Below are positions 1 to 32,000 of a DNA stretch of 32,000 nucleotides, piece by piece. Both the position numbers and the translations under genes were made by a program. Location of the stretch: assembly GCF_000981785.2 (NCBI RefSeq), contig NZ_CP011304.1, forward strand, positions 4,170,001 to 4,202,000, in the 5' to 3' direction. Position 1 is the first letter of the stretch. Each line of letters begins with the position of its first letter. The notes under the pieces are model-generated. The model had not been told where the DNA came from, did no database searches, and worked only from the letters and a program-made list of their open reading frames with translations. Origin of the DNA: Microcystis aeruginosa NIES-2549. GTDB lineage: Bacteria; Cyanobacteriota; Cyanobacteriia; Cyanobacteriales; Microcystaceae.

Positions 1-190
1 CATCAACTCTCTCGTTTAGTTCGATGGGTTGATAGCTAACTTGTACCTTAATTTTCCCCGATCTAACCACTTGATTTGTGAGGGTTTGACTGGCATCAAA
101 ATCGAGTTTAGTCACGGCTAAACTCGCGGCTGCATTGCCCAAGAATTGAGATAATAAGCAGAAAATAAAGCAAGTTTTGCTAATATTCAT
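1..190 (-). CDS. 5' part of a CDS that runs off the left window edge; the N-terminus resembles a secretion signal
   Basis: ATG at 190-188 on the minus strand, open to position 1 (63 codons): MNISKTCFIFCLLSQFLGNAAASLAVTKLDFDAS... It has a hydrophobic core followed by small residues. No family recognised. Confidence 0.3.
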   Translation of the reverse strand, partial: MNISKTCFIFCLLSQFLGNAAASLAVTKLDFDASQTLTNQVVRSGKIKVQVSYQPIELNERVD

Positions 191-274
191 CGGCCGATTC
201 ACAGAGAGATTAATTTCAGTGTATCTTACTTATTCCTCCCGACAATCAGCCGTGAACTTTCCGAGAAAAACTAT

Positions 275-1639
275 CTATTCCAAGGTTTTAACGCTCAAAA
301 CTTGGGGGGGTGTGGCATCGGGGGGATAGAGAAAATCGAGATTAATGTCGCGTCTGGCTCCGGGGGGAAGTTCCACCTGTACTAAAGCTTCTCCCTGTTG
401 TCCTTCCCGTTGAACGAGATGGAAAAAACGTTCCTCGGTGCGTCCCAGGGCGTTACGATAGGTAACGCGCACGGCCCCCCGGAAAAATACCGGTCCCTGG
501 ACGGGTTCAACAAATAACAAGCGATCGAGATAATTTTCTTCTTTAATTGGGGTTTGAATACTCAAAGCCACCACCTGGGTTTTGCTAGTGTTGTTATATA
601 GAGGTAAAGTCAGATAGTAGTGAACACCGTAGTTACCGTGAGCTTTGAAAGCCGTATCGGGATAACGCACTAACATGGGGGCGCTTTGGATTTGTCTGGT
701 TCCGAAAGTAGCTGCCGTCACCGTACTTAAAGGATAGGCAAAAGCTTGACCGGGTTGAGGAATGGTGAGATTAATTCCCCCTTTAGGATCGACAATGCGG
801 GTTGCCCATTCCGAACCGACAGAAATTCCGGCGACGCGACCATAAAAATTTCTTCTTCCGGGGGACCATTGATCGGGGGGAGTGGGGGGAAAATCGCGAG
901 GGGCGGCTAAATCACCTTTAACTAATAGGGTACGCCATTCTTCTAGGGTAGGGGGACGAAAGGTTTCTATTTCCCGATCTTCGATTTTGACTTTTTGGGG
1001 AACTTCGTAGAGGGCTAAATTGGCCATATAGACCGGTCCATCGCTGTAGAGACGTAGGAGGGTCGAGCGGGCGCTACTTCTGGGGATAACCAGATCGAAG
1101 AGCATCCGACTTTGGCCGGGGGGAATGACGATCTGGGTGGGAAATTGGGTATCATGGCGACGACGCATGATATCGCTGGCTAAACGGGAACCGGGACCAG
1201 AAAAAACCCGGCCGTTGGGATCTTCCACCAGAGAGGGTAAATCGACAAAAGGGGCATCAGCGGAGGTGACGTAACTGACTCCTTGCAGGATGCGGATAAC
1301 GAGGTTTCTGGAGGTGGGATTAGTAACGATCAGGCCCTGGTGTAAGTCGCGATCGGGATCGGTTTGACGGGCGATGTGGTGGGTGAAAACGTCAAAACGT
1401 CCTTGTAGGGGATGATTGAGATGGGCTACGGGATAACGTTTTCCTTTGCCGGGGAAAGTGGAGAGGAGAATTCCCTCTTTTTCTACGACTTCGGGACTAT
1501 TGCTATTAAAAACCAGCACATCATTCAGTTGACCGGGCAACTGACGCACTTCTTGATATTGGGTGACTAATTTCCTCTCTATCTGGGGCAAGACCGAGGC
1601 GGACTGAGCTAAAAGAATAGTGGGTAAGAAAGAAAGCAT
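275..1639 (-). CDS. Conserved cyanobacterial hypothetical protein, probably exported (possibly DUF3370-type; unverified)
   Basis: 454-codon ORF with a short hydrophobic N-terminus (MLSFLPTILLAQSASV). The composition is beta-rich and Pro/Gly-rich with no enzyme motifs. The family name is from memory only. Confidence 0.6.
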   Translation of the reverse strand: MLSFLPTILLAQSASVLPQIERKLVTQYQEVRQLPGQLNDVLVFNSNSPEVVEKEGILLSTFPGKGKRYPVAHLNHPLQGRFDVFTHHIARQTDPDRDLHQGLIVTNPTSRNLVIRILQGVSYVTSADAPFVDLPSLVEDPNGRVFSGPGSRLASDIMRRRHDTQFPTQIVIPPGQSRMLFDLVIPRSSARSTLLRLYSDGPVYMANLALYEVPQKVKIEDREIETFRPPTLEEWRTLLVKGDLAAPRDFPPTPPDQWSPGRRNFYGRVAGISVGSEWATRIVDPKGGINLTIPQPGQAFAYPLSTVTAATFGTRQIQSAPMLVRYPDTAFKAHGNYGVHYYLTLPLYNNTSKTQVVALSIQTPIKEENYLDRLLFVEPVQGPVFFRGAVRVTYRNALGRTEERFFHLVQREGQQGEALVQVELPPGARRDINLDFLYPPDATPPQVLSVKTLE

Positions 1640-1886
1640 AGAGATTCTATATTTATAGGATCTAATTAAGGGTGAGTCGATGGAGAGATGAAGTTATACA
1701 ACAATATAAGCGAGTGTGTCCGTGCGATCGATAAAGAATCTTAATATATTTTTCAGGTTTGAGCAAGCCATGTCAGGGGTGATGTGAGCTAGGGGCGGTT
1801 TTCTGGGTGAGCAAGGGAGAATACCCCTTGCTATTGCCGATGTTAACGGTTAAGTTGAGAATGACCCATAACTGCTCACCCTAGCT

Positions 1887-2336
1887 TTAAATTTCGCCGC
1901 GAATTTCTTCGACTATGCCATCTCTAAGGACGAGTTCTACATTCATTTTTGCTACTAAGTTATCGCCTTTTTCGACGCGGAAAAAGCTTTCTAATTGTGC
2001 TTGGGCGACTTCTTGATTGAGTTCCAAGAGTTGTACCTGTTGCAGTTGTTGCAGATACTGGTTTTTTTGTTCGAGAAACTCACTTTTCTGTTGATTGACT
2101 TGAATTTGAATATTGTCAATCTGTTGGGCAGCCGCGGGGGGTAAGGGGATCAGACTCTGACGCTGAATTTCGGCGATCGCTCTTTGTCCTTGGCTTTCTA
2201 ATTGTTGAATTTGTGCGTCAATTTGAGCCATTTGTGCTTGTAATTGCTGTTGTGCTTCTTCTTTCCAGCGCGGAGTCACGATGACTTTAATTGTCACTGG
2301 GCGCTTAAGTAATAAACTGGTTTGTGCGTCATCCAT
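1887..2336 (-). CDS. Small Gln-rich coiled-coil protein, YlqD-family-like
   Basis: 149-aa ORF. TIKVIVTPRWKEEAQQQLQAQMAQIDAQIQQLESQGQ is followed by a second Q-rich heptad stretch. This matches my recollection of cyanobacterial YlqD-family proteins. Confidence 0.5.
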   Translation of the reverse strand: MDDAQTSLLLKRPVTIKVIVTPRWKEEAQQQLQAQMAQIDAQIQQLESQGQRAIAEIQRQSLIPLPPAAAQQIDNIQIQVNQQKSEFLEQKNQYLQQLQQVQLLELNQEVAQAQLESFFRVEKGDNLVAKMNVELVLRDGIVEEIRGEI

Positions 2337-2397
2337 GATTTGCTTATCCTAAAAAGGTTTTTTTGTCAAGGGGTTAGGGAATATTTGCCGGAAATAT

Positions 2398-4317
2398 TTA
2401 CTTGGCAAACATCTCGTTAATCATATCGCGATAGCGTTGCGTTACTACCGGTCGTTTAATCTTTAAAGTTTGGGTCATCATGCCGTTTTCTAGGGAAAAA
2501 GGCTCTAAAATTAACTCAAAGGTTTTAATCTGGTCATCGGCACGATAACCGGGCCGATTTCTTACCTCGCGCTTTAATTCTTGTTGGTAGAGATCTAAGA
2601 CTTTTTTGCTGTAGAGATCGCTAGAAAGAATCCTGGAGCGATCACTGTGAAGATCGGGTAAATTTAAGGATATTTTCTCTTCTTGGGCCCAATTGGCCAG
2701 TATATCAAGATTAGGCACGATCAAAGCCCCCAAAGCTTTTTGATCCTGTCCCACTAGCATGATTTGGGAGATAAAGGGACTGCGTAAACAAGCATCTTCA
2801 ATCGGTTGCGGTTCGATATTTTCACCATTGCTCAAAACAATTGTATCTTTAGCCCGTCCGGTTAAGACTAAATCGCCGGCAGCAGTTAACCAACCAATAT
2901 CACCGCTATCAAACCAACCATCGGGAGAAATCGCTTTTTCGGTTGCTTCGGGTTTTTTATAGTATCCCTGCATCACCTGCGGACCACGAATCAAAACTAA
3001 ACCGTGTTTTTCCGTCGGTAAGACTTCTTTGCTGTGTAAATCGACAATACAGATTTCTGTCTGAAAGACGGGACGACCGGCAGACCCGCGCAGGTTATGA
3101 TCGATACGACGGACGGTAGCCACAGGAGAAGTTTCTGTTAGTCCATAACCAACTAAAATCGGGATTCCCGCAATCTCATAGAAAGTATCTAGATGTCTGG
3201 CTAAGGAACCACCGCCACTAACGAAGATTTTAACTTTATTTCCCACTGCTTGGCGAATTTTGCCATAAACTAGCTTATCACCGATGGCATGGAGGGGATA
3301 GAGTAAGAGGGATTGAATTCTTGCTTTTAGTCTTTCTCCGGGGGAAGCGTGAAGATGATCTAGACTGAGATTATCAGCGATACGTTTAGCAATAACGTAA
3401 TTTTCCGACTTTTCTAGCAAAAATTGCACTAATTTCTGTTTTGTGGCCGATTGTTCGCTAAATTGTTTTTGGATACCCTCGTAAAGAGATTCCCAAAGAC
3501 GGGGAACTCCCACCATTAATTGCGGACTAAATTGCTTTAAATCCTGCTTAAAAGTGCGAATACTGGTGTAAATCTGGGTGCAACCTTGAGCTAGACTGAA
3601 ATACTCACAACTGCGCTCGTAGGAATGCCATGAAGGTAGTATACTTAAAACTCGATCGCCTGGATCCGGTTGAAAGATAGCGTTTAAGTTGCGTACCTGA
3701 TGCAGGAGATTACCATGACTTAACATCACCCCTTTGGGTTGTCCCGTCGTTCCCGATGTGTAGATGAGGGTAGCCAGATCATTTTCGCTCTTGGTGATGG
3801 GTTTAAGGGTGTTCTCAGCCCCGATCGCCATTAGTTGCTTGAAATTTAAGGTCTGCACGGAAATCGCTCCAGTAGCCGGTTCTTCGTCGGTGAGCAGCAC
3901 GATTAATTTTAGGGGCAATTCAGGGATTTTCGCCAGCAATTTCCCTAAAGTTTTGTTATTTTCGACAATCAGCGTCTGACTGTCACTATCGGCCAGAATA
4001 TAGGCTAATTCCTCTGCATCTGCTTGAGCAGATCGTACCGCATTGGCGGCCCCGGCTGCCATGGAACCTTGGTCGGCAATAAACCACCGGGGACTATTAT
4101 CGGCAAATAAAGCGACATTTTCGGTTTCTGTGACTCCTAATGCTTGCAAAGCGGCGGCAAATTGCTGAATTTGTTGATAAAGTTCCCGATAGGTGAGAAT
4201 TACTTCCGGTTTACCGTGGGGATCGTGCAGGGCGATAATATTAGGGAAACGCTGGGCCACTATTGACCAAACTTCGGGTAAAGATTGAATATTTGAATAG
4301 TCAATTAGGGTTGTCAT
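2398..4317 (-). CDS. AMP-dependent acyl-activating enzyme: long-chain fatty acyl-ACP/CoA synthetase (cyanobacterial Aas/FadD type)
   Basis: 639 aa. Adenylate-forming motifs are present: YTSGTTGQPKGV, GYGLTETSP, FDSGDIGW and a C-terminal LKIKR. Confidence 0.85.
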   Translation of the reverse strand: MTTLIDYSNIQSLPEVWSIVAQRFPNIIALHDPHGKPEVILTYRELYQQIQQFAAALQALGVTETENVALFADNSPRWFIADQGSMAAGAANAVRSAQADAEELAYILADSDSQTLIVENNKTLGKLLAKIPELPLKLIVLLTDEEPATGAISVQTLNFKQLMAIGAENTLKPITKSENDLATLIYTSGTTGQPKGVMLSHGNLLHQVRNLNAIFQPDPGDRVLSILPSWHSYERSCEYFSLAQGCTQIYTSIRTFKQDLKQFSPQLMVGVPRLWESLYEGIQKQFSEQSATKQKLVQFLLEKSENYVIAKRIADNLSLDHLHASPGERLKARIQSLLLYPLHAIGDKLVYGKIRQAVGNKVKIFVSGGGSLARHLDTFYEIAGIPILVGYGLTETSPVATVRRIDHNLRGSAGRPVFQTEICIVDLHSKEVLPTEKHGLVLIRGPQVMQGYYKKPEATEKAISPDGWFDSGDIGWLTAAGDLVLTGRAKDTIVLSNGENIEPQPIEDACLRSPFISQIMLVGQDQKALGALIVPNLDILANWAQEEKISLNLPDLHSDRSRILSSDLYSKKVLDLYQQELKREVRNRPGYRADDQIKTFELILEPFSLENGMMTQTLKIKRPVVTQRYRDMINEMFAK

Positions 4318-4465
4318 AGCAGTAGTTATAGAGAGTTACAAGGGTAATAGCATATAGATTAACCATTCTAGGCTCTTTTTGCTGGTTCTCCTAGACAGTA
4401 TTTCAACAGGTATCTAGTCCTGCAAAGTTAATTTCCTAGTCGAGACTGGGAGAGTGGAGACTTTT

Positions 4466-4536
4466 CGGTTATCGGTGAACAGTGAACAGTAATCAGGGAA
4501 TGTTACTGTTACTTAATACTGCTTACTGATTACGGA
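4466..4536. repeat. STRR-like heptamer tract arranged as an imperfect inverted array
   Basis: The left arm is cggttat cggtgaa cagtgaa cagtaat cagggaa. It is followed by complementary-type heptamers (tgttact ... gcttact gattacg). Period 7, and it could fold as a hairpin. Confidence 0.55.
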
Positions 4537-4632
4537 AAAGACTAACGGCTTAGATGTATAATTAATTTTGCCTAGGTAAGTGGTTCTAATTAAGTAGAAG
4601 ATAGATTTTGCCTCTGATCCCCCCCACCCCTA

Positions 4633-4660
4633 GTAGGGTTGATTCATGAATCAACCCTAC
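4633..4660. repeat. Perfect 28-nt palindrome (REP/MITE-like) nested between C-rich and G-rich arms
   Basis: GTAGGGTTGATTCA|TGAATCAACCCTAC is exactly self-complementary. The outer cacccc (4625-4630) pairs with ggggtg (4673-4678). Confidence 0.7.
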
Positions 4661-4741
4661 CCCTTAATAAGGGGGGTGCCGACAATTTTTAACACCTACC
4701 TGCTTAGGTACTTAATAAAGTTGTGATTAGGAGAAAAAACG

Positions 4742-5335
4742 ATGATTGCTTTATCTAACTATAATAATCTCACTCCAGAAGAATATCTTCAGTTTGAAGA
4801 AACCAGTCTCATTAAACATGAATATATCGATGGACAAGTTTACGCCATGGCAGGGACGACGGATACTCATAATATTATCGGACTCAATTTCACTTTTATT
4901 ATTCGTAATCATTTGCGGGGTTCTGGTTGTCGAGTTTATTTTGCCGATGTGAAAGTCAGATTAGAGAAACGTAATCACTTTTATTATCCTGATATTATTG
5001 TCACCTGCGATAACAGAGATAGAGAAACCGCTACCTACAAAAGTTTTCCTAAATTGATTGTTGAAGTTCTCTCCGATTCTACAGAAGCTTTTGACAGGGG
5101 GGATAAATTTAATGATTATCAAACTCTAGAAAGTTTAGAGGAATATGTCTTAGTGAATAGTAAACACCAACGAGTGGAAACTTTTCGACGGGGTGAACAG
5201 GGTTTATGGATTCTGCAAACCTATCAGCAAGAAAGTTTTAGTTTACAGAGTATTAATCTGACGGCATCTTTTCGGGATTTATACGGGGATGTCACCCTAG
5301 AAACGGTTAATTATTCCGTGGAAGAAATAGAATAA
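4742..5335 (+). CDS. Uma2-family (DUF820) putative PD-(D/E)xK endonuclease, intact copy
   Basis: 197 aa. Typical Uma2 pattern: EEYLQFEETSLIKHEYIDGQVYAMAGTTDTHN ... YYPDIIVTC ... PKLIVEVLSDSTEAFDRGDKF..Y..L.SLEEYVLV. Its stop is 1 nt from the stop of the convergent MotB-like gene. Confidence 0.8.
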   Translation: MIALSNYNNLTPEEYLQFEETSLIKHEYIDGQVYAMAGTTDTHNIIGLNFTFIIRNHLRGSGCRVYFADVKVRLEKRNHFYYPDIIVTCDNRDRETATYKSFPKLIVEVLSDSTEAFDRGDKFNDYQTLESLEEYVLVNSKHQRVETFRRGEQGLWILQTYQQESFSLQSINLTASFRDLYGDVTLETVNYSVEEIE

Positions 5336-5336
5336 A

Positions 5337-5978
5337 TCATTGTTTTTTACCGGGGGGAATAAAACGGATTTCAATTCTGCGTCTGCTTGCATCTGCGTCA
5401 CGATTAACCGCAGCTAAGTTACCCGATGGTAGGTATAACTGTCCTGCGGAAAAAGCTCGAAATTTGACGTTTTTGAGTTTACCTGTGTTTTCGATTTCTT
5501 GGACTACTGCTAAAGCTCGCATTAATCCTAAATCAGTGTTAGAACCGGGTACTAGCATTTTAACAGATTGTTTTCTGCTGGCAACCGATTCGATATTTTT
5601 ATCGAGATTACTTGTCTTCTGTATTCCTTGTCCGTCGGTGTGTCCAATTACTTGAATAAAGTCGATTTCTCTGTCTTTGGTAATGGTTTCGATAGCGGGA
5701 ATAATGCGCTGACGAATATGGGTTTTTAAAGCAGGGTTTAATTCAGCACTTCCCGACTGAAATTTAAATTTTCCTGATTTTTCATCGATAACTATGGGGG
5801 TTGCTGTTTGCAGTTTTCGGTTAGCTTCCTCCAGTTTGCTGATGAGATTATAGGACTGAAAAAGTGCCAAGAGGAGAAATAAACTCAGAATCATGAAAGC
5901 ATTGGACATTAAATCGGTAAATGCGGGATAAACATCCACCGATTTATCTTCATCTCGGTAGTAGGTACGTCTAGACAT
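5337..5978 (-). CDS. MotB/OmpA-like (ZorB/ExbD-position) stator subunit: N-terminal TM with a conserved Asp plus an OmpA-type peptidoglycan-binding domain
   Basis: 213 aa. YPAFTDLMSNAFMILSLFLLLAL is a MotB-type plug/TM segment with Asp. The C-terminal half carries OmpA_C-like motifs: FQSGSAEL, VIGHTDGQG, NTDLGLMRALAV, RRRIEIRF. Confidence 0.75.
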   Translation of the reverse strand: MSRRTYYRDEDKSVDVYPAFTDLMSNAFMILSLFLLLALFQSYNLISKLEEANRKLQTATPIVIDEKSGKFKFQSGSAELNPALKTHIRQRIIPAIETITKDREIDFIQVIGHTDGQGIQKTSNLDKNIESVASRKQSVKMLVPGSNTDLGLMRALAVVQEIENTGKLKNVKFRAFSAGQLYLPSGNLAAVNRDADASRRRIEIRFIPPGKKQ

Positions 5979-6000
5979 AGTTACTTATATGTTGGTGAAG

Positions 6001-9000
6001 TTATTCAAATAGGGTGTTAATGTCATCCAGAACATCTTTTTGAGGAGGATTAGGGATTGTCTCACAAAGTTTTTCTATCTTATCCTTTAAGTTAGAAAAT
6101 TCAGACTGAACATCTTTTTGAGTAGGATTAGGGATTGTCTCAAAAAGGTTTTTAAGTTCTTCCAACTTCTTATTTAACTTATAAATGTCATCCTGAACAT
6201 CTTTTTGAGGAGGATTAGGGATTGTCTCAAAAAGTTCTTTAAGTTCTTCCATCTTATTATTTAAGTTAGAAAAGTCAGAACGCATATCGTTAATTTTCTC
6301 CAGTTCTGCTAAACATTTTTGAATTTCTCCATAAATATGTTCAATCATTTTCTGATTCGATTTATTTTCCTTAGCGATAACTTTCTCTAACTTATCTCGC
6401 AAAGATTCTAAGTTAGCAGTTAATTGACTGGTGTTGGTGTTCACCGCATCAATTACTTGAGAAAAATCTGATTTAAGGCTGCCAAATTGATTGGCTGTTT
6501 TCTCAATAGATTGGGAAACTGCTTTTAATTGTTCTGAGTTCTTAGTTAATTTATCATCAACTACCATCCCTAAGTTATTGCTTAAAAGGTTTAACTCAGA
6601 CTGTAAGCTTTCCTTGACTTGAGTAAGTTGCTCTGTCACTGTATCAATTAACTGAGACAAGTTAGCATTAGTCACATCGAGATTATTACTAGAGCGCTCA
6701 ATCCCATGGGAAGCTGTGAGGATTTTATCGGAGGTTTGGGAGAGTCTTTCATCGAGACTATTGATAAGTTGGTTTCCTAATTGTTTCGACTCGGAGTTAA
6801 AACTGTCTTGATAGGTTTTCACAGTTTCGATTAATTTTACTAATTCTCCCTGAATGTTAGATAACTTTTCTTGTTCGGTGACTGAGCGTTGCTGATTTTG
6901 TTCTAGGATTTTCTCAGAGACTTGAGTAAGTTGCTCTGTCACTGTATCAATTAACTGAGACAAGTTAGCATTAGTCACATCGAGATTATTACTAGAGCGC
7001 TCAATCCCATGGGAAGCTGTGAGGATTTTATCGGAGGTTTGGGAGAGTCTTTCATCGAGACTATTGATAAGTTGGTTTCCTAATTGTTTCGACTCGGAGT
7101 TAAAACTGTCTTGATAGGTTTTCACAGTTTCGATTAATTTTACTAATTCTCCCTGAATGTTAGATAACTTTTCTTGTTCGGTGACTGAGCGTTGCTGATT
7201 TTGTTCTAGGATTTTCTCAGAGACTTGAGTAAGTTGCTCTGTCACTGTATCAATTAACTGAGACAAGTTAGCATTAGTCACATCGAGATTATTACTAGAG
7301 CGCTCAATCCCATGGGAAGCTGTGAGGATTTTATCGGAGGTTTGGGAGAGTCTTTCATCGAGACTATTGATAAGTTGGTTTCCTAATTGTTTCGACTCGG
7401 AGTTAAAACTGTCTTGATAGGTTTTCACGGTTTCGATTAATTTTACTAATTCTCCCTGAATGTTGGATAACTTTTCTTGTTCGGTGACTGAGCGTTGCTG
7501 ATTTTGTTCTAGGATTTTCTCAGAGACTTGAGTAAGTTGCTCTGTCACTGTATCAATTAACTGAGACAAGTTAGCATTAGTCACATCGAGGTTATTACTA
7601 GAGCGCTCAATCCCGTGGGAAGCAGTGAGAATTTTATCGGAGGTTTGGGAGAGTCTTTGCTCAAGACGATTGATAAGTTGGTTTCCTAATTGTTTCGACT
7701 CGGAGTTAAAACTGTCTTGATAGGTTTTCACAGTTTCGATTAATTTTACTAATTCTCCCTGAATGTTAGATAACTTTTCTTGTTCGGTGACTAAGCGTTG
7801 CTGATTTTGTTCTAGGATTGTCTCAGATTTTTGATTCAAGTCAGTAATTTTTATTCCTAACTCAACCATAGTTGTCATGGAACGCTGGAAGTCTTGAGTT
7901 AAAGAAGCTAGAGATTGAGTTGATTGGTTTAACTCAGACTGTAAGCTTTCCTTGACTTGAGTAACTTGCTCTGTCACTGTATCAATTAACTGAGACAGGT
8001 TAGCATTAGTCACATCTGGATTATTACTAGAGCGCTCAATCCCATGGGAAGCTGTGAGAATTTTATCGGAGGTTTGGGAGAGTCTTTCATCGAGACTATT
8101 GATAAGTTGATTGCCTAATTGTTTCGACTCGGAGTTAAAACTGTCTTGATAGGTTTTCACAGTTTCGATTAATTTTACTAATTCTCCCTGAATGTTAGAT
8201 AACTTTTCTTGTTCGGTGACTGAGCGTTGCTGATTCTGTTCTAGGATTTTCTCAGAGACTTGAGTAAGTTGCTCTGTCACTGTATCAATTAACTGAGACA
8301 AGTTAGCATTAGTCACATCGAGGTTATTACTAGAGCGCTCAATCCCATGGGAAGCTGTGAGGATTTTATCGGAGGTTTGGGAGAGTCTTTCATCGAGACT
8401 ATTGATAAGTTGGTTTCCTAATTGTTTCGACTCGGAGTTAAAACTGTCTTGATAGGTTTTCACAGTTTCGATTAATTTTACTAATTCTCCCTGAATGTTA
8501 GATAACTTTTCTTGTTCGGTGACTGAGCGTTGCTGATTTTGTTCTAGGATTTTCTCAGATTTTTGATTCAAGTCAGTAATTTTTATTCCTAACTCAACCA
8601 TAGTTGTCATTGAACGCTGGAAGTCTTGAGTTAAAGAAGCTAGAGATTGAGTTGATTGGTTTAACTCAGACTGTAAGCTTTCCTTGACTTGAGTAACTTG
8701 CTCTGTCACTGTATCAATTAACTGAGACAGGTTAGCATTAGTCACATCGAGATTATTGCTAGAGCGCTCAATCCCATGGGAAGCTGTGAGGATTTTATCG
8801 GAGGTTTGGGAGAGTCTTTCATCGAGACTATTGATAAGTTGGTTTCCTAATTGTTTCGACTCGGAGTTAAAACTGTCTTGATAGGTTTTCACAGTTTCGA
8901 TTAATTTTACTAATTCTCCCTGAATGTTAGATAACTTTTCTTGTTCGGTGACTGAGCGTTGCTGATTTTGTTCTAGGATTTTCTCAGATTTTTGATTCAA

Positions 9001-9711
9001 GTCAGTAATTTTTATTCCTAACTCAACCATAGTTGTCATTGAACGCTGGAAGTCTTGAGTTAAAGAAGCTAGAGATTGAGTTGATTGGTTTAACTCAGAC
9101 TGTAAGCTTTCCTTGACTTGAGTAAGTTGCTCTGTCACTGTATCAATTAACTGAGACAGGTTAGCATTAGTCACATCGAGATTATTGCTAGAGCGCTCAA
9201 TCCCATGGGAAGCTGTGAGGATTTTATCGGAGGTTTGGGAGAGTCTTTCATCGAGACTATTGATAAGTTGGTTTCCTAATTGTTTCGACTCGGAGTTAAA
9301 ACTGTATTGATAGGTTTTCACGGTTTCGATTAATTTTACTAATTCTCCCTGAATGTTGGATAACTTTTCTTGTTCGGTGACTGAGCGTTGCTGATTTTGT
9401 TCTAGGATTTTCTCAGATTTTTGATTCAAGTCAGTAATTTTTATTCCTAACTCAACCATAGTTGTCATTGAACGCTGGAAGTCTTGAGTTAAAGAAGCTA
9501 GAGATTGAGTTGATTGGTTTAACTCAGACTGTAAGCTTTCCTTGACTTGAGTAAGTTGCTCTGTCACTGTATCAATATTATTACTTAAGCGGTTGACTTT
9601 TTTGGTTGACTCTTGGAGATGTTTATAGAGAGCAATTAAGACGGTGGGAAAAATAACCAAGACTAGAATTAAAAGAATCAGATAGGGAGGAAAAAGGTTA
9701 AGTAATGCCAT
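6001..9711 (-). CDS. Giant single-pass membrane coiled-coil protein made of near-identical tandem modules; its N-terminus is paralogous to the MotA-like gene at 10430-11974
   Basis: 1236-aa uninterrupted ORF. The N-terminal TM MALLNLFPPYLILLILVLVIFPTVLIALYKHLQ is about 90% identical to that of the 541-aa ORF. It is followed by 8 modules of 143/101 aa and a unique C-terminal 230 aa with 3x ETIPNP(P/T)QKDV. The MotA channel helices are absent. Confidence 0.7.
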   Translation of the reverse strand: MALLNLFPPYLILLILVLVIFPTVLIALYKHLQESTKKVNRLSNNIDTVTEQLTQVKESLQSELNQSTQSLASLTQDFQRSMTTMVELGIKITDLNQKSEKILEQNQQRSVTEQEKLSNIQGELVKLIETVKTYQYSFNSESKQLGNQLINSLDERLSQTSDKILTASHGIERSSNNLDVTNANLSQLIDTVTEQLTQVKESLQSELNQSTQSLASLTQDFQRSMTTMVELGIKITDLNQKSEKILEQNQQRSVTEQEKLSNIQGELVKLIETVKTYQDSFNSESKQLGNQLINSLDERLSQTSDKILTASHGIERSSNNLDVTNANLSQLIDTVTEQVTQVKESLQSELNQSTQSLASLTQDFQRSMTTMVELGIKITDLNQKSEKILEQNQQRSVTEQEKLSNIQGELVKLIETVKTYQDSFNSESKQLGNQLINSLDERLSQTSDKILTASHGIERSSNNLDVTNANLSQLIDTVTEQLTQVSEKILEQNQQRSVTEQEKLSNIQGELVKLIETVKTYQDSFNSESKQLGNQLINSLDERLSQTSDKILTASHGIERSSNNPDVTNANLSQLIDTVTEQVTQVKESLQSELNQSTQSLASLTQDFQRSMTTMVELGIKITDLNQKSETILEQNQQRLVTEQEKLSNIQGELVKLIETVKTYQDSFNSESKQLGNQLINRLEQRLSQTSDKILTASHGIERSSNNLDVTNANLSQLIDTVTEQLTQVSEKILEQNQQRSVTEQEKLSNIQGELVKLIETVKTYQDSFNSESKQLGNQLINSLDERLSQTSDKILTASHGIERSSNNLDVTNANLSQLIDTVTEQLTQVSEKILEQNQQRSVTEQEKLSNIQGELVKLIETVKTYQDSFNSESKQLGNQLINSLDERLSQTSDKILTASHGIERSSNNLDVTNANLSQLIDTVTEQLTQVSEKILEQNQQRSVTEQEKLSNIQGELVKLIETVKTYQDSFNSESKQLGNQLINSLDERLSQTSDKILTASHGIERSSNNLDVTNANLSQLIDTVTEQLTQVKESLQSELNLLSNNLGMVVDDKLTKNSEQLKAVSQSIEKTANQFGSLKSDFSQVIDAVNTNTSQLTANLESLRDKLEKVIAKENKSNQKMIEHIYGEIQKCLAELEKINDMRSDFSNLNNKMEELKELFETIPNPPQKDVQDDIYKLNKKLEELKNLFETIPNPTQKDVQSEFSNLKDKIEKLCETIPNPPQKDVLDDINTLFE
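6031..6235. repeat. Three copies of a 34-nt box (encodes the ETIPNPPQKDV motif) at the 3' end of the giant gene
   Basis: aacatctttttgag(g/t)aggattagggattgtctca starts at 6031, 6109 and 6196 (spacing 78 and 87 nt). Confidence 0.75.
6590..9575. repeat. In-frame tandem array: 8 units of 303 nt or 429 nt, nearly identical
   Basis: The anchor GACTTGAGTAA(G/C)TTGCTCTGTCACTG occurs at 6616, 6919, 7222, 7525, 7954, 8257, 8686, 9115 and 9544. Spacings are 303,303,303,429,303,429,429,429 nt. Confidence 0.9.
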
Positions 9712-9895
9712 GATAGTTATTGGATACCTCGAATTGTGGTTGATAGAGAGAGTTGGGGGTGAATGTTTCCTCAGATAGCTGGGGAAACATCATTAAGATT
9801 AATAAATTTTATCATTCATCAGTAGTGCTAACCTCTCCGGGTAAACTGGGTTGACTACTGTTATTGTTTGTTCCCAGTAAAGTTTGTTGCTTTTT
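9585..9895. repeat. Segmental duplicate (copy 2) of 11831-12158: the 5' end of the MotA-like gene, the spacer and the last 28 codons of the tubulin-like gene
   Basis: By eye it aligns at roughly 90-95% identity with 11831-12158. Differences include a 15-nt indel and a G5 versus G7 run. Confidence 0.85.
9812..9895 (-). pseudogene. Remnant of the 3' end of the tubulin-like gene (last ~28 codons plus stop)
   Basis: The reverse complement reads ...QQTLLGTNNNSSQPSLPGEVSTTDE*, matching the C-terminus of the 12077-15220 product (…LLGTNNNSSQPSLPAEVSTTDE*). Confidence 0.8.
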
Positions 9896-9909
9896 CAACG
9901 ATTAAACCC

Positions 9910-10419
9910 ATGATTGCTTTATATAGCTATAATAATCTCACTCCAGAAGAATATCTTCAGTTTGAAGAAACCAGTCTCATTAAACATGAATATATCGATG
10001 GACAAGTTTACGCCATGGCAGGGACGACGGATACTCATAATATTGTTTTGGGGAATATATACACAATTATTTGTAATCATTTGCGGGGGTCCGATTGTCG
10101 GGTTTATTTTGCCGATGTGAAAGTCAGATTAGAGAAACGCAATCACTTTTATTATCCTGATATTATTGTCACCTGCGATGACAGAGATAGAGAAACCGCT
10201 ACCTACAAAAGTTTTCCTAAATTGATTGTTGAAGTTCTCTCCGATTCTACAGAAGCTTTTGACAGGGGGGATAAATTTAATAATTATCAAACTCTAGAAA
10301 GTTTAGAGGAATATGTCTTAGTGAATAGTAAACACCAACGAGTGGAAACTTTTCGACGGGGTGAACAGGGTTTATGGATTCTGCCGATTTATCTTCATCT
10401 CGGTAGTAGGTACGTCTAG
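9910..10419 (+). pseudogene. 3'-truncated second copy of the Uma2 endonuclease gene, fused to antisense MotB-like sequence
   Basis: 9910-10384 parallels 4742-5216, with the protein identical except around residues 45-55. After ...GEQGLWIL the frame runs into the reverse complement of the MotB-like start (PIYLHLGSRYV*). The TTG-initiated extension from 9868 in the ORF track is tubulin-remnant sequence. Confidence 0.75.
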
Positions 10420-10423
10420 ACAT
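10385..10423 (-). pseudogene. 13-codon 5' remnant of a MotB/OmpA-like gene
   Basis: The reverse complement encodes MSRRTYYRDEDKS, identical to 5940-5978. Its ATG lies 6 nt after the stop of the MotA-like gene. The rest of the gene is deleted. Confidence 0.8.
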
Positions 10424-10429
10424 AGTTAC

Positions 10430-11974
10430 TTAGAATGGTTTTTTGATACTATCAGATACTTGATTGATTTCTTTTTCCATCTCAGATAAAAAAGAATTTT
10501 TCTGTTGATTGCTAAGGTTAATAATTTGGTTTAAGATGGCTTGTATATCTCTGAGATAACTGACTGTTTGCTGACTTTTCTCAGCAATAATTTCTCCTTG
10601 ATAATTATTACGGCCAACTTCTTGAGAAATTAATCGACTTAACCGGTCACCTAAAGCAGTTAATTGGTCTGAGTTATTGTTAATATTGTGAGTAGTTTCT
10701 AATAAGTTGTTTTGGATTGACTGAAGAGAAATAAGTAGTTGTTCAGTCCTTTCATTGAGAACAATGTTTAAATTTTGACTTTCTTTACGAATTGATAGAG
10801 AAGACTGTCCTAAATTTTTAATTTCCGCTTCTACGCTTACCAAGCTTTTGAAAGTATTATGAACATTATCTGTTGCTTGACTCATCAATTTAGTTAAACT
10901 ATCTATATGTTCCACTGTTAGACATAACTTAGCATGAGTAGAATATAACTTTTCAGAAGTTGCGACTAAATTATCAGTAACTTGACTATTAACTAATTTA
11001 TCAACTGTCGATTTAAAGTTACTAATGCAGTTATCCAAACTCTGACCATATTTAACAAAGTTTTCGTGGTGAATTGCTTTATATAATTTGTTGACATTTT
11101 CTTCAAAACTATTGGTAGAACTCTTAAAAGTCGTCGCACCGGTAGATAAAGTTCCTGCGGTTTCAGTTAATCTTTCACAAACCTGAGTGACTAATTTAGC
11201 AGTTTCCTGATTACCATCATCAATTTTTTTAGCAACTTTCTCTAAAGAAGATTCTAATACTCTCGTCACCTCATTATGAAAGTTAGTCAGAAATGCTTGC
11301 TGTGTATCCACCATGCGATTAACCGCTTTATCCAAGCGACTATTCCCTTCTACAGTCGGCTGCAAGATATTATCTAAATAGTCTTCTAGGGAACTAATTA
11401 GATTTACTTTAGCAAGGTTGGTATTAAAGATTAAGTTAATCACAGTCAGCAAAGAACTACAAGCTAAACCAATTAAGCTAGTGATAAAAGCAATCCCCAT
11501 GCTTTCTAGGGGAGTTTTGAGCTTTTCTCCTAAACTTTGCAAATCGACATTATTAATATCGATAAGTGTGCTGATTCCCGTCAGATTGAGAGTAATTCCG
11601 AAGAAAGTTCCCAACAAACCAAAAGCGAGGAGGAGATTGGGTAACACTCTTACAAAATAATCCCATTTTTCGCAACTGAGAGATTTAGACATGAAAGTAA
11701 ATTGTTCTTCATGGTATAAACCATCTACCAAAGCTGCGGTATTAACATCATCTAGTTGACTACTGGCTATCTTAAATCTATTCTCTAGATTAGAGATAAT
11801 TTTAGGTTGAACCCCGCGACTTTCTCCCCGAATTAAGCGCTTGACTTTTGCAGTTGAATCTTGGAGATGTTTATAGAGAGTCATCCGGATTCTCACAGCT
11901 AAGACGGTGGGAAAAATAACCAAGACTAGAGTTAAAACAATCAGATAGGGGGGAAAAAGGTTAAGTAATGCCAT
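10430..11974 (-). CDS. MotA/TolQ/ExbB-family proton-channel protein with a ~330-aa C-terminal coiled-coil tail (ZorA-like architecture)
   Basis: TM1 is LFPPYLIVLTLVLVIFPTVL. The channel signature is LLLAFGLLGTFFGITLNL ... SMGIAFITSLIGLACSSLLTVINLIF (compare ExbB/TolQ GLFGTVWGI ... GIAEALIATAIGL). A long heptad-rich tail follows. I chose the start at MALLNLF (11974) because the paralogue at 9711 starts there; the ORF is also open to 12055. Confidence 0.75.
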   Translation of the reverse strand: MALLNLFPPYLIVLTLVLVIFPTVLAVRIRMTLYKHLQDSTAKVKRLIRGESRGVQPKIISNLENRFKIASSQLDDVNTAALVDGLYHEEQFTFMSKSLSCEKWDYFVRVLPNLLLAFGLLGTFFGITLNLTGISTLIDINNVDLQSLGEKLKTPLESMGIAFITSLIGLACSSLLTVINLIFNTNLAKVNLISSLEDYLDNILQPTVEGNSRLDKAVNRMVDTQQAFLTNFHNEVTRVLESSLEKVAKKIDDGNQETAKLVTQVCERLTETAGTLSTGATTFKSSTNSFEENVNKLYKAIHHENFVKYGQSLDNCISNFKSTVDKLVNSQVTDNLVATSEKLYSTHAKLCLTVEHIDSLTKLMSQATDNVHNTFKSLVSVEAEIKNLGQSSLSIRKESQNLNIVLNERTEQLLISLQSIQNNLLETTHNINNNSDQLTALGDRLSRLISQEVGRNNYQGEIIAEKSQQTVSYLRDIQAILNQIINLSNQQKNSFLSEMEKEINQVSDSIKKPF

Positions 11975-12158
11975 GATAGTTATTGGATACCTCGAATTGT
12001 GGTTGATAGAGAGAGTTGGGGGGGTGAATGTTTCCTGAGATAGCTGGGGAAACATTATTAAGATTGCTCAATTTTATCATTCATCAGTAGTGCTAACCTC
12101 TGCGGGTAAACTGGGTTGACTACTGTTATTATTTGTTCCCAGTAAACTTTGTTGCTTT
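11831..12158. repeat. Segmental duplicate (copy 1) matching 9585-9895
   Basis: See 9585-9895. It spans the tubulin-like stop (12077), the spacer and the first ~45 codons of the MotA-like gene. Confidence 0.85.
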
Positions 12159-15100
12159 TGCTGTTGTTTTTCGAGTTTTTTCTGTTCACCAGTACGTTTT
12201 TCTAGTTCCATTTTCAGTTGATTAACAAAACGGGTGATAATTCCTTCTTTTGCCTCCTGTTGAGTATTTCCATCTTGTCCAGCTACCTTATCTTTGTAGC
12301 GATAATTGGGGTGATAGGAGGGTAAATTTTTGACATTGTTGACAAAATAGCTGACGTTCTGGAAATAATCACCCTCGTTAGTAAATAATAGGGTAGGATT
12401 AGCCAAAATCTCATTTTTTGCCTGATTAAGCAGTATCTGCAAAGCATTAATCATGTCATTACGAGAAGCAAATTGTTCTAAGGCAAGTCGCCAATTACCG
12501 CTAATGTCAATGATGGACTTATTGTTAAATAAATCGCCTTCGATGACTAATTGATAAGTATCATCTTCCTCATCGTATTCTAGTAAACCGAGAGCAATTG
12601 CGGGATAGAAAATAAACTCTAATTCCTCAATTAATTTGGCAGGTGGTGGAATAATATCAGCAAAATCTATCCTGTAATCATTGTGTAAAATGCTGATTCT
12701 TTTTTGGTCTTGATAGATTTGTTGCAACCCAGATAAATCAGTAATGATTCTTAGGGGAAACCCACCAAACTCGTAGGTAATTAGGATTTCTTCGTCGGTT
12801 TGAATTGATTTAAAAGAAGTTCCCTTAATATTTAAATCAGATTCAAGAGTCTTCATAAATCTTTGCATGGTGGGTGAATTATCATCCTTAGTCCCAATTA
12901 GTAATGCTTTATCTGTATGCAAGCGATAGTAAGCATCATTAACATTTATCGGTAACATTAAATCAGCTTCTCGCAGAATTTGCGCCAAGCGTTCAGGAAA
13001 ATCATGGGGTTTATATTGACCCATAAATCGCTTAATTACTGCATCAATTTTATTAGTGCTTACTGATTGAAACTGTTTCTCGATTGTAGCTGTTAGAGTC
13101 TCTTTGAGAGTCTCATTATCAATAACAAAAGATTGGCTAAATAAACTGAATAGGGAAGCATTATAGCCTAAATTATTGGTGACTTTTTGGCTAACGGAAA
13201 TGTATTGAGTTCGGGAGTTACTGTCCGGGATACAGTTATCAATATTCTCCTCTGGAAAAATACCTTCCCCAGTCATCTCGTCGAGATTTAACTGCATTAA
13301 CTCCTGTTCGTATTTATCGTATTCTGTGATTAGCTGATATAGGGATTCTTTCAGTTGTTGTATCTGCAGCATTCGACTGGAAATATGCTTGAGAATCGCT
13401 TCAACAATCTTTCTAGATTCGCGATTGATACTGAAATTAAAGTTCTGCTGAATTAATTTTTGTCCGCTTTGAACGTAGTCTCTTAACTCAGCTTTGATTC
13501 TCTCACTATTGGCATTTTTATTGAACATCTTGAAGACAGACTTTTTCCCGTTTATATCTTCGAGAGTTTGTTTAACATTTCGCCAAATGTTATCAATTTT
13601 TTCCGAGGAATGAAACCCTTTATTATCCTGAGATAATTCCTCTAGATTCCCCTTGTAGGTATTAATCTGTACTTGTAAAGCGACCAAAAAAGATAGGCTA
13701 TTTTCCAAAGAAAATTCTAAGCTATCAGGATTAAGAAGAATCTCCAAAAATTGGTCAATATCTGACTTAAATTTTTCGATTAATTTAGGTTGAGTTTGTT
13801 GGGTCAGAGTTAACCAGATTCCACGACTGCTATCCGTTTCTCCCCCCTGTACTTTGCGAAACTCTTTTTCTAGGGATTGCTTGACGGTTTGGGGTAAATT
13901 CTCCAAATCTTGACTATTGGATATTTCTTCCTCTAGGGAATTTTTCCAAGAGGTTAAAGTCTTGGAAAAAGTTTTATTATTCTCTAGGGTTGCTTCTTCC
14001 AATCTGGCAGTAAAATAATCCTTATTACTTTGGGTACTCCAATTAGCTAGGAACTTACTTAATAACTCTTGTCCACTGGGACTTTGACCATATCCCTCTA
14101 ACCAAAATTTAATTAATTTGAGACTAAAACGATTGAGACCAATCTGCACAATTCGGTCGCGAGTAAAATAAATCCTCGCTAGTCCAAAGGACATATAACC
14201 TTGACACATCTGAAAAGGATGATTATCTTTACGAATCATCGGGTCTTTATAGTTATCCCGATTGCTTTTGATGGGGAGAGATAACTCATCGGCAAAATCC
14301 AAGAAAATCTTGTAAGCAATGACATTACATAATTTACCTTTGTTATTAATCCGGTAATCTCCCGCAGTGCGATTAGAAACTAAGTAGGCAAAATCAAAAG
14401 GAGAACGTTTTTCATCGATGTGGACGAAATTTTGTTTATCATAACAGGCTTGAAAGGAATTACTTTCATTGGTATAATGATCTAACTCTTTCAAAGCTGC
14501 ATAGGTATTAGCTCTCATAATTGCCCCATCACCATAAAGTTTAGGACTAATTACCAAATAACCAAAGGATGTATATTCGGCCGTTTGTTGTAAAATATGA
14601 CGCAAAGTGTAGGCCACATCGAGGAAAATACCGCTACCAGTTCCCCCACACAAAGAACCGACAACAAAGACATTTAAACCCTCTTGGACATTAAAACTTT
14701 GACCGTTAACTTTACCGCTAAACATAAAGGATTCATGACCAGAAGTTCGTCTTTCCGCTGCTTCAATTGCCTCCTGAATTTTTTGATAGTTATGGAAGAA
14801 AGCTAAACGACCGACGGGACGAATACCTCCCGCACCATTTTCAATGGCAGTTATTTGTTTTTTTAGTCTTGGGTCTAACCAGCTTTCAATATGGGAAAAG
14901 GGACTTTCAAAAAGGGTTTTGTGTTCAAGTTCATAGGTGAGATTGTTAACATCCTGAGCATTCATATTAATGAATACTCTTTCAGCAGCTGATAGAAGAA
15001 TTTCTTCTCCGTGATAGCTATTTCCTGTGGGTAAACCCGAACCATTGAAAGCGTTTTTGTCTGTGTCAATATGAACAAAACTGACAACGGGTAGGTTAGA

Positions 15101-15220
15101 TAACTTCCCATACTTATCAATAATAAAGCGACGAATTCTCATTAACACATCTCGACCAGTACCACCTAATCCGATGATAATTGTCCGTTTGATAGCGCGG
15201 GTTTGACTGGTGTTAGCCAT
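12077..15220 (-). CDS. Large tubulin/FtsZ-superfamily GTPase (Pfam Tubulin_2 / FtsZl-1-like) with a ~700-aa C-terminal extension
   Basis: 1047 aa. T1-type loop TIIIGLGGTGRDV at residues 13-25. Tubulin signature GGTGSG in VFVVGSLCGGTGSGIFLDVAY. The C-terminal two thirds are helical/coiled-coil and end in a Q/K-rich low-complexity tail. AGGAG lies about 10 nt upstream of the ATG. Confidence 0.8.
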   Translation of the reverse strand: MANTSQTRAIKRTIIIGLGGTGRDVLMRIRRFIIDKYGKLSNLPVVSFVHIDTDKNAFNGSGLPTGNSYHGEEILLSAAERVFINMNAQDVNNLTYELEHKTLFESPFSHIESWLDPRLKKQITAIENGAGGIRPVGRLAFFHNYQKIQEAIEAAERRTSGHESFMFSGKVNGQSFNVQEGLNVFVVGSLCGGTGSGIFLDVAYTLRHILQQTAEYTSFGYLVISPKLYGDGAIMRANTYAALKELDHYTNESNSFQACYDKQNFVHIDEKRSPFDFAYLVSNRTAGDYRINNKGKLCNVIAYKIFLDFADELSLPIKSNRDNYKDPMIRKDNHPFQMCQGYMSFGLARIYFTRDRIVQIGLNRFSLKLIKFWLEGYGQSPSGQELLSKFLANWSTQSNKDYFTARLEEATLENNKTFSKTLTSWKNSLEEEISNSQDLENLPQTVKQSLEKEFRKVQGGETDSSRGIWLTLTQQTQPKLIEKFKSDIDQFLEILLNPDSLEFSLENSLSFLVALQVQINTYKGNLEELSQDNKGFHSSEKIDNIWRNVKQTLEDINGKKSVFKMFNKNANSERIKAELRDYVQSGQKLIQQNFNFSINRESRKIVEAILKHISSRMLQIQQLKESLYQLITEYDKYEQELMQLNLDEMTGEGIFPEENIDNCIPDSNSRTQYISVSQKVTNNLGYNASLFSLFSQSFVIDNETLKETLTATIEKQFQSVSTNKIDAVIKRFMGQYKPHDFPERLAQILREADLMLPINVNDAYYRLHTDKALLIGTKDDNSPTMQRFMKTLESDLNIKGTSFKSIQTDEEILITYEFGGFPLRIITDLSGLQQIYQDQKRISILHNDYRIDFADIIPPPAKLIEELEFIFYPAIALGLLEYDEEDDTYQLVIEGDLFNNKSIIDISGNWRLALEQFASRNDMINALQILLNQAKNEILANPTLLFTNEGDYFQNVSYFVNNVKNLPSYHPNYRYKDKVAGQDGNTQQEAKEGIITRFVNQLKMELEKRTGEQKKLEKQQQKQQSLLGTNNNSSQPSLPAEVSTTDE

Positions 15221-15237
15221 GGTTTAAATCTCCTGAG

Positions 15238-16362
15238 TTATTTTTTGCTAATCTGAATTTGTAGGTCGAAATCTTGATGGTTATGGTGATAGGTTAAAGT
15301 CAGGTAATTTTTATCTATCTTCACCTCCTGAGTTAGTTGATTACCTCGATAAAAAATCTCTGCTTGTTTACTGGGTTTCAGATATAACTGATTGCCGCGT
15401 CTTTCTAAATAGCAGCGAATTTCTTCCCCAGCACGAGAAAAGGTATTCTTCTTATGTTCTTCACCACCGATGTTAATTTTTCCAGATGTTTTTAAAATAT
15501 ATTTTTGGGTTTCATCTTCATCATCATTAGAGGAGACTTCAATAGTCCAAGCAGTATTTAACAGCAACCAGTGACGAATTCCCAAAATACTCGCTACTAT
15601 TCCCCCAATTCCCATTAATGTAATTACCAATGCTGGCAACCATAACTGACTCAAGAGATAAGGATTAATCAAACAGGTTTCTTGTCCTCCCGGTGCGGGA
15701 GTACAAAACTCTTGTGCTGTGGGAGCAATATCGACAACTGATAGTTGATATTTATTGCCGTTAGTGGCGGTAATTTCTTGGGTTCTTAGATTAATTGGTA
15801 GGGAATTAAGCCAGTTTTGTCTCTCCAAACTTTCGGGAGAATCAGCAAGACGAAAAGGGCTATTTTTTGGGGTTTCTATCCACTGTTGGGAAGTAATCCC
15901 CGCGCCAGTAGAAAGGGGTGCATCGGTAATCCAAACTACCGACTGGGGTTTGATAGCTTGATTGGCAGTTAAACGACACTGATTTAAGCGTGCCAGTCGG
16001 GGATAAACGTGCCATTCTGCTTGCTGAATATCGGTATTTTTAGCACTTTGGCTAGATTGCCAGGGAATCGCCTTTAAAACCGCGTCTATATCTTCCTGAC
16101 TCCGAATTAAAATCGGTTCTGCAATCGGTTGAACATTATCAGCAAAGGGGAATAAATAAACGGAATCGTTATTTTTTAAACTATCGCGAATAATTTGACC
16201 GAGGCGCGTGCGTCCTTCATCATTAAAGTTAACACTACCGGTAAGATCGATCGCTAGGATAACATCTCGTCCCTGCCAACGAGCCACCAAATCTAATCCG
16301 AGTTTTTGCCAATCAGTAAGCGGTTCCCCGGGGGATACCGTTAAACATTCAGCACTTTTCAT
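15238..16362 (-). CDS. vWA-domain protein with a central TM helix and a C-terminal beta-rich (degenerate FHA-like) domain
   Basis: 374 aa. The MIDAS-like start of a vWA fold is VILAIDLTGSVNFNDEGR ... SVYLFPFADNV ... VVWITDAPL. The TM is LWLPALVITLMGIGGIVASILGI. The tail YILKTSGKINIGGEE...IRCYLERRGNQLYLKP...IFYRGNQL resembles an FHA topology but lacks the canonical R/S/H residues. The stop is 17 nt before the tubulin-like start. Confidence 0.65.
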   Translation of the reverse strand: MKSAECLTVSPGEPLTDWQKLGLDLVARWQGRDVILAIDLTGSVNFNDEGRTRLGQIIRDSLKNNDSVYLFPFADNVQPIAEPILIRSQEDIDAVLKAIPWQSSQSAKNTDIQQAEWHVYPRLARLNQCRLTANQAIKPQSVVWITDAPLSTGAGITSQQWIETPKNSPFRLADSPESLERQNWLNSLPINLRTQEITATNGNKYQLSVVDIAPTAQEFCTPAPGGQETCLINPYLLSQLWLPALVITLMGIGGIVASILGIRHWLLLNTAWTIEVSSNDDEDETQKYILKTSGKINIGGEEHKKNTFSRAGEEIRCYLERRGNQLYLKPSKQAEIFYRGNQLTQEVKIDKNYLTLTYHHNHQDFDLQIQISKK

Positions 16363-16615
16363 CTAACCTCGTCCGAGAGTGAAAAATTGAGCTTATCCCT
16401 ATTCTTGCCCCATTGTACTAAAAAAGTTAATACTTCTTAAAAGTTTTTTTCGCTTTTATTCTCGATTTGCCCTAGGTTATTCTCAATAGTAACCATAGAC
16501 TAAAATAAATTTTAAAGTTAAGCTGCCCGCGCATTTAAATTGCTTGTTGAGATAAGGCAAGAGGCAACAGCAAAGGGGGGAGATTCAGAGGTTAAAATGT
16601 GTCCTAGCTTATCCT

Positions 16616-17599
16616 CTAACCACCTAATCCTAATTCTCGTCTGAGCAATTGAATTGATTTATCCCCAATATAATTATCACTACAGATAATTTCTGGCAGA
16701 CGAATTAAATCCGATCGCACTTCATTAATCATATTTTTAATTAAAGTATAACTCGCTTGATCACTGATAATTGTCTGGGAAGTTCGAGCTAAAACTTTTA
16801 ACTTATCCGTTTCATGAATTTGGGCAGACATAACTAATAAATCATCGCCCCGTAAACTATGAATTAAAACTTCGGCCACCTTAATAATACCGGTGCTAAT
16901 ACTGACAATCCCCAAGCGGCTATCGGTGGGTAATTTTTTGATTAATGCCAATTCCTTGCTGTAATCGTAGATATCGATGGGAATGACTCGTAATTGAAAA
17001 GGAGCGGCAATTTCCTCCGCTACACTGATAAAATAGCGACTGGTGACAACAGTGGCAGATTTAGTATTGGCTAAAACTTGGGCTAAATCCTCCATTGCCA
17101 CTAATTGGACGGGAATTTTGAGGGATTGCTCTAATTCTCTCAACATTAGTTCTCCTGCACCCAAATCGTGACGGGGAATGGTGACAAGAACTTGAGAACT
17201 ACACTGCGATCGCCAATCGATTTCCGCCAGTAATAACTCGCGAATTTGCTCTAGAGTTAAACCTTGAGCGAGAAAACTAGCCAAACTCTGGCTAATTAGT
17301 CGGCCTATTTCTGGATTTTGTTCCAATAGGGGCGAACCCAATAAATTATCGTTTTCATGTCCGCGAGCCTTGACATAAATCCCCGAACCTGCTATGGATT
17401 CCACTAACCCATCGTCTTCCAGTTGTTGATAAATTTTACTTATCGTATTACGGTGTAATCCCGTGATCATAGCTAGTTGACGGGTACTAGGTAAACGATG
17501 GCCCGGTGGATACTGACGAGAGGCGATAGCGAAGCGAATTTGGTCAAATAATTGCTTAGAGGCGGGGATTTCACTGTCTGGCTGGATTTGGAACTGCAT
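16616..17599 (-). CDS. GntR-family transcriptional regulator (winged HTH plus a large C-terminal domain; possibly the cyanobacterial PlmA-type subfamily)
   Basis: Starting at MQFQIQPD..., the N-terminus fits the GntR HTH: QLFDQIRFAIASRQYPPGHRLPSTRQLAMITGLHRNTISKIYQQLEDDGLVESIAGSGIYV. The 42 upstream codons of the ORF (to 17725) look non-homologous. Confidence 0.75.
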   Translation of the reverse strand: MQFQIQPDSEIPASKQLFDQIRFAIASRQYPPGHRLPSTRQLAMITGLHRNTISKIYQQLEDDGLVESIAGSGIYVKARGHENDNLLGSPLLEQNPEIGRLISQSLASFLAQGLTLEQIRELLLAEIDWRSQCSSQVLVTIPRHDLGAGELMLRELEQSLKIPVQLVAMEDLAQVLANTKSATVVTSRYFISVAEEIAAPFQLRVIPIDIYDYSKELALIKKLPTDSRLGIVSISTGIIKVAEVLIHSLRGDDLLVMSAQIHETDKLKVLARTSQTIISDQASYTLIKNMINEVRSDLIRLPEIICSDNYIGDKSIQLLRRELGLGG

Positions 17600-17843
17600 C
17601 GGATCACTTCGCTCACAAACTACTTTCGCTGATACCCATTCTATCATTAGACCCCCTGCAACAATCGGATATCTTCCCCGATCTGAGGGGTTTCCGAGGC
17701 AGTATTCAGGAGCCAGAAGCAGCAAAAACCAAGATATTATTTATTTAAACTAGAAAAGCCACTTTTTTACTTAAAAATAGTTAAAACAATCATTTTAATC
17801 CGTCCCCGAAATCCCACTTGTGCGGTAGATAGTCAATAGCTGA

Positions 17844-18554
17844 TTAAGGGGATTGATCCTCGTGGAGAAGTTTTAAGCGATCGCTCAAGGTTTTGGTTAA
17901 GCGGACAGTTTCCCGTTTTAGCGAATTTTGTTGATAATCAAGCACATTAATCCCTTGACCGATATTTACTATCGCTTCGCTTCCCCATCCGGGGTAAGGC
18001 TGATTATAACTAATGCTTACAGGCAAAATCTTGATATCTGCATCGGGTTTGATGGTCTTAACTTCCAACGCGATCCGCGCTACCCCCGGTTTCAGGGGAT
18101 GAACTACTCGATCGCGACAGATACCCCCTTCCGGAAAAATCGCCACCATTTCCCCCGCGGCCAAAAGTTCGACGCTATGGACTAGACTACCCATACCGGG
18201 GTGATCGGTGTTGACGGGAAAACCCCCCAAGCGTCGGATAAACCAACCTTGCACCCCTTTGATCTCGTTAGCGGAAACCATAAAGCGCAAATCGCGTCCA
18301 CTAACTAAGCGTCCCACCGCGTAGGGTAAAATCAGCGCATCCCAACGGGACCGATGGGTAGGTGCAAGGATGGCCCCCCCCGTTAGGGGAATATTTTCCT
18401 GGCCTGTCACCGTTATTTTGCTGAAAAAAGCTGGTAAAACCAGATAATTTCCCAGAAAATAACAAAAGCGAATTAAACAGGGATTAATTCGGGAATTGAC
18501 AGCAGGACTTTTTCTAATGGTGAGGGACTCGTCAACGATAGTGCTTTGAGACAT
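17844..18554 (-). CDS. plsC: 1-acyl-sn-glycerol-3-phosphate acyltransferase (PlsC family)
   Basis: 236 aa. HxxxxD acyltransferase motif (PTHRSRWD), FPEGG motif (VAIFPEGG) and an N-terminal hydrophobic anchor. Confidence 0.75.
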   Translation of the reverse strand: MSQSTIVDESLTIRKSPAVNSRINPCLIRFCYFLGNYLVLPAFFSKITVTGQENIPLTGGAILAPTHRSRWDALILPYAVGRLVSGRDLRFMVSANEIKGVQGWFIRRLGGFPVNTDHPGMGSLVHSVELLAAGEMVAIFPEGGICRDRVVHPLKPGVARIALEVKTIKPDADIKILPVSISYNQPYPGWGSEAIVNIGQGINVLDYQQNSLKRETVRLTKTLSDRLKLLHEDQSP

Positions 18555-18665
18555 CCGAGTGTTAGGAAAGATCGAGACTTTCTGACCACTTCTACTTTAG
18601 AGTAGTTGTCTGGGGGTCGCCATCTTGTCCTGACCAGTTCGGCAATTGTCTTGGGGGATTAATGG

Positions 18666-20300
18666 TTAGGATTGGGGTTGTACTCCCGATCCTACCGGTG
18701 CGATCGAGTTTAATTGCAAAGAGGGATGATCTTCTTTGACTTGCTGTAAATTCCACTCATTTTTGAATAATAAGACGGGACGACCCCAGTAATCTTTGAC
18801 AGTTAGAGTATTAAAGAGTTTACCTGCTTTTTCTAAAGCAGCCCAACCCCCGGCGACCCAACGGGCTAAACTATAGGCTAGGGGTTCGAGGGTAGTTTCG
18901 ACTCCGTACTCGCTTAAAAGACGGAATTGCACCACTTCAAACTGTAATTGACCGACGGCGGCTAAAATCGGGTCGCGTTTAAATTCATCGATCGAGGATA
19001 ATATCTGTACGGCCCCTTCTTCCTGTAATTCTGAGACTCCTTTTTGAAACTGTTTGAACTTGGAAGGGTTAGGATTTCTGAGATAGGCGAATAATTCGGG
19101 AGAAAAACAGGGAATACCTTCGTATTCGAGCTTTTTACCCATATAAATCGTATCACCGATCGCAAAGACCCCGGGGTTATTCAATCCGATCACATCTCCG
19201 GGATAAGCTTCTTCAATAACTGCCCGATCTTGGGCAAAAAGTTTCTGAGGACGGGATAAACGGATAGTTTTACCAGTTCTAGCGTGGTTTACTACCATAT
19301 CCTTCTCGAATTTCCCCGTACATACCCGCACAAAGGCCACCCGGTCCCGATGTTTGGGATCCATGTTTGCTTGCAGTTTGAAGACAAAACCGGTGAAATC
19401 GGGATAGGTGGGATCAAGGACTCCTAGGGAGGAATTGCGTCCTCTGGGTGGCAATCCATAGTCGAGGAAGGATTCTAGGAATAATTTCACCCCAAAATTG
19501 GTCATGGCGCTACCAAAAAAGATCGGGGTCATTTCTCCTGCGTGGACTGCTGGCAGATCCAATTCCGCACCCAATTCCGAGAGTAGTTCTATATCCTCTT
19601 TTAACTGGTAATACAGGTCTTTTTCGAGATGATCCTCAATTTTGGGGTCGCCAAGCTCGATCACGGTTTCCTGCGCCTCCTGAGAGCCGTGGGAGCGACG
19701 TTCAAACAGGTGTATGGTCTGGGTGGCTCGATCAAAAACTCCCCGAAAGCGATCGCCAATTCCGATCGGCCAATTGACGGGATAGGTCTGTAATCCTAAT
19801 TCTCGCTCGATTTCGTCCAATAAATCCAGCGGTTCGCGGCCGGGGCGATCCATTTTGTTAACAAAGGTAAAGATGGGTAACTGCCGCAGTTTGCACACTT
19901 CAAAGAGTTTTCTCGTTTGGGGTTCCAAACCTTTGGCCGCGTCGATTAACATCACTGCATTATCGGCAGCGGCCAGGGTACGATAGGTATCTTCGCTAAA
20001 ATCTTGGTGGCCGGGAGTATCGAGGAGATTAATCTGAAAATCACGATAATCGAACTGTAAAACCGTGGAAGTAATCGAAATTCCCCGTTGTTTTTCCATT
20101 TCCATCCAGTCGGAGGTGGCCTTGCGTTGGTCGCGTCTTGCTTTGACTGCACCCGCTTGATGGATTGCACCCCCGTATAGTAACAGTTTTTCGGTCAGGG
20201 TGGTCTTTCCCGCGTCAGGGTGGGAGATAATGGCAAAATTTCGCCGTTTTTCCAAGACAGCTTCGCTGGTTTCTAGTTCTTTTTCAATTTCGGTCGTCAT
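18666..20300 (-). CDS. prfC: Peptide chain release factor 3 (translational GTPase RF3)
   Basis: 544 aa. [27 protein letters not shown] (G1), [10 protein letters not shown] (G3), NKMDR (G4). The length and overall pattern are typical of RF3. Confidence 0.9.
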
Positions 20301-20359
20301 TCTAATTTCGATCGCTTTCCTATCTTTCTATTCTAGTTTAGCTGGGGAGTTAGATATCT

Positions 20360-20698
20360 TTATGGCTCTGATTCTAGGTTAAACTCAATCCGGCTCTGTA
20401 AAACCATTTCTGCAATTACCGCTCCTCCTTTACCTTGAGCTAAAACCCGCTCAAAACGGTTGATTAATTCGGGAATATTGATCACTTCCTCTACCGATTC
20501 TAGATATCTTTCGACAATTGCCCTGATCTTGTATCTTATCTTAGCTTGCTCCGCAACTTTTTCTAAAATTTCCTCGCAAGTCTGCTCGGTTTTAACCACA
20601 AAAGTAATGGGATATTTTTGCACTTTATCAATATCTAAAAAATATTTATCAGCAGCTATCGTTTCCGTAACTTGAAAAAATCGACCTAGGGGTTTCAT
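20360..20698 (-). CDS. ORF fragment: probable C-terminal part of the adjacent restriction endonuclease (split gene or pseudogene), otherwise hypothetical
   Basis: 112 aa with no recognisable family on its own. It is in the same frame as 20756-21478 and is separated from it only by one TAA plus 19 sense codons. Confidence 0.45.
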   Translation of the reverse strand: MKPLGRFFQVTETIAADKYFLDIDKVQKYPITFVVKTEQTCEEILEKVAEQAKIRYKIRAIVERYLESVEEVINIPELINRFERVLAQGKGGAVIAEMVLQSRIEFNLESEP

Positions 20699-20755
20699 GA
20701 CAAAATCTATCCCCCCGTCATTGGCATTTGTTCGACCAGTTTTATATAAAAGTAA

Positions 20756-21478
20756 TTATTCAGAGTTTAAGCGATCAGGCGACCATCCCCAATATATTTT
20801 CTGTTCCCCATAATACTCTTTAAGAATTGCATAACTGACAATCTCAAAAACTCTAGCATCAATGTTTGGTCTGAGTAAACTCCGAATAAATTCAATGGCT
20901 TTCTGGGGATCTTGCTGTTGAATATCAATCATCTGTTGACAATAGCTGATAAATTGATTAAATGCTTTTTGTCTTGTTTGCACATAGGCATCAATTATAT
21001 CTATAATCACTGGCGCAATATTAACTTGATTACCCTCTAGATAAAACTTAATTAGATTCTCATTAATCCAGTATCTATTGGTTTTAACATCTCTAATTAT
21101 CGGCAGATAAGATAAGGTGGGAAAATACTTGTTAAATTCCTGATTTAATCGATGATTGAGAGCATGATTTTGTAATTTATTGCCAAAAGGAAGCTCCCTT
21201 TGCCTGCGAAAAAGTGTCATATACTGAGCGCCTTGATACTCGTCGTATCCATCCTTAAGATGAAACTCATTATTAATATAGTCTTCCACTAAAACATAAA
21301 TTGCATAATGGTTAGCCAATCCTGCTCGGGATTTAGAACCTCGATTAGCAGCTCTAGTTTTAATGTTCAAATATTGCAATAACTCACTAGCATTTAAAAT
21401 ACTATTTCCCTGATTAGGAAAGTAATTATCGATAATTTTAATAATTATCTTGGTGAATTCATGCTTTACTATCGACAT
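20756..21478 (-). CDS. Putative type II restriction endonuclease, N-terminal fragment (ends inside an Mrr-like PD-(D/E)xK core)
   Basis: The start at MSIVKHEF (21478) overlaps the upstream methyltransferase stop by 20 nt. The C-terminus ...DARVFEIVSYAILKEYYGEQ... resembles the first helix of Mrr-type nuclease domains. The role assignment is mainly positional. Confidence 0.5.
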   Translation of the reverse strand: MSIVKHEFTKIIIKIIDNYFPNQGNSILNASELLQYLNIKTRAANRGSKSRAGLANHYAIYVLVEDYINNEFHLKDGYDEYQGAQYMTLFRRQRELPFGNKLQNHALNHRLNQEFNKYFPTLSYLPIIRDVKTNRYWINENLIKFYLEGNQVNIAPVIIDIIDAYVQTRQKAFNQFISYCQQMIDIQQQDPQKAIEFIRSLLRPNIDARVFEIVSYAILKEYYGEQKIYWGWSPDRLNSE

Positions 21479-22352
21479 CGAAAAGACTCTCCTGTACAAA
21501 GTTAGATTCTTGTTTATTTTCGCTTTTTCTACTATAGCTTTTTTGAGGAGGGAGTAACTTTTCTCCCTTGTATTCTTGCCATCCGAGAATCCGTCGAAGA
21601 CCAATTTTTAAATACTGCTCTTGTAATTCTATACTAATAGAAATTCTTCCCAAACGTTTAGCTACAGCTGCAGATGTAAAAGTTCCTGCAAATGGATCAA
21701 GCACAATTCCACTCTTGTCAGTGCTGGCCAAAATAATTCTTTCTAGCAATGATTCAGGTTTTTGTGAAGGATGATTTTCGTATTCATCCATGCGATATCT
21801 GACCCTAGGGAAATACCAGACATTGCCCGGCACTTTCTCTGTATTGTATTGACTCGGAATCGCTTTTCTATAATCAATTAGTTTTCGTTTTGCTCCAGTT
21901 TTTGCTTCTATCTTAATATCCTTTGAATTAAAAGTGTAATTATTTTTATCTTTCACACAGTGAAGTATTGGTTCATACATCGAACCAAAGTATTTTGTTG
22001 CTTGTACTCCTGAACTATCATAATGCCAGATAATACGACTAAGAATCGTCATTTTTTGTCTTAAGTAAAGATCAAAGTAAGGCATTGCTTGAGTGCTGGC
22101 CATAACATATAATGTTCCCTGGGGTTTCAAGATACGAAGACACTGATCAAGAATTTGATTTGCCCAATTTATATAATCATTTTCCGATTCCCATTTGTCG
22201 TAAAAATCGGCAAAGTGCTTACCTATATTATAGGGAGGATCGAGAAAAATTAGATCTACAGAATTAGAGGCAATCTCACTGGATAAAATCGGCAAAGAAT
22301 CACCATGAAATATAACTTGCTCATCAGCTTCGTATCGTTTAAACATGATCAT
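21459..22352 (-). CDS. Beta-class DNA amino-methyltransferase (N6-adenine or N4-cytosine)
   Basis: 297 aa. Motif IV LIFLDPPYN is near the N-terminus and motif I VLDPFAGTFTSA is near the C-terminus, which is the IV-before-I order of beta-class MTases. Confidence 0.85.
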   Translation of the reverse strand: MIMFKRYEADEQVIFHGDSLPILSSEIASNSVDLIFLDPPYNIGKHFADFYDKWESENDYINWANQILDQCLRILKPQGTLYVMASTQAMPYFDLYLRQKMTILSRIIWHYDSSGVQATKYFGSMYEPILHCVKDKNNYTFNSKDIKIEAKTGAKRKLIDYRKAIPSQYNTEKVPGNVWYFPRVRYRMDEYENHPSQKPESLLERIILASTDKSGIVLDPFAGTFTSAAVAKRLGRISISIELQEQYLKIGLRRILGWQEYKGEKLLPPQKSYSRKSENKQESNFVQESLFDVDSKA

Positions 22353-22561
22353 TTTTTTAATTTAAAGTAGTTAGATTTTTACTAGGAAATGTCTCAATTT
22401 TTAACCTCCTTAGCGATTAGGATAATTGACAGACTTTATCATAAATATGAAGTATAACCTAATTTGGTATTGATGACCGACTTCTGACGACAGACTCCCC
22501 ACAACAAAAACTTGGATTTTTAAGCCTTTAAATATTTTAATATGAGTCAGTATCCCGCAGT

Positions 22562-23953
22562 CTAATAATCAGTCCGAATTATTTCTAGTAAATTTCTAGC
22601 CACTGCTTCCACTACAGTGATAGGAACAGAATTTCCGAATTGTTTTTTAGCGATAGCTGACTGTGGATGATAGATAAAATTATCGGGGAATCCTTGTAAT
22701 TTACGCGCATCTTGGGGAGTAATTTCTCGAAACTTTTTGGGTTTATAGATTTTCTTTAAAAACAATTGTTTGTATTCTTGGGGATGAGTAGCGGTAATTG
22801 AAATAGTGGCAATATAATCTTTAGCACCCGTAGCGGTTAGGGTAGGAATAATATCGGCCGTCGGTAAAATAATCCGATAAATGCCGTTAATTCCCGTCAT
22901 ATTTTTCGAGTTAATAAATTCATACTTACCTGCGGTCGTTTGCCAACAAATACCCAGAGAAACTAACTGATTTAGTTCCTCGATTTTTAGGTCGGGTATA
23001 ATTTCCAAAAAAGTAGAAAAAGCCACGGGATGACCATCTTTTTCGCCATACTTTTTACTGCGTCTTAATTTCAGCAAAGCTAAACAGATACTTTTTTGTC
23101 GTTCCGTAGTTTTGATAATATCCCAAGAATGAATAGTTGTGTGGCCATTTCTTAAATCAGAAAAAATAAAGAAGTCATTTAATTCATCTTCTTTTTGAAA
23201 ACGAGTTCTCGATGGAGGAACAAAACCATTAAATAAAGTATCTGCTGATAACTTAACTTTCTCGACGGGTTGAATATTTTTGATGTCTTCTAAAATATCT
23301 AAAACCTTGGGATGGATACCCAAAGGTAAAGGAAATTTAAACCGCTCATAGTTATCTATATTTTTTCTAATTCCTACGATAAAAACTCTCTCGCGATTCT
23401 GGGGTAAACCAAAATCGTAGGCATTTAATAACTGCCAGTAAACTTGATAACCACAGCTAGTTAATTCATCGATAATTAACTCTAAATTCTCCCGATTGCG
23501 AGGACTAGCTAACCCACTGACATTCTCGAAAATAAAGCTTTTGGGTTGACTTTTCTGGACTAATTTAATCACATCAAACCAGAGTTTTCCCCGGGGATCT
23601 TCAAATCCCCGTAAACATCCCGCCACCGACCAAGGTTGACAGGGAACGCCGCCGACAATAAGATCAAGATTATCGGGTAAATTGCTGATTTTACTCACAT
23701 CTCCGAAAGCAATTTCATCGCTGTTGAGATAGCTAATAAAATTCTGTTGATAAACTTGGATGGCCTGTTTATCAATTTCTGAATAACCTAAACAACGTCC
23801 TCCCAATTTCTCCAAAGCGATTCTAAACCCACCGATTCCCGCGAATAAATCGACAAAACGATACTGGGGATGGGTGATAACTAGATGTAGGGGTAATTGG
23901 GTTTGTGTGCTGACTTTAACTGTGGTTTTCAAGGGTAAATAATTGCTTTTCAC
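22562..23953 (-). CDS. DNA (cytosine-5)-methyltransferase
   Basis: 463 aa. Motif I DLFAGIGGF, motif IV GGVPCQPWS, motif VI FENV, motif VIII QNRERVFIVG, a ~200-aa variable target-recognition region, and motif X GNSVPITVV. Confidence 0.9.
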   Translation of the reverse strand: MKSNYLPLKTTVKVSTQTQLPLHLVITHPQYRFVDLFAGIGGFRIALEKLGGRCLGYSEIDKQAIQVYQQNFISYLNSDEIAFGDVSKISNLPDNLDLIVGGVPCQPWSVAGCLRGFEDPRGKLWFDVIKLVQKSQPKSFIFENVSGLASPRNRENLELIIDELTSCGYQVYWQLLNAYDFGLPQNRERVFIVGIRKNIDNYERFKFPLPLGIHPKVLDILEDIKNIQPVEKVKLSADTLFNGFVPPSRTRFQKEDELNDFFIFSDLRNGHTTIHSWDIIKTTERQKSICLALLKLRRSKKYGEKDGHPVAFSTFLEIIPDLKIEELNQLVSLGICWQTTAGKYEFINSKNMTGINGIYRIILPTADIIPTLTATGAKDYIATISITATHPQEYKQLFLKKIYKPKKFREITPQDARKLQGFPDNFIYHPQSAIAKKQFGNSVPITVVEAVARNLLEIIRTDY

Positions 23954-24097
23954 CGTCTGGGAAGATGCCTATCTGTACTAAATATTTTAGTATAAATTAA
24001 GAGTTTTTTTCCAGAGACCTCTTGATATCTAAAAACTCAGATAAATTTGACATAATCTTAGATTTTATGCCTTAGGATAGTTGTCTCTTCTGTTTTT

Positions 24098-24170
24098 TCT
24101 CCTCCTGTCTCCTATCTCCTGTCTCCTGACTCCTCACTAACCACGACAATTTTTGATTTTTGCAGGAGAT
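24098..24170. repeat. Composite intergenic element: a CT-rich heptamer tract plus a 23-nt box that abuts a TAG stop
   Basis: tctcctc ctgtctc ctatctc ctgtctc ctgactc (period 7) is followed by aatttttgatttttgcaggagat (24148-24170), directly next to the ABC transporter stop. A sister element lies at 30004-30072. Confidence 0.65.
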
Positions 24171-26186
24171 CTATCGAGTCGAGGAATACTCGTAGTCTTC
24201 GATAATATGGAGAAGTCGCATGGCTGAACTACAGGATTCTTCTAAAATTTCCTGTTTCTCCTGAGAATCTTCGATTAAATCTTCAGATACTAGACGCAGA
24301 GAACCTAAAAGACTATTAAGACTACTTCTCGCTTCGTAGGATAAATAAGCTTTTCTTTTTTGCTCATCTTCCCTATTCTTAGAGTCAGCCTCTTTGCTAT
24401 CACTAAATTGCAGAGCGTGTAAACGGGCATAATGACCACCTTGAGCCAATAATTCCTCATGATTGCCGATTTCTGCCACTTTTCCCTTGTCCAGCACCAC
24501 AATTTGATAGGCTTTTTGAACAGTGGAAAGACGGTGAGCGATCACAAGAGTAGTGCGCTCGCGACAGAGTTCATCGATCGCTTCCTGTACTAAACGCTCA
24601 GAAATTGTATCCAAAGCACTGGTAGCTTCATCGAGAATGAGAATATCTGGATCTCGCAGCAAGGCACGAGCGATCGCTAATCTTTGTTTTTGTCCCCCCG
24701 AAAGTCTCACTCCCCGATCGCCAATTTCCGTATCCAGTCCTTCCGGCAGTTTGGAGATAAACTCGTAGGCATTCGCCCTTTTTGTCGCTGCTACAATTTC
24801 TGCATCACTAACATCGGTTAATCCGTAGGCAATATTAAAACGGAGAGAATTATTAAAGAGAAAAGTATCTTGACTGACTATTCCCAAGGCTTTTCTCAGA
24901 GATTTGATCTCATAATCCCTTAAATCTTGACCGTCAAAAAGAATCCTCCCAGCTGTAGGATCATAAAAGCGTGGTAATAAATCAGCAATTGTCGATTTTC
25001 CCGCCCCCGAAGCACCAACAAGAGCGATCATTTTTCCTTTTGGAATCCAAAGATCGATGCCCTTGAGAACTAATTCTTGATGACCCGGATAAGAAAATTG
25101 GACGTTATCAAAATGAATGCCTGTCTCTAATCTTTGATAGGGAATAGAGCCATTGCTCATAAATGGTTTATTCTCTCGAATGAGAAAATCCGCTACTATT
25201 TCTACTGCGGAAACATCACCCAATAGACTACTCCTAGCACCGTTAATCTGACCAACTATCGGCAGGGCCCGGAAAAGTACATAGAGATAGGTTAATAAAA
25301 TTGTCGCCAAGGCTTGCAGTTGTTCATTAAAAAGATAACGACCAGCAATGATAATTAAAGCAATAATAATTACCCCACCGATCTCATTGAGCGGAGCGAT
25401 TACAGCATTATTAGTCTGGGCATCTAAACCCGCTTTCTCCCGGGCTTCTATATCTTCCACAATAGATTCTAATTCGTATCTTTCATTTCCTACTGCTTTA
25501 ATTAGACGAATTCCCGTTAATAGTTCCAACAGTTTATTAGTTTGATGTTTAGCCGTTACGGTGATAATCTCTCCAAACTTTTTCGCTCTCTTGACAAAGT
25601 ATTGATTAAGCAGACCTAAAAAGCCCCCCAAAACACTAGAAAGAATAGTTAATTGCCAAGAAATTGATAATAAAATAGCCAAGTACATGAAAGCTGTGGC
25701 GATAATCTTAATCAGGTTTATGTAATTTCTAATTGATGCTACAGCCCGATTAATCTCCGACATGAAACGATTAAAAATATCTCCTATTTTACTTTTTACA
25801 TAATAATCTATATCCACTTCTAGCAGCAGAACAACTGAATCAATTCGCATATCTTTTGCCATAATTAAAGACAAGTAAGTCCCTAAAAAATTACTGACAA
25901 AATTGGTAATGTGCTTGAGAATTAAAATCAATAATATCGCCGCAAACATCCAGAAAAAACGAGTATCGACCGAGAAAAACTCGAAAACTGAGAGCAGCTT
26001 TTTGATAATTTGGGGGGCATTTTTTAAGATATCATTTTCGGGATTAATAAAAGAAATTAGCAAAGGGATAACTAAAATAGCTCCTACCCCATTAAATACG
26101 GTACTGGCAAAGCCGATAACAATACTGGAAACTACTAATATCCAGTGTTTAAGCGTATATTTAAGCAGAATTTGATTAGGATTCAT
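24171..26186 (-). CDS. ABC exporter, fused permease/ATPase (MsbA/type I exporter-like) with a C-terminal ~90-aa extension
   Basis: 671 aa. A six-helix TMD is followed by Walker A GASGAGKST, signature LSGGQKQR, Walker B ILILDEATSALD and H-loop VIAHRLST. The extra tail is described in the findings. Confidence 0.9.
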   Translation of the reverse strand: MNPNQILLKYTLKHWILVVSSIVIGFASTVFNGVGAILVIPLLISFINPENDILKNAPQIIKKLLSVFEFFSVDTRFFWMFAAILLILILKHITNFVSNFLGTYLSLIMAKDMRIDSVVLLLEVDIDYYVKSKIGDIFNRFMSEINRAVASIRNYINLIKIIATAFMYLAILLSISWQLTILSSVLGGFLGLLNQYFVKRAKKFGEIITVTAKHQTNKLLELLTGIRLIKAVGNERYELESIVEDIEAREKAGLDAQTNNAVIAPLNEIGGVIIIALIIIAGRYLFNEQLQALATILLTYLYVLFRALPIVGQINGARSSLLGDVSAVEIVADFLIRENKPFMSNGSIPYQRLETGIHFDNVQFSYPGHQELVLKGIDLWIPKGKMIALVGASGAGKSTIADLLPRFYDPTAGRILFDGQDLRDYEIKSLRKALGIVSQDTFLFNNSLRFNIAYGLTDVSDAEIVAATKRANAYEFISKLPEGLDTEIGDRGVRLSGGQKQRLAIARALLRDPDILILDEATSALDTISERLVQEAIDELCRERTTLVIAHRLSTVQKAYQIVVLDKGKVAEIGNHEELLAQGGHYARLHALQFSDSKEADSKNREDEQKRKAYLSYEARSSLNSLLGSLRLVSEDLIEDSQEKQEILEESCSSAMRLLHIIEDYEYSSTR

Positions 26187-26240
26187 CGCTATAAGTGATA
26201 AAGTAAATAGTCAACGGTCAATTATTCTACTCGCTAGACT

Positions 26241-27413
26241 CTAATATTTCCCTTCCAGAGAAGTAATTATGCCAGAGAGAGTTGTCGCCATGGCGGTGGT
26301 ACTGTAGGAGGCGATACAGCGCTCTCTCGCTTTTAGTCCTCGTGCATTAGCCGAGTCGAGATCTTTAAAAACTTCGCTAATCATAGCAGCTAGTTGCTCT
26401 GGCGATCGAGGTTCGACTAAATAGCCAATATCAGCTAAAATTTCGGGAATATCTGCCACTTTAGTGGAAATAATCGGTTTAGCCATCGCCATACCATCGG
26501 TGAGTTTAATCGGAAATTGGGCGTTAGCCGTGGCTTCATCCCTCTGGGGAACGATAATAGCATGGGCAGCGGCGATAACTTCCGGCATTCGATCGATCGG
26601 TTGAGCAGGTAAATGAATTAACCAAGGTTGACCTTTTTCTAGCAAACTATCCAGATAGCCATCCCCGATTTGGCGACCTCCCACCACCACCAATTTAAAA
26701 TCAGGATCAGCAATTTGATCTAAAGCGATTAAGACATCTTCTAAACCTTTGTGGGGTCTAGCTGTACCAGGAAACATTAAGACTTTATAGGCAGATAAAC
26801 CGTATTTTTGACGACAAGCGACAGGATCGTAGAGATTGGGATCGAAAAGTTGCGTATCCTTGCCATTCGGTAAATAAATCCCCCCATAACGCTTTTGCAA
26901 AAATTGATTATTAACCGTCACCGCATCGGCGCGGTTAATTAAATTTTCCAGCCAACGCAGATAAAGAGGGTGATTCGGATCCCTAAGCGCACCATTTTTT
27001 TTGAGGATATCCCTAGCTAATTGTCGAGGATGAGGACGATAGGACCATCGATCCCCACCAAACCAACTCATTTCCCAATCGTCAATATCGAGAATTAGGG
27101 GACGTGGGGAAAAAAAACGTTTCAGTAAACCGATGCCGAAACTGGTGGGACGGGGTTTAACCGCGTAGATAATCTCTCCGGAGATGCGATCGAGTAAAGT
27201 TTTGATCTGGCCAAAAAACTGGGGATAATTATTGCTTTTGACCGATACCACCGGTAAATTCTGCGGTGGGGTGGGATAGATTTCCTGGCCAAAAATCGGA
27301 CCATAAACCGTCACCTGACAGTTTAGCTGTTGCAAGACTTGAGCAATCAAATAGACTCTTGTGCCACCACCACCGGATAAATCTGGTGCTAAAACAGAGA
27401 TTTTTTTGTTCAC
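26241..27413 (-). CDS. Glycosyltransferase, GT-B fold (family 4-like)
   Basis: 390 aa. The N-terminus ISVLAPDLSGGGGTRV is typical of GT4. The C-terminal half has the retaining-GT pattern (PQRDEATANAQFPIKLTDGMAMAKPIIST). Confidence 0.75.
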   Translation of the reverse strand: MNKKISVLAPDLSGGGGTRVYLIAQVLQQLNCQVTVYGPIFGQEIYPTPPQNLPVVSVKSNNYPQFFGQIKTLLDRISGEIIYAVKPRPTSFGIGLLKRFFSPRPLILDIDDWEMSWFGGDRWSYRPHPRQLARDILKKNGALRDPNHPLYLRWLENLINRADAVTVNNQFLQKRYGGIYLPNGKDTQLFDPNLYDPVACRQKYGLSAYKVLMFPGTARPHKGLEDVLIALDQIADPDFKLVVVGGRQIGDGYLDSLLEKGQPWLIHLPAQPIDRMPEVIAAAHAIIVPQRDEATANAQFPIKLTDGMAMAKPIISTKVADIPEILADIGYLVEPRSPEQLAAMISEVFKDLDSANARGLKARERCIASYSTTAMATTLSGIITSLEGKY

Positions 27414-27520
27414 GATTGCCGATCAATCCAGATCATTTAGCACGATAGGAGAATGTTAATCAATGTTAACGTTTTTGTCAATCTTAGGCGAACTTAACAT
27501 TAATGCCCCCCGGAGATCGA

Positions 27521-28915
27521 CTAGACAAAGAAAATTAACATATACATTGCCGAGACGACTAACTGAGTAAACATCACCGGTAAACCGTAGCGCAGGAAGG
27601 TGTGAAAAGTAATTTTGCCCCCGTGTTGTTCGGCGATGCCGGCGGCGACAATATTAGAAGAAGCTCCCACTAAAGTACCATTACCTCCTAGGGTGGCCCC
27701 ATACATCATCGCATAGAAAAGCGGTAAAACTTCTGGAGGAAAAGAACCGGCATAATCGGGGGAAAGAACTTCGGTCCCGACTAAATTAACATTAACAAGG
27801 TACTGTTTCAGTAGTGGAACCATGGCCACCACTAGGGGAATATTGGGAACGACACTGGAAACAAGTCCGACAAAAAACAGCAAGACTAGAGAACCTAAAA
27901 AGATATTTTGGCCTAAAATTATCGCCAGAAGTCCCGATACACTATTAACTACCCCAGTTTTTTCTAAGCCACCAATTAGGACGAAAATCGACATAAAAAA
28001 TAATAGGGTACTCCAGTCCACATCCCGGAGAATATTATGCACCGTATCGATTTTCGATTGCTGGGCTAAAAGTAGGGCTAAAGCTGCCCCCATCAGAGCA
28101 ACGGCAGCAGGAGCAAGGGGTACAGGAAAAGATTCGCCGACCACGAATAAAAATAAGACCAAAAAGACGATAATTCCTCCCACGGCTAAGACGCGAGGAT
28201 GATCAATCTTCGGATGGGGTAAGTCTTCTAAATGCTCGAATTTTGTCCGCCAGATTTTCGGGAATAACCAAGGTAACATAACCAGAATGGTAATTACTGC
28301 CAAGGCACCACCTAAACTCAAACGCTGTAGGTATTCCATGAAGGTGATATTAATAGAATCACCGACGATATAAGTAGCGGGATCACCAACAATCGTTAAT
28401 AACCCGGAACTGTTGGCCACGAAAACCATCAGGATTAAGAGCGGCACAAAATCCACGCCTATATCTTGAGCTAAGGGGGGAATCAGCGGGGCTAATAACA
28501 TCACCGTGGTAGCGTTGGGTAATACCGCACAGATTGGGGTAGTAATGGCGACAATTCCTATTAGTAATAATTTCCCCTGTCCCTTGGCTAAAAGCACCAT
28601 TTGTGCCGCTAAATAATCAAAAATTTTCGTTGGTTCAAAGGCTCTTACTAACACCATCACCCCAAAAAATAGGGCAAGAGTGGCATAACTGCGACTGATA
28701 TAACCCACCGCCTCCTGGAGAGTCATGATATGGGTAAAAACTAATATTAAAGCTCCCAGTAAAGCCGCTACGGTAATATGAAGCCACTCGAACATAATCA
28801 CCACAATGACTGCAATAAAAGTCATCGCAGCAATCCACATTGGTAAAGATTCCAGCATTTTTGATCCTGTTTTTACTCTCGGTTTCTCAATAGGACTAAA
28901 AGTTTGCCCGAACAA
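27521..28915 (-). CDS. ArsB/NhaD-superfamily (CitMHS/SLC13-like) anion permease
   Basis: A polytopic membrane protein with roughly 10-12 hydrophobic helices, Gly/Pro-rich re-entrant-like segments (GDPATYIVG, GGNGTLVGASSNIV) and an internal two-fold pattern. An alternative start is at MLESLPMW (28858). Confidence 0.65.
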   Translation of the reverse strand: MFGQTFSPIEKPRVKTGSKMLESLPMWIAAMTFIAVIVVIMFEWLHITVAALLGALILVFTHIMTLQEAVGYISRSYATLALFFGVMVLVRAFEPTKIFDYLAAQMVLLAKGQGKLLLIGIVAITTPICAVLPNATTVMLLAPLIPPLAQDIGVDFVPLLILMVFVANSSGLLTIVGDPATYIVGDSINITFMEYLQRLSLGGALAVITILVMLPWLFPKIWRTKFEHLEDLPHPKIDHPRVLAVGGIIVFLVLFLFVVGESFPVPLAPAAVALMGAALALLLAQQSKIDTVHNILRDVDWSTLLFFMSIFVLIGGLEKTGVVNSVSGLLAIILGQNIFLGSLVLLFFVGLVSSVVPNIPLVVAMVPLLKQYLVNVNLVGTEVLSPDYAGSFPPEVLPLFYAMMYGATLGGNGTLVGASSNIVAAGIAEQHGGKITFHTFLRYGLPVMFTQLVVSAMYMLIFFV

Positions 28916-29408
28916 TGTACAGCAAACTCATAGAAAATATGGTTATCTACGGAAAATCTTAAAATTGTTGTGATCGGTAAGCTGACATGAGAATCCCCAT
29001 AAACAATGTCTCCTGTAAGTTATGACTATCAAGTAGTACCAGCGACATAACTGAACCGATCAAGACATTGCTAGGAATGTAGTGATGTTTCAGTCTTCCC
29101 CCCCACGCCGACGAAGTTAGCTGACGGGCTAGGATAGAGAGATATCCTTTTCTAGGCTAAAAAATCTAGAAATACGCCCCAAATATGGTTCCTCCGCTCC
29201 GAATTTGTCTAGCTAATATCTAGCATAGAAACTTGGATTAGGCTGACTTACTCTATTTAGTGATCCACAATAACATATTAACCCCAAAAAAACTATATAG
29301 CCCTATACTAGACCTATCCTGTCGGTTATCCCCCGGGTTGCTAGGATAGAACAGTGATAAGCTAATAGCTAACGACTGACCGCCATAGCAGCTACAACAG
29401 AAATTTCG

Positions 29409-29987
29409 ATGAATAGAAGACCTCGTTATACTCCTCCTCGATCGCGTGATCGTGATTATGACCGCTCCTATGGCGATGACTCCCGCGCTTCGGCCCCCGG
29501 AGGCCTATTGGCAAAATTAAACTATGCCATGATCGCCCTGATTGGTGGTATTTTTGTACTAGGAGTAGGCCTCGGTCTGGTATTCAGTTCTACTGCTAAT
29601 TTTAGCCCCGAAAACGTCGCTTCCCGGGAAGTAATCGATCGCAGCGCCCCCAATGCGGAATTATGCGTGCAATTCGGGGCCAGCGCCATTGTCACCGATT
29701 TGCGGGTTTATGTCACTCTTAACCCCTTTAATGTTTTTGTCACCCAACCGGTTATGCAACCCGGTTGCGTTTTGCGACGCAATAACTGGTCAATTTTAGA
29801 ACAGCAAAAATTAGTCGATGGACAGCAGGTACAAAGCTGTAAAAACCGGATGAATACTTTTGGTTATACCGGTCCCTTGGAAGGCAAACCGAAAATTGAT
29901 TGTATCTTCCAAAATGAAGCCGGGGGCAATCTTTTTGTTAATCCCGCCGGCGCTGTTGGTCCCAGACCAGATACAGATAAATTCTAA
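29409..29987 (+). CDS. Conserved cyanobacterial membrane-anchored protein (DUF3172-like; family name unverified)
   Basis: 192 aa. It has an Arg/Asp-rich N-terminus, one TM (MIALIGGIFVLGVGLGLVF) and a conserved-looking Cys-containing domain (NPFNVFVTQPVMQPGCVLRRNNW). Confidence 0.6.
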   Translation: MNRRPRYTPPRSRDRDYDRSYGDDSRASAPGGLLAKLNYAMIALIGGIFVLGVGLGLVFSSTANFSPENVASREVIDRSAPNAELCVQFGASAIVTDLRVYVTLNPFNVFVTQPVMQPGCVLRRNNWSILEQQKLVDGQQVQSCKNRMNTFGYTGPLEGKPKIDCIFQNEAGGNLFVNPAGAVGPRPDTDKF

Positions 29988-30003
29988 ACCGGAAAAGCTC
30001 TTT

Positions 30004-30072
30004 CTCCTGACTCCTGACTACTGACTACTGACTCCTAATCAACTGGAATAATTTTTGATTTTTACAAGAGGT
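30004..30072. repeat. Composite intergenic element: a heptamer tract plus a 23-nt box that abuts a TAG stop (sister of 24098-24170)
   Basis: ctcctga ctcctga ctactga ctactga ctcctaa is followed by aatttttgatttttacaagaggt (30050-30072), directly next to the SbtB-like stop codon. Confidence 0.65.
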
Positions 30073-30414
30073 CTAATGACTTAGCCATTGGGCTGTAGTC
30101 ACCACAAAAATTCCGCCGGCTTTTTTTAAAAAAGGCTGAATTTTATCGATTAGACGACCGAGTTGTTCGTCACTATTACAAACCGTCATAATGTAGCTAC
30201 CACTGTAATCACAATCCAAGTCATCACAGGATAAACCTCGATCACCTTTTCCCGAAGTACTGCCAAAGACGGTATAACCGGAAACTCCAACAACATCAAG
30301 AACGCTTAAGGTTTCTTCCAGAAGAGCATGACTAACAATTATATCTACTTTTTTGACAGTTTGTAGGGAAGGATGCGGGGATTCAAGCATGGTAGTTAAA
30401 TAAAAAAGGGACAA
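30073..30414 (-). CDS. PII-superfamily signalling protein, SbtB-like
   Basis: It aligns by eye with SbtB/PII: VKKVDIIV (beta1), LDVVGVSGYTVFGSTSGKGDRG (beta2 and T-loop base), GGIFVVT (beta4). It lies directly downstream of the SbtA-family permease gene. The likely start is MLESPH (30390). Confidence 0.7.
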   Translation of the reverse strand: MSLFYLTTMLESPHPSLQTVKKVDIIVSHALLEETLSVLDVVGVSGYTVFGSTSGKGDRGLSCDDLDCDYSGSYIMTVCNSDEQLGRLIDKIQPFLKKAGGIFVVTTAQWLSH

Positions 30415-30463
30415 GTGAAAGAGAAAACTTTTGACAGGAATTATTTAAAAACCGCCGGGCCTT

Positions 30464-31444
30464 TTAGACTCCGCAGCCAATAATTTTGATCATCTCTAGG
30501 TAAAGAGGAATACCGATGATGATATTGAAAGGAAAAGTTAAAGCCAAGGCCATAGAAACATATAAACTAGGATTCGCTTCGGGAACAGTCATTCTCATGG
30601 CCGCAGGAACAGCAATATACGAGGCACTGGCACACAAAACAGCGAATAATAAAGCATTGCCCTGTTCAAATCCGAGAACCTTAGCGATGACAATGCCCAC
30701 CATAGCATTGATGACGGGAATAAATACCGAGAAACCGATGAGAAAAGGACCAGTTTTGCCTAATTCGCGAATTCTTTTCGCCGCCACTAATCCCATATCC
30801 AGGAGAAAGAAAGTTAAAGCACCATAAAAAATCTCTTGGGTGAAAGGTTCTAATTTTTCCCAGCCTTTTTCCCCCGTCAGCATACCAATAATAACACTAC
30901 CGACTAAGAGAAATACCGAGCCATTTAAAAAGGCTTCATGTAGAACCTTTGACCAAGAAAACGCTTCTTCTTGGCCATTTTTCTCTTGAAAGACTCGCAC
31001 CAGGATTAAACCCACTACAATCGCCGGCGATTCCATTAAAGCTAAGGCCGCTACCATGTGACCGCCATAGGAAATATGAATTTTTTCTAAAAAAGAACTG
31101 GCGGTGATGAAAGTAACGGCACTAATGGAACCATAGGCAGCGGCGATGGCCGCTGCATTGGCACTATCGAGTTTAATTTTCAGGATAAAGAAAGTGTAAA
31201 TGGGAACGATACAAGCCATAACCACAGAGGCAATCAAAGTTAAAGCGATTTGGTTATTGATGCCACTTTCCGCTAGTTCATAACCTCCCTTGAAACCAAT
31301 CGCCATCAAAAGATAGAGAGAAAAGAGTTTAGGCAGTGGTTGGGGAATCTCTAGGTCGGATTTAAAAAATACTGCCAGCATTCCCAAGAAAAAGAACAAA
31401 ACCGGCGGATTGAGAATGTTGAACAGGATTAAGCTGCCATCCAT
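30464..31444 (-). CDS. SbtA-family (DUF897) sodium-dependent bicarbonate transporter-like permease, short form
   Basis: 326 aa. It resembles Synechocystis SbtA in LEKIHISYGGHMVAALALMESPAIV (versus LEESKISYEAWAGALYPFMDIPALV) and ASASYIAVPAAMRMTVPEANPSLYV (versus ASSSDISGPPTLRAGIPSANPSAYI). It lacks the long central cytoplasmic loop. Confidence 0.75.
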   Translation of the reverse strand: MDGSLILFNILNPPVLFFFLGMLAVFFKSDLEIPQPLPKLFSLYLLMAIGFKGGYELAESGINNQIALTLIASVVMACIVPIYTFFILKIKLDSANAAAIAAAYGSISAVTFITASSFLEKIHISYGGHMVAALALMESPAIVVGLILVRVFQEKNGQEEAFSWSKVLHEAFLNGSVFLLVGSVIIGMLTGEKGWEKLEPFTQEIFYGALTFFLLDMGLVAAKRIRELGKTGPFLIGFSVFIPVINAMVGIVIAKVLGFEQGNALLFAVLCASASYIAVPAAMRMTVPEANPSLYVSMALALTFPFNIIIGIPLYLEMIKIIGCGV

Positions 31445-31569
31445 AGGTTTGTGTACATTGAGTTATTCCAATCTATACTATTCGATTTTGAGAATACTGG
31501 GAAAATGTTAAGAACCCGATTAAAACGCTTAACGATGGCCGCCCAAAAAAATTAAGATGGACGATGTTT

Positions 31570-31590
31570 CAGTGATCGGTGATCAGTTAT
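31570..31590. repeat. STRR-like heptamer tract
   Basis: cagtgat cggtgat cagttat, the same heptamer family as at 4466-4500. Confidence 0.5.
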
Positions 31591-32000
31591 CTTGAAACCG
31601 TCAGCTTTTCTCCCCTCTCCCCCTCTACAATAATTACTCGCAGCCAGGAATCACTTGGGTTATTATCATACTTTGTGCTTTTTGTCAAAAAAACTTTTTT
31701 TTTGCAATAAAACTACACAAAAAAAAGATCATCGTTGTGGGTGAAATTGACTGATTTAACCGTCTTAATTAGGATCACCTTCTAGGTGTGGCAAGGGTTT
31801 CAACCCTTGCTGCCCAAAAAAGCACAAAATAGCCCATTATGAAATTCTATCAAATGGCTGTAACCGTGATAACATCGTTGTTAAATAAAAATCTTTCTCA
31901 ATTAATTTTTAAGAATTTGTAAATATTGCGGAATGTTAATTTAAATATTCTCAAGTTTTTGCGGTAAATAAATAATTTTTACTTATCTTTGTCGAACATT

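What the first reader, a model, noticed from the sequence alone, without database searches (positions are those of the whole stretch)
4742..12158. Segmental duplication gives two alternative third-gene cassettes between conserved flanks
Three sequence blocks occur twice in direct orientation:
- Block A is the tubulin 3' end, the spacer and the N-terminal TM of the downstream gene: 11831-12158 and 9585-9895.
- Block C is the Uma2 gene from its ATG: 4742-5216 and 9910-10384.
- Block B is the MotB-like start plus the junction catagttactta: 5940-5987 and 10385-10432.

The pattern fits a tandem duplication of the unit Uma2, MotB-like, third gene and tubulin 3' end. The novel joint at 9896-9909 has 14 nt of filler. 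A ~720-bp deletion then removed the Uma2 3' end and nearly all of MotB-like from the upper copy.

The flanks are about 90-95% identical, yet the bodies between A and B are unalignable by eye. One is a channel plus tail (1.4 kb) and the other is the repeat protein (3.6 kb). That points to allele or cassette replacement rather than divergence.

Recombination between the A copies would delete 9.6-11.8 kb and produce an operon of vWA, tubulin-like, repeat protein and MotB-like. The locus could therefore toggle or lose variants.
Basis: partly seen in the sequence, partly recalled or inferred. Interest (0 to 1): 0.7.

Follow-up and report, generated by a model that had tools for sequence, protein, structure and literature searches.

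The report
Duplicated, half-decayed ZorAB-like stator cassette
A Microcystis operon for a tubulin-like GTPase and a Zorya-like membrane motor carries a second, head-to-tail copy of its motor genes; each copy has lost what the other kept and they bear different "tail" versions. This is ordinary genome evolution, but it shows how these motor tails get swapped and stretched in nature.

Summary
The three duplicated blocks are real: A is 89% identical (E 4e-125), C is 94%, and B matches 49/49.

The window is Microcystis. On the minus strand lies a four-gene cassette that other cyanobacteria also carry:
- a vWA-TM-FHA protein
- a Tubulin_2/FtsZl1 GTPase
- a ZorA-like channel with a coiled-coil tail
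- a ZorB-like/OmpA anchor

Most Microcystis strains have one ZorA-like gene of 715-892 aa. Here the ZorA-ZorB-Uma2 segment is present twice, head to tail.
- **Upper copy (X, 514 aa):** it keeps all three TM helices but has lost ZorB.
- **Lower copy (Y, 1236 aa):** it keeps ZorB but has lost TM2-TM3 (about 494 codons). Its 101/143-aa tail unit has grown from 1-2 copies to 8.

The two genes are therefore not different kinds of gene. They are two tail alleles of one gene. X's channel is about 97% identical to the common allele. Its tail is only about 22% identical to that allele's tail, but 42% identical to a tail from a more distant relative.

The "14-nt filler" is the native Uma2 leader. The same scars occur in at least 10 independent assemblies, so this is an inherited haplotype. 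I found no evidence of toggling. The duplication itself is ordinary; the ZorAB-tubulin link and the tail swapping are moderately interesting.

The parts
15238..16362 (-). First gene of the operon: a vWA-like domain, one TM helix and a C-terminal FHA domain (374 aa).
   Evidence: There is no Pfam, NCBIfam or PADLOC hit. The AF2 model has pLDDT 85. Foldseek PDB hits: vWA domains for the N-terminal part (6fpy 6.5e-5, 3ibs, 6pyx) and FHA domains for the C-terminal part (3gqs, 2lc1, 1uht; TMt 0.6-0.7). Hydropathy shows a TM at 244-262. NCBI names homologues 'VWA domain-containing protein'.
12077..15220 (-). Tubulin-like GTPase of the FtsZl1 family (1047 aa).
   Evidence: Pfam Tubulin_2 PF13809, E 2.8e-99. 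PF13809 corresponds to the FtsZ-like family of Makarova & Koonin 2010 (PMC9871819; PMC2875224).
11833..12159 (-). Block A, upper copy (A1): the last 26 codons plus stop of the tubulin-like gene, a 102-nt spacer, and TM1 of the ZorA-like gene.
   Evidence: It differs by 2.2-5.8% from the same block in other strains.
10430..11974 (-). X: a complete ZorA-like gene (514 aa) with TM1-TM3, a beta-hairpin and a 229-aa helical tail.
   Evidence: PADLOC ZorA1, E 2.2e-16. NCBIfam antiphage_ZorA_2, E 8.4e-10, below its cut-off. Three hydrophobic helices. The five best Foldseek PDB hits of the AF2 model are all ZorA chains, though the model is weak at pLDDT 55. The start at 11974 is conserved in 120 homologues.
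10430..11117 (-). X-type tail module; the swapped part begins at about 11118.
   Evidence: Homology to the common Microcystis allele stops at window 11118 in L001-L004. The tail is 42% identical to the P0040 tail (E 2e-51) but about 22% identical to the 738-aa-type tails.
10384..10432 (-). Block B, upper copy (B2): the stop of X, the spacer and the first 13 codons of a deleted ZorB (ATG at 10423).
   Evidence: 49/49 identical to 5939-5987. In sister assemblies B2 carries 3 private changes. Here it equals B1, which indicates gene conversion.
9910..10384 (+). Block C, upper copy (C2): a Uma2 gene truncated at nt 475 by the deletion joint at 10384/10385.
   Evidence: Pfam Uma2, E 9.5e-39; alignment. 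The same gene is full length (196 aa) in the sister haplotype (L011, L012, L017).
9892..9909 (.). Duplication joint: the native Uma2 leader (TTCAACGATTAAACCC) abutting the tubulin 3' remnant.
   Evidence: The leader is identical to that of the proximal Uma2 in L001. The exact 27-mer across the joint is present in 11 sources.
9585..9894 (-). Block A, lower copy (A2): a non-coding remnant of the tubulin 3' end, the spacer, and TM1 of Y.
   Evidence: It is identical in the window, L009, L011-L013.
6001..9711 (-). Y: a channel-less ZorA-like derivative (1236 aa) made of TM1, 8 repeat units and a 215-aa tail end.
   Evidence: Only one hydrophobic helix. The units start at aa 46, 189, 332, 475, 576, 719, 820 and 921, with lengths 143, 143, 143, 101, 143, 101, 101 and 101 aa. 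The tail end is 98-99% identical to L001/L002. The junction 'KVNRL|SNN|IDTVTEQ' corresponds to loss of about aa 48-541 of the 738-aa allele.
6588..9576 (-). Tandem array of 303-nt and 429-nt units, 95-100% identical to each other.
   Evidence: the repeat finder families D1-D6. TRF reports periods 303 and 429 with 97-99% matches and 0% indels. Full-length alleles hold 1 or 2 units.
6019..6279 (-). Second tandem repeat of 87 nt (a 29-aa 'IPNPPQKDV' unit), about 3 copies, at the C-terminus of Y.
   Evidence: There are 0-4 copies in other alleles.
5939..5987 (-). Block B, lower copy (B1): the stop-side end of Y, the spacer and the start of ZorB.
5337..5978 (-). ZorB-like stator partner (213 aa): an N-terminal TM helix with Asp22 (AFTDLMSNAF) and an OmpA-like peptidoglycan-binding domain. 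It is the only intact copy.
   Evidence: PADLOC ZorB1 2.2e-9 and ZorB3 2.2e-8. Pfam OmpA 5.8e-5, below the gathering score. NCBIfam gives weak MotB and peptidoglycan-binding hits. TM at 22-46.
4742..5335 (+). Block C, lower copy (C1): an intact Uma2 gene (197 aa), convergent with ZorB.
   Evidence: Pfam Uma2 9.1e-41. PADLOC PDC-S03 7.5e-34.

Best explanation
The region is one minus-strand operon of a four-part membrane system:
- a vWA-TM-FHA protein
- a tubulin-like (FtsZl1/Tubulin_2) GTPase
- a ZorA-like proton-channel subunit with a long cytoplasmic coiled-coil tail
- a ZorB-like peptidoglycan-anchored partner

**How the structure arose.** In an ancestor of this Microcystis lineage, one illegitimate joint formed. 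It linked the Uma2 leader to the tubulin-like gene 83 nt from the end of its stop codon. That joined a second copy of the segment [tubulin 3' end, ZorA, ZorB, Uma2] head to tail.

The two copies carry different tail modules of the same gene. The upper copy has a short X-type tail whose closest relative here is the tail of P0040, a more distant family member. The lower copy has the common Microcystis tail.

Each copy then lost what the other retained.
- A deletion removed ZorB, and probably one and a half Uma2 genes, from the upper copy.
- An internal deletion of about 494 codons removed TM2-TM3 from the lower ZorA. What remains is TM1 fused to the tail (Y).

Unequal, in-frame recombination then expanded Y's 101/143-aa unit to 8 copies.

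**Net content.** The operon holds one intact ZorA-like gene (X), one intact ZorB-like gene 4.4 kb downstream, and between them a membrane-anchored tail-only protein.

**Inferred function.** X5:ZorB2 remains the working stator that signals to the tubulin-like and vWA-FHA partners. Y is a by-product freed from the length constraint that holds full-length alleles at 1-2 units.

**Shown versus inferred.** The scars, the allele relationships, the domain losses and the population distribution are shown. The order of events, expression, and every functional statement are inferred.
For: - **Repeats and joints:**
- **Organism and single-gene reference state:** five Microcystis species representatives. 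In L001-L003 one 738-aa gene combines X's channel (window 11974-11118, about 96-97% identical) with a tail holding one copy of Y's unit and Y's C-terminus, followed by ZorB and Uma2. L004 shows the same pattern but its contig ends inside the tail.
- **Cassette conservation:** the four-gene cassette with one ZorA-like gene and one 213-aa ZorB-like gene occurs in other cyanobacteria in unrelated contexts.
- **Helix content:** X has three TM helices and Y has only TM1.
- **ZorA/ZorB likeness:**
- **Tail swap:** together.
- **The joint is native sequence on both sides:**
- **Inherited haplotype:** the deletion joint is present in 10 sources. The duplication joint and the TM1-unit junction are present in 11 sources, including isolate, MAG and metagenome assemblies.
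- **Sister haplotype:** it keeps the joint, A2, Y and ZorB, and has a full-length Uma2 plus a fragment of a second one upstream. This shows the upper copy once held more.
- **Unit copy number:** 1 or 2 units in 120 full-length alleles against 8 here. Y measures 205-663 aa in other assemblies.
- **Ongoing exchange between copies:** in this genome B2 has been converted to B1.
Against: - The order of events is not resolved.
- A pure single-cassette X-type operon was not demonstrated. NIES-4325 (L005) shows X followed by an intact ZorB 5' end, but the contig stops 109 nt after its last private SNP, as if ZorB were two-copy there. The isolate scaffold L020 hides the region under 100 Ns.
- Y is an intact ORF with TM1, spacer and start codon in every assembly that holds it. 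This is also what a functional gene would show.
- Too few substitutions exist to measure selection.
- Short Y forms in short-read assemblies may be collapsed repeats.
- ZorA/ZorB assignment rests on sub-threshold HMM scores and a low-confidence model.
- No expression or phenotype data exist.
Confidence: 0.7

Rival explanations
1. The scars are the same but the route differs. The lower half (Uma2, joint, A2, Y, ZorB) existed first as a relic, in strains whose vWA, tubulin and ZorA genes had been replaced by a CHAT/STAND island. The window's haplotype then arose in one step, when DNA from an X-type donor recombined. The left end crossed over homologously in the GntR region. The right end joined illegitimately between ZorB codon 12 and Uma2 nt 475. 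This re-supplied a complete vWA-tubulin-ZorA set to the orphan ZorB.
For: - The relic haplotype exists, and the segment of it that aligns to the window (window 10384-9115: Uma2, joint, A2 and the start of Y) is 98.2% identical, with A2 itself 100% identical (L011, L012, L017-L019).
- Its left border is exactly at the GntR stop (window 16617).
- This route needs one event fewer than duplication followed by allele replacement and two independent deletions.
- X-type tails were seen only in this haplotype or in L005.
Against: - The joint between the Uma2 leader and the tubulin 3' remnant still needs an earlier tandem duplication to explain why Uma2 genes lie upstream of A2. This route therefore extends the best explanation rather than replacing it.
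- No donor with a proven single X-ZorB cassette was found.
- Sequence identities do not discriminate between the routes.
Confidence: 0.3
2. Y is a selected, functional accessory protein. It would be a TM1-anchored cytoplasmic coiled coil of variable length that modulates the system, for example as a tail decoy, a scaffold for the tubulin-like protein, or a ruler. Its repeat number would be tuned by selection.
For: - The ORF is intact over 3.7 kb in 36% G+C DNA.
- The start codon, spacer and TM1 are retained.
- Y is present and open in more than 10 assemblies, with lengths of 205, 318, 546, 562, 663 and 1236 aa.
- It persists next to ZorB even where ZorA is gone.
- In Zorya the tail is the signalling element and its length matters (PMC11946911).
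Against: - An open frame is expected without selection. The units are multiples of 3 nt and 95-100% identical, so they are recent. A2 is identical across sources, and the tail end is 98-99% identical to functional alleles.
- In the relic haplotype none of its presumed partners remain.
- Full-length alleles hold only 1-2 units, so 8 looks like release from constraint.
- In E. coli ZorA, TM2 and TM3 are the helices that line ZorB (PMC11946911), so a TM1-only protein lacks the helices that contact ZorB.
Confidence: 0.15
3. The locus is a switch. Recombination between the direct repeats toggles or sheds cassettes within a population, giving cells different tail variants.
For: - The direct repeats contain identical runs of 71 nt (A), 118 nt (C) and 49 nt (B), enough for RecA-type recombination.
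- The B copies have exchanged sequence in this genome.
- B-B recombination would give a clean X-ZorB operon.
Against: - Deletion between direct repeats is irreversible, so this is loss rather than toggling.
- The A-A product has no channel and the C-C product has no ZorB.
- No recombinase gene lies in the neighbourhood.
- None of the 24 related loci shows an A-A or C-C product.
- The haplotype is stably inherited across many samples.
Confidence: 0.07
4. The arrangement is an assembly artefact caused by repeat-induced misjoining.
For: The region is repeat-rich. Public short-read assemblies break or gap here.
Against: - The same deletion joint, duplication joint and TM1-unit junction occur in independent isolate, MAG and metagenome assemblies from NCBI, ENA and JGI.
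- The repeat units carry distinct SNP patterns and two unit sizes.
Confidence: 0.02

Closest known systems
Zorya anti-phage system, ZorA5B2 stator (types I-III; Hu et al. 2024, PMC11946911)
   Same: - X has three TM helices, a beta-hairpin and a long all-helical C-terminal tail.
- Its partner has an N-terminal TM helix with an Asp and a peptidoglycan-binding OmpA-like domain.
- PADLOC ZorA and ZorB models are the best hits, and ZorA chains are the best fold matches.
- The tail is the variable, presumably signalling part.
   Different: - No ZorC/D, ZorE or ZorF/G is present. The partners are a tubulin-like GTPase and a vWA-TM-FHA protein.
- Scores fall below NCBIfam family cut-offs.
- X's tail is short (229 aa).
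- Defence activity has not been tested.
- A channel-less TM1-plus-tail derivative is not described for Zorya.
FtsZl1 (Tubulin_2) / vWA / OmpA-like operons (Makarova & Koonin 2010, PMC2875224)
   Same: A Tubulin_2 protein next to a vWA protein and an OmpA-family protein, with mostly membrane-associated components. This locus is a member of that operon class.
   Different: - That paper does not mention MotA in its text and proposes membrane remodelling.
- Here the uncharacterised third gene is ZorA-like and the OmpA-like gene is ZorB-like, which points to an ion-driven stator.
- The duplication and tail polymorphism are specific to this lineage.
Tandem segmental duplication followed by complementary degeneration of the copies
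   Same: There is one novel joint and the flanks are direct repeats. Each copy lost a different essential part, so both must be kept.
   Different: The two copies carry different alleles of the tail, so a recombination or transfer step is involved as well as duplication. The complementation is between genes of an operon (ZorA in one copy, ZorB in the other) rather than between subfunctions of one gene.
Copy-number-variable tandem repeats in bacterial coiled-coil surface proteins (from general knowledge, for example streptococcal M and alpha-C proteins)
   Same: Large in-frame units of near-identical sequence change in number between strains by unequal recombination, altering the length of a helical rod.
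   Different: Here the rod is predicted to be cytoplasmic. The extreme expansion is in a truncated copy, not the working gene.

Membership tests
Zorya ZorA | MotA/ExbB-type channel subunit with three TM helices | tested here: met
   X has hydrophobic helices at 11-29, about 110-132 and 161-179. PADLOC ZorA1 gives E 2.2e-16 over residues 39-231. The five top Foldseek PDB hits are ZorA chains, followed by TolQ and ExbB. Y has TM1 only, so Y does not meet this feature.
Zorya ZorA | Score above the curated family threshold | tested here: not met
   NCBIfam antiphage_ZorA_2 scores 38 bits against a cut-off of 100. ZorA_4 scores 24 bits against 500. Pfam MotA_ExbB was not reported.
Zorya ZorA | Long C-terminal helical tail | tested here: met
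   X residues about 185-511 are helical in the AF2 model, though at low confidence. Other alleles have tails of 430-600 aa.
Zorya ZorB | N-terminal TM helix with a conserved Asp, plus a peptidoglycan-binding domain, encoded directly after ZorA | tested here: met
   Asp22 sits in AFTDLMSNAF at the start of the TM helix. PADLOC ZorB3 matches residues 9-58 (2.2e-8) and ZorB1 matches 72-206 (2.2e-9). Pfam OmpA scores 23.8 bits, just below the 27.2 cut-off. ZorB follows the ZorA-like gene directly in L001 and L014-L016, but here it follows Y rather than X.
Zorya system (types I-III) | Cognate soluble effectors ZorC+ZorD, ZorE, or ZorF+ZorG in the operon | tested here: not met
   The other operon proteins have no PADLOC hit. 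They are Tubulin_2 and vWA-FHA.
Zorya system | Protects against phage | not testable with these tools
   This needs phage challenge of a host carrying the cassette.
FtsZl1/vWA operon (Makarova & Koonin 2010) | Tubulin_2-type FtsZ-like protein | tested here: met
   PF13809, E 2.8e-99, covering positions 1-355 of the 356-position model.
FtsZl1/vWA operon (Makarova & Koonin 2010) | Adjacent vWA-domain protein | tested here: met
   There is no sequence-family hit. However, the AF2 model (pLDDT 85) matches vWA domains (6fpy 6.5e-5, 3ibs, 6pyx). A DxTxS motif (DLTGS) occupies the MIDAS position.
Tandem segmental duplication | Flanking blocks repeated in the same order and orientation, with one novel joint whose two sides are native sequences from the ends of the unit | tested here: met
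Tandem segmental duplication | Single-copy state in related genomes | tested here: met
   L001-L003 and L014-L016 each have one ZorA-like gene followed by one ZorB-like gene. L004 shows one ZorA-like gene but its contig ends within it.
Programmed cassette switching / phase variation | A dedicated recombinase or reversible (inverted-repeat) architecture | tested here: not met
   The repeats are direct. The neighbouring ORFs are DUF3370, YlqD, an AMP-binding ligase, GntR, an acyltransferase and RF3, and none is a recombinase.
Programmed cassette switching / phase variation | Both states present within one clonal population | not testable with these tools
   This needs raw long reads of the strain.

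The most novel reading that the evidence does not exclude
The vWA-TM-FHA / Tubulin_2 / ZorA-like / ZorB-like cassette may be an undescribed Zorya-type defence system. In it, a peptidoglycan-anchored ion-driven stator would signal through its cytoplasmic tail to a tubulin-like GTPase instead of to nucleases.

Microcystis would then diversify the tail under phage pressure in two ways: by swapping whole tail modules and by changing unit copy number. The window would catch a tail replacement in progress, in which a new allele was added beside the old one and the two copies then decayed reciprocally. The leftover TM1-plus-tail protein might act as a decoy or competitor for tail-binding partners.
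Probability: 0.25. Interest if true: 0.75.

Novelty: new variant of a known kind. Interest (0 to 1): 0.45.

Why it matters
The duplication itself is ordinary genome evolution and matters mainly for annotation. Public short-read assemblies break or gap exactly here, and the genes are mislabelled 'methyl-accepting chemotaxis protein', 'SbcC' or 'hypothetical'.

Three points reach further.
1. The uncharacterised third gene of the FtsZl1/vWA/OmpA operon class is ZorA-like and its OmpA partner is ZorB-like. This turns a 2010 'membrane remodelling' guess into a testable model: a stator motor coupled to a tubulin-like GTPase.
2. Microcystis offers a natural series of tail variants on an almost invariant channel. 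There are two unrelated tail modules, with 1, 2 or 8 copies of a 101/143-aa unit and 0-4 copies of a 29-aa unit. In E. coli Zorya every tail truncation tested abolished defence.
3. The haplotype is a clear example of how a new allele can be added next to an old one, after which both copies are locked in by reciprocal loss.

Tried and rejected
- **Selection on Y's tail end:** dN/dS against L001 and L002 yielded only 3-7 differences in 363 nt, which is uninformative.
- **PDB sequence searches:** single-sequence searches with X, ZorB-like and the vWA-like protein found nothing significant.
- **PDB profile search:** a profile of 20 ZorA-like homologues was swamped by coiled-coil hits.
- **Exact-sequence look-ups:** neither the window's Y nor its X is in the collection, so the strain was not identified.
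- **A single-cassette X-type operon:**
  - L020 looked like one, but it has a 100-N scaffold gap at the critical place and carries the haplotype's private B2 changes.
  - L005 is ambiguous because its contig ends inside ZorB.
- **Promoter and terminator scan:** promoter-like sites were fewer than in shuffled sequence (20 against a mean of 34), and no minus-strand terminator-like site lies between the end of X (10430) and the start of Y (9711), so nothing decisive emerged on whether X, Y and ZorB are co-transcribed.
- **A2 as a deeply diverged copy:** I first read its 89% identity this way. Once the two indels are set aside the substitution distance is 5.8%, inside the between-strain range of 2-7.7%, so I rejected this.
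- **Literature:** I found no paper linking ZorA or Zorya with Tubulin_2/FtsZl1 or with Microcystis. This covers the held library only.

Full report
**1.

- Block A: 9585-9894 vs 11833-12159, 89.3% over 327 columns, E 4e-125.
- Block C: 4736-5216 vs 9904-10384, 94.4%, E 0.
- Block B: 5939-5987 vs 10384-10432, 49/49, E 8e-20.

Pairwise alignments show the details. Block A consists of the last 26 codons plus stop of the upstream gene, a 102-nt spacer, and the first roughly 45 codons of the next gene, with a 15-nt and a 2-nt indel. In the upper copy, Uma2 nt 475 is fused directly to codon 13 of the MotB-like gene. Relative to the lower copy, 722 nt are missing (5217-5938).

**2. What the genes are**

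The operon lies on the minus strand.
- **15238-16362.** No family hit. A confident model (pLDDT 85) shows a vWA-like domain, one TM helix and a C-terminal FHA domain.
- **12077-15220.** A Tubulin_2/PF13809 protein, E 2.8e-99. This is the FtsZl1 family of Makarova & Koonin.
- **X, 10430-11974.** It has three hydrophobic helices. It hits PADLOC ZorA1 at 2.2e-16 and NCBIfam ZorA_2 at 8.4e-10, the latter below cut-off. Its model is weak (pLDDT 55), but the five best PDB fold matches are all ZorA, followed by TolQ and ExbB.
- **5337-5978.** It has an N-terminal TM helix with Asp22 and an OmpA-like domain, and it hits PADLOC ZorB1 and ZorB3.
- **Y, 6001-9711.** It has only TM1. After TM1 come eight units of 143, 143, 143, 101, 143, 101, 101 and 101 aa, then a 215-aa end that includes about three 29-aa repeats.
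- **4742-5335 and 9910-10384.** Both are Uma2.

**3. Related genomes give the reference state**

The tubulin-like protein retrieves five Microcystis species representatives at 95-98% identity. L001-L003 hold a single third gene of 738 aa. Its first roughly 285 aa match X (window 11974-11118, about 96-97% identical at the DNA level). Its tail contains one copy of Y's unit and Y's C-terminus, and ZorB and one or two Uma2 genes follow. L004 shows the same pattern until its contig ends inside the tail.

The same four-gene cassette occurs in other cyanobacteria in unrelated neighbourhoods. Each has one ZorA-like gene of 518-693 aa and one 213-aa ZorB-like gene. The two-gene state in the window is therefore derived.

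Across 120 Microcystis homologues the gene ranges from 514 to 892 aa. The large unit is present once or twice, and the 29-aa unit 0-4 times. A short stretch just after TM1 also varies.

**4. X and Y are two tail alleles of one gene**

X's channel is nearly identical to that of the common allele. Its 229-aa tail behaves differently.
- It is about 22% identical (E about 1e-4) to the common Microcystis tails.
- It is 42% identical (E 2e-51) to the tail of P0040, a more distant family member.

This is module replacement, with a breakpoint near window 11118.

Y is what remains of a common-type allele after loss of about aa 48-541, which removed TM2, TM3 and the proximal tail. The junction reads KVNRL|SNN|IDTVTEQ. 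It can be derived from the 738-aa gene by two steps: a deletion at an imperfect 8-nt match (GCGCTTAA / GCGCTCTA), and a second 33-nt deletion between (C)TCGAT and ATTGAT.

**5. The joint**

The '14-nt filler' is not filler. TTCAACGATTAAACCC followed by ATG is the native leader of the ZorB-proximal Uma2 gene in L001. The joint therefore connects the spacer upstream of a Uma2 gene directly to the tubulin-like gene 83 nt from the end of its stop codon, with at most 2 nt of ambiguity. That is the signature of a head-to-tail duplication.

The two Uma2 copies in the window are reciprocal mosaics of the two tandem Uma2 genes seen in L001 and L003.
- C2 has the proximal-type leader and the distal-type internal patch.
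- C1 has the distal-type upstream region and the proximal-type patch and 3' end.

**6. This is an inherited haplotype, not a one-off**

The X allele's 90%-identity cluster has 61 members. Contigs that carry it show the same deletion joint right after X (L006-L010, L021-L024). L009, L021 and L023 run on through the duplication joint, A2, Y and ZorB. In a census of all fetched loci, the deletion joint is in 10 sources, and the duplication joint always accompanies the TM1-unit junction, in 11 sources.

An isolate scaffold (L020) has 100 Ns exactly between B2 and the end of Y, so public assemblies hide the structure.

Y measures 205, 318, 546, 562 and 663 aa in other assemblies. Some of these may be collapsed repeats, because a 61-nt exact repeat (9516-9576 = 6588-6648) lets short-read assemblers skip the array.

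**7. A sister haplotype**

The sister haplotype is seen in L011, L012 and in all three metagenome hits to the joint (L017-L019). Its order is:
- GntR
- a Zn-ribbon protein, a 1287-aa CHAT/AAA_16/TPR protein and a 110-aa protein
- the 5' 165 nt of one Uma2
- a full 196-aa Uma2
- then the same joint, A2, Y and ZorB (ZorB seen in L017 and L018)

There is no vWA, tubulin or channel gene. A2 is identical in both haplotypes.

This shows two things. First, the upper copy once carried ZorB, Uma2 and a second full Uma2, so the deletion in the window's lineage was probably about 1.3 kb rather than 722 bp (inference). Second, Y and ZorB persist as relics where no channel remains.

**8. History**

The simplest account has four steps:
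1. A tandem duplication.
2. A different tail module in one copy.
3. Loss of ZorB from the upper copy and of TM2-TM3 from the lower copy.
4. In-frame expansion of Y's unit.

A variant is that the window's haplotype arose when an X-type donor recombined into the relic haplotype, with one homologous end and one illegitimate end. It needs one event fewer, but it still requires the earlier duplication to place Uma2 upstream of A2. The data do not decide between them. The only candidate single-cassette X form (NIES-4325, L005) ends 109 nt after its last private SNP inside ZorB, as if ZorB were present twice there.

A1 and A2 differ by 5.8% in substitutions, within the 2-7.7% seen between strains. 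This fits two alleles rather than an old duplication.

**9. Function (inferred)**

In E. coli Zorya the stator is ZorA5B2. TM2 and TM3 line ZorB. Removing the whole tail abolishes motor assembly, and every tail truncation tested abolishes defence (PMC11946911).

By analogy, X plus the one remaining ZorB-like gene can still form a stator, while Y cannot. Y's topology would be that of a TM1-anchored cytoplasmic coiled coil. Its open frame is not evidence of selection, for three reasons:
- The units are multiples of 3 nt and 95-100% identical.
- A2 is identical across sources.
- The tail end is 98-99% identical to working alleles, with too few changes for dN/dS.

Full-length alleles hold 1-2 units against 8 in Y. 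That suggests release from a length constraint. A selected role for Y as a decoy or scaffold is not excluded.

**10. Toggling**

The repeats contain identical runs of 71 nt (A), 118 nt (C) and 49 nt (B). In this genome B2 has been converted to the sequence of B1, whereas sister assemblies keep three private changes in B2, so the copies do interact.

However, deletions between direct repeats are irreversible.
- A-A recombination (2248 bp) leaves no channel.
- C-C recombination (5168 bp) leaves no ZorB.
- Only B-B recombination (4445 bp) would give a canonical operon.

No such product and no recombinase gene was found. I rate programmed switching as unlikely.

**11. Comparison with what is known**

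The locus belongs to the FtsZl1/vWA/OmpA operon class. It works like a Zorya-type stator, but it is not a member of Zorya types I-III. Scores are below the curated cut-offs, and the defining effectors are replaced by a tubulin-like GTPase and a vWA-FHA protein.

I found no paper connecting ZorA or Zorya with Tubulin_2/FtsZl1 or with Microcystis. Kaur et al. 2020 place tubulin-vWA systems among conflict systems in general.

**12. Verdict**

The duplication is an ordinary though instructive structural haplotype. The underlying stator-tubulin system and its modular, length-variable tail are the more interesting part. Interest 0.45.

Noticed in passing
window 4877-4897 and 10045-10065; L001 16114-17324: The two Uma2 copies are about 97% identical except for a roughly 21-nt patch (IIGLNFTFII vs IVLGNIYTII). 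The two patch types match the proximal and distal members of a tandem Uma2 pair in other strains. The window's copies are reciprocal mosaics of leader and patch, which implies unequal crossing-over or gene conversion within a Uma2 array.
   Followed up: partly
L011 1674-6908; L012 3186-8420; L017 4148-9382: In a sister haplotype the vWA, tubulin and ZorA genes are replaced by three other genes: a Zn-ribbon protein, a 1287-aa CHAT/AAA_16/TPR (STAND-like) protein and a 110-aa protein. The left border is exactly at the GntR stop (window 16617). The site behaves like a defence-island hotspot.
   Followed up: partly
window 11830-11900 (aa about 35-65 of the ZorA-like gene); proteins P0001-P0120: The stretch just after TM1 is hypervariable among Microcystis strains, with at least six unrelated variants (for example RLIRGESRGVQPKII, GLIPRNSPKGSPKII and DLIRKKITVKDLKDLIEGKSSEKIPKII). 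The rest of the channel is nearly invariant.
   Followed up: no
window 15238-16362: The 'vWA' protein has no sequence-family hit, but its model shows a C-terminal FHA domain after the TM helix. This is a phosphothreonine-binding module that I did not find mentioned in the passages I read on this operon class.
   Followed up: partly
window 10384-10432 vs L006 10786-10834, L009 1648-1696: The upper B block is identical to the lower one in this genome, but it carries three private substitutions in sister assemblies. This indicates a recent short gene-conversion tract between the two copies.
   Followed up: yes
L020 11590-11689 (HE974173.1, GCA_000312285.1): An isolate scaffold has a 100-N gap exactly where the truncated Uma2, joint, A2 and Y should be. 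Annotation there shows X followed by ZorB as if the locus were a simple operon.
   Followed up: yes
window 4633-4660: A perfect 28-nt palindrome lies in the intergenic region between the AMP-binding ligase gene and Uma2.
   Followed up: no
window 20756-23953: Restriction-modification-like cluster: an N6/N4 DNA methylase (21459-22352), a C5 cytosine methylase (22562-23953) and an overlapping 282-aa ORF with no family hit (20756-21604). G+C here drops to 34-35%.
   Followed up: partly
window 11975-12055: The mechanical ORF for X starts 27 codons upstream (12055) of the start conserved in all homologues (11974). The extension lies in the spacer and is probably not translated.
   Followed up: yes
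L013 1635-2290; L020 12450-13105; L021 14696-15351: In several strains two small ORFs (77 and 135 aa, no Pfam hit) lie between ZorB and Uma2. They are absent from the window, where ZorB and Uma2 are separated by 1 nt.
   Followed up: no

Follow-up and report, generated by a model that had tools for sequence, protein, structure and literature searches.

A cyanobacterial operon that pairs a Zorya-type stator with a tubulin-like GTPase and a vWA–TM–FHA protein

Structures of ZorAB and the experiments that accompany them (Hu 2024; Mariano 2025) are the basis of the analogy used here for the stator steps of a second kind of system. Its other half belongs to the FtsZl1 family of tubulin-like proteins, which Makarova and Koonin (2010) associated with vWA and "OmpA" proteins and proposed to act in membrane remodelling; Kaur et al. 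(2020) classed tubulin+vWA+GTPase operons as conflict systems. The stator component went unrecognised in Makarova and Koonin (2010), and no link between FtsZl1 and ZorAB was found in the searchable literature. Within the window, the whole 32,000-nt stretch of Microcystis aeruginosa DNA analysed here, the locus is a four-gene operon for a Zorya-type, ion-driven stator, a tubulin-like GTPase and a membrane protein with vWA and FHA domains. A sequence-only reading of this DNA had cited the FtsZl1 prediction, in agreement with Makarova and Koonin (2010), and had inferred a Zorya-like tailed stator joined to the GTPase and the vWA protein, which gene co-occurrence and relatedness to ZorA and ZorB support. 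Through its stator pairing FtsZl1, an orphan family for 15 years, gains a testable role.

The genes lie on the minus strand in the order vWA (16362-15238), Tub (15220-12077), ZorA-like (11974-10430), a zorB stub and the intact zorB (5978-5337). Gaps are 17 nt between vWA and Tub, 102 nt between Tub and the ZorA-like gene, and 6 nt between the latter and the stub. The gene coordinates and motifs read earlier from the letters all stood on re-checking, and profile searches with AlphaFold and Foldseek runs returned the predicted folds for all four products. The tight cluster described at that time holds for the shared strand and the close vWA-Tub-ZorA spacing but is not contiguous: a truncated plus-strand Uma2 gene, a duplicated segment of the Tub 3' and zorA 5' ends, and a 1236-aa ORF precede the intact zorB.

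In the vWA–TM–FHA protein (374 aa) an N-terminal vWA domain, which carries a MIDAS (D39-x-T41-x-S43, T110/D111, D147), is followed by a single TM helix at about residues 241-262 and a C-terminal FHA-fold domain. Pfam, NCBIfam and PADLOC models all gave no match, nor did a profile search of PDB sequences, and the two domains were recognised by structure only. Foldseek against the PDB matched the vWA part of the AlphaFold2 model (pLDDT 86) to ITIH1 (7.6e-5) and also to C2a, BatB and CLCA1, and the FHA part to CT664 (3e-4) and Rv0020c (7e-4), with TMt of 0.6-0.7. This single-pass protein has its MIDAS-bearing vWA domain to one side of the membrane and the FHA fold to the other. The MIDAS residues never vary in two sets of homologues (n=26 and n=65); the NCBI label for the cluster is 'VWA domain-containing protein'.

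Tub (1047 aa), an FtsZl1-family tubulin-like GTPase, matched Pfam Tubulin_2 at E=2.8e-99 and PF00091 weakly (4e-5). An FtsZ/tubulin fold with T1 (GLGGTG) and T4 (GGTGSG) motifs occupies about residues 1-400 and is followed by a middle and a C-terminal region that are both helical. The AlphaFold2 model of residues 1-420 (pLDDT 85.5, pTM 0.81) was closest to CetZ (1e-9), then FtsZ, BtubA and tubulins, among 567 Foldseek matches at <=1e-3. G17, D52, R134, G192, G193, G195, A242 and E245 are invariant in 49 diverse homologues.

The ZorA-like stator subunit (514 aa) is a 'short-tail allele'; homologues and gene callers set its start at the Met at 11974, and the mechanical ORF begins at 12055. A MotA/ExbB-type membrane core (…RxLPNLLLAFGLLGTFFGIT… and …PLESMGIAFITSLIGL…) leads into a helical tail of ~300 aa, which has a hydrophobic periodicity of 3.5 residues (z=6.7) and a single Pro in 300 aa. 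The TM2 and TM3 motifs are invariant in homologues. The protein matched the PADLOC model ZorA1 (2.2e-16) and 11 more ZorA models, with no match to Pfam MotA_ExbB, and the core profile retrieved from the PDB the ZorA of Shewanella (8VVN, 2e-6) and of E. coli (8QYH/8QYD, 5e-5 to 6e-4). The ZorB-like subunit (213 aa) carries an N-terminal TM with Asp22 (AFTDLMSN) and an OmpA-like peptidoglycan-binding domain (GHTD … N-x-D-L-G-L-M-R … RRRIEIRF); D22, GHTD and RRRIEI are invariant among homologues. It matched PADLOC ZorB1 (2.2e-9) and ZorB3 (2.2e-8), and Pfam OmpA at 5.8e-5, under Pfam's cut-off. Its profile retrieved the ZorB of Shewanella (8VVN_B, 3.3e-7) and E. coli (8QYD_F, 1.3e-4) in a PDB search in which PomB and MotB scored only 0.015-0.1.

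Throughout cyanobacteria the four genes are co-inherited. Their order was kept in loci of all 46 cyanobacterial species, as far as contigs reach; among metagenomic loci searched from the ZorA side, Tub lay upstream of ZorA in 62 of 74 (59 directly, 3 with an insertion) and ZorB downstream in 64 of 66. The Tub–ZorA-like–ZorB-like trio also occurs on plasmids of two Deinococcus species. ZorA tails within Microcystis are hypervariable (identity 35-97%, 456-892 aa), whereas vWA, Tub and ZorB are 91-99% identical. Such tail hypervariability is restricted to Microcystis.

The surroundings do not support the accessory or defence island that had been suggested. Flanks are mostly housekeeping, which weakens the defence-island argument. 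The Microcystis site is fixed, lying between GntR/acyltransferase/RF3 and the gene of an acyl-activating enzyme; in Nostocales the operon adjoins psbO and a sigma-factor gene in conserved synteny, and other cyanobacterial flanks hold ABC transporters and M3 peptidase. Housekeeping flanks with conserved synteny are an unusual pattern for defence systems. The reported AT-richness is seen relative to 1-4 kb and 17-20 kb (GC 0.34-0.40 against 0.43-0.48), but GC is just as low at 20-26 kb. HIP1 sites are indeed missing (0 in 5337-16362, 5 in the remaining 21 kb), an absence that is weak evidence because only ~2.6 would be expected. The nearby R-M cluster is real, its type II endonuclease being split over two ORFs. 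The Uma2 genes do not flank the cluster, since both copies lie downstream: the truncated one (~9910-10419, plus strand; Pfam Uma2 1.3e-38) and an intact one convergent with zorB (4742-5335, plus strand; Pfam Uma2 9e-41, PADLOC candidate PDC-S03 7.5e-34). No Uma2 gene adjoins the module in non-Microcystis loci; Uma2 is a Microcystis-only neighbour outside the conserved module.

We favour, at a probability of roughly 0.45, the reading that the operon encodes a Zorya-type envelope-surveillance device with a cytoskeletal GTPase output instead of a nuclease, over that of a housekeeping machine. Three lines of evidence suggest this. First, both stator proteins are closest to type I ZorA/ZorB, and functional residues are invariant in all four products. 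Second, the genes are tightly linked. Third, the wider FtsZl1–vWA family has a conflict flavour, in keeping with the classification by Kaur et al.: caspase and CHAT neighbours occur on Nostoc punctiforme and Azospirillum plasmids, and BrxL, helicases, WYL and IS elements lie nearby on Thermus and Meiothermus plasmids; one locus (L063) has a TIR gene ~5.6 kb upstream of Tub, and IS elements often disrupt the operon. To this are added the hypervariable ZorA tail of Microcystis beside three conserved proteins, and a dynamin-like GTPase encoded between Tub and ZorA in one variant (L130), a sign of membrane remodelling.

By analogy with ZorAB, the ZorA-like and ZorB-like proteins would form a 5:2 complex. 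Following a disturbance of the envelope, for instance phage DNA injection, ZorB would engage peptidoglycan, upon which ions would pass Asp22 and the ZorA ring and tail bundle would turn or change conformation, the tail relaying the signal to cytoplasmic partners. The partner here would be FtsZl1, which would bind GTP and assemble at the membrane at the disturbed site, where the vWA–TM–FHA protein may tether or nucleate it as FtsA, ZipA or SepF do with FtsZ. The assembly could then locally remodel, seal or block the membrane.

Several observations weigh against the surveillance reading. The NCBIfam antiphage_ZorA_2 match of the ZorA-like protein (2.5e-8) reached 33 bits against a cut-off of 100; PADLOC, run on the locus, lacks models of Tub and of the vWA protein; and inspection by eye found no obvious canonical G-R … S-x-x-H phosphothreonine-binding motif in the FHA-like domain. 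Viral contigs yielded only a single FtsZl1 relative, and no plasmid with the cyanobacterial ZorA-like type was found. Nostoc ZorA tails are stable (547-552 aa, 79% identity). The stator clade, moreover, need not work with Tub, since about 12 of the 74 ZorA-side loci hold orphan ZorAB-like pairs with shorter tails beside PhoH, FtsJ or GidA.

A possible but less probable alternative is a housekeeping envelope or membrane-remodelling machine with no defence role, in which the peptidoglycan-anchored stator would give ion-motive energy or mechanical information to a system of tubulin-like filaments. In growing or stressed cells these would maintain, repair or reshape the cell wall and the cytoplasmic (or thylakoid-proximal) membrane. 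In essence this is the inference drawn by Makarova and Koonin (2010), plus the stator as an energy source. It is consistent with the core-gene synteny kept in many Nostocales genera and the fixed Microcystis position, with presence across cyanobacterial orders under strong purifying selection (Tub N-domain identity of 85-96% within clades), and with the grouping of the Microcystis vWA protein, at 90% identity, into one cluster of 429 members, a hint that the gene is near-core. The operon encodes neither a nuclease nor a toxin nor another classical effector, a further point against surveillance; the orphan ZorAB-like paralogues adjoin housekeeping genes, and the dynamin-like partner in the L130 variant fits this reading too. 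However, among characterised stators only the anti-phage ZorAB have long cytoplasmic tails, plasmids carry the relatives from other phyla amid the conflict-type genes listed above, frequent IS disruption and the rearrangement in the window fit a dispensable function, and the Microcystis tail alleles are hypervariable.

In this strain the operon is a rearranged haplotype that arose via partial tandem duplication. Positions 10384-10432 and 5939-5987 are 100% identical, so the zorB stub (10385-10423, minus strand; deletion breakpoint alignment) retains exactly 13 codons from the start of the ZorB-like gene, the number that the sequence-only reading had counted. A deletion of ~723 nt removed both zorB and the 3' end of the truncated Uma2 copy, which is 97% identical to 4736-5197. 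The second repeat unit starts with a duplicated segment (9585-9894, minus strand; 90-98% identity to 11833-12159) that comprises the final 83 nt of Tub, the spacer between Tub and zorA, and the 5' end of zorA. The 1236-aa ORF (6001-9711, minus strand), identified from repeats and PADLOC, joins ZorA TM1 (aa 1-42) directly to an amplified ZorA-tail segment of 8-9 near-identical units (303 or 429 nt; repeats 95-100% identical) and the C-terminus of the 'long-tail' ZorA allele; the canonical Microcystis ZorA (738 aa) matches both the repeat unit and this C-terminus at 78-90% identity over its residues 408-727. It contains no MotA-like channel core, and its PADLOC matches cover ZorA tail regions only. 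Independent Microcystis assemblies (L053-L056) have the same arrangement at the truncated Uma2 gene, and L056 shares the junction of the duplicated segment and has a 318-aa counterpart of the ORF. Neither this ORF nor the duplicated, rearranged state had been noted in the sequence-only reading.

To make a stator, this strain would have to pair its short-tail ZorA with the product of the zorB copy that lies 4.4 kb further downstream. An unlikely explanation, confined to this strain, is that the locus is a decaying remnant in which uncoupling of zorA from zorB and creation of a channel-less TM1-tail ORF have ended its function; it is compatible with either a surveillance or a housekeeping role and silent on the ancestral one. 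Intact zorA precedes only the stub, the intact zorB lies beyond a 4.4-kb insert that includes a Uma2 fragment in antisense, the second ZorA-derived ORF has neither TM2 nor TM3, and the near-identity of the repeats indicates very recent instability. Yet all four canonical proteins are intact and on the same strand, four or more independent assemblies or metagenomes share the haplotype, 61 sequences belong to the cluster of the 514-aa ZorA, and the zorB copy begins 22 nt after the 1236-aa ORF and could be translated together with it.

It is highly improbable that the operon energises motility or secretion, its stator driving movement over surfaces or transport on a cytoskeletal track and its vWA protein serving as adhesin or coupler. 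The parallel would be Myxococcus gliding, where Agl (MotAB/TolQR-like) motors, MreB and the vWA adhesin CglB offer the same three classes of part; the sigma-factor gene beside the Nostocales operon is a second point in favour. Against it, Microcystis and Deinococcus, which carry the system, are not known to glide, the operon has no linked pilus, Glt-like, secretin or outer-membrane components, the vWA protein has one TM and no signal peptide, and the stator is nearest ZorAB, not AglRQS, TolQR or GldLM.

Among solved structures, type I ZorA/ZorB (8VVN, 8QYD) are nearest to both stator proteins, whereas flagellar (MotAB), Ton (ExbBD) and Tol (TolQR) stators score far worse against both, or not at all. 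The surveillance device that we favour would have a cytoskeletal GTPase, not a nuclease, as its output.

The four genes on the minus strand of the window form an operon in which a known FtsZl1–vWA module is combined with a ZorAB-type stator. The vWA–TM–FHA gene (16362-15238, a 374-aa ORF) comes first and is followed after 17 nt by the gene for Tub, the tubulin-like GTPase of the FtsZl1 (Pfam Tubulin_2) family (15220-12077, 1047 aa). The ZorA-like gene occupies 11974-10430 (514 aa); mechanically its ORF opens at 12055, and the Met at 11974 is the start used by all homologues and gene callers. Six bases after it lies a zorB stub, in which 13 codons from the start of a MotB-like gene remain, and the intact zorB copy (5978-5337, 213 aa) is found 4.4 kb downstream of zorA. 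When the ORFs of the window were checked again, the coordinates and motifs of the sequence-only reading were all correct. The operon thus located encodes four proteins of defined fold with conserved functional residues, its genes are inherited together, and its stator pair is closest to ZorAB. The Tub protein is 96-98% identical to proteins of Microcystis aeruginosa, M. ichthyoblabe, and M. wesenbergii. Scans for promoters and terminators yielded nothing informative.

The tubulin-like identity of Tub, first read from its nucleotide-binding motifs, is borne out by both profile and fold. Residues 14-370 of the 1047 match Pfam PF13809 (Tubulin_2; E=2.8e-99), with a weak match to PF00091, and an AlphaFold2 model of residues 1-420, built from 49 diverse homologues, reached a pLDDT of 85.5 and a pTM of 0.81. 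Foldseek searches with this model returned tubulin-superfamily structures alone (567 matches at <=1e-3, with alignments of about 300-345 columns), CetZ leading at 1e-9, followed by FtsZ, BtubA, and tubulins, at a probability of 1.00. Across the 49 homologues, down to 20% identity, the T1 motif GLGGTG (residues 17-22), the T4 motif GGTGSG (residues 192-197), and D52, R134, and E245 are invariant. Of these, E245 is positioned close to the end of the presumed helix H7 and may be the T7 catalytic acidic residue. The C-terminus of Tub in cyanobacteria other than Microcystis (loci L006-L046; L-numbers denote homologous loci in other genomes, plasmids, and metagenomes) carries a conserved motif, …KRRLELERLKQDL…EEEY.REKQKIF.KYPL, in place of which the Microcystis protein has a Q-rich tail ending in STTDE. 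The motif of the Nostocales looked by eye like SHOCT, for which Pfam gave no match, and the STTDE ending, considered as a conserved phosphothreonine ligand of the FHA domain, is not conserved outside Microcystis.

The vWA–TM–FHA protein had no match by sequence in Pfam, NCBIfam, or PADLOC, and a 26-sequence profile found nothing among PDB sequences, so that it was the structure model alone that settled the vWA and FHA assignments. This AlphaFold2 model (65 sequences, pLDDT 86) shows an N-terminal alpha/beta domain and a C-terminal beta sandwich, with a single long hydrophobic helix between them. Foldseek matched the N-terminal part to the vWA domains of ITIH1 (7.6e-5), complement C2a, BatB, and CLCA1, and the C-terminal part to the FHA domains of CT664 (3e-4) and Rv0020c (7e-4), with TMt values of 0.6-0.7 and a probability of 1.0. 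Among the homologues, D39-x-T41-x-S43 and D147 of the MIDAS site do not vary. Basic residues after the TM segment suggest, by the positive-inside rule, a cytoplasmic location for the FHA domain; no signal peptide precedes the vWA domain, and by eye no canonical phosphothreonine-binding motif was obvious in the FHA domain.

The MotA/ExbB-type channel with a heptad-rich tail is closest, by both PADLOC and PDB profile comparisons, to ZorA. The 514-aa protein matches 12 PADLOC ZorA models (best ZorA1, 2.2e-16), with alignments reaching through the ZorA tails, and matches NCBIfam antiphage_ZorA_2 at 2.5e-8 and 33.4 bits, below the family cut-off of 100; Pfam MotA_ExbB (PF01618) gave no match at E<=0.01. 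When a core profile (first 270 residues, 26 species) was compared with the PDB, ZorA structures were the only significant matches, namely 8VVN, the type I ZorAB of Shewanella ANA-3 (Mariano 2025), at 2e-6, and the E. coli structures 8QYH to 8QYD at 5e-5 to 6e-4, and no MotA, ExbB, or TolQ structure appeared at E<=1. The TM2/TM3 motifs PNLLLxFGLLGTF and IAFxTSL are invariant. The tail of about 300 aa contains one Pro and shows a 3.5-residue hydrophobic periodicity (z=6.7), in keeping with the long alpha-helical cytoplasmic tail of Zorya ZorA. NCBI labels such genes "methyl-accepting chemotaxis protein," and JGI sometimes SbcC or SMC; Pfam finds no MCP signaling domain in these proteins, and the chemotaxis label probably stems from the likeness of the tail to chemoreceptor helical bundles, as the ZorA tail resembles chemoreceptor signaling bundles (Hu et al.).

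The partner of this channel, proposed from sequence as a MotB-type protein with a TM Asp and an OmpA-like domain, likewise finds ZorB at the head of its matches. The 213-aa ZorB-like protein matches PADLOC ZorB1 at 2.2e-9 (ZorB1 and ZorB3 models overall at about 2e-9 to 2e-8) and matches OmpA under the Pfam cut-off. The best PDB matches of its profile are the ZorB structures 8VVN_B (3.3e-7) and 8QYD_F (1.3e-4), with PomB and MotB at E=0.015-0.1. Among ZorB-like proteins, Asp22 in AFTDLM, GHTD, N-x-x-L-x-x-R, and RRRIEI are conserved, and D22, GHTD, and RRRIEI are invariant.

The separation of zorA from its intact partner in the window reflects a partial tandem duplication of the unit running from the Tub 3' end through zorA and zorB to Uma2, a nuclease-family gene, as revealed by repeat analysis of the window. 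Positions 9585-9894 copy 11833-12159, positions 9904-10365 copy 4736-5197, and positions 10384-10432 are identical to 5939-5987. The upstream unit keeps an intact short-tail zorA and has lost about 723 nt, comprising most of zorB and the Uma2 end, in a clean deletion after which Uma2 abuts codon 13 of zorB. The downstream unit retains zorB and Uma2, and its zorA is cut to TM1 fused to the distal tail of the long-tail allele, a segment that has been amplified, so that the rearrangement combines two different ZorA tail alleles. The resulting 1236-aa ORF (6001-9711, minus strand) consists of ZorA TM1 and 8-9 tandem units of 303 or 429 nt that are 95-100% identical, with three further 87-nt units near its 3' end (6067-6277) coding "…ELFETIPNPPQKDVQ…"; the channel core is missing from it. 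The junctions are shared by independent assemblies and metagenomes of Microcystis, in L053-L055 as far as the truncated Uma2 and in L056 throughout, and this recurrence indicates that the arrangement is a real, circulating haplotype, repeat number aside. The second ORF of L056 is 318 aa long, versus 1236 aa in the window, which may reflect a varying repeat number or repeats collapsed in short-read assembly. Strain NIES-4325 carries the same short ZorA allele with zorB directly after it; in canonical Microcystis loci, ZorB comes after just one ZorA, of 738 aa.

Variation in the ZorA tail extends well beyond this haplotype. Microcystis ZorA proteins range from 456 to 892 aa, and nearly each variant forms its own 90% cluster; the Microcystis vWA protein, by contrast, falls into a single 429-member 90% cluster. 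Tail identity within Microcystis is 35-97%, versus 91-99% for vWA, Tub, and ZorB. Since the Nostoc tails are stable (547-552 aa, 79% identity), the hypervariability is a trait of the lineage. Such striking polymorphism gives the operon a particular relevance to Microcystis as a bloom former.

The association of stator, tubulin-like GTPase, and vWA gene is upheld far outside this strain, in 46 species loci and, when approached from the ZorA side, in 62 of 74. In a scan with one genome per species, all 46 loci were cyanobacterial (Microcystis, many Nostocales, Oscillatoriales, and Leptolyngbyaceae), with 40-58% identity to the window, and the order vWA–Tub–ZorA-like–ZorB-like on one strand held in every locus whose contig was long enough. 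The metagenome search starting from ZorA found Tub directly upstream in 59 of the 74 loci and, in 3 more, separated by an insertion, which in L126 is an IS element, in L115 a set of three ORFs of about 265 aa, and in L130 a gene for a dynamin-family GTPase. The L115 ORFs are paralogous to one another and have no Pfam match; the L130 gene (5034-7619) codes for an 862-aa protein with a Dynamin_N match of 8.7e-9 and represents one operon variant. In the plasmids of Deinococcus deserti and D. radiophilus, Tub is followed by a ZorA-like gene and then by an OmpA-family ZorB-like gene; the ZorA-like protein has 411 aa (PADLOC ZorA1, 1.6e-7), and one copy is annotated "methyl-accepting chemotaxis protein." A 418-aa protein encoded upstream in Deinococcus also has one mid-protein TM segment; as a counterpart of the vWA–FHA protein it was rejected at an hhalign probability of 0.6%. 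Large genes after zorB were considered as a common fifth component, and the 829-aa Nostocales ORF and the 859-aa LRV-repeat protein of D. deserti have neither mutual similarity nor a PADLOC match. A tblastn search of plasmids with the ZorA-like core gave no match, and a gene-name search for the presumed Anabaena PCC 7120 orthologues returned nothing useful.

The two halves of the operon also occur apart. About a dozen orphan ZorAB-like pairs, with ZorA of about 350-465 aa, adjoin PhoH, FtsJ/TlyA-like, or GidA genes and form a sister stator clade; eight of them (L123, L128, L139, L143, L144, L107, L081, and L100) have no Tub or vWA nearby, and L143 lies beside a GmrSD-like gene. Conversely, FtsZl1–vWA loci lacking a stator are found on Thermus/Meiothermus plasmids, on Nostoc punctiforme and Azospirillum plasmids, and in Ignavibacteria and Caldilineaceae. 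BrxL, RecQ-like helicases, an exonuclease, WYL, and IS elements lie by FtsZl1–vWA on the plasmids of Thermus oshimai (L051) and Allomeiothermus silvanus (L058); CHAT or caspase proteins and several OmpA-family genes do so in Nostoc punctiforme (L050) and Azospirillum (L057); and a conserved gene of about 680 aa follows Tub in the Thermales. HMM searches found no ZorAB-like neighbors for the distant short Tubulin_2 proteins (Ignavibacteria, Caldilineaceae, and others; L047-L049, L062, and L063) or for the sole relative on a viral contig (L064), and we therefore regard the stator link as clade specific and not general to FtsZl1 genes. The differing sets of neighbors indicate that FtsZl1–vWA is a module that recruits different partners, and in a large cyanobacterial clade and in Deinococcus that partner is the ZorAB-type stator. 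The operon is interrupted in separate genomes (L012, L019, L061, L126, and L059): IS elements have broken Tub in L061, L126, and D. radiophilus, the ZorA gene of L012 is split, and an insertion separates vWA from Tub in L019. These repeated interruptions suggest that the operon is dispensable under some conditions.

The placement of the operon in a defense island, proposed from its surroundings, does not hold up well, because the neighborhoods are of a housekeeping kind with conserved synteny. One flank in the window carries an acyl-activating enzyme, YlqD, and DUF3370, and the opposite flank carries GntR, an acyltransferase, and RF3; the Nostocales operon has psbO, a sigma-factor gene, and a 347-aa gene on one side and a gene of about 830 aa on the other, and in a Nostoc subclade the neighbors are DUF6816 and an ABC transporter at one end and an M3 peptidase at the opposite end. 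The restriction-modification cluster is indeed present and starts 4 kb upstream of the operon. Its type II restriction endonuclease (PADLOC REase_II) is split on the minus strand into two ORFs, 20360-20698 and 20756-21604, which cover profile positions 261-371 and 1-239, and is probably inactivated; an N6/N4 methylase (21459-22352) and a C5 methylase (22562-23953) lie beside it. As to composition, GC content is under that of some flanks, and the cluster has 0 HIP1 sites versus about 2.6 expected, neither of which is decisive.

We favor, at a probability of roughly 0.45, a Zorya-like role in surveillance or conflict with a cytoskeletal output. Three observations lead us to this reading: outside this operon, tailed stators are known only from Zorya; the FtsZl1–vWA family occurs near caspases, BrxL, helicases, TIR genes, and IS elements, frequently on plasmids or in disrupted form; and one operon variant has added a dynamin-like GTPase. 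Nearly as likely is a housekeeping role in the envelope or in membrane remodeling, which would account for the conserved synteny, and for which the core-like distribution, the want of a toxic effector, and the existence of orphan stator paralogues also speak. A role in motility or secretion is unlikely. For the surveillance role, we envisage that the ZorA-like and ZorB-like proteins would form a 5:2 complex that is anchored to peptidoglycan and answers envelope disturbance, that the signal would be carried through the ZorA-like tail, and that FtsZl1 would assemble in a GTP-dependent manner at the membrane, tethered by the vWA–TM–FHA protein. We tentatively suggest that the operon might represent a fourth kind of Zorya-type system, in which an ion-driven ZorAB motor would act through its tail on FtsZl1 polymerizing on the vWA–TM–FHA adaptor, and whose output would be a membrane-remodeling or sealing assembly and not DNA degradation.

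If true, this would provide the first function for the FtsZl1 family, which is one of the most divergent branches within the tubulin/FtsZ superfamily, and the first coupling of a stator to a tubulin. FtsZl1 was defined by Makarova and Koonin (2010, Biol Direct 5:33), who described its operons with vWA proteins, a diverged GTPase, kinases, and "OmpA family" proteins, proposed membrane remodeling, and listed cyanobacterial and Deinococcus members; the OmpA-family genes were read as of porin/adhesin type, and the neighbor was left as "lineage-specific, no recognisable domain." In Firmicutes and Actinobacteria, operons that combine tubulin, vWA, and GTPase genes (and HSP70) were later interpreted as NTP-dependent conflict systems forming multimeric assemblies (Kaur, Burroughs, Iyer, and Aravind 2020, eLife 9:e52696), in a paper where MotA, MotB, and Zorya have 0 occurrences. 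The literature searched, outside which most subscription journals fell, contained no link of FtsZl1, tubulin, or Tubulin_2 to ZorA, ZorAB, Zorya, MotA, or anti-phage systems, nor any experimental or assigned function of FtsZl1 since 2010, and within it the stator–FtsZl1 link appears to be undescribed. ZorAB is the sensor/transducer core of a widespread anti-phage system and has so far been seen with DNA-directed effectors only. Its linkage to FtsZl1 in a conserved cyanobacterial operon and in Deinococcus reinterprets the old "OmpA" association as a stator and suggests that ZorAB-type motors are modular front ends able to drive a cytoskeletal output.

Compared with the flagellar MotAB/PomAB and the ExbBD/TolQR 5:2 motors, the operon stator shares the Gly/Thr-rich TM2/TM3 channel motif and a TM-Asp partner and, with MotB and PomB, the peptidoglycan-binding domain; those motors lack the long cytoplasmic tail of the ZorA-like protein, and the window holds no flagellar, TonB, or TolA partner genes. 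The systems of Kaur et al. 2020 resemble the operon in having tubulin-domain proteins with C-terminal coiled coils beside membrane-bound vWA proteins, whereas the DO-GTPase/GAP1 and HSP70 proteins on which they are centered (in Firmicutes and Actinobacteria) are missing here, the window containing no GTPase besides Tub. The FtsZl1 of the operons of Makarova and Koonin 2010 has, like Tub, a tubulin-like N-domain, a helical/coiled-coil region, and an alpha-helical C-terminal region; the adjoining vWA protein has, as here, an intact MIDAS and a TM segment; and the counterpart of their OmpA-family protein is ZorB-like. Their P-loop GTPase and Ser/Thr kinase partners have no equivalent in the window, and a dynamin-like GTPase is present in L130 only.

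The stator itself is most like that of Zorya. The three Zorya types have effectors that are nucleases or DNA-binding proteins, according to the Zorya structural papers, and their partners (ZorC and ZorD, ZorE, and ZorF and ZorG in types I-III) are absent here, the other operon products having no PADLOC match; since these effectors define the types, we set the operon apart from Zorya I-III. The partners here are the FtsZl1 GTPase and the vWA–TM–FHA protein, encoded upstream of zorA, whereas the Zorya partners lie downstream. The similarity is distant (33 bits against the NCBIfam ZorA cut-off of 100, with no Pfam MotA_ExbB match), the E. coli ZorA tail has about 500 aa versus about 300 aa in the window, and the housekeeping context of the cyanobacterial operon is unlike that of Zorya. 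As in type I ZorAB (E. coli 8QYD and Shewanella ANA-3 8VVN; Hu et al. 2024, Mariano et al. 2025), which provides the best PDB and PADLOC matches of both proteins, the MotB-like protein encoded after the tailed MotA-like channel has both a TM Asp and a peptidoglycan-binding domain of OmpA-like type. Among the relatives of the operon, zorB directly follows zorA, as in Zorya, in all cyanobacterial loci and in 64 of 66 metagenome loci; in the window, the 13-codon stub stands in that place. In Zorya, as in this operon, the stator genes share their operon with genes for cytoplasmic partners.

What the first reader, a model, noticed from the sequence alone, without database searches (positions are those of the whole stretch)
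6590..9575. Eight near-identical in-frame tandem modules (303 or 429 nt) build a 1236-aa membrane-anchored coiled coil
The anchor GACTTGAGTAA(G/C)TTGCTCTGTCACTG occurs at 6616, 6919, 7222, 7525, 7954, 8257, 8686, 9115 and 9544. Spacings are 303,303,303,429,303,429,429,429 nt, giving modules of 101 or 143 aa. The long module equals the short one plus a 42-aa insert (KESLQSELNQSTQSLASLTQDFQRSMTTMVELGIKITDLNQK). Copies differ by only a handful of substitutions (Y/D, L/V, NNL/NNP, S/R, SLDE/RLEQ). Identity this high over 2.9 kb implies very recent expansion or ongoing concerted evolution by unequal recombination. Given the neighbouring ZorA-like tail, a length-variable coiled coil anchored by one TM could act as an adjustable spacer or ruler. 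Alternatively it could be a rapidly diversifying surface or interaction module. The region is also a prime candidate for assembly collapse or expansion.
Basis: seen in the sequence. Interest (0 to 1): 0.75.

Follow-up and report, generated by a model that had tools for sequence, protein, structure and literature searches.

The report
Motor-less ZorA-like tail gene, repeat-expanded
The eight near-identical repeats are real and lie in a Microcystis gene that is a cut-down copy of a Zorya-like membrane motor protein: it kept only the membrane anchor and the long helical tail, and one tail segment, present one to three times in other strains, is present eight times here.

Summary
Nine anchors with spacings of 303 or 429 nt give eight in-frame modules (95-100% identical) inside an intact 1236-aa ORF (6001-9711, minus strand).

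The organism is Microcystis. The normal orthologue is a 718-738-aa ZorA-like protein (TM1, MotA/ExbB-type channel domain, long cytoplasmic helical tail). It sits in a conserved cyanobacterial operon: vWA-like, Tubulin_2 (FtsZl1), ZorA-like, ZorB-like. Its tail carries this module once. In 118 homologue clusters the count is 1 (92), 2 (25) or 3 (1).

The window gene lacks roughly 500 codons of the normal gene: the cytoplasmic domain, TM2, TM3 and the proximal tail. TM1 is fused in frame to the distal tail, so the protein cannot form the proton channel.

The array grew through two in-frame duplication registers, one with a TTAAACC microhomology junction. The locus is a rearranged tandem of two alleles; a second, intact ZorA-like gene lies upstream and has lost its own zorB.

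The same TM1-tail fusion occurs in four metagenome contigs with two or three modules, there without any motor, tubulin or vWA gene.

Most likely it is a tolerated remnant whose tail length drifts by unequal recombination. A functional tail-only "ruler" is not excluded. Copy number needs long reads.

The parts
6001..9711 (-). A1: 1236-aa ORF consisting of ZorA-like TM1, an eight-module helical tail and the C-terminal tail tip. It has no MotA/ExbB channel domain.
   Evidence: ORF. Homologues. PADLOC ZorA profiles match only their tail positions.
9631..9699 (-). The single hydrophobic segment (aa 5-27, NLFPPYLILLILVLVIFPTVLIA), homologous to TM1 of the canonical ZorA-like protein. It is followed by a 15-nt in-frame deletion relative to the canonical sequence (AVRIRMT becomes IA).
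   Evidence: Region 9637-9759 is 98% identical to 11900-12022.
9577..9585 (-). Deletion junction: 9 nt of filler (AGTAATAAT, encoding SNN) joins codon 42 of the 5' region to the last 11 codons of a module. The join is in frame.
   Evidence: Homology to the A2 5' end stops at 9585 and homology to the module starts at 9576.
6616..9543 (-). The tandem array (aa 57-1032, 976 aa). Cores: M1 9115-9417, M2 8686-8988, M3 8257-8559, M4 7954-8256, M5 7525-7827, M6 7222-7524, M7 6919-7221, M8 6616-6918. The 42-aa L-register segments lie at 9418-9543, 8989-9114, 8560-8685 and 7828-7953.
   Evidence: Junction analysis.
6067..6277 (-). A second, smaller repeat at the tail tip: an 87-nt (29-aa) unit of the form ...ELKxLFETIPNPxQKDVQ..., with three FETIPNP motifs here.
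   Evidence: Tandem Repeats Finder, repeat families D8 and D12. The motif occurs 0-5 times among homologues and 5 times in L081.
5337..5978 (-). ZorB/MotB-like protein (213 aa). It has a TM segment containing FTDLMS (an Asp at the position typical of MotB/ExbD/ZorB) and an OmpA-like peptidoglycan-binding domain. It is the only intact zorB-like gene in the locus.
   Evidence: Pfam OmpA hit, E 5.8e-5, 23.8 bits, below the 27.2-bit gathering score. PADLOC ZorB1, E 2.2e-9. NCBIfam hits are weak MotB/OmpA-type matches only.
4742..5335 (+). Uma2-family gene, the full copy at the right-hand end of the duplicated cassette.
   Evidence: Pfam Uma2, E 9e-41. PADLOC PDC-S03.
9712..9894 (-). Copy of the region upstream of the ZorA-like gene, including the last 83 nt of the tubulin-like gene. 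It is a remnant with no intact gene.
   Evidence: Region 9585-9894 is 89% identical to 11833-12159. Sequence read.
9904..10384 (+). Uma2', a second Uma2 copy truncated at its 3' end.
   Evidence: 94% identical to 4736-5216. Pfam Uma2.
10384..10432 (-). Remnant of a second zorB: its first 40 nt plus the spacer and the A2 stop codon, 100% identical to 5939-5987. About 723 bp (the rest of zorB and the Uma2 3' end) are deleted.
   Evidence: The same junction lies in an independent assembly (L085, GCA_031545115.1), which is 98.6% identical and ungapped across it.
10430..11974 (-). A2: an intact ZorA-like protein (514 aa from MALLN; the ORF finder extends it to 12055). It has TM1, a cytoplasmic domain with a beta-hairpin, TM2 and TM3, and a roughly 300-aa tail of a rare, divergent allele.
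   Evidence: PADLOC ZorA1, E 2e-16. NCBIfam antiphage_ZorA_2, 38 bits. The AlphaFold2 model's best PDB matches are ZorA chains. The tail allele is rare.
12077..15220 (-). Tubulin_2 (FtsZl1-family) protein, 1047 aa.
   Evidence: Pfam PF13809, E 2.8e-99. Makarova and Koonin 2010 (PMC2875224).
15238..16362 (-). 374-aa membrane protein, the first gene of the operon. It occupies the position of the vWA-domain protein of FtsZl1 operons and carries a DLTGS motif, but has no Pfam hit.
   Evidence: No family hit. It is conserved directly upstream of the Tubulin_2 gene in most cyanobacterial loci.

Best explanation
The array is a copy-number-variable stretch of the cytoplasmic helical tail of a ZorA-like stator protein.

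Shown:
- In most Microcystis strains one 718-738-aa gene encodes TM1, a MotA/ExbB-type channel domain and a tail of about 500 aa. That tail carries this 101-aa module once.
- The gene belongs to a conserved cyanobacterial operon: vWA-like, Tubulin_2/FtsZl1, ZorA-like, ZorB-like.
- In this genome the array-bearing gene (A1) lacks roughly 500 codons of the normal gene: the cytoplasmic domain, TM2, TM3 and the proximal tail. TM1 is fused in frame to the distal tail.
- The module is amplified to eight copies through two in-frame registers. The 303-nt register has the junction ...TQV|SEK.... The 429-nt register has the junction ...SELN|QSTQ..., formed at a TTAAACC microhomology.

Inferred:
- After the founding duplications, RecA-type unequal crossing-over or replication slippage between units 95-100% identical adds or removes 101 or 143 residues at a time. 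That corresponds to roughly 14 or 20 nm of helix per step. The reading frame is never broken, because both unit lengths are multiples of three.
- A1 has lost the helices that contact ZorB and form the proton path, so it cannot act as a motor.
- It is most likely a tolerated remnant of a recombination-prone, island-like locus, and its tail length drifts neutrally. The working stator, if there is one, would be the upstream intact A2 paired with the single zorB that now lies behind A1.
For: Array:
-.

Identity of the gene:
- All 118 homologue clusters are from Microcystis or unnamed metagenome samples.
- Every full-length homologue starts MALLNLFPPYLI and carries the LLAFGLLGTFxGI channel motif.
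- Modules per protein are 1 (92 clusters), 2 (25) or 3 (1).
- A1 shares only codons 1-42 and the distal tail with them.

Junctions:
- The L-register units join at a TTAAACC microhomology that is present on both sides in the canonical gene.

Locus rearrangement:
- 4736-5216 is 94% identical to 9904-10384.
- 5939-5987 is 100% identical to 10384-10432.
- 9585-9894 is 89% identical to 11833-12159.
- The A2/zorB-remnant/Uma2' junction recurs in an independent assembly.

ZorA-like nature of the family:
- PADLOC ZorA and ZorB profile hits and NCBIfam ZorA subfamily hits.
- The six best PDB matches of the A2 model are ZorA chains, followed by TolQ, ExbB and PomA.
- The operon is conserved across cyanobacteria, with ZorA-like proteins of about 450-800 aa.

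Remnant reading:
- The same TM1-tail fusion, with the same 25-nt junction, lies in four metagenome contigs with 2-3 modules.
- In those contigs a CHAT-STAND-TPR cassette replaces the vWA, tubulin and motor genes. The fusion gene there has no channel partner nearby.
- One of these copies (L084) carries a 2-nt gap that shifts the frame.
- The locus also decays in other strains: IS insertions in L006 and truncated forms in L007-L010.
- No sigma-70-like promoter was found directly upstream of A1.
Against: - The ORF is intact over 3.7 kb.
- Two independent non-repeat indels (the 15-nt deletion and the large deletion with its 9-nt filler) are both in frame. The chance of that is about 1/9, if each indel independently has a one-in-three chance of preserving the frame.
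- The fusion keeps the native topology: TM1 N-out, tail in the cytoplasm.
- The fusion allele persists in at least two genomic contexts.
- Growth from three or fewer modules to eight runs against the usual bias of tandem repeats toward contraction.
- zorB, the only copy, lies directly behind A1 with a 22-nt gap, so A1 is probably still transcribed.
- dN/dS could not separate selection from neutrality. The alleles are mosaics that exchange sequence with functional canonical genes.
Confidence: 0.55

Rival explanations
1. A1 is a functional tail-only subunit. It is anchored by TM1 and forms a long helical bundle reaching roughly 165-180 nm into the cytoplasm. It acts either alone or co-assembled with the A2 motor. 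Copy number tunes how far the ZorAB-like/tubulin-like system reaches.
For: - The ORF is intact, both non-repeat indels are in frame, and the cytoplasmic topology is preserved.
- Tail length matters in Zorya: all ZorA tail truncations abolish defence (PMC11946911).
- Copy number is polymorphic.
- The only zorB lies immediately downstream of A1.
- The amphipathic periodicity is strong throughout the tail: power 258 against a shuffle 95th percentile of 79.
Against: - A1 lacks TM2, TM3 and the cytoplasmic domain that hold a ZorA pentamer around ZorB.
- The tails of A1 and A2 are only about 23% identical, so mixed bundles are doubtful.
- In L081-type strains the fusion gene exists without any motor, tubulin or vWA gene.
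- The L084 copy is frameshifted.
- There is no evidence of expression.
Confidence: 0.28
2. The copy number or unit order is an assembly artefact: the array was expanded, collapsed or mis-ordered. The true gene has fewer or more modules.
For: - The units are 95-100% identical over 2.9 kb.
- Short-read contigs from other samples end inside this array (L001, L083, L086).
- All other assemblies show three modules or fewer.
Against: - Seven of the eight cores are distinct, differing by 1-16 nt in combinations also seen in other strains. That is not what a looped graph traversal produces.
- There are no indels or frame breaks across 3.7 kb.
- The window assembles through several other repeats contiguously.
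Confidence: 0.1
3. It is an extracellular or surface-exposed interaction module that diversifies rapidly, or a methyl-accepting chemotaxis protein as databases annotate its homologues.
For: - The protein has a single N-terminal hydrophobic segment.
- Sources name homologues 'methyl-accepting chemotaxis protein'.
Against: - The anchor is homologous to ZorA-like TM1. In ZorA the C-terminal end of TM1 is cytoplasmic, and basic residues (KHLQESTKKVNR) follow it here.
- The residues are conserved and only the copy number varies.
- No MCPsignal or HAMP domain is found in Pfam.
Confidence: 0.03

Closest known systems
ZorA of the Zorya anti-phage system (EcZorA; PDB 8QYD, 8QYK; Hu et al. 2024, PMC11946911)
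   Same: - The family has the same layout: TM1, a cytoplasmic domain with a beta-hairpin, TM2 and TM3, then a very long cytoplasmic helical tail.
- It is paired with a ZorB-like protein that has an OmpA-type domain.
- ZorA profiles and ZorA structures are the best matches.
- The tail periodicity of about 3.6 fits the non-heptad, right-handed bundle modelled for ZorA.
   Different: - A1 itself has no channel domain.
- Scores are below NCBIfam cut-offs.
- No zorC, zorD, zorE, zorF or zorG is present. The partners are a Tubulin_2 protein and a vWA-like protein.
- The A1 tail is about 1190 aa, against about 507 aa in EcZorA.
- No anti-phage role has been shown.
Canonical Microcystis orthologue (for example P0089, PCC 9432, 738 aa; locus L004, M. 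ichthyoblabe FBCC-A1114)
   Same: - Same 5' 42 codons, same module, same distal tail (99.1% nt identity over 324 nt to L004) and the same downstream zorB-like gene.
   Different: - The canonical gene has the channel domain and one module (two in 25 clusters, three in one).
- None of the canonical genes has the 429-nt register duplicated.
FtsZl1 (Tubulin_2) operons of Makarova and Koonin 2010 (PMC2875224)
   Same: - A Tubulin_2 gene preceded by a vWA-type gene and associated with an OmpA-family protein.
   Different: - That paper does not mention MotA (0 occurrences) and describes the OmpA-like partners as membrane transport or beta-barrel proteins.
- Here the OmpA-like partner is a ZorB/MotB-like stator subunit with a ZorA-like partner.
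Length-variable repeat proteins shaped by unequal recombination (streptococcal M proteins; the YscP and FliK 'molecular rulers'). This comparison rests on my own knowledge and was not tested here.
   Same: - In-frame tandem units, and copy number that differs between strains.
- An elongated helical protein whose length scales with copy number.
   Different: - No measured dimension depends on this protein.
- It is cytoplasmic and derived from a stator subunit.

Membership tests
Zorya ZorA (anti-phage ZorAB motor subunit) | MotA/ExbB/TolQ-type channel helices TM2 and TM3 that surround ZorB | tested here: not met
   A1 goes from TM1 (aa 5-27) straight into the tail. The LLAFGLLGTFxGI motif, present in every full-length homologue, is absent from it. 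PADLOC ZorA profiles align to A1 only at their tail positions. The neighbouring A2 does meet this feature.
Zorya ZorA (anti-phage ZorAB motor subunit) | Long cytoplasmic alpha-helical tail | tested here: met
   PADLOC ZorA tail matches, E 3.5e-24. Hydrophobic period of 3.58-3.60, far above shuffles. Only one Pro in the 976-aa array. The low-confidence model is all-helical.
Zorya ZorA (anti-phage ZorAB motor subunit) | Score above the curated NCBIfam ZorA cut-off | tested here: not met
   A1: antiphage_ZorA_3, 31 bits against a cut-off of 250. A2: antiphage_ZorA_2, 38 bits against 100. Canonical P0089: 33 bits against 500.
Zorya system (types I-III) | zorAB accompanied by zorC/zorD, zorE, or zorF/zorG | tested here: not met
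   PADLOC gives no hit for the two other operon genes. They are a Tubulin_2 protein and an unassigned vWA-like protein.
Zorya system (types I-III) | Adjacent ZorB with a TM aspartate and a peptidoglycan-binding domain | tested here: met
   Gene 5337-5978: FTDLMS in the TM segment. The Pfam OmpA match (23.8 bits) is below the 27.2-bit gathering score. PADLOC ZorB1, E 2.2e-9.
FtsZl1 (Tubulin_2) membrane-associated operon (Makarova and Koonin 2010) | FtsZl1/Tubulin_2 gene in the same operon | tested here: met
   PF13809, E 2.8e-99. The gene order is conserved in most cyanobacterial loci examined.
FtsZl1 (Tubulin_2) membrane-associated operon (Makarova and Koonin 2010) | vWA-domain protein encoded next to FtsZl1 | tested here: inconclusive
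   The 374-aa upstream protein is syntenic across cyanobacteria and has a DLTGS motif. It has no Pfam, NCBIfam or PADLOC hit.
Methyl-accepting chemotaxis protein (the database name of the homologues) | MCP signalling domain (PF00015), with or without HAMP | tested here: not met
   No such Pfam hit for A1 or for P0089. The name appears to come from coiled-coil-like composition.
Copy-number-variable in-frame tandem-repeat protein | Unit length a multiple of three, and unit number polymorphic among related strains | tested here: met
   Units of 303 and 429 nt. Counts of 1, 2 or 3 modules in homologues, 3 and 2 in the fusion alleles L081 and L082, and 8 here.
Molecular ruler | A cellular dimension scales with protein length | not testable with these tools
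   This needs genetics and imaging.

The most novel reading that the evidence does not exclude
A1 is a working, membrane-anchored, tail-only paralogue of a Zorya-like motor. It forms a helical filament of roughly 170 nm whose length is reset in 14- or 20-nm steps by recombination. It cooperates in trans with the short-tailed A2-ZorB motor and the tubulin-like/vWA proteins. On this reading, Microcystis populations carry a natural series of tail lengths for a Zorya-like machine whose output is a cytoskeletal GTPase rather than a nuclease.
Probability: 0.13. Interest if true: 0.7.

Novelty: new variant of a known kind. Interest (0 to 1): 0.4.

Why it matters
The array alone is an ordinary product of unequal recombination, so it is only a modest curiosity. 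Its context is more useful.

- **Tail-length variation.** Microcystis strains carry a ZorA-like tail with 1, 2, 3 or 8 copies of a 101-aa module, plus 0-5 copies of a 29-aa tip repeat. Hu et al. showed that ZorA tail integrity is essential, so this natural series could be used to test how tail length affects such motors.
- **An undescribed pairing.** Many cyanobacteria couple a ZorAB-like stator to a Tubulin_2/FtsZl1 protein and a vWA-like protein instead of nucleases. I found no paper describing this. The 2010 FtsZl1 paper noted only 'OmpA-like' partners.
- **Practical points.** Homologues are mis-named 'methyl-accepting chemotaxis protein'. The array breaks short-read assemblies.

Tried and rejected
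- **Exact-sequence look-ups** of A1 and ZorB found nothing. This genome's proteins are not in that collection.
- **Exact search for the 429-nt-register junction** in metagenomes found nothing. The reason emerged later: the related fusion alleles have GAT (Asp) where the window has GAG (Glu) at the junction. That zero is therefore not evidence of absence.
- **Sequence search of A2 against the PDB** gave only a weak match, E 0.57, to a MotA/TolQ/ExbB chain. The fold comparison was needed instead.
- **dN/dS on the non-repeat tail** rests on only 3-15 differences per pair. The window allele is closer to a canonical gene (99.1%) than to the other fusion alleles (97.5%). The alleles are therefore recombinant mosaics and the ratio says nothing about selection on A1.
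- **Single-sequence AlphaFold2 of A1 residues 1-586** gave pLDDT 44.5. I used it only as weak support for 'all helical' and did not run a fold search on it.
- **The promoter and terminator scan** gave no promoter-like site directly upstream of A1. It gave a terminator-like hit inside every module on the non-coding strand, which is a repeat echo.
- **Very long ZorA-like tails in Prochloron-type loci** turned out not to exist. The gaps between the A and B genes there hold inserted genes.
- **Rejected readings:** an SMC/Rad50 relationship (only low-scoring coiled-coil-type hits) and a methyl-accepting chemotaxis protein (no signalling domain).
- **Literature searches** linking Zorya with tubulin-like proteins or with Microcystis returned nothing.

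Full report
**1.

- The 26-nt anchor occurs at the nine stated positions, with none expected by chance.
- Tandem Repeats Finder finds periods of 303 and 429 nt with 97-99% matches and no indels.
- The 300-nt copies are 95-100% identical.
- The array lies in an intact minus-strand ORF, 6001-9711, of 1236 aa.
- In protein order the units are L L L S L S S S. S is a 101-aa core. L is the same core preceded by 42 aa.
- Among the eight cores, 21 of 303 nucleotide columns vary, 9 non-synonymous and 12 synonymous.
- M7 and M8 are identical. M3 and M6 differ from them by 1-2 nt. M4 and M5 differ from the rest by 7-16 nt.

**2. What the gene is**

- A ZorB-based scan of genomes and a protein search place the window in Microcystis.
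- The 118 homologue clusters are all from Microcystis or unnamed metagenome samples.
- Every full-length homologue begins MALLNLFPPYLI.
- Each carries a MotA/ExbB-type channel motif (LLAFGLLGTFxGI...AFITSLIGL) and ends in a long helical tail. Typical length is 718-738 aa.
- In these proteins the module occurs once (92 clusters), twice (25) or three times (1; P0001, 1033 aa).
- None has the 42-aa segment repeated.
- The window protein shares only its first 42 codons and the distal tail with them.
- After ...KVNRL the sequence jumps, through 9 nt of filler (AGTAATAAT), to the last 11 codons of a module.
- The domain between TM1 and TM2, TM2 and TM3 themselves, and the proximal tail are all missing.
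- A separate 15-nt in-frame deletion lies just after TM1.
- I call this gene A1.

**3. How the array was built**

- In the canonical gene (L004) the order is...TTDLN | QSTQSL...DLNQK (aa 433-465) | module (466-566) | KESLQSELN | LLSNN....
- The 303-nt register joins ...TEQLTQV to SE(K/T)ILEQ.
- The 429-nt register joins ...KESLQSELN to QSTQSL. The canonical gene has TTAAACC on both sides of this join, so the founding event was microhomology-mediated.
- Once two copies exist, homologous unequal exchange between nearly identical units can add or remove 101 or 143 residues without breaking the frame. This step is an inference.
- Divergence within the array (0-16 nt) overlaps divergence from modules of other strains (4-16 nt).
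- Nearly all amino-acid variants (SETIL, QRLV, RLEQ, NNP, TEQV) also occur in canonical alleles.
- The array is thus a mosaic of older variants and very recent copies.

**4. The locus is a rearranged tandem of two alleles**

- Three segment pairs show the duplication:
  - 4736-5216 is 94% identical to 9904-10384 (the Uma2 gene).
  - 5939-5987 is 100% identical to 10384-10432 (the first 40 nt of zorB plus the spacer).
  - 9585-9894 is 89% identical to 11833-12159 (the 5' end of the ZorA-like gene, its upstream spacer and the last 83 nt of the tubulin-like gene).
- Reading along the minus strand, the gene order is:
  1. vWA-like
  2. Tubulin_2
  3. A2, an intact ZorA-like gene
  4. a 40-nt zorB stub
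  5. a truncated Uma2' on the opposite strand
  6. the tubulin 3' remnant
  7. A1
  8. zorB
  9. Uma2
- The A2 tail (aa 310-541) is a rare allele. Only two fragmentary clusters match it.
- One complete genome, BLCC-F210 (L006), has the A2-type gene directly before zorB. There it is interrupted by an IS element.
- The junction of the A2 3' end, the zorB stub and Uma2' is reproduced in an independent NCBI assembly (L085). That contig is 98.6% identical and ungapped across the junction.

**5. The fusion gene is not unique to this genome**

- An exact search for the 25-nt A1 junction found four JGI metagenome contigs.
- L081 encodes a 663-aa protein with the same TM1-tail fusion, three modules and five tip repeats.
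- L082 encodes a 562-aa version with two modules. L083 ends inside the array.
- L084 has a 2-nt gap that shifts the frame.
- In these contigs zorB follows, as it does here.
- Upstream, a CHAT-STAND-TPR protein (1287 aa) and two small genes replace the vWA-like, tubulin-like and motor genes, next to the same GntR gene.
- In those strains the fusion gene therefore has no channel partner in the locus.
- L081, L082 and L084 are identical in the non-repeat tail, so they represent one lineage.

**6. The system**

- A2 matches PADLOC ZorA profiles (E 2e-16).
- The 213-aa protein matches PADLOC ZorB profiles (E 2e-9). Its Pfam OmpA match is 23.8 bits, below the 27.2-bit gathering score.
- NCBIfam ZorA subfamilies are hit below their cut-offs.
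- An AlphaFold2 model of A2 was built with a 96-sequence alignment. Mean pLDDT is 73.8, and 85-97 over residues 1-210.
- The model shows TM1, two short helices, a beta-hairpin, TM2 and TM3.
- Its six best PDB matches are ZorA chains, followed by TolQ, ExbB and PomA.
- The order vWA-like, Tubulin_2, ZorA-like, ZorB-like recurs in most of the roughly 70 non-Microcystis cyanobacterial loci examined. ZorA-like proteins there are about 450-800 aa.
- This is the FtsZl1 operon of Makarova and Koonin (PMC2875224). Its 'OmpA-like' partner can now be read as a ZorB-like stator subunit.
- It is not a Zorya system by composition, because no zorC to zorG genes are present.

**7. Physical nature of the tail**

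- The hydrophobic periodicity of the A1 tail peaks at 3.58-3.60 residues. Power is 258, against a shuffle 95th percentile of 79, and is about 2 at period 3.50.
- This indicates an amphipathic helix with a non-heptad register. It is compatible with the right-handed pentameric bundle modelled for ZorA.
- The 976-aa array contains only one proline.
- The single-sequence model of residues 1-586 is unreliable (pLDDT 44.5). It is helical, with short recurring breaks.
- In EcZorA about 507 tail residues span about 70 nm (PMC11946911). Scaling from that, A1's roughly 1190 tail residues would span about 165-180 nm, and each unit about 14 or 20 nm. These figures are an inference.
- In ZorA, TM1 is peripheral and the domain following it is cytoplasmic. 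The TM1-tail fusion therefore keeps the tail in the cytoplasm.

**8. Function**

- A1 cannot form the ion path or grip ZorB, because TM2 and TM3 do both in ZorA.
- Evidence for a remnant:
  - The fusion exists without any motor gene in L081-type strains.
  - One copy is frameshifted.
  - The locus decays in several strains.
  - No promoter-like site lies directly upstream of A1.
- Evidence for retained function:
  - The ORF is intact over 3.7 kb.
  - Two non-repeat indels are both in frame.
  - The native topology is preserved.
  - The only zorB is transcriptionally downstream of A1.
  - The array has expanded rather than contracted.
- dN/dS cannot decide between the two, because the alleles exchange sequence with canonical genes.
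- My estimates are about 0.55 for a tolerated remnant, about 0.28 for a functional tail-only protein, and about 0.1 for a wrong copy number in the assembly.

**9. Verdict**

- The finding is a real repeat array with a clear origin.
- It is a new variant of a known kind: a ZorA-like tail whose copy number varies by unequal recombination.
- It is of moderate interest, mainly as a natural tail-length series and as a pointer to an undescribed pairing of a ZorAB-like stator with a tubulin-like GTPase in cyanobacteria.

Noticed in passing
window 5337-16362; loci L011-L080: A four-gene operon (vWA-like, Tubulin_2/FtsZl1, ZorA-like with a long tail, ZorB-like) is conserved across many cyanobacterial orders. 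It links a Zorya-type 5:2 stator fold to a tubulin-like GTPase instead of nucleases. I found no paper describing this pairing. The 2010 FtsZl1 paper noted only 'OmpA-like' partners.
   Followed up: partly
window 6067-6277 (aa about 1145-1236 of A1): A second repeat lies at the tail tip: a 29-aa unit of the form ...ELKxLFETIPNPxQKDVQ.... The FETIPNP motif count varies from 0 to 5 among Microcystis homologues, with 3 here and 5 in L081. The tail tip is where ZorA is thought to meet its partners, so this may be a variable docking site.
   Followed up: partly
L081 3520-9400; L083 2297-7531: In strains that carry the motor-less fusion gene alone, the space between GntR and Uma2 holds a 110-aa ORF, a 1287-aa CHAT-STAND(NACHT/AAA_16)-TPR protein and a 324-aa zinc-ribbon protein. 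This looks like a defence-type cassette replacing the vWA, tubulin and motor genes, which suggests the site is a variable island.
   Followed up: partly
L006 (Microcystis sp. BLCC-F210) 5428-9338: The A2-type ZorA-like gene is split by an IS630-like transposase, and the tubulin-like gene is cut by an ISL3-like transposase. This is another decayed state of the same locus.
   Followed up: partly
L007-L010 (Microcystis MAGs and Microcystis sp. T1-4): The ZorB-like gene matches only from residue 43 onward (94% identity), and only fragments of the vWA-like and tubulin-like genes lie kilobases away. This is a further rearranged form of the locus that I did not resolve.
   Followed up: no
window 4742-5335 and 9868-10419; L003 10647-11854: Uma2-family genes (PADLOC candidate PDC-S03) flank the cassette and occur as tandem pairs in other strains. 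They are the likely homology tracts for the rearrangements.
   Followed up: partly
L084 about 401-722: A 2-nt gap relative to all other alleles shifts the frame of the fusion gene in this metagenome contig. It is either a true pseudogene or a sequencing error.
   Followed up: no
homologue annotations: Sources name this family 'methyl-accepting chemotaxis protein', 'SbcCD ATPase subunit' or 'Smc'. No MCP, SMC-head or Rad50 domain is detectable, so the names appear to be coiled-coil artefacts.
   Followed up: yes
L057 (Prochloron didemni) 7057-7719 and 9971-10648: Two ZorB-like genes lie downstream of one ZorA-like gene, a separate duplication in another lineage.
   Followed up: no
window 24102-24134 and 30004-30036: Two short heptanucleotide arrays (CTCCTGT x4.7 and CTCCTGA x4.7) lie in intergenic positions about 5.9 kb apart. 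Their meaning is unknown.
   Followed up: no
window 20756-23953: An N6/N4 DNA methylase (21459-22352) and a C5 cytosine methylase (22562-23953) lie next to two unassigned ORFs (20360-20698 and 20756-21604, the latter overlapping the methylase gene). This may be a restriction-modification cluster.
   Followed up: no

Follow-up and report, generated by a model that had tools for sequence, protein, structure and literature searches.

A ZorA-like channel subunit with a long helical tail encoded in the FtsZl1 operon of Microcystis aeruginosa

Of the 5:2 motors characterised to date, only ZorAB has, to our knowledge, a long cytoplasmic tail; in Zorya, this tail has been proposed to signal to ZorC and ZorD. 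ExbB and TolQ work with partners (ExbD and TolR) that have no OmpA-type domain, and MotB carries a plug. A protein family named "B7" has been described in the FtsZl1 operon as a "membrane-associated protein", and its likeness to MotA was not recognised (Makarova & Koonin 2010, PMC2875224). In Additional file 5 of that study, the rows MAE_58760 to MAE_58800 of NIES-843 hold a COG2304 vWA gene, FtsZl1, B7, and a COG1360 OmpA gene; the B7 members also include Tery_1706 and Ava_1849, and the OmpA-like partner was treated as being of the outer-membrane beta-barrel type (PMC2875224). The same authors described the vertical inheritance of cyanobacterial FtsZl1. In the literature, we found no functional study of FtsZl1 and no paper joining ZorAB-like motors to it, while papers on MotAB evolution and on Zorya modularity mention neither tubulin nor cyanobacteria.

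Here, we analyzed a gene within a 32,000-nucleotide window of the M. aeruginosa NIES-2549 chromosome (NZ_CP011304.1, positions 4,170,001 to 4,202,000); all coordinates given below are those of the window. The gene is a member of the B7 family, since it is located between FtsZl1 and a COG1360 OmpA gene and downstream of a COG2304 vWA gene. It occupies positions 10430-11974 on the minus strand and encodes 514 aa plus a stop codon, as assigned from the open reading frame (ORF) list, homologue starts, hydropathy, an AlphaFold2 (AF2) model, PADLOC, and PDB profile comparisons. The longest frame in the ORF list at this locus is 541 aa (12055 to 10430), and because the homologues begin at its M28 (MALLNLF), we retained the shorter gene, in accordance with a first-pass annotation made from the sequence alone. 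The 514-aa product falls inside the 499-750 aa spread of 49 intact orthologues, retains every family-invariant residue, and consists of a three-transmembrane (TM) channel domain (aa 1-205) followed by a helical cytoplasmic tail (aa 213-514).

Kyte-Doolittle analysis revealed exactly three hydrophobic segments (residues 11-29, ~110-132, and 161-179) and none past residue 180. The first, TM1 (11888-11944, minus strand), is a peripheral helix with a hydropathy of 2.66 and is followed directly by a K/R-rich stretch, which is consistent with a cytoplasmic loop. The TM2 core (aa 110-132, LPNLLLAFGLLGTFFGIT; 11579-11647, minus strand) and the TM3 core (aa 161-179, IAFITSLIGLACSS; 11438-11494, minus strand) were assigned from hydropathy and family conservation; P112, L115, G119, and T123 of TM2 and F163 of TM3 are family-invariant, and S166 of TM3 is at least 90% conserved. 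In the AF2 model, residues 1-205 have a pLDDT of 85-98 and form a TM1 helix (9-48), two short helices, a beta-hairpin (91-100), and the TM2 (101-138) and TM3 (145-182) helices. Hydropathy and the model therefore agree on the ExbB-like layout, with its TM2/TM3 hairpin, that the first-pass annotation had proposed.

To which branch of the MotA/ExbB superfamily this domain is closest was addressed by profile comparison. The N-terminal domain alone matched the PADLOC ZorA1 profile PDLC00597 with an E of 5.8e-18 (residues 11-203 on profile positions 7-198), and 25 of the 27 family members matched the same profile. The Pfam family PF01618 (MotA_ExbB) was matched by 6 of the 27 (best E 2.8e-6); the protein itself scored 14 bits (E 0.044), i.e., below the threshold of 22.9, and its tail-less N-terminal domain gave no match at E 0.01. 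Against the PDB, phmmer with the single sequence returned only a marginal match (8vvi_F, E 0.55), and a full-length family profile was swamped by biased matches of the tail to methyl-accepting chemotaxis proteins (MCPs) and designed bundles, so that a profile of the N-terminal domain only was needed. This profile was significant for ZorA chains only (E 3.5e-6 to 7.7e-4), with ExbB at E 2.2, and its alignment places T147 and S184 of E. coli ZorA on T123 and S166, respectively. In ZorA, these two residues line the pore and face Asp26 of ZorB (PMC11946911).

The fold points to the superfamily as a whole. All of the top 50 Foldseek matches in the PDB are A subunits of 5:2 motors (ZorA, TolQ, ExbB, PomA, and MotA chains), with probabilities of 0.30-1.00 (1.00 for the top matches), a weak best E of 2e-3, and TM-scores of 0.36-0.53; the comparison had no power to separate ZorA from TolQ/ExbB, for all three gave comparable TM-scores (0.34-0.53 for TolQ and ExbB). 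Exact-sequence look-ups with the 514-aa product, and with the 1236-aa product of a second A gene discussed below, returned no match. Collectively, these data support the assignment of the protein to the MotA/ExbB superfamily as an A subunit with ZorA-type architecture. The proposal of a ZorA-like MotA/ExbB-type channel is thus borne out by the PADLOC, PDB profile, and Foldseek matches, and of the two comparisons suggested at that stage, it was the one with ZorA structures, and not the one with PF01618, that gave a significant result. A reading of the protein as a TolQ/ExbB energiser was considered and rejected; the window contains no TonB, TolA, or flagellar genes.

The tail (10433-11338, minus strand) was delimited by DSSP, periodicity, and comparison with related tails, and it belongs to a class that we term "B-type". 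Residues 213-511 are modelled wholly as helix (pLDDT 42-79), with four short breaks that divide the tail into five segments; its tip contains a conserved QTVSYLRDIQ region. Hydrophobic residues recur every 3.55-3.65 positions, a signal that exceeds the 99th percentile of shuffles, with almost no power at 3.5, the canonical heptad value, which is more in keeping with an amphipathic helical bundle than with a classical heptad coiled coil. B-type tails also occur in the homologues P0040 and P0069 and at the Microcystis loci L010 and L011. Since P0040, a metagenome-derived cyanobacterial homologue with 54% identity over 95% of the protein, carries a recognisable tail of the same class, the tail is not low-complexity filler. 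The long, TM-free helical tail of the first-pass annotation therefore stands, at about 300 aa instead of ~330, whereas its description as low-complexity and heptad-like does not.

The gene is the third of a cassette that comprises, in order, a vWA-TM protein, the FtsZl1 (Tubulin_2) GTPase, the ZorA-like A subunit, and a ZorB-like B subunit. FtsZl1 (12077-15220, minus strand; 1047 aa) lies immediately upstream and is identified by PF13809 (E 2.8e-99) and a GGTGSG motif. The first cassette gene (15238-16362, minus strand) encodes a 374-aa vWA-like membrane protein with a weak VWA_2 match (E 0.02) and one TM helix (244-262). We scanned genomes for the cassette with 17 closer sequences and counted neighbours in the best 80 of at least 239 species-level genomes, all 80 being cyanobacteria from several orders: FtsZl1 precedes the A gene in 61 of 68 loci, the vWA gene accompanies it in 58 of 68, and the B gene is downstream in 61 of 67, such that the cassette is kept in about 90% of the 80 cyanobacterial loci. 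Carriers include Anabaena variabilis (Ava_1849 operon) and Cyanothece PCC 8802. In the canonical Microcystis locus, the cassette is bordered by the same genes as in the window, and Uma2 genes flank it there as well. The flanks of the window hold mostly housekeeping genes.

The intact B gene (5337-5978, minus strand) encodes a ZorB/MotB-like protein of 213 aa with one TM helix, which bears D22, and an OmpA-type peptidoglycan-binding domain (PADLOC ZorB1, E 2.2e-9; Pfam OmpA, E 5.8e-5). A PDB search with this single sequence gave only marginal MotB matches, and the assignment leaned instead on conservation across 69 sequences, in which the TM segment FTDLMSNAFMI with D22, the GHTD motif, and N147, L150, and R154 are at least 90% conserved.

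Given the fold, the conserved residues, and the gene neighbourhood, we consider it probable that the locus encodes a peptidoglycan-anchored, ZorAB-like proton motor with its tail coupled to the tubulin-like and vWA proteins. If the solved ZorAB structures are a guide, five A copies would surround two of the 213-aa B subunits, each contributing D22, the essential aspartate of the TM helix, and an OmpA-type domain as its anchor to peptidoglycan, and T123 and S166 of the A subunit would face this D22. The five ~300-aa tails may bundle into a helical shaft that is predicted to reach ~40 nm into the cytoplasm, assuming a rise of ~0.14 nm per residue from the E. coli ZorA model. Through the shaft, rotation of the motor or a conformational change could be passed from the cell envelope to a membrane FtsZl1/vWA module, and the output would presumably be membrane or envelope remodelling instead of nuclease-based defence. 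Two comparisons that looked for signs of this coupling were not informative: the length of the A protein does not correlate with that of FtsZl1 (rho 0.11, p 0.44), nor does the FtsZl1 sequence track the tail class, being 96-100% identical whichever class is present. In NIES-2549, the partner of the protein is most likely the B gene that survives 4.4 kb downstream. More tentatively, and with our confidence falling just short of even, we postulate that a ZorAB-like motor is the obligate membrane partner of FtsZl1 in an unrecognised motor-cytoskeleton machine, conserved in cyanobacteria and, as a diverged version, in Deinococcus, in which the stator drives or gates a tubulin-like polymer through the shaft and of which Zorya would be a defence-specialised offshoot.

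The same anatomy could instead serve an anti-phage or conflict system distinct from Zorya, in which the motor senses a disturbance of the envelope upon infection and the tail activates FtsZl1 and vWA effectors; we regard this as unlikely, though deserving of attention. All of its nearest characterised relatives act in Zorya defence, and the tails display the kind of variation that such a system might be expected to show, as they fall into two deeply diverged classes that segregate as alleles within Microcystis, with a hypervariable length (456 to 892 aa) and a recent tandem-repeat expansion in the 1236-aa copy. In addition, loci of other genomes carry inserted NACHT-like NTPase and PIN toxin-antitoxin genes, or an IS element, Uma2 nuclease genes flank the locus in Microcystis, and the Deinococcus deserti version resides on a mobilizable megaplasmid. 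Set against this are the presence of the cassette in at least 239 species-level genomes, with cyanobacteria making up all of the best 80, and the vertical inheritance of FtsZl1 (PMC2875224). A tblastn search of 72,556 plasmids and 50,697 phages with the N-terminal domain returned no match, as would be expected of a chromosomal system that is inherited vertically. PADLOC returned no match for the FtsZl1 and vWA proteins, the window's flanks are mostly housekeeping in nature, and the cassette holds no nuclease or other obvious toxic effector.

A further possibility, which we judge to be quite improbable, is that the gene is a decaying relic, i.e., an orphaned, non-functional A subunit left after rearrangement and loss of its B gene at a locus heading toward pseudogenisation. 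Next to the A gene, the B gene has been cut to a 13-codon ZorB/MotB-like remnant (MSRRTYYRDEDKS; 10385-10423, minus strand) that stops before the TM helix and the conserved Asp. Bases 10384-10432 match the intact B gene at its 5' end (5939-5987) with 100% identity, and the joint at 10383/10384 is clean and equals a 723-bp deletion, confirming the remnant noted in the first-pass annotation. The remnant abuts a truncated Uma2-family nuclease gene (9868-10419, plus strand; Pfam Uma2, E 1.3e-38) that is 97% identical to positions 4736-5197 and whose 3' end has been swapped for the antisense of the B-gene remnant; a full-length Uma2-family gene (4742-5335, plus strand; E 9e-41) is convergent with the intact B gene.

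Between the A gene and the intact B gene sits a second A-gene copy (6001-9711, minus strand; 1236 aa), a paralogue that the first-pass annotation did not connect with the gene under study. Its N-terminus is 74% identical to the TM1 region described above, it has one hydrophobic segment, and TM1 is fused straight to an "A-type" tail, with no TM2 or TM3. The protein contains 8-9 repeats, each of 101 or 143 aa, that are 95-100% identical to one another (positions 6588-9576), and its repeat unit and C-terminus match P0016, a single-gene Microcystis orthologue. A duplicated segment (9585-9894), 90-98% identical to 11833-12159 and represented by the repeat families D9, D11, and D14, contains the last FtsZl1 codons, the intergenic region, and the TM1 coding region. 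The locus is thus made up of two ancient tail alleles, or A-B units, in tandem, the first being the A gene under study with its B gene lost and the second being the TM1-only copy with the intact B gene.

Besides the truncated B and Uma2 genes and a second A copy that has no channel core, decay would be in line with the IS element that breaks the sister allele in Microcystis BLCC-F210 and with the finding that deletion of any single Zorya gene abolishes defence in E. coli (PMC11946911). Nevertheless, the 1545-nt ORF is intact and its product keeps all of the family-invariant residues. The rearranged haplotype recurs in five independent metagenome contigs, with an identical 35-nt junction at the remnant, both A ORFs open, and a 514-aa protein that is 98% identical; NIES-843 has two B7 genes of 523 and 417 aa (MAE_58780 and MAE_58790), which, by gene size, is consistent with the split arrangement. 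The B gene 4.4 kb downstream, on the same strand, is intact and 97-99% conserved, and in Prochloron-type genomes the A and B genes are likewise 4-5 kb apart through inserted genes, with both intact. The adjacent partner has indeed been lost, as the first-pass annotation claimed, whereas a partner as such has not.

That the protein is a bona fide ZorA of Zorya types I-III, as the first-pass annotation implied, seems to us very improbable. The ZorA models are its best matches in PADLOC and NCBIfam (antiphage_ZorA_2, E 8.4e-10), and its tail is ZorA-like. Yet its bit scores fall short of the NCBIfam cut-offs (38.3 against 100 for NF033915, and 23.8 against 500 for NF033917), neither the window nor the canonical loci L006 and L008 contain ZorC, ZorD, or ZorE-G genes, and its neighbours in about 90% of loci are FtsZl1 and vWA genes. 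An MCP or SMC-like coiled-coil protein, as the database names of Microcystis homologues and the match of the family tail profile to cytoplasmic MCP bundles (2ch7, E 2e-11) and designed helical bundles would have it, can be dismissed with near certainty, for Pfam MCPsignal (PF00015) gave no match at E up to 0.1, the matches are limited to the biased tail, the E. coli ZorA tail is equally MCP-like (PMC11946911), and the N-terminal domain, whose fold is predicted with confidence, is a channel of the MotA/ExbB type.

If the preferred reading of a ZorAB-like motor coupled to FtsZl1 and the vWA protein is correct, the tailed 5:2 motor has a second, evolutionarily separate setting, which is chromosomal, spans several cyanobacterial orders, and has a tubulin-like GTPase and a vWA protein in the place of nucleases. 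The sixteen-year-old hypothesis of an "FtsZl1 membrane-remodelling system" would gain a concrete, testable energy source and an envelope anchor; on the more tentative view of the motor as the obligate partner of FtsZl1, Zorya would become one offshoot of a broader class of signalling by a "motor with a shaft". Our analysis revises the previous view of the OmpA partner, which had been taken for an outer-membrane barrel, and bears on the A-protein homologues, which are widely misannotated as chemotaxis receptors or SMC proteins. Moreover, Microcystis, one bloom-forming species, offers natural experiments in the form of two tail classes, a variable repeat number, and a split, TM1-only paralogue.

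A diverged version in Deinococcus extends the comparison beyond cyanobacteria. On plasmid 2 of D. deserti, a tubulin-like gene is directly followed by genes for a 411-aa A subunit (DEIDE_RS15210) and a 200-aa OmpA/ZorB-like protein (DEIDE_RS15215), and D. radiodurans has a counterpart pair (DR_0537 and DR_0536). The TM2-TM3 core alone aligns with the cyanobacterial profile (hhalign probability 95%, E 3e-8), and the ~180-aa C-terminal region of the Deinococcus A subunit (aa ~230-400) matches tail portions of ZorA models. In contrast to the cyanobacterial cassette, the Deinococcus version has no vWA gene, its accessory genes encode proteins of the LRR and beta-helix kinds, and in D. deserti it is carried by a mobilizable megaplasmid instead of the chromosome.

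Among the known systems, the Microcystis protein shares its fold with ExbB/TolQ and MotA/PomA, together with a GLLGT motif in TM2 and a B partner with a TM Asp; unlike it, these proteins have no long tail, and the sequence match to them is not significant. With respect to the B7 family (PMC2875224), the gene belongs to the same family and the same operon, and what is new here is the recognition of B7 as a tail-bearing, ZorA-like A subunit and of the OmpA protein as its MotB/ZorB-type partner. The closest likeness is to type I ZorA (E. coli 8QYD and Shewanella 8VVN), with which it has in common a three-TM A subunit, a membrane-proximal cytoplasmic domain with a beta-hairpin, and a long, all-helical C-terminal tail, as well as a TM2 Thr and a TM3 Ser positioned to face the B-subunit Asp and a single-TM, OmpA-type partner that carries this Asp. 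It differs from ZorA in its low identity (~15%), in missing the curated NCBIfam cut-offs, and in its shorter tail (about 300 aa, where that of E. coli ZorA has about 500 aa). The glutamates of the ZorA Ca2+ site are not evidently conserved, E86 and E89 being aligned with K58 and S61 in a low-confidence stretch of the HMM alignment. Finally, where ZorA has ZorC and ZorD as neighbours, the Microcystis protein has FtsZl1 and a vWA-TM protein, and its cassette, unlike the island-borne, accessory Zorya, is chromosomal and widespread across cyanobacteria.

The minus-strand frame that ends at 10430 is open up to 12055 (541 aa), and every homologue starts at the internal methionine that gives MALLNLFPPYL; the A gene was therefore placed at 10430-11974 (514 aa), as in the first-pass annotation. 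Kyte-Doolittle analysis revealed three hydrophobic segments in the product, at residues 11-29, about 110-132 (LPNLLLAFGLLGTFFGIT), and 161-179 (IAFITSLIGLACSS), and none beyond residue 180. AlphaFold2 was run twice, on the full-length protein with 61 homologues and on the N-terminal domain with 27, and the results agree. More specifically, both models place a TM1 helix at 9-48, followed by two short helices, a beta-hairpin (91-100), TM2 (101-138), TM3 (145-182), and an extra helix (185-207), with a pLDDT of 85-98 for the N-terminal domain and a pTM of 0.79 for the domain-only model. The proposed three-TM layout, with its TM2/TM3 hairpin and no later TM, is thus borne out.

The tail (residues 213-511) was predicted by AlphaFold2 to be helical throughout, in five segments (pLDDT 42-79). 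Its lack of TM segments is as originally described, whereas its length is about 300 aa instead of ~330, and the term "heptad-like" is imprecise: hydrophobicity recurs every 3.55-3.65 residues, a signal above the 99th percentile of shuffled sequences, and the power at 3.5 is close to nil; an amphipathic helical bundle fits better. Nor is the tail arbitrary low-complexity filler: its class, which we named B-type, has a conserved C-terminal QTV(S/G)YL(R/K)DIQ motif and is recognizable in two metagenome-derived homologues (P0040 and P0069). The 49 intact orthologues span 499-750 aa, a range that includes the 514 aa found here. In NCBI, UniRef, and JGI, Microcystis orthologues are named "methyl-accepting chemotaxis protein," "chromosome partition protein Smc," or "SbcCD ATPase subunit," which appear to be misannotations stemming from the biased helical tail.

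Without its tail, the N-terminal domain matched the PADLOC ZorA1 model PDLC00597 (E 5.8e-18, residues 11-203), as did 25 of 27 diverse family members. Of the two comparisons suggested at first pass, that with Pfam MotA_ExbB (PF01618) remained sub-threshold (14 bits vs 22.9), whereas that with ZorA structures was significant. Indeed, when a profile built from the N-terminal domain was searched against all PDB sequences, the only significant matches were ZorA chains from E. coli (8QYH, 8QYY, 8QYK, and 8QYD; E 3.5e-6 to 1.3e-5) and Shewanella (8VVN, E 3.3e-5) and that of 8VVI (E 7.7e-4), and ExbB was not significant (E 2.2). T147 and S184 of E. coli ZorA, the filter facing ZorB Asp26 (Hu et al., PMC11946911), align in this profile with T123, which is invariant across the family, and S166, which is at least 90% conserved. 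Foldseek comparison of both models with the PDB returned only A subunits of 5:2 motors (ZorA, TolQ, ExbB, PomA, and MotA) among the top 50, with ZorA ranked first for the full-length model. Since the TM-scores are modest (0.36-0.53) and alike for ZorA, TolQ, and ExbB, the predicted fold places the protein in the superfamily, and it is the sequence that points to ZorA as the nearest relative.

The B gene (5337-5978, minus strand) encodes a 213-aa protein recognized by ZorB models (E 2.2e-9) and by Pfam OmpA. In 69 orthologues, FTDLMSNAFMI with D22, GHTD, and N147..L150..R154 are all at least 90% conserved, and this pattern of a TM aspartate and a peptidoglycan-binding fold is, judged from sequence, the MotB/ZorB signature. 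Upstream of the A gene on the same strand lies a 1047-aa Tubulin_2 protein (PF13809, E 2.8e-99), the tubulin-like GTPase FtsZl1. The first gene of the cassette (15238-16362, minus strand) encodes a vWA-like protein of 374 aa, whose match to VWA_2 is weak (E 0.02) and which has one TM helix (244-262); it has DLTGS where the MIDAS DxSxS is expected and a C-terminal domain of ~110 aa without a family match. About 4 kb past the cassette (20756-23953, minus strand) are an N6_N4_Mtase gene (21459-22352), overlapped by a 282-aa ORF without a Pfam match, and a C5 cytosine methylase gene (22562-23953), which may form a restriction-modification cluster.

At the canonical Microcystis locus (CP046973.1), the order is GntR, vWA (374 aa), Tubulin_2 (1048), A (718), B (213), two Uma2 genes, and acyl-CoA ligase, and the flanks are identical in kind to those in the window. 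One genome was scanned for each species, and 239 of the genomes contain a relative; the 80 best-scoring, which were analyzed further, are all cyanobacteria (including Microcystis, Pleurocapsales, Trichodesmium, Nostocales, and Prochloron). Where the flanking sequence was long enough, the A gene has Tubulin_2 directly upstream in 61 of 68 loci, a vWA gene was found in 58 of 68, and the B gene is downstream of A in 61 of 67.

This cassette was catalogued by Makarova & Koonin (2010) (PMC2875224) as the FtsZl1 operon; for M. aeruginosa NIES-843, their Additional file 5 lists MAE_58760 (vWA), MAE_58770 (FtsZl1), MAE_58780 and MAE_58790 (both "B7"), and MAE_58800 (COG1360 OmpA). Those authors glossed B7 as "membrane-associated protein," with nothing further, treated the OmpA-like partner as of the outer-membrane barrel type, and also annotated a MotA/TolQ/ExbB protein beside FtsZl1 in Deinococcus. 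In our analysis, the 411-aa protein of the D. deserti locus matched TM2-TM3 of the cyanobacterial profile (hhalign probability 95%, E 3e-8) as well as ZorA models, C-terminal tail region included, and the next gene encodes a ZorB-like OmpA protein. A link between FtsZl1 and a ZorAB-like pair with a tail is therefore present in two phyla.

Sequence comparison shows that the window carries two allelic A-B-Uma2 units in tandem, since A-type and B-type tails both occur elsewhere as single-gene versions. Microcystis orthologues present as one gene, for example P0016 (718 aa), are ~95% identical to the 514-aa protein over the first ~285 residues and then have a different, A-type tail, whose repeat unit (one copy) and C-terminus are nearly identical to those of copy 2, a 1236-aa ORF (9711..6001, minus strand) in which TM1 is fused straight to a giant helical region. 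The B-type tail is also found in a single-copy allele adjoining an intact B gene, in Microcystis NIES-4325 and BLCC-F210, the latter interrupted within the tail by an insertion of two transposase-like ORFs (L011 10966-12103) that is probably an IS.

Copy 2 begins with a near-copy of the upstream region and TM1 of copy 1 (90-98% DNA identity); TM2 and TM3 were not found in it by hydropathy. Within it are 8-9 tandem repeats, each of 303 or 429 nt, in frame and 95-100% identical (6588-9576, minus strand), as well as three 87-nt C-terminal repeats (6067-6277; ETIPNPPQKDV motif), and its helical region, if extended, would exceed 150 nm. Because shorter versions are known, of 318 aa (L004) and 417 aa (NIES-843), either the repeat number is variable or short-read assemblies have collapsed it. 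In copy 1 the channel survives and B is lost; in copy 2 the channel core is lost, the tail has expanded, and B survives.

The 13-codon MotB-type remnant noted earlier next to copy 1 is genuine: the 49 bases right after the stop codon are 100% identical to the B-gene start, and the remnant is then joined directly (10383/10384) to a truncated Uma2 gene in antisense; compared with the intact copy, this joint corresponds to a deletion of 723 bp. The arrangement is a circulating haplotype and no assembly artefact of the window: the identical junction and the open 514-aa ORF recur in five independent contigs, one of them with a 318-aa copy 2, and the gene sizes in NIES-843 (523 and 417 aa) are compatible with it. 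Putative nuclease genes of the Uma2 family (PF05685; 4742-5335 and 9868-10419, plus strand) are convergent with each A-B unit. They mark the edges of the segmental duplication, and the deletion in which B was lost also cut one of them short; the canonical Microcystis locus (L006) has two Uma2 genes in tandem.

In Prochloron-type genomes (L029, L023, and L071), 4-5 kb of foreign genes lie between intact A and B genes. In the single gap examined (L029 12195-16864, Ca. Paraprochloron terpiosi), these include a NACHT-like NTPase of 703 aa, encoded on the opposite strand, along with two small TM proteins with coiled coils and a toxin-antitoxin pair of the PIN type. The boundary between A and B resembles a hot spot for insertions. 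In addition, distant A-family members (27-29% identity) are paired with B outside the FtsZl1 context (L089 5868-8289 and L091 4881-6647), and thus the A/B module serves several systems; one of these A proteins (577 aa) adjoins a Reg_prop-like gene, and the other, which is tail-less (294 aa), lies beside murB together with an OmpA protein of 292 aa.

Collectively, our analysis shows the superfamily fold, a ZorA-nearest sequence, the conserved pore Thr and Ser, a helical tail, and a conserved four-gene cassette, together with a B partner that has the Asp and a peptidoglycan-binding domain. We postulate that five A subunits would ring two B subunits, and that proton flow at D22 would turn or shift A against peptidoglycan-anchored B. 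The five tails may bundle as a shaft of roughly 40 nm (scaled from the 70-nm model of the ~507-aa E. coli tail, residues 223-729) that would signal to FtsZl1 and the vWA protein. Length correlation and allele tracking, used to probe tail-FtsZl1 coupling, were uninformative either way.

We favor a chromosomal role in envelope or membrane remodeling because of the broad cyanobacterial spread, the vertical inheritance of cyanobacterial FtsZl1 reported by Makarova & Koonin (2010) (PMC2875224), and the finding of no relatives in the plasmid and phage collections searched. A defence function, unlikely in our estimation, is still a serious rival to remodeling, given a tail that is hypervariable between alleles, the repeat expansion, and the NACHT-like, toxin-antitoxin, and IS insertions at the locus in other genomes.

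That the operon was catalogued in 2010 tempers its novelty. The reading of B7 and its OmpA partner as a 5:2 motor with a tail is apparently new, and it is open to direct test. The searchable literature contained no paper linking ZorAB-like motors with FtsZl1 (an absence there, not proof of absence). Compared with Zorya, the ZorA-like architecture proposed in the first-pass annotation is upheld by the PDLC00597 and PDB matches, the T123/S166 pair, and the helical tail. Membership in Zorya, which that annotation implied, is not supported: antiphage_ZorA_2, the best-scoring model in NCBIfam, gave 38 bits, under its cut-off of 100, the glutamates of the ZorA Ca2+ site show no evident conservation, in a part of the alignment with low confidence, and neither the Tubulin_2 nor the vWA-like partner has a PADLOC match. 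Because its surroundings are Tubulin_2 and vWA genes, the 514-aa protein is read as part of a ZorAB-type motor with a shaft that belongs to a different, largely unstudied system.

What the first reader, a model, noticed from the sequence alone, without database searches (positions are those of the whole stretch)
12077..15220. 1047-aa tubulin-superfamily protein with intact GTP-binding loops and a huge non-tubulin C-terminal region
Both hallmark loops are present in the right order and spacing: T1-like IIIGLGGTGRDV at residues ~15-25 and the T4 signature GGTGSG at about residue 190. Only the first ~350 aa can be the GTPase/polymerisation core. The remaining ~700 aa are helical with coiled-coil stretches (for example QLKESLYQLITEYDKYEQELMQLNLDE) and end in a K/Q/E-rich tail (EKRTGEQKKLEKQQQKQQSLL). 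The last 28 codons are duplicated 2.2 kb downstream. Proteins of this type are annotated only as 'tubulin-like' and lack a defined function.
Basis: partly seen in the sequence, partly recalled or inferred. Interest (0 to 1): 0.7.

Follow-up and report, generated by a model that had tools for sequence, protein, structure and literature searches.

The report
Known tubulin-like GTPase beside Zorya-like motor
This Microcystis gene encodes a member of the already described but still uncharacterised FtsZl1 "tubulin-like" GTPase family, and the new point is that in cyanobacteria (and one Deinococcus plasmid checked) it sits in a conserved operon with a membrane motor resembling the ZorAB motor of the Zorya anti-phage system.

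Summary
The interpretation also holds. Pfam Tubulin_2 matches at E=3e-99, and a confident AlphaFold2 model (pLDDT 85) finds only tubulin/FtsZ-superfamily proteins as its top PDB matches (CetZ, tubulins, BtubA, FtsZ, TubZ).

It is not new. This is the FtsZl1 family of Makarova and Koonin (2010), and the long helical C-terminal region is the family norm. About 4100 representative clusters match, most 1000-1200 aa long.

Two results go beyond the literature I could search:
- The gene lies in a collinear four-gene cassette found in 62 of 84 cyanobacterial loci.
- Two cassette partners are closest to Zorya ZorA and ZorB, with the ion-path residues invariant. One Deinococcus plasmid carries the same pairing.

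The C-terminal 400 residues have no solved structural relative. I propose a peptidoglycan-anchored, ion-driven motor whose cytoplasmic tail couples to GTP-dependent FtsZl1 assembly. Whether that serves envelope remodelling or phage defence is unresolved. The duplication belongs to a strain-specific rearrangement of the ZorA-like gene.

The parts
12077..15220 (-). FtsZl1 (Pfam Tubulin_2) gene, 1047 aa
   Evidence: ORF. PF13809 E=2.8e-99. Full-length orthologs across cyanobacteria. AF2 model pLDDT 85.
14096..15220 (-). Residues 1-375: tubulin/FtsZ-fold GTP-binding domain. T1 is G17-G22, T3 is G129-R138, T4 is G192-G197. The R321-D322-N323 loop is a candidate T7.
   Evidence: Foldseek top hits are CetZ, tubulin, BtubA, FtsZ and TubZ and phage FtsZ/tubulin. 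Motifs are invariant across phyla. T3 and T4 align to E. coli FtsZ.
13277..14095 (-). Residues 376-648: helical bundle followed by one 80-residue helix (568-647)
   Evidence: Secondary structure of the AF2 model. Matches the coiled-coil middle region described for FtsZl1.
12080..13276 (-). Residues 649-1047: conserved alpha/beta C-terminal region with no solved structural relative. The last ~20 residues are disordered.
   Evidence: Invariant residues F821, P822, L823, R824, H846, P858 and W910. Separate AF2 model. Foldseek best E=0.49.
15238..16362 (-). Upstream partner, 374 aa: vWA-like domain with MIDAS-type residues, one hydrophobic segment (236-264), and a ~110-aa C-terminal domain
   Evidence: Weak VWA_2 hit, E=0.02, below cutoff. 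D39-x-T41-x-S43, D111 and D147 (nearly invariant) in 19 orthologs. Only 17 nt separate it from the FtsZl1 start. Collinear in 62 of 84 loci.
10430..12055 (-). ZorA-like motor subunit: three hydrophobic segments plus a coiled-coil tail. The true start is probably Met28 at 11974, giving 514 aa.
   Evidence: PADLOC ZorA1 E=2.2e-16. Core profile hits Shewanella ZorA 8vvn_C at E=2e-5 and E. coli ZorA. T150 and S193 are invariant. TM segments.
5337..5978 (-). ZorB/MotB-like subunit, 213 aa: TM helix with invariant Asp22 and an OmpA-type peptidoglycan-binding domain
   Evidence: PADLOC ZorB1 E=2.2e-9. Profile hits ZorB 8vvn_B at E=9e-6, 8vvi_A and PomB. D22 and the GHTD, SNxDLGLMR and RRRIEIRF motifs are invariant.
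6001..9711 (-). 1236-aa ORF: remnant or second copy of the ZorA-like gene. It has the first ~42 residues (TM1), lacks the membrane core, and carries a tandemly amplified tail.
   Evidence: blastp against the single 734-aa gene of a 97%-identical strain. One hydrophobic segment only. Window 6919-9525 maps repeatedly onto L001 14523-14961.
9585..9894 (.). Downstream copy of the direct repeat (3' end of the FtsZl1 gene, spacer, 5' end of the ZorA-like gene)
11833..12159 (.). Upstream (original) copy of the direct repeat
9868..10419 (+). Uma2-family endonuclease gene inside the duplicated segment. It is not part of the conserved cassette.
   Evidence: PF05685 E=1.3e-38. Absent from this position in related strains.

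Best explanation
The gene encodes the FtsZl1 (Tubulin_2) subunit of a conserved four-gene, envelope-associated machine. The gene order is vWA-like membrane protein, FtsZl1, ZorA-like subunit, ZorB-like subunit.

Shown here:
- Residues 1-375 have the tubulin/FtsZ fold, with invariant T1, T3 and T4 nucleotide-binding loops.
- The remaining ~670 residues are a conserved helical and alpha/beta region typical of the family, with no solved relative.
- The four genes are collinear across cyanobacterial orders in unrelated genomic neighbourhoods.
- The two downstream partners are closest to the Zorya ZorA and ZorB proteins.
- They keep the Asp (D22), the two polar ion-path residues (T150, S193) and the OmpA-type peptidoglycan-binding motifs.

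Inferred:
- FtsZl1 binds GTP in the cytoplasm and probably self-assembles.
- The ZorA/ZorB-like proteins form a peptidoglycan-anchored, ion-driven 5:2 motor with a long cytoplasmic coiled-coil tail.
- As in Zorya, where the ZorA tail recruits cytosolic effectors, the tail couples motor or envelope state to FtsZl1 assembly at the membrane.
- The vWA-like protein acts as a metal-dependent adaptor or anchor.

The output (local membrane/envelope remodelling or an anti-phage response) is not resolved.

My confidence by step: family identity about 0.95, functional partnership with the ZorAB-like pair about 0.8, tail-to-FtsZl1 coupling about 0.3.
For: - Family: PF13809 E=2.8e-99. The architecture matches the FtsZl1 description. 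4107 representative clusters, most 1000-1200 aa.
- Fold: AF2 pLDDT 85.3. All top PDB matches are tubulin/FtsZ superfamily. Phage FtsZ/tubulin match in BFVD.
- Motifs: invariant T1, T3 and T4 across Cyanobacteriota, Armatimonadota and Sericytochromatia. T3 and T4 align with E. coli FtsZ.
- Operon: gaps of 17 and 21 nt. The cassette is collinear in 62 of 84 loci, and the rest are mostly contig ends or split ORFs. Flanking genes differ between genera.
- ZorA-like: PADLOC E=2.2e-16. In the PDB the core profile's five best hits are all ZorA chains, and no other motor subunit appears at E<=1.
- ZorB-like: 8vvn_B E=9e-6. PDB identities confirmed in PMC11890865.
- Residue equivalences were read from the alignments, with invariance. 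The roles of ZorB Asp26, ZorA Thr147/Ser184 and the tail come from PMC11946911.
- Independent recurrence: on a Deinococcus deserti plasmid the FtsZl1 gene is followed by a ZorA-like gene (PADLOC 1.6e-7; hhalign to the cyanobacterial core 93%, E=2.8e-7) and a ZorB-like OmpA gene.
Against: - No experiment exists for any FtsZl1 protein in the papers I could search.
- A T7-type catalytic residue is not secure. D322 is Asn in three of the 14 sequences aligned. Makarova and Koonin could not identify T6-H7 or the FtsZ C-terminal domain. Polymerisation is therefore an assumption.
- The ZorA-like hit to NCBIfam ZorA is far below the curated cutoff (33 bits against 100). The Pfam MotA_ExbB hit is also below cutoff.
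- The 5:2 stoichiometry and the tail bundle are inferred by homology only.
- The vWA assignment is weak. Only 3 of 19 orthologs hit VWA_2, all below cutoff, and the protein's membrane topology is ambiguous.
- Most distant FtsZl1 genes I sampled lack ZorAB-like partners. The coupling may therefore be peculiar to some clades.
Confidence: 0.5

Rival explanations
1. Housekeeping membrane or envelope remodelling. FtsZl1 would be a non-division cytoskeletal GTPase, as originally proposed. It would shape or repair the cytoplasmic membrane or envelope, with the PG-anchored motor supplying energy or position. There would be no role in conflict with phages.
For: - This is the interpretation of Makarova and Koonin.
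- The cassette is conserved and collinear across Nostocales, Oscillatoriales, Pleurocapsales, Chroococcales and Trichodesmium. That pattern is more typical of a vertically inherited cellular function than of a patchy defence system.
- Neighbours are housekeeping genes: prfC and an acyltransferase, psbEFLJ in Cyanothece and Nostoc.
- PADLOC has no model matching FtsZl1 or the vWA-like protein.
Against: - The closest characterised relatives of the motor pair work in phage defence.
- The ZorA-like tail differs sharply between Microcystis strains (59% identity against 96-98% for neighbouring genes) and is tandemly amplified here.
- Distant FtsZl1 genes sit beside caspase, CHAT, TPR and BrxL genes.
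Confidence: 0.3
2. Anti-phage or conflict system: in effect a new Zorya-like type. The ZorAB-like motor would sense envelope perturbation during infection. FtsZl1 with the vWA-like protein would replace ZorC/D as the cytosolic arm and form GTP-dependent assemblies that block infection or cause dormancy or death.
For: - The motor pair is closest to ZorAB. The Zorya mechanism relies on the tail recruiting effectors.
- Kaur et al. 2020 place tubulin homologs with C-terminal coiled-coil or helical domains, plus vWA proteins, in GTPase-centric conflict systems.
- Family members sit in defence-like contexts elsewhere.
- The tail is hypervariable and amplified among Microcystis strains.
Against: - No ZorC, D, E, F or G homolog and no nuclease is present in the cassette.
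- Broad, collinear, apparently vertical conservation in cyanobacteria is unusual for defence systems.
- The family is essentially absent from phage genomes, so no counter-defence signal is visible.
- There is no experimental evidence.
Confidence: 0.3
3. TubZ-like DNA segregation or replicon maintenance: the tubulin-like protein would form filaments that partition DNA.
For: TubZ is among the structural matches. Some family members are on megaplasmids.
Against: - The gene is chromosomal in Microcystis and other cyanobacteria.
- The cassette has no small DNA-binding TubR-like gene.
- All partners are membrane or peptidoglycan proteins.
- CetZ, tubulins and FtsZ score as well as or better than TubZ.
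Confidence: 0.03
4. Non-polymerising nucleotide-binding scaffold: the tubulin-like domain would bind GTP as a switch without forming filaments.
For: T6-H7 and the C-terminal activation domain were not identified. The candidate T7 Asp is not invariant. The C-terminal region is not FtsZ_C-like.
Against: Strict conservation of T1, T3 and T4 and of a helix-loop after the core helix. The whole ~375-aa domain aligns to complete CetZ/FtsZ chains.
Confidence: 0.15

Closest known systems
FtsZl1 family (Makarova and Koonin 2010, Biol Direct 5:33; Pfam PF13809 Tubulin_2)
   Same: - A full-length Pfam match.
[quoted passage not shown]
- vWA and OmpA genes in the operon.
- A cyanobacterial clade is already part of the family.
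   Different: Nothing essential differs; this is an ortholog. New here:
- A confident structure model that confirms the fold.
- The previously unnamed operon partner together with the 'OmpA' gene forms a ZorAB-like motor pair.
- The cassette's conservation across cyanobacteria has been quantified.
Zorya anti-phage systems (ZorAB motor plus ZorC/D, ZorE or ZorF/G)
   Same: - A ZorA-like subunit with hydrophobic segments and a long variable coiled-coil tail.
- A ZorB-like subunit with the essential Asp and an OmpA-type PG-binding domain.
- The polar ion-path residues are conserved.
- ZorA and ZorB are the closest solved relatives.
   Different: - No ZorC, D, E, F or G is present. The cytosolic partners are a tubulin-like GTPase and a vWA-like membrane protein.
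- Scores are below NCBIfam's curated ZorA cutoff.
- The cassette is widely and collinearly conserved in one phylum rather than patchy.
- No defence phenotype is known.
CetZ / FtsZ / tubulin / BtubAB / TubZ (canonical tubulin superfamily, PF00091)
   Same: The overall fold of residues 1-375 and the T1, T3 and T4 nucleotide loops.
   Different: - PF00091 scores below its cutoff (24 bits against 33).
- Sequence profiles do not reach any PDB tubulin or FtsZ.
- TM-scores are only about 0.5.
- There is a large insert between S2/S3 and T3.
- No recognisable FtsZ_C or Tubulin_C domain, and the T7 loop is uncertain.
- About 670 extra C-terminal residues.
GTPase-centric conflict systems with tubulin homologs (Kaur, Burroughs, Iyer and Aravind 2020, eLife 9:e52696)
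   Same: A tubulin domain fused to C-terminal coiled-coil or alpha-helical domains and linked to vWA proteins. The Sericytochromatia relative sampled here has an HSP70/GrpE/DnaJ-like/vWA context.
   Different: The cyanobacterial cassette has no GAP1-type GTPase, HSP70 or FNIII protein. That paper does not mention MotA, ExbB or Zor-type partners (term counts).

Membership tests
FtsZl1 / Pfam Tubulin_2 (PF13809) | Match to the family profile above the curated cutoff, over the full profile | tested here: met
   333 bits against a cutoff of 27; profile positions 1-355 of 356; residues 14-370
FtsZl1 / Pfam Tubulin_2 (PF13809) | [quoted passage not shown] | tested here: met
   AF2 secondary structure. 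Relatives are mostly 1000-1200 aa. Family description.
FtsZl1 / Pfam Tubulin_2 (PF13809) | Signature GTP-binding loop GGGTG(S/T)G (T4) and the T1 loop | tested here: met
   CGGTGSG at 191-197 and GLGGTG at 17-22, invariant across 84 cyanobacterial and 3 non-cyanobacterial sequences
FtsZl1 / Pfam Tubulin_2 (PF13809) | Operon with a vWA-domain protein | tested here: inconclusive
   The upstream gene has conserved MIDAS-type residues. However, VWA_2 hits are below cutoff and occur in only 3 of 19 orthologs.
Canonical FtsZ/tubulin (PF00091 plus FtsZ_C or Tubulin_C) | PF00091 match above cutoff | tested here: not met
   24.4 bits against a cutoff of 33; residues 183-250 only
Canonical FtsZ/tubulin (PF00091 plus FtsZ_C or Tubulin_C) | Tubulin/FtsZ GTPase-domain fold | tested here: met
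   Foldseek probability 1.00 to CetZ, tubulins, BtubA, FtsZ and TubZ
Canonical FtsZ/tubulin (PF00091 plus FtsZ_C or Tubulin_C) | T7 synergy loop with a catalytic acidic residue, and the C-terminal activation domain | tested here: inconclusive
   The candidate R-D-N loop at 321-323 has D replaced by N in three of the 14 sequences aligned. Residues 648-1047 are not FtsZ_C-like.
Canonical FtsZ/tubulin (PF00091 plus FtsZ_C or Tubulin_C) | GTP-dependent polymerisation | not testable with these tools
   Needs biochemistry or multimer modelling
Zorya defence system | ZorA: MotA/ExbB-like membrane core with polar ion-path residues and a long coiled-coil tail | tested here: met
   PADLOC ZorA1 E=2.2e-16. 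PDB ZorA chains are the five best hits. T150 and S193 are invariant. Tail length ranges 445-751 aa. The score is below the NCBIfam cutoff.
Zorya defence system | ZorB: TM helix with the essential Asp, plus a PG-binding domain | tested here: met
   D22 invariant in the FTDLMS motif; GHTD, SNxDL and RRRIEI motifs invariant. Best PDB hits are ZorB chains.
Zorya defence system | Type-specific cytosolic effectors ZorC/ZorD, ZorE or ZorF/ZorG | tested here: not met
   No PADLOC hit for the FtsZl1 or vWA-like proteins, and no other Zor model hit in the neighbourhood
Zorya defence system | 5:2 stoichiometry, ion-driven rotation, protection against phage | not testable with these tools
   Needs cryo-EM and infection assays
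TubZ/TubR plasmid partition | Adjacent TubR-type DNA-binding adaptor and centromere, on a plasmid or phage | tested here: not met
   Chromosomal locus. Partners are membrane proteins. Almost no phage homologs.

The most novel reading that the evidence does not exclude
The cyanobacterial vWA-like / FtsZl1 / ZorA-like / ZorB-like cassette (with the Deinococcus equivalent) would be a previously unrecognised class of ZorAB-type motor system. In it, a peptidoglycan-anchored ion-driven rotary motor signals through its coiled-coil tail to a tubulin-superfamily GTPase instead of to nucleases. That would make it either a new Zorya-like anti-phage system present across cyanobacteria or a motor-coupled prokaryotic cytoskeletal device for envelope surveillance.
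Probability: 0.3. Interest if true: 0.8.

Novelty: new member of a known kind. Interest (0 to 1): 0.45.

Why it matters
FtsZl1 is one of the most divergent branches of the tubulin/FtsZ superfamily. It has had no experimental characterisation in the papers I could search since its description in 2010. Two published guesses compete: membrane remodelling and conflict system.

Recognising that its conserved partners in cyanobacteria form a ZorAB-like motor pair yields concrete, testable hypotheses:
- Mutate the ZorB-like Asp22.
- Truncate the ZorA-like tail.
- Mutate the FtsZl1 T4 loop, then look for shared phenotypes and co-localisation.

The link would also extend ZorAB-type motors beyond nuclease-based defence. 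Microcystis is a major bloom-former under heavy phage pressure, so a widely conserved envelope-linked system there would have ecological interest. As a sequence finding, however, the gene itself is an ordinary ortholog of a known family.

Tried and rejected
- **Displaced FtsZ C-terminal domain.** I asked whether the C-terminal alpha/beta region (residues 648-1047) is a displaced FtsZ-type activation domain. The separate AF2 model had no significant PDB match (best E=0.49, probability at most 0.14). The idea is rejected. In isolation only residues ~857-1027 stay confident.
- **Sequence-only searches of the PDB.** Neither the protein nor the 84-sequence profile found any tubulin or FtsZ. The relationship is visible only through Pfam and structure.
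- **hhalign against E. coli FtsZ.** Probability was low (5%). I used it only to map T3 and T4.
- **FHA-like domain in the vWA-like protein.** The C-terminal domain looked FHA-like by eye, but the profile search of the PDB gave only insignificant ribosomal eS4 hits. Not supported.
- **Word-based homolog search with the ZorA-like core.** It reached only cyanobacteria and could not test the wider distribution. Plasmid annotations were used instead.
- **Deinococcus upstream gene.** The 418-aa protein is not homologous to the cyanobacterial vWA-like protein.
- **Promoter and terminator scan.** Uninformative: fewer promoter-like sites than in shuffles, and the terminator-like sites are repeat copies on the non-coding strand.
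- **PADLOC and NCBIfam.** Neither gave a hit for FtsZl1 itself.
- **TubZ-like partition role.** Rejected on context grounds.
- **Model coordinates.** They are not exposed to scripts. I therefore could not make domain-level superpositions to settle whether residues 256-375 form a reduced activation domain.


Full report
**1. Observation**

The ORF at 12077-15220 lies on the minus strand and encodes 1047 aa.
- IIIGLGGTGRDV at residues 14-25
- GGTGSG at 192-197
- the quoted helical stretch at 622-648
- the K/Q/E-rich tail at 1007-1027

The duplication of the last 28 codons is real but part of a larger direct repeat. Window 9637-9894 matches 11900-12159 at 95% identity, and 9585-9632 matches 11833-11880 at 90%. 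The start-to-start spacing is about 2265 nt.

**2. Identity**

Pfam Tubulin_2 (PF13809) matches residues 14-370 over the whole profile, at E=2.8e-99. The canonical Tubulin/FtsZ model PF00091 scores only 24 bits, below its cutoff of 33. PF13809 corresponds to the FtsZl1 family of Makarova and Koonin 2010. That paper describes:
- an extended coiled coil and an alpha-helical C-terminal domain, for example a 1051-aa founding member
- operons with vWA and OmpA genes and unnamed partner families
- a vertically inherited cyanobacterial clade

The authors could not identify T6-H7 or an FtsZ-type C-terminal domain.

The window comes from Microcystis, whose genomes match at 95-98%. Full-length orthologs at 41-97% identity occur across cyanobacteria. 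NCBI names them 'tubulin-like domain-containing protein'. An exhaustive HMMER search finds 4107 representative clusters at E<=1e-3, most 1000-1200 aa long. The 'huge non-tubulin C-terminal region' is therefore the family norm.

**3. Fold test**

An AlphaFold2 model built from an 84-sequence alignment is confident, with mean pLDDT 85.3 and pTM 0.70. All 50 listed Foldseek matches in the PDB belong to the tubulin/FtsZ superfamily. They are led by CetZ2 (E=4e-7, target TM 0.50) and CetZ1 (0.52), followed by tubulins, BtubA, FtsZ (0.48) and TubZ, over about 360-380 columns. Phage FtsZ and tubulin match in BFVD. The fold is therefore tubulin/FtsZ-like and not a generic Rossmann or P-loop fold.

Sequence methods alone do not see this relationship.

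Three non-cyanobacterial members were aligned (Armatimonadota, Sericytochromatia and an unnamed metagenome contig). Across these and the cyanobacterial sequences the invariant residues are:
- T1: G17, G19, G20, G22
- T3: G129, A130, R134, G137, R138
- T4: S189, G192-G195, G197
- N238, A242, E245

T3 and S4-T4 align with E. coli FtsZ GAGANPEVGR and GGGTGTG. An R-D-N loop at 321-323 follows the putative core helix, where FtsZ has T7. Its Asp is Asn in three of the 14 sequences aligned, so catalytic competence in a polymer is unresolved.

**4. The C-terminal ~670 residues**

The model shows:
- a helical bundle at 376-560
- one 80-residue helix at 568-647
- a conserved alpha/beta region at 650-1026
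- a disordered end

I tested whether the alpha/beta part is a displaced FtsZ activation domain. A separate model of residues 648-1047 has no significant PDB match. The idea is rejected, and the region has no solved relative.

**5. Genomic context**

The gene sits in a tight minus-strand cluster:

| Window coordinates | Product |
|---|---|
| 15238-16362 | 374-aa vWA-like membrane protein |
| 12077-15220 | FtsZl1 |
| 10430-12055 | ZorA-like protein |
| 5337-5978 | ZorB/MotB-like protein |

In four other genomes the same four genes are adjacent while everything around them differs. Across 84 cyanobacterial loci the order vWA-like, FtsZl1, ZorA-like, ZorB-like is exact in 62. Nearly all exceptions are contig ends or split ORFs.

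*ZorA-like protein*
- It has three hydrophobic segments and a coiled-coil tail.
- It hits PADLOC ZorA models at up to E=2.2e-16.
- A profile of its core finds ZorA chains as its five best PDB hits (Shewanella type I at E=2e-5, then four E. coli ZorA chains). No other motor subunit appears at E<=1.
- In that alignment E. coli ZorA Thr147 and Ser184, the ion-selectivity residues, correspond to the invariant T150 and S193.

*ZorB-like protein*
- It carries an invariant Asp22 in FTDLMS at the start of its TM helix.
- It has invariant OmpA-type motifs.
- Its best PDB hits are ZorB chains, then PomB.

*vWA-like protein.* It conserves D39-x-T41-x-S43, T110/D111 and D147. Its Pfam support is weak.

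**6. Beyond cyanobacteria**

Sampled distant family members have other partners:
- Armatimonadota: none recognisable.
- Sericytochromatia: GrpE, HSP70, DnaJ-like, vWA and TPR.
- Other metagenome contigs: a histidine kinase and response regulator; a caspase and TPR.
- Nostoc punctiforme plasmid: CHAT, caspase, vWA and TPR.
- Thermus plasmid: vWA, BrxL and an exonuclease.

On a Deinococcus deserti plasmid, however, FtsZl1 is followed by two relevant genes. The first is a ZorA-like protein (PADLOC 1.6e-7; hhalign to the cyanobacterial core 93%, E=2.8e-7). The second is a ZorB-like OmpA protein with the AFSDLM motif. The pairing therefore recurs in a second phylum. It probably explains the 'OmpA' association noted in 2010.

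**7. Literature**

No held paper links FtsZl1 or tubulin-like proteins with ZorAB or MotA-type motors. Kaur et al. 2020 place tubulin homologs with C-terminal coiled-coil or helical domains, plus vWA, GTPase and HSP70 proteins, among conflict systems. They do not mention MotA or ExbB partners. Santana-Molina et al. 2023 used Tubulin_2 proteins only as an outgroup.

**8. Mechanism**

*Shown:* fold, nucleotide loops, operon conservation, partner identities, and conservation of the ion-path and PG-binding residues.

*Inferred by analogy with Zorya:*
- The ZorA/ZorB-like pair forms a PG-anchored, ion-driven motor with a cytoplasmic tail.
- The tail communicates with the cytosolic FtsZl1 GTPase.
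- FtsZl1 assembles at the membrane with help from the vWA-like protein.

Whether the output is envelope remodelling or phage defence is open.
- Wide collinear conservation and housekeeping neighbours favour remodelling.
- The Zorya kinship, defence-like contexts elsewhere and a fast-evolving tail favour defence.

**9. The duplication**

A 97%-identical strain has a single 734-aa ZorA-like gene and no Uma2 gene at this position. In the window:
- The 541-aa gene is only 59% identical overall to that gene, although its membrane core reads as near-identical by eye. It probably starts at Met28 and is then 514 aa.
- The 1236-aa ORF keeps only the first ~42 residues plus a tail.
- The tail region 6919-9525 is about 7-8 tandem copies of a 303-439-nt unit.
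- Strain NIES-4325 shares the window's allele, and its contig ends close to the edge of the Uma2 gene.

It is not a feature of the tubulin-like gene.

**10. Verdict**

Observation confirmed and interpretation supported. The gene is an ordinary ortholog of a family described in 2010, so it is a new member of a known kind. The moderate interest rests on two points: the family remains uncharacterised, and the ZorAB-like partnership appears not to have been described.

Noticed in passing
window 6001-12159: A strain-specific rearrangement of the ZorA-like gene. An intact 514/541-aa allele (10430-12055) is followed by a Uma2 gene. Then comes a 1236-aa ORF that keeps only TM1 plus a tail, in which a 303-439-nt unit is tandemly amplified about 7-8 times (6919-9525). 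Related Microcystis strains have one gene of 662-738 aa. The tail is far more divergent between strains than the neighbouring genes (59% against 96-98%).
   Followed up: yes
window 10430-12055: The listed ORF starts 27 codons upstream of the start used by its orthologs and by the duplicated copy (MALLNLFPPY...). The real start is probably Met28 at 11974. That leaves a ~100-nt spacer after the FtsZl1 stop, as in strain L001.
   Followed up: partly
window 4742-5335 and 9868-10419: Two plus-strand Uma2-family endonuclease genes flank or interrupt the cassette. The second also hits PADLOC candidate family PDC-S03 (E=1e-33). Uma2 genes also lie next to the cassette in Cyanothece and on the Nostoc punctiforme plasmid.
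   Followed up: no
window 15238-16362 (residues 217-264 and 265-374): The vWA-like protein has an invariant Cys pair (C220, C230) just before its hydrophobic segment and basic residues just after it. It has no signal peptide, so its membrane topology is ambiguous. The C-terminal ~110 aa form a conserved domain with no detectable relative.
   Followed up: partly
window 20360-26186: By synteny with strain L001 and by ORF sizes, the genes between prfC and the 671-aa ABC transporter probably include two DNA methyltransferases (DNA_methylase and N6_N4_Mtase families) and a 372-aa unknown. This may be a restriction-modification cluster.
   Followed up: no
proteins P0338-P0386: A separate family of ~365-aa cyanobacterial proteins, mostly from Pleurocapsales, shares the ZorA-like membrane core at 46-51% identity. 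NCBI annotates them as 'methyl-accepting chemotaxis protein'. Their context was not examined.
   Followed up: no
L002 / L010 (Cyanothece sp. BG0011), about 4-6 kb downstream of the cassette, opposite strand: Short ORFs similar to the ZorB-like (159 aa) and ZorA-like (176 and 118 aa) proteins. They suggest a second, fragmented copy of the motor pair.
   Followed up: no
BFVD entry A0A141HS93: An unnamed 986-aa viral protein is the top viral Foldseek hit to the full-length model (E=5e-5, 698 aligned columns), but the TM-score is only 0.10. It probably reflects long-helix similarity.
   Followed up: no
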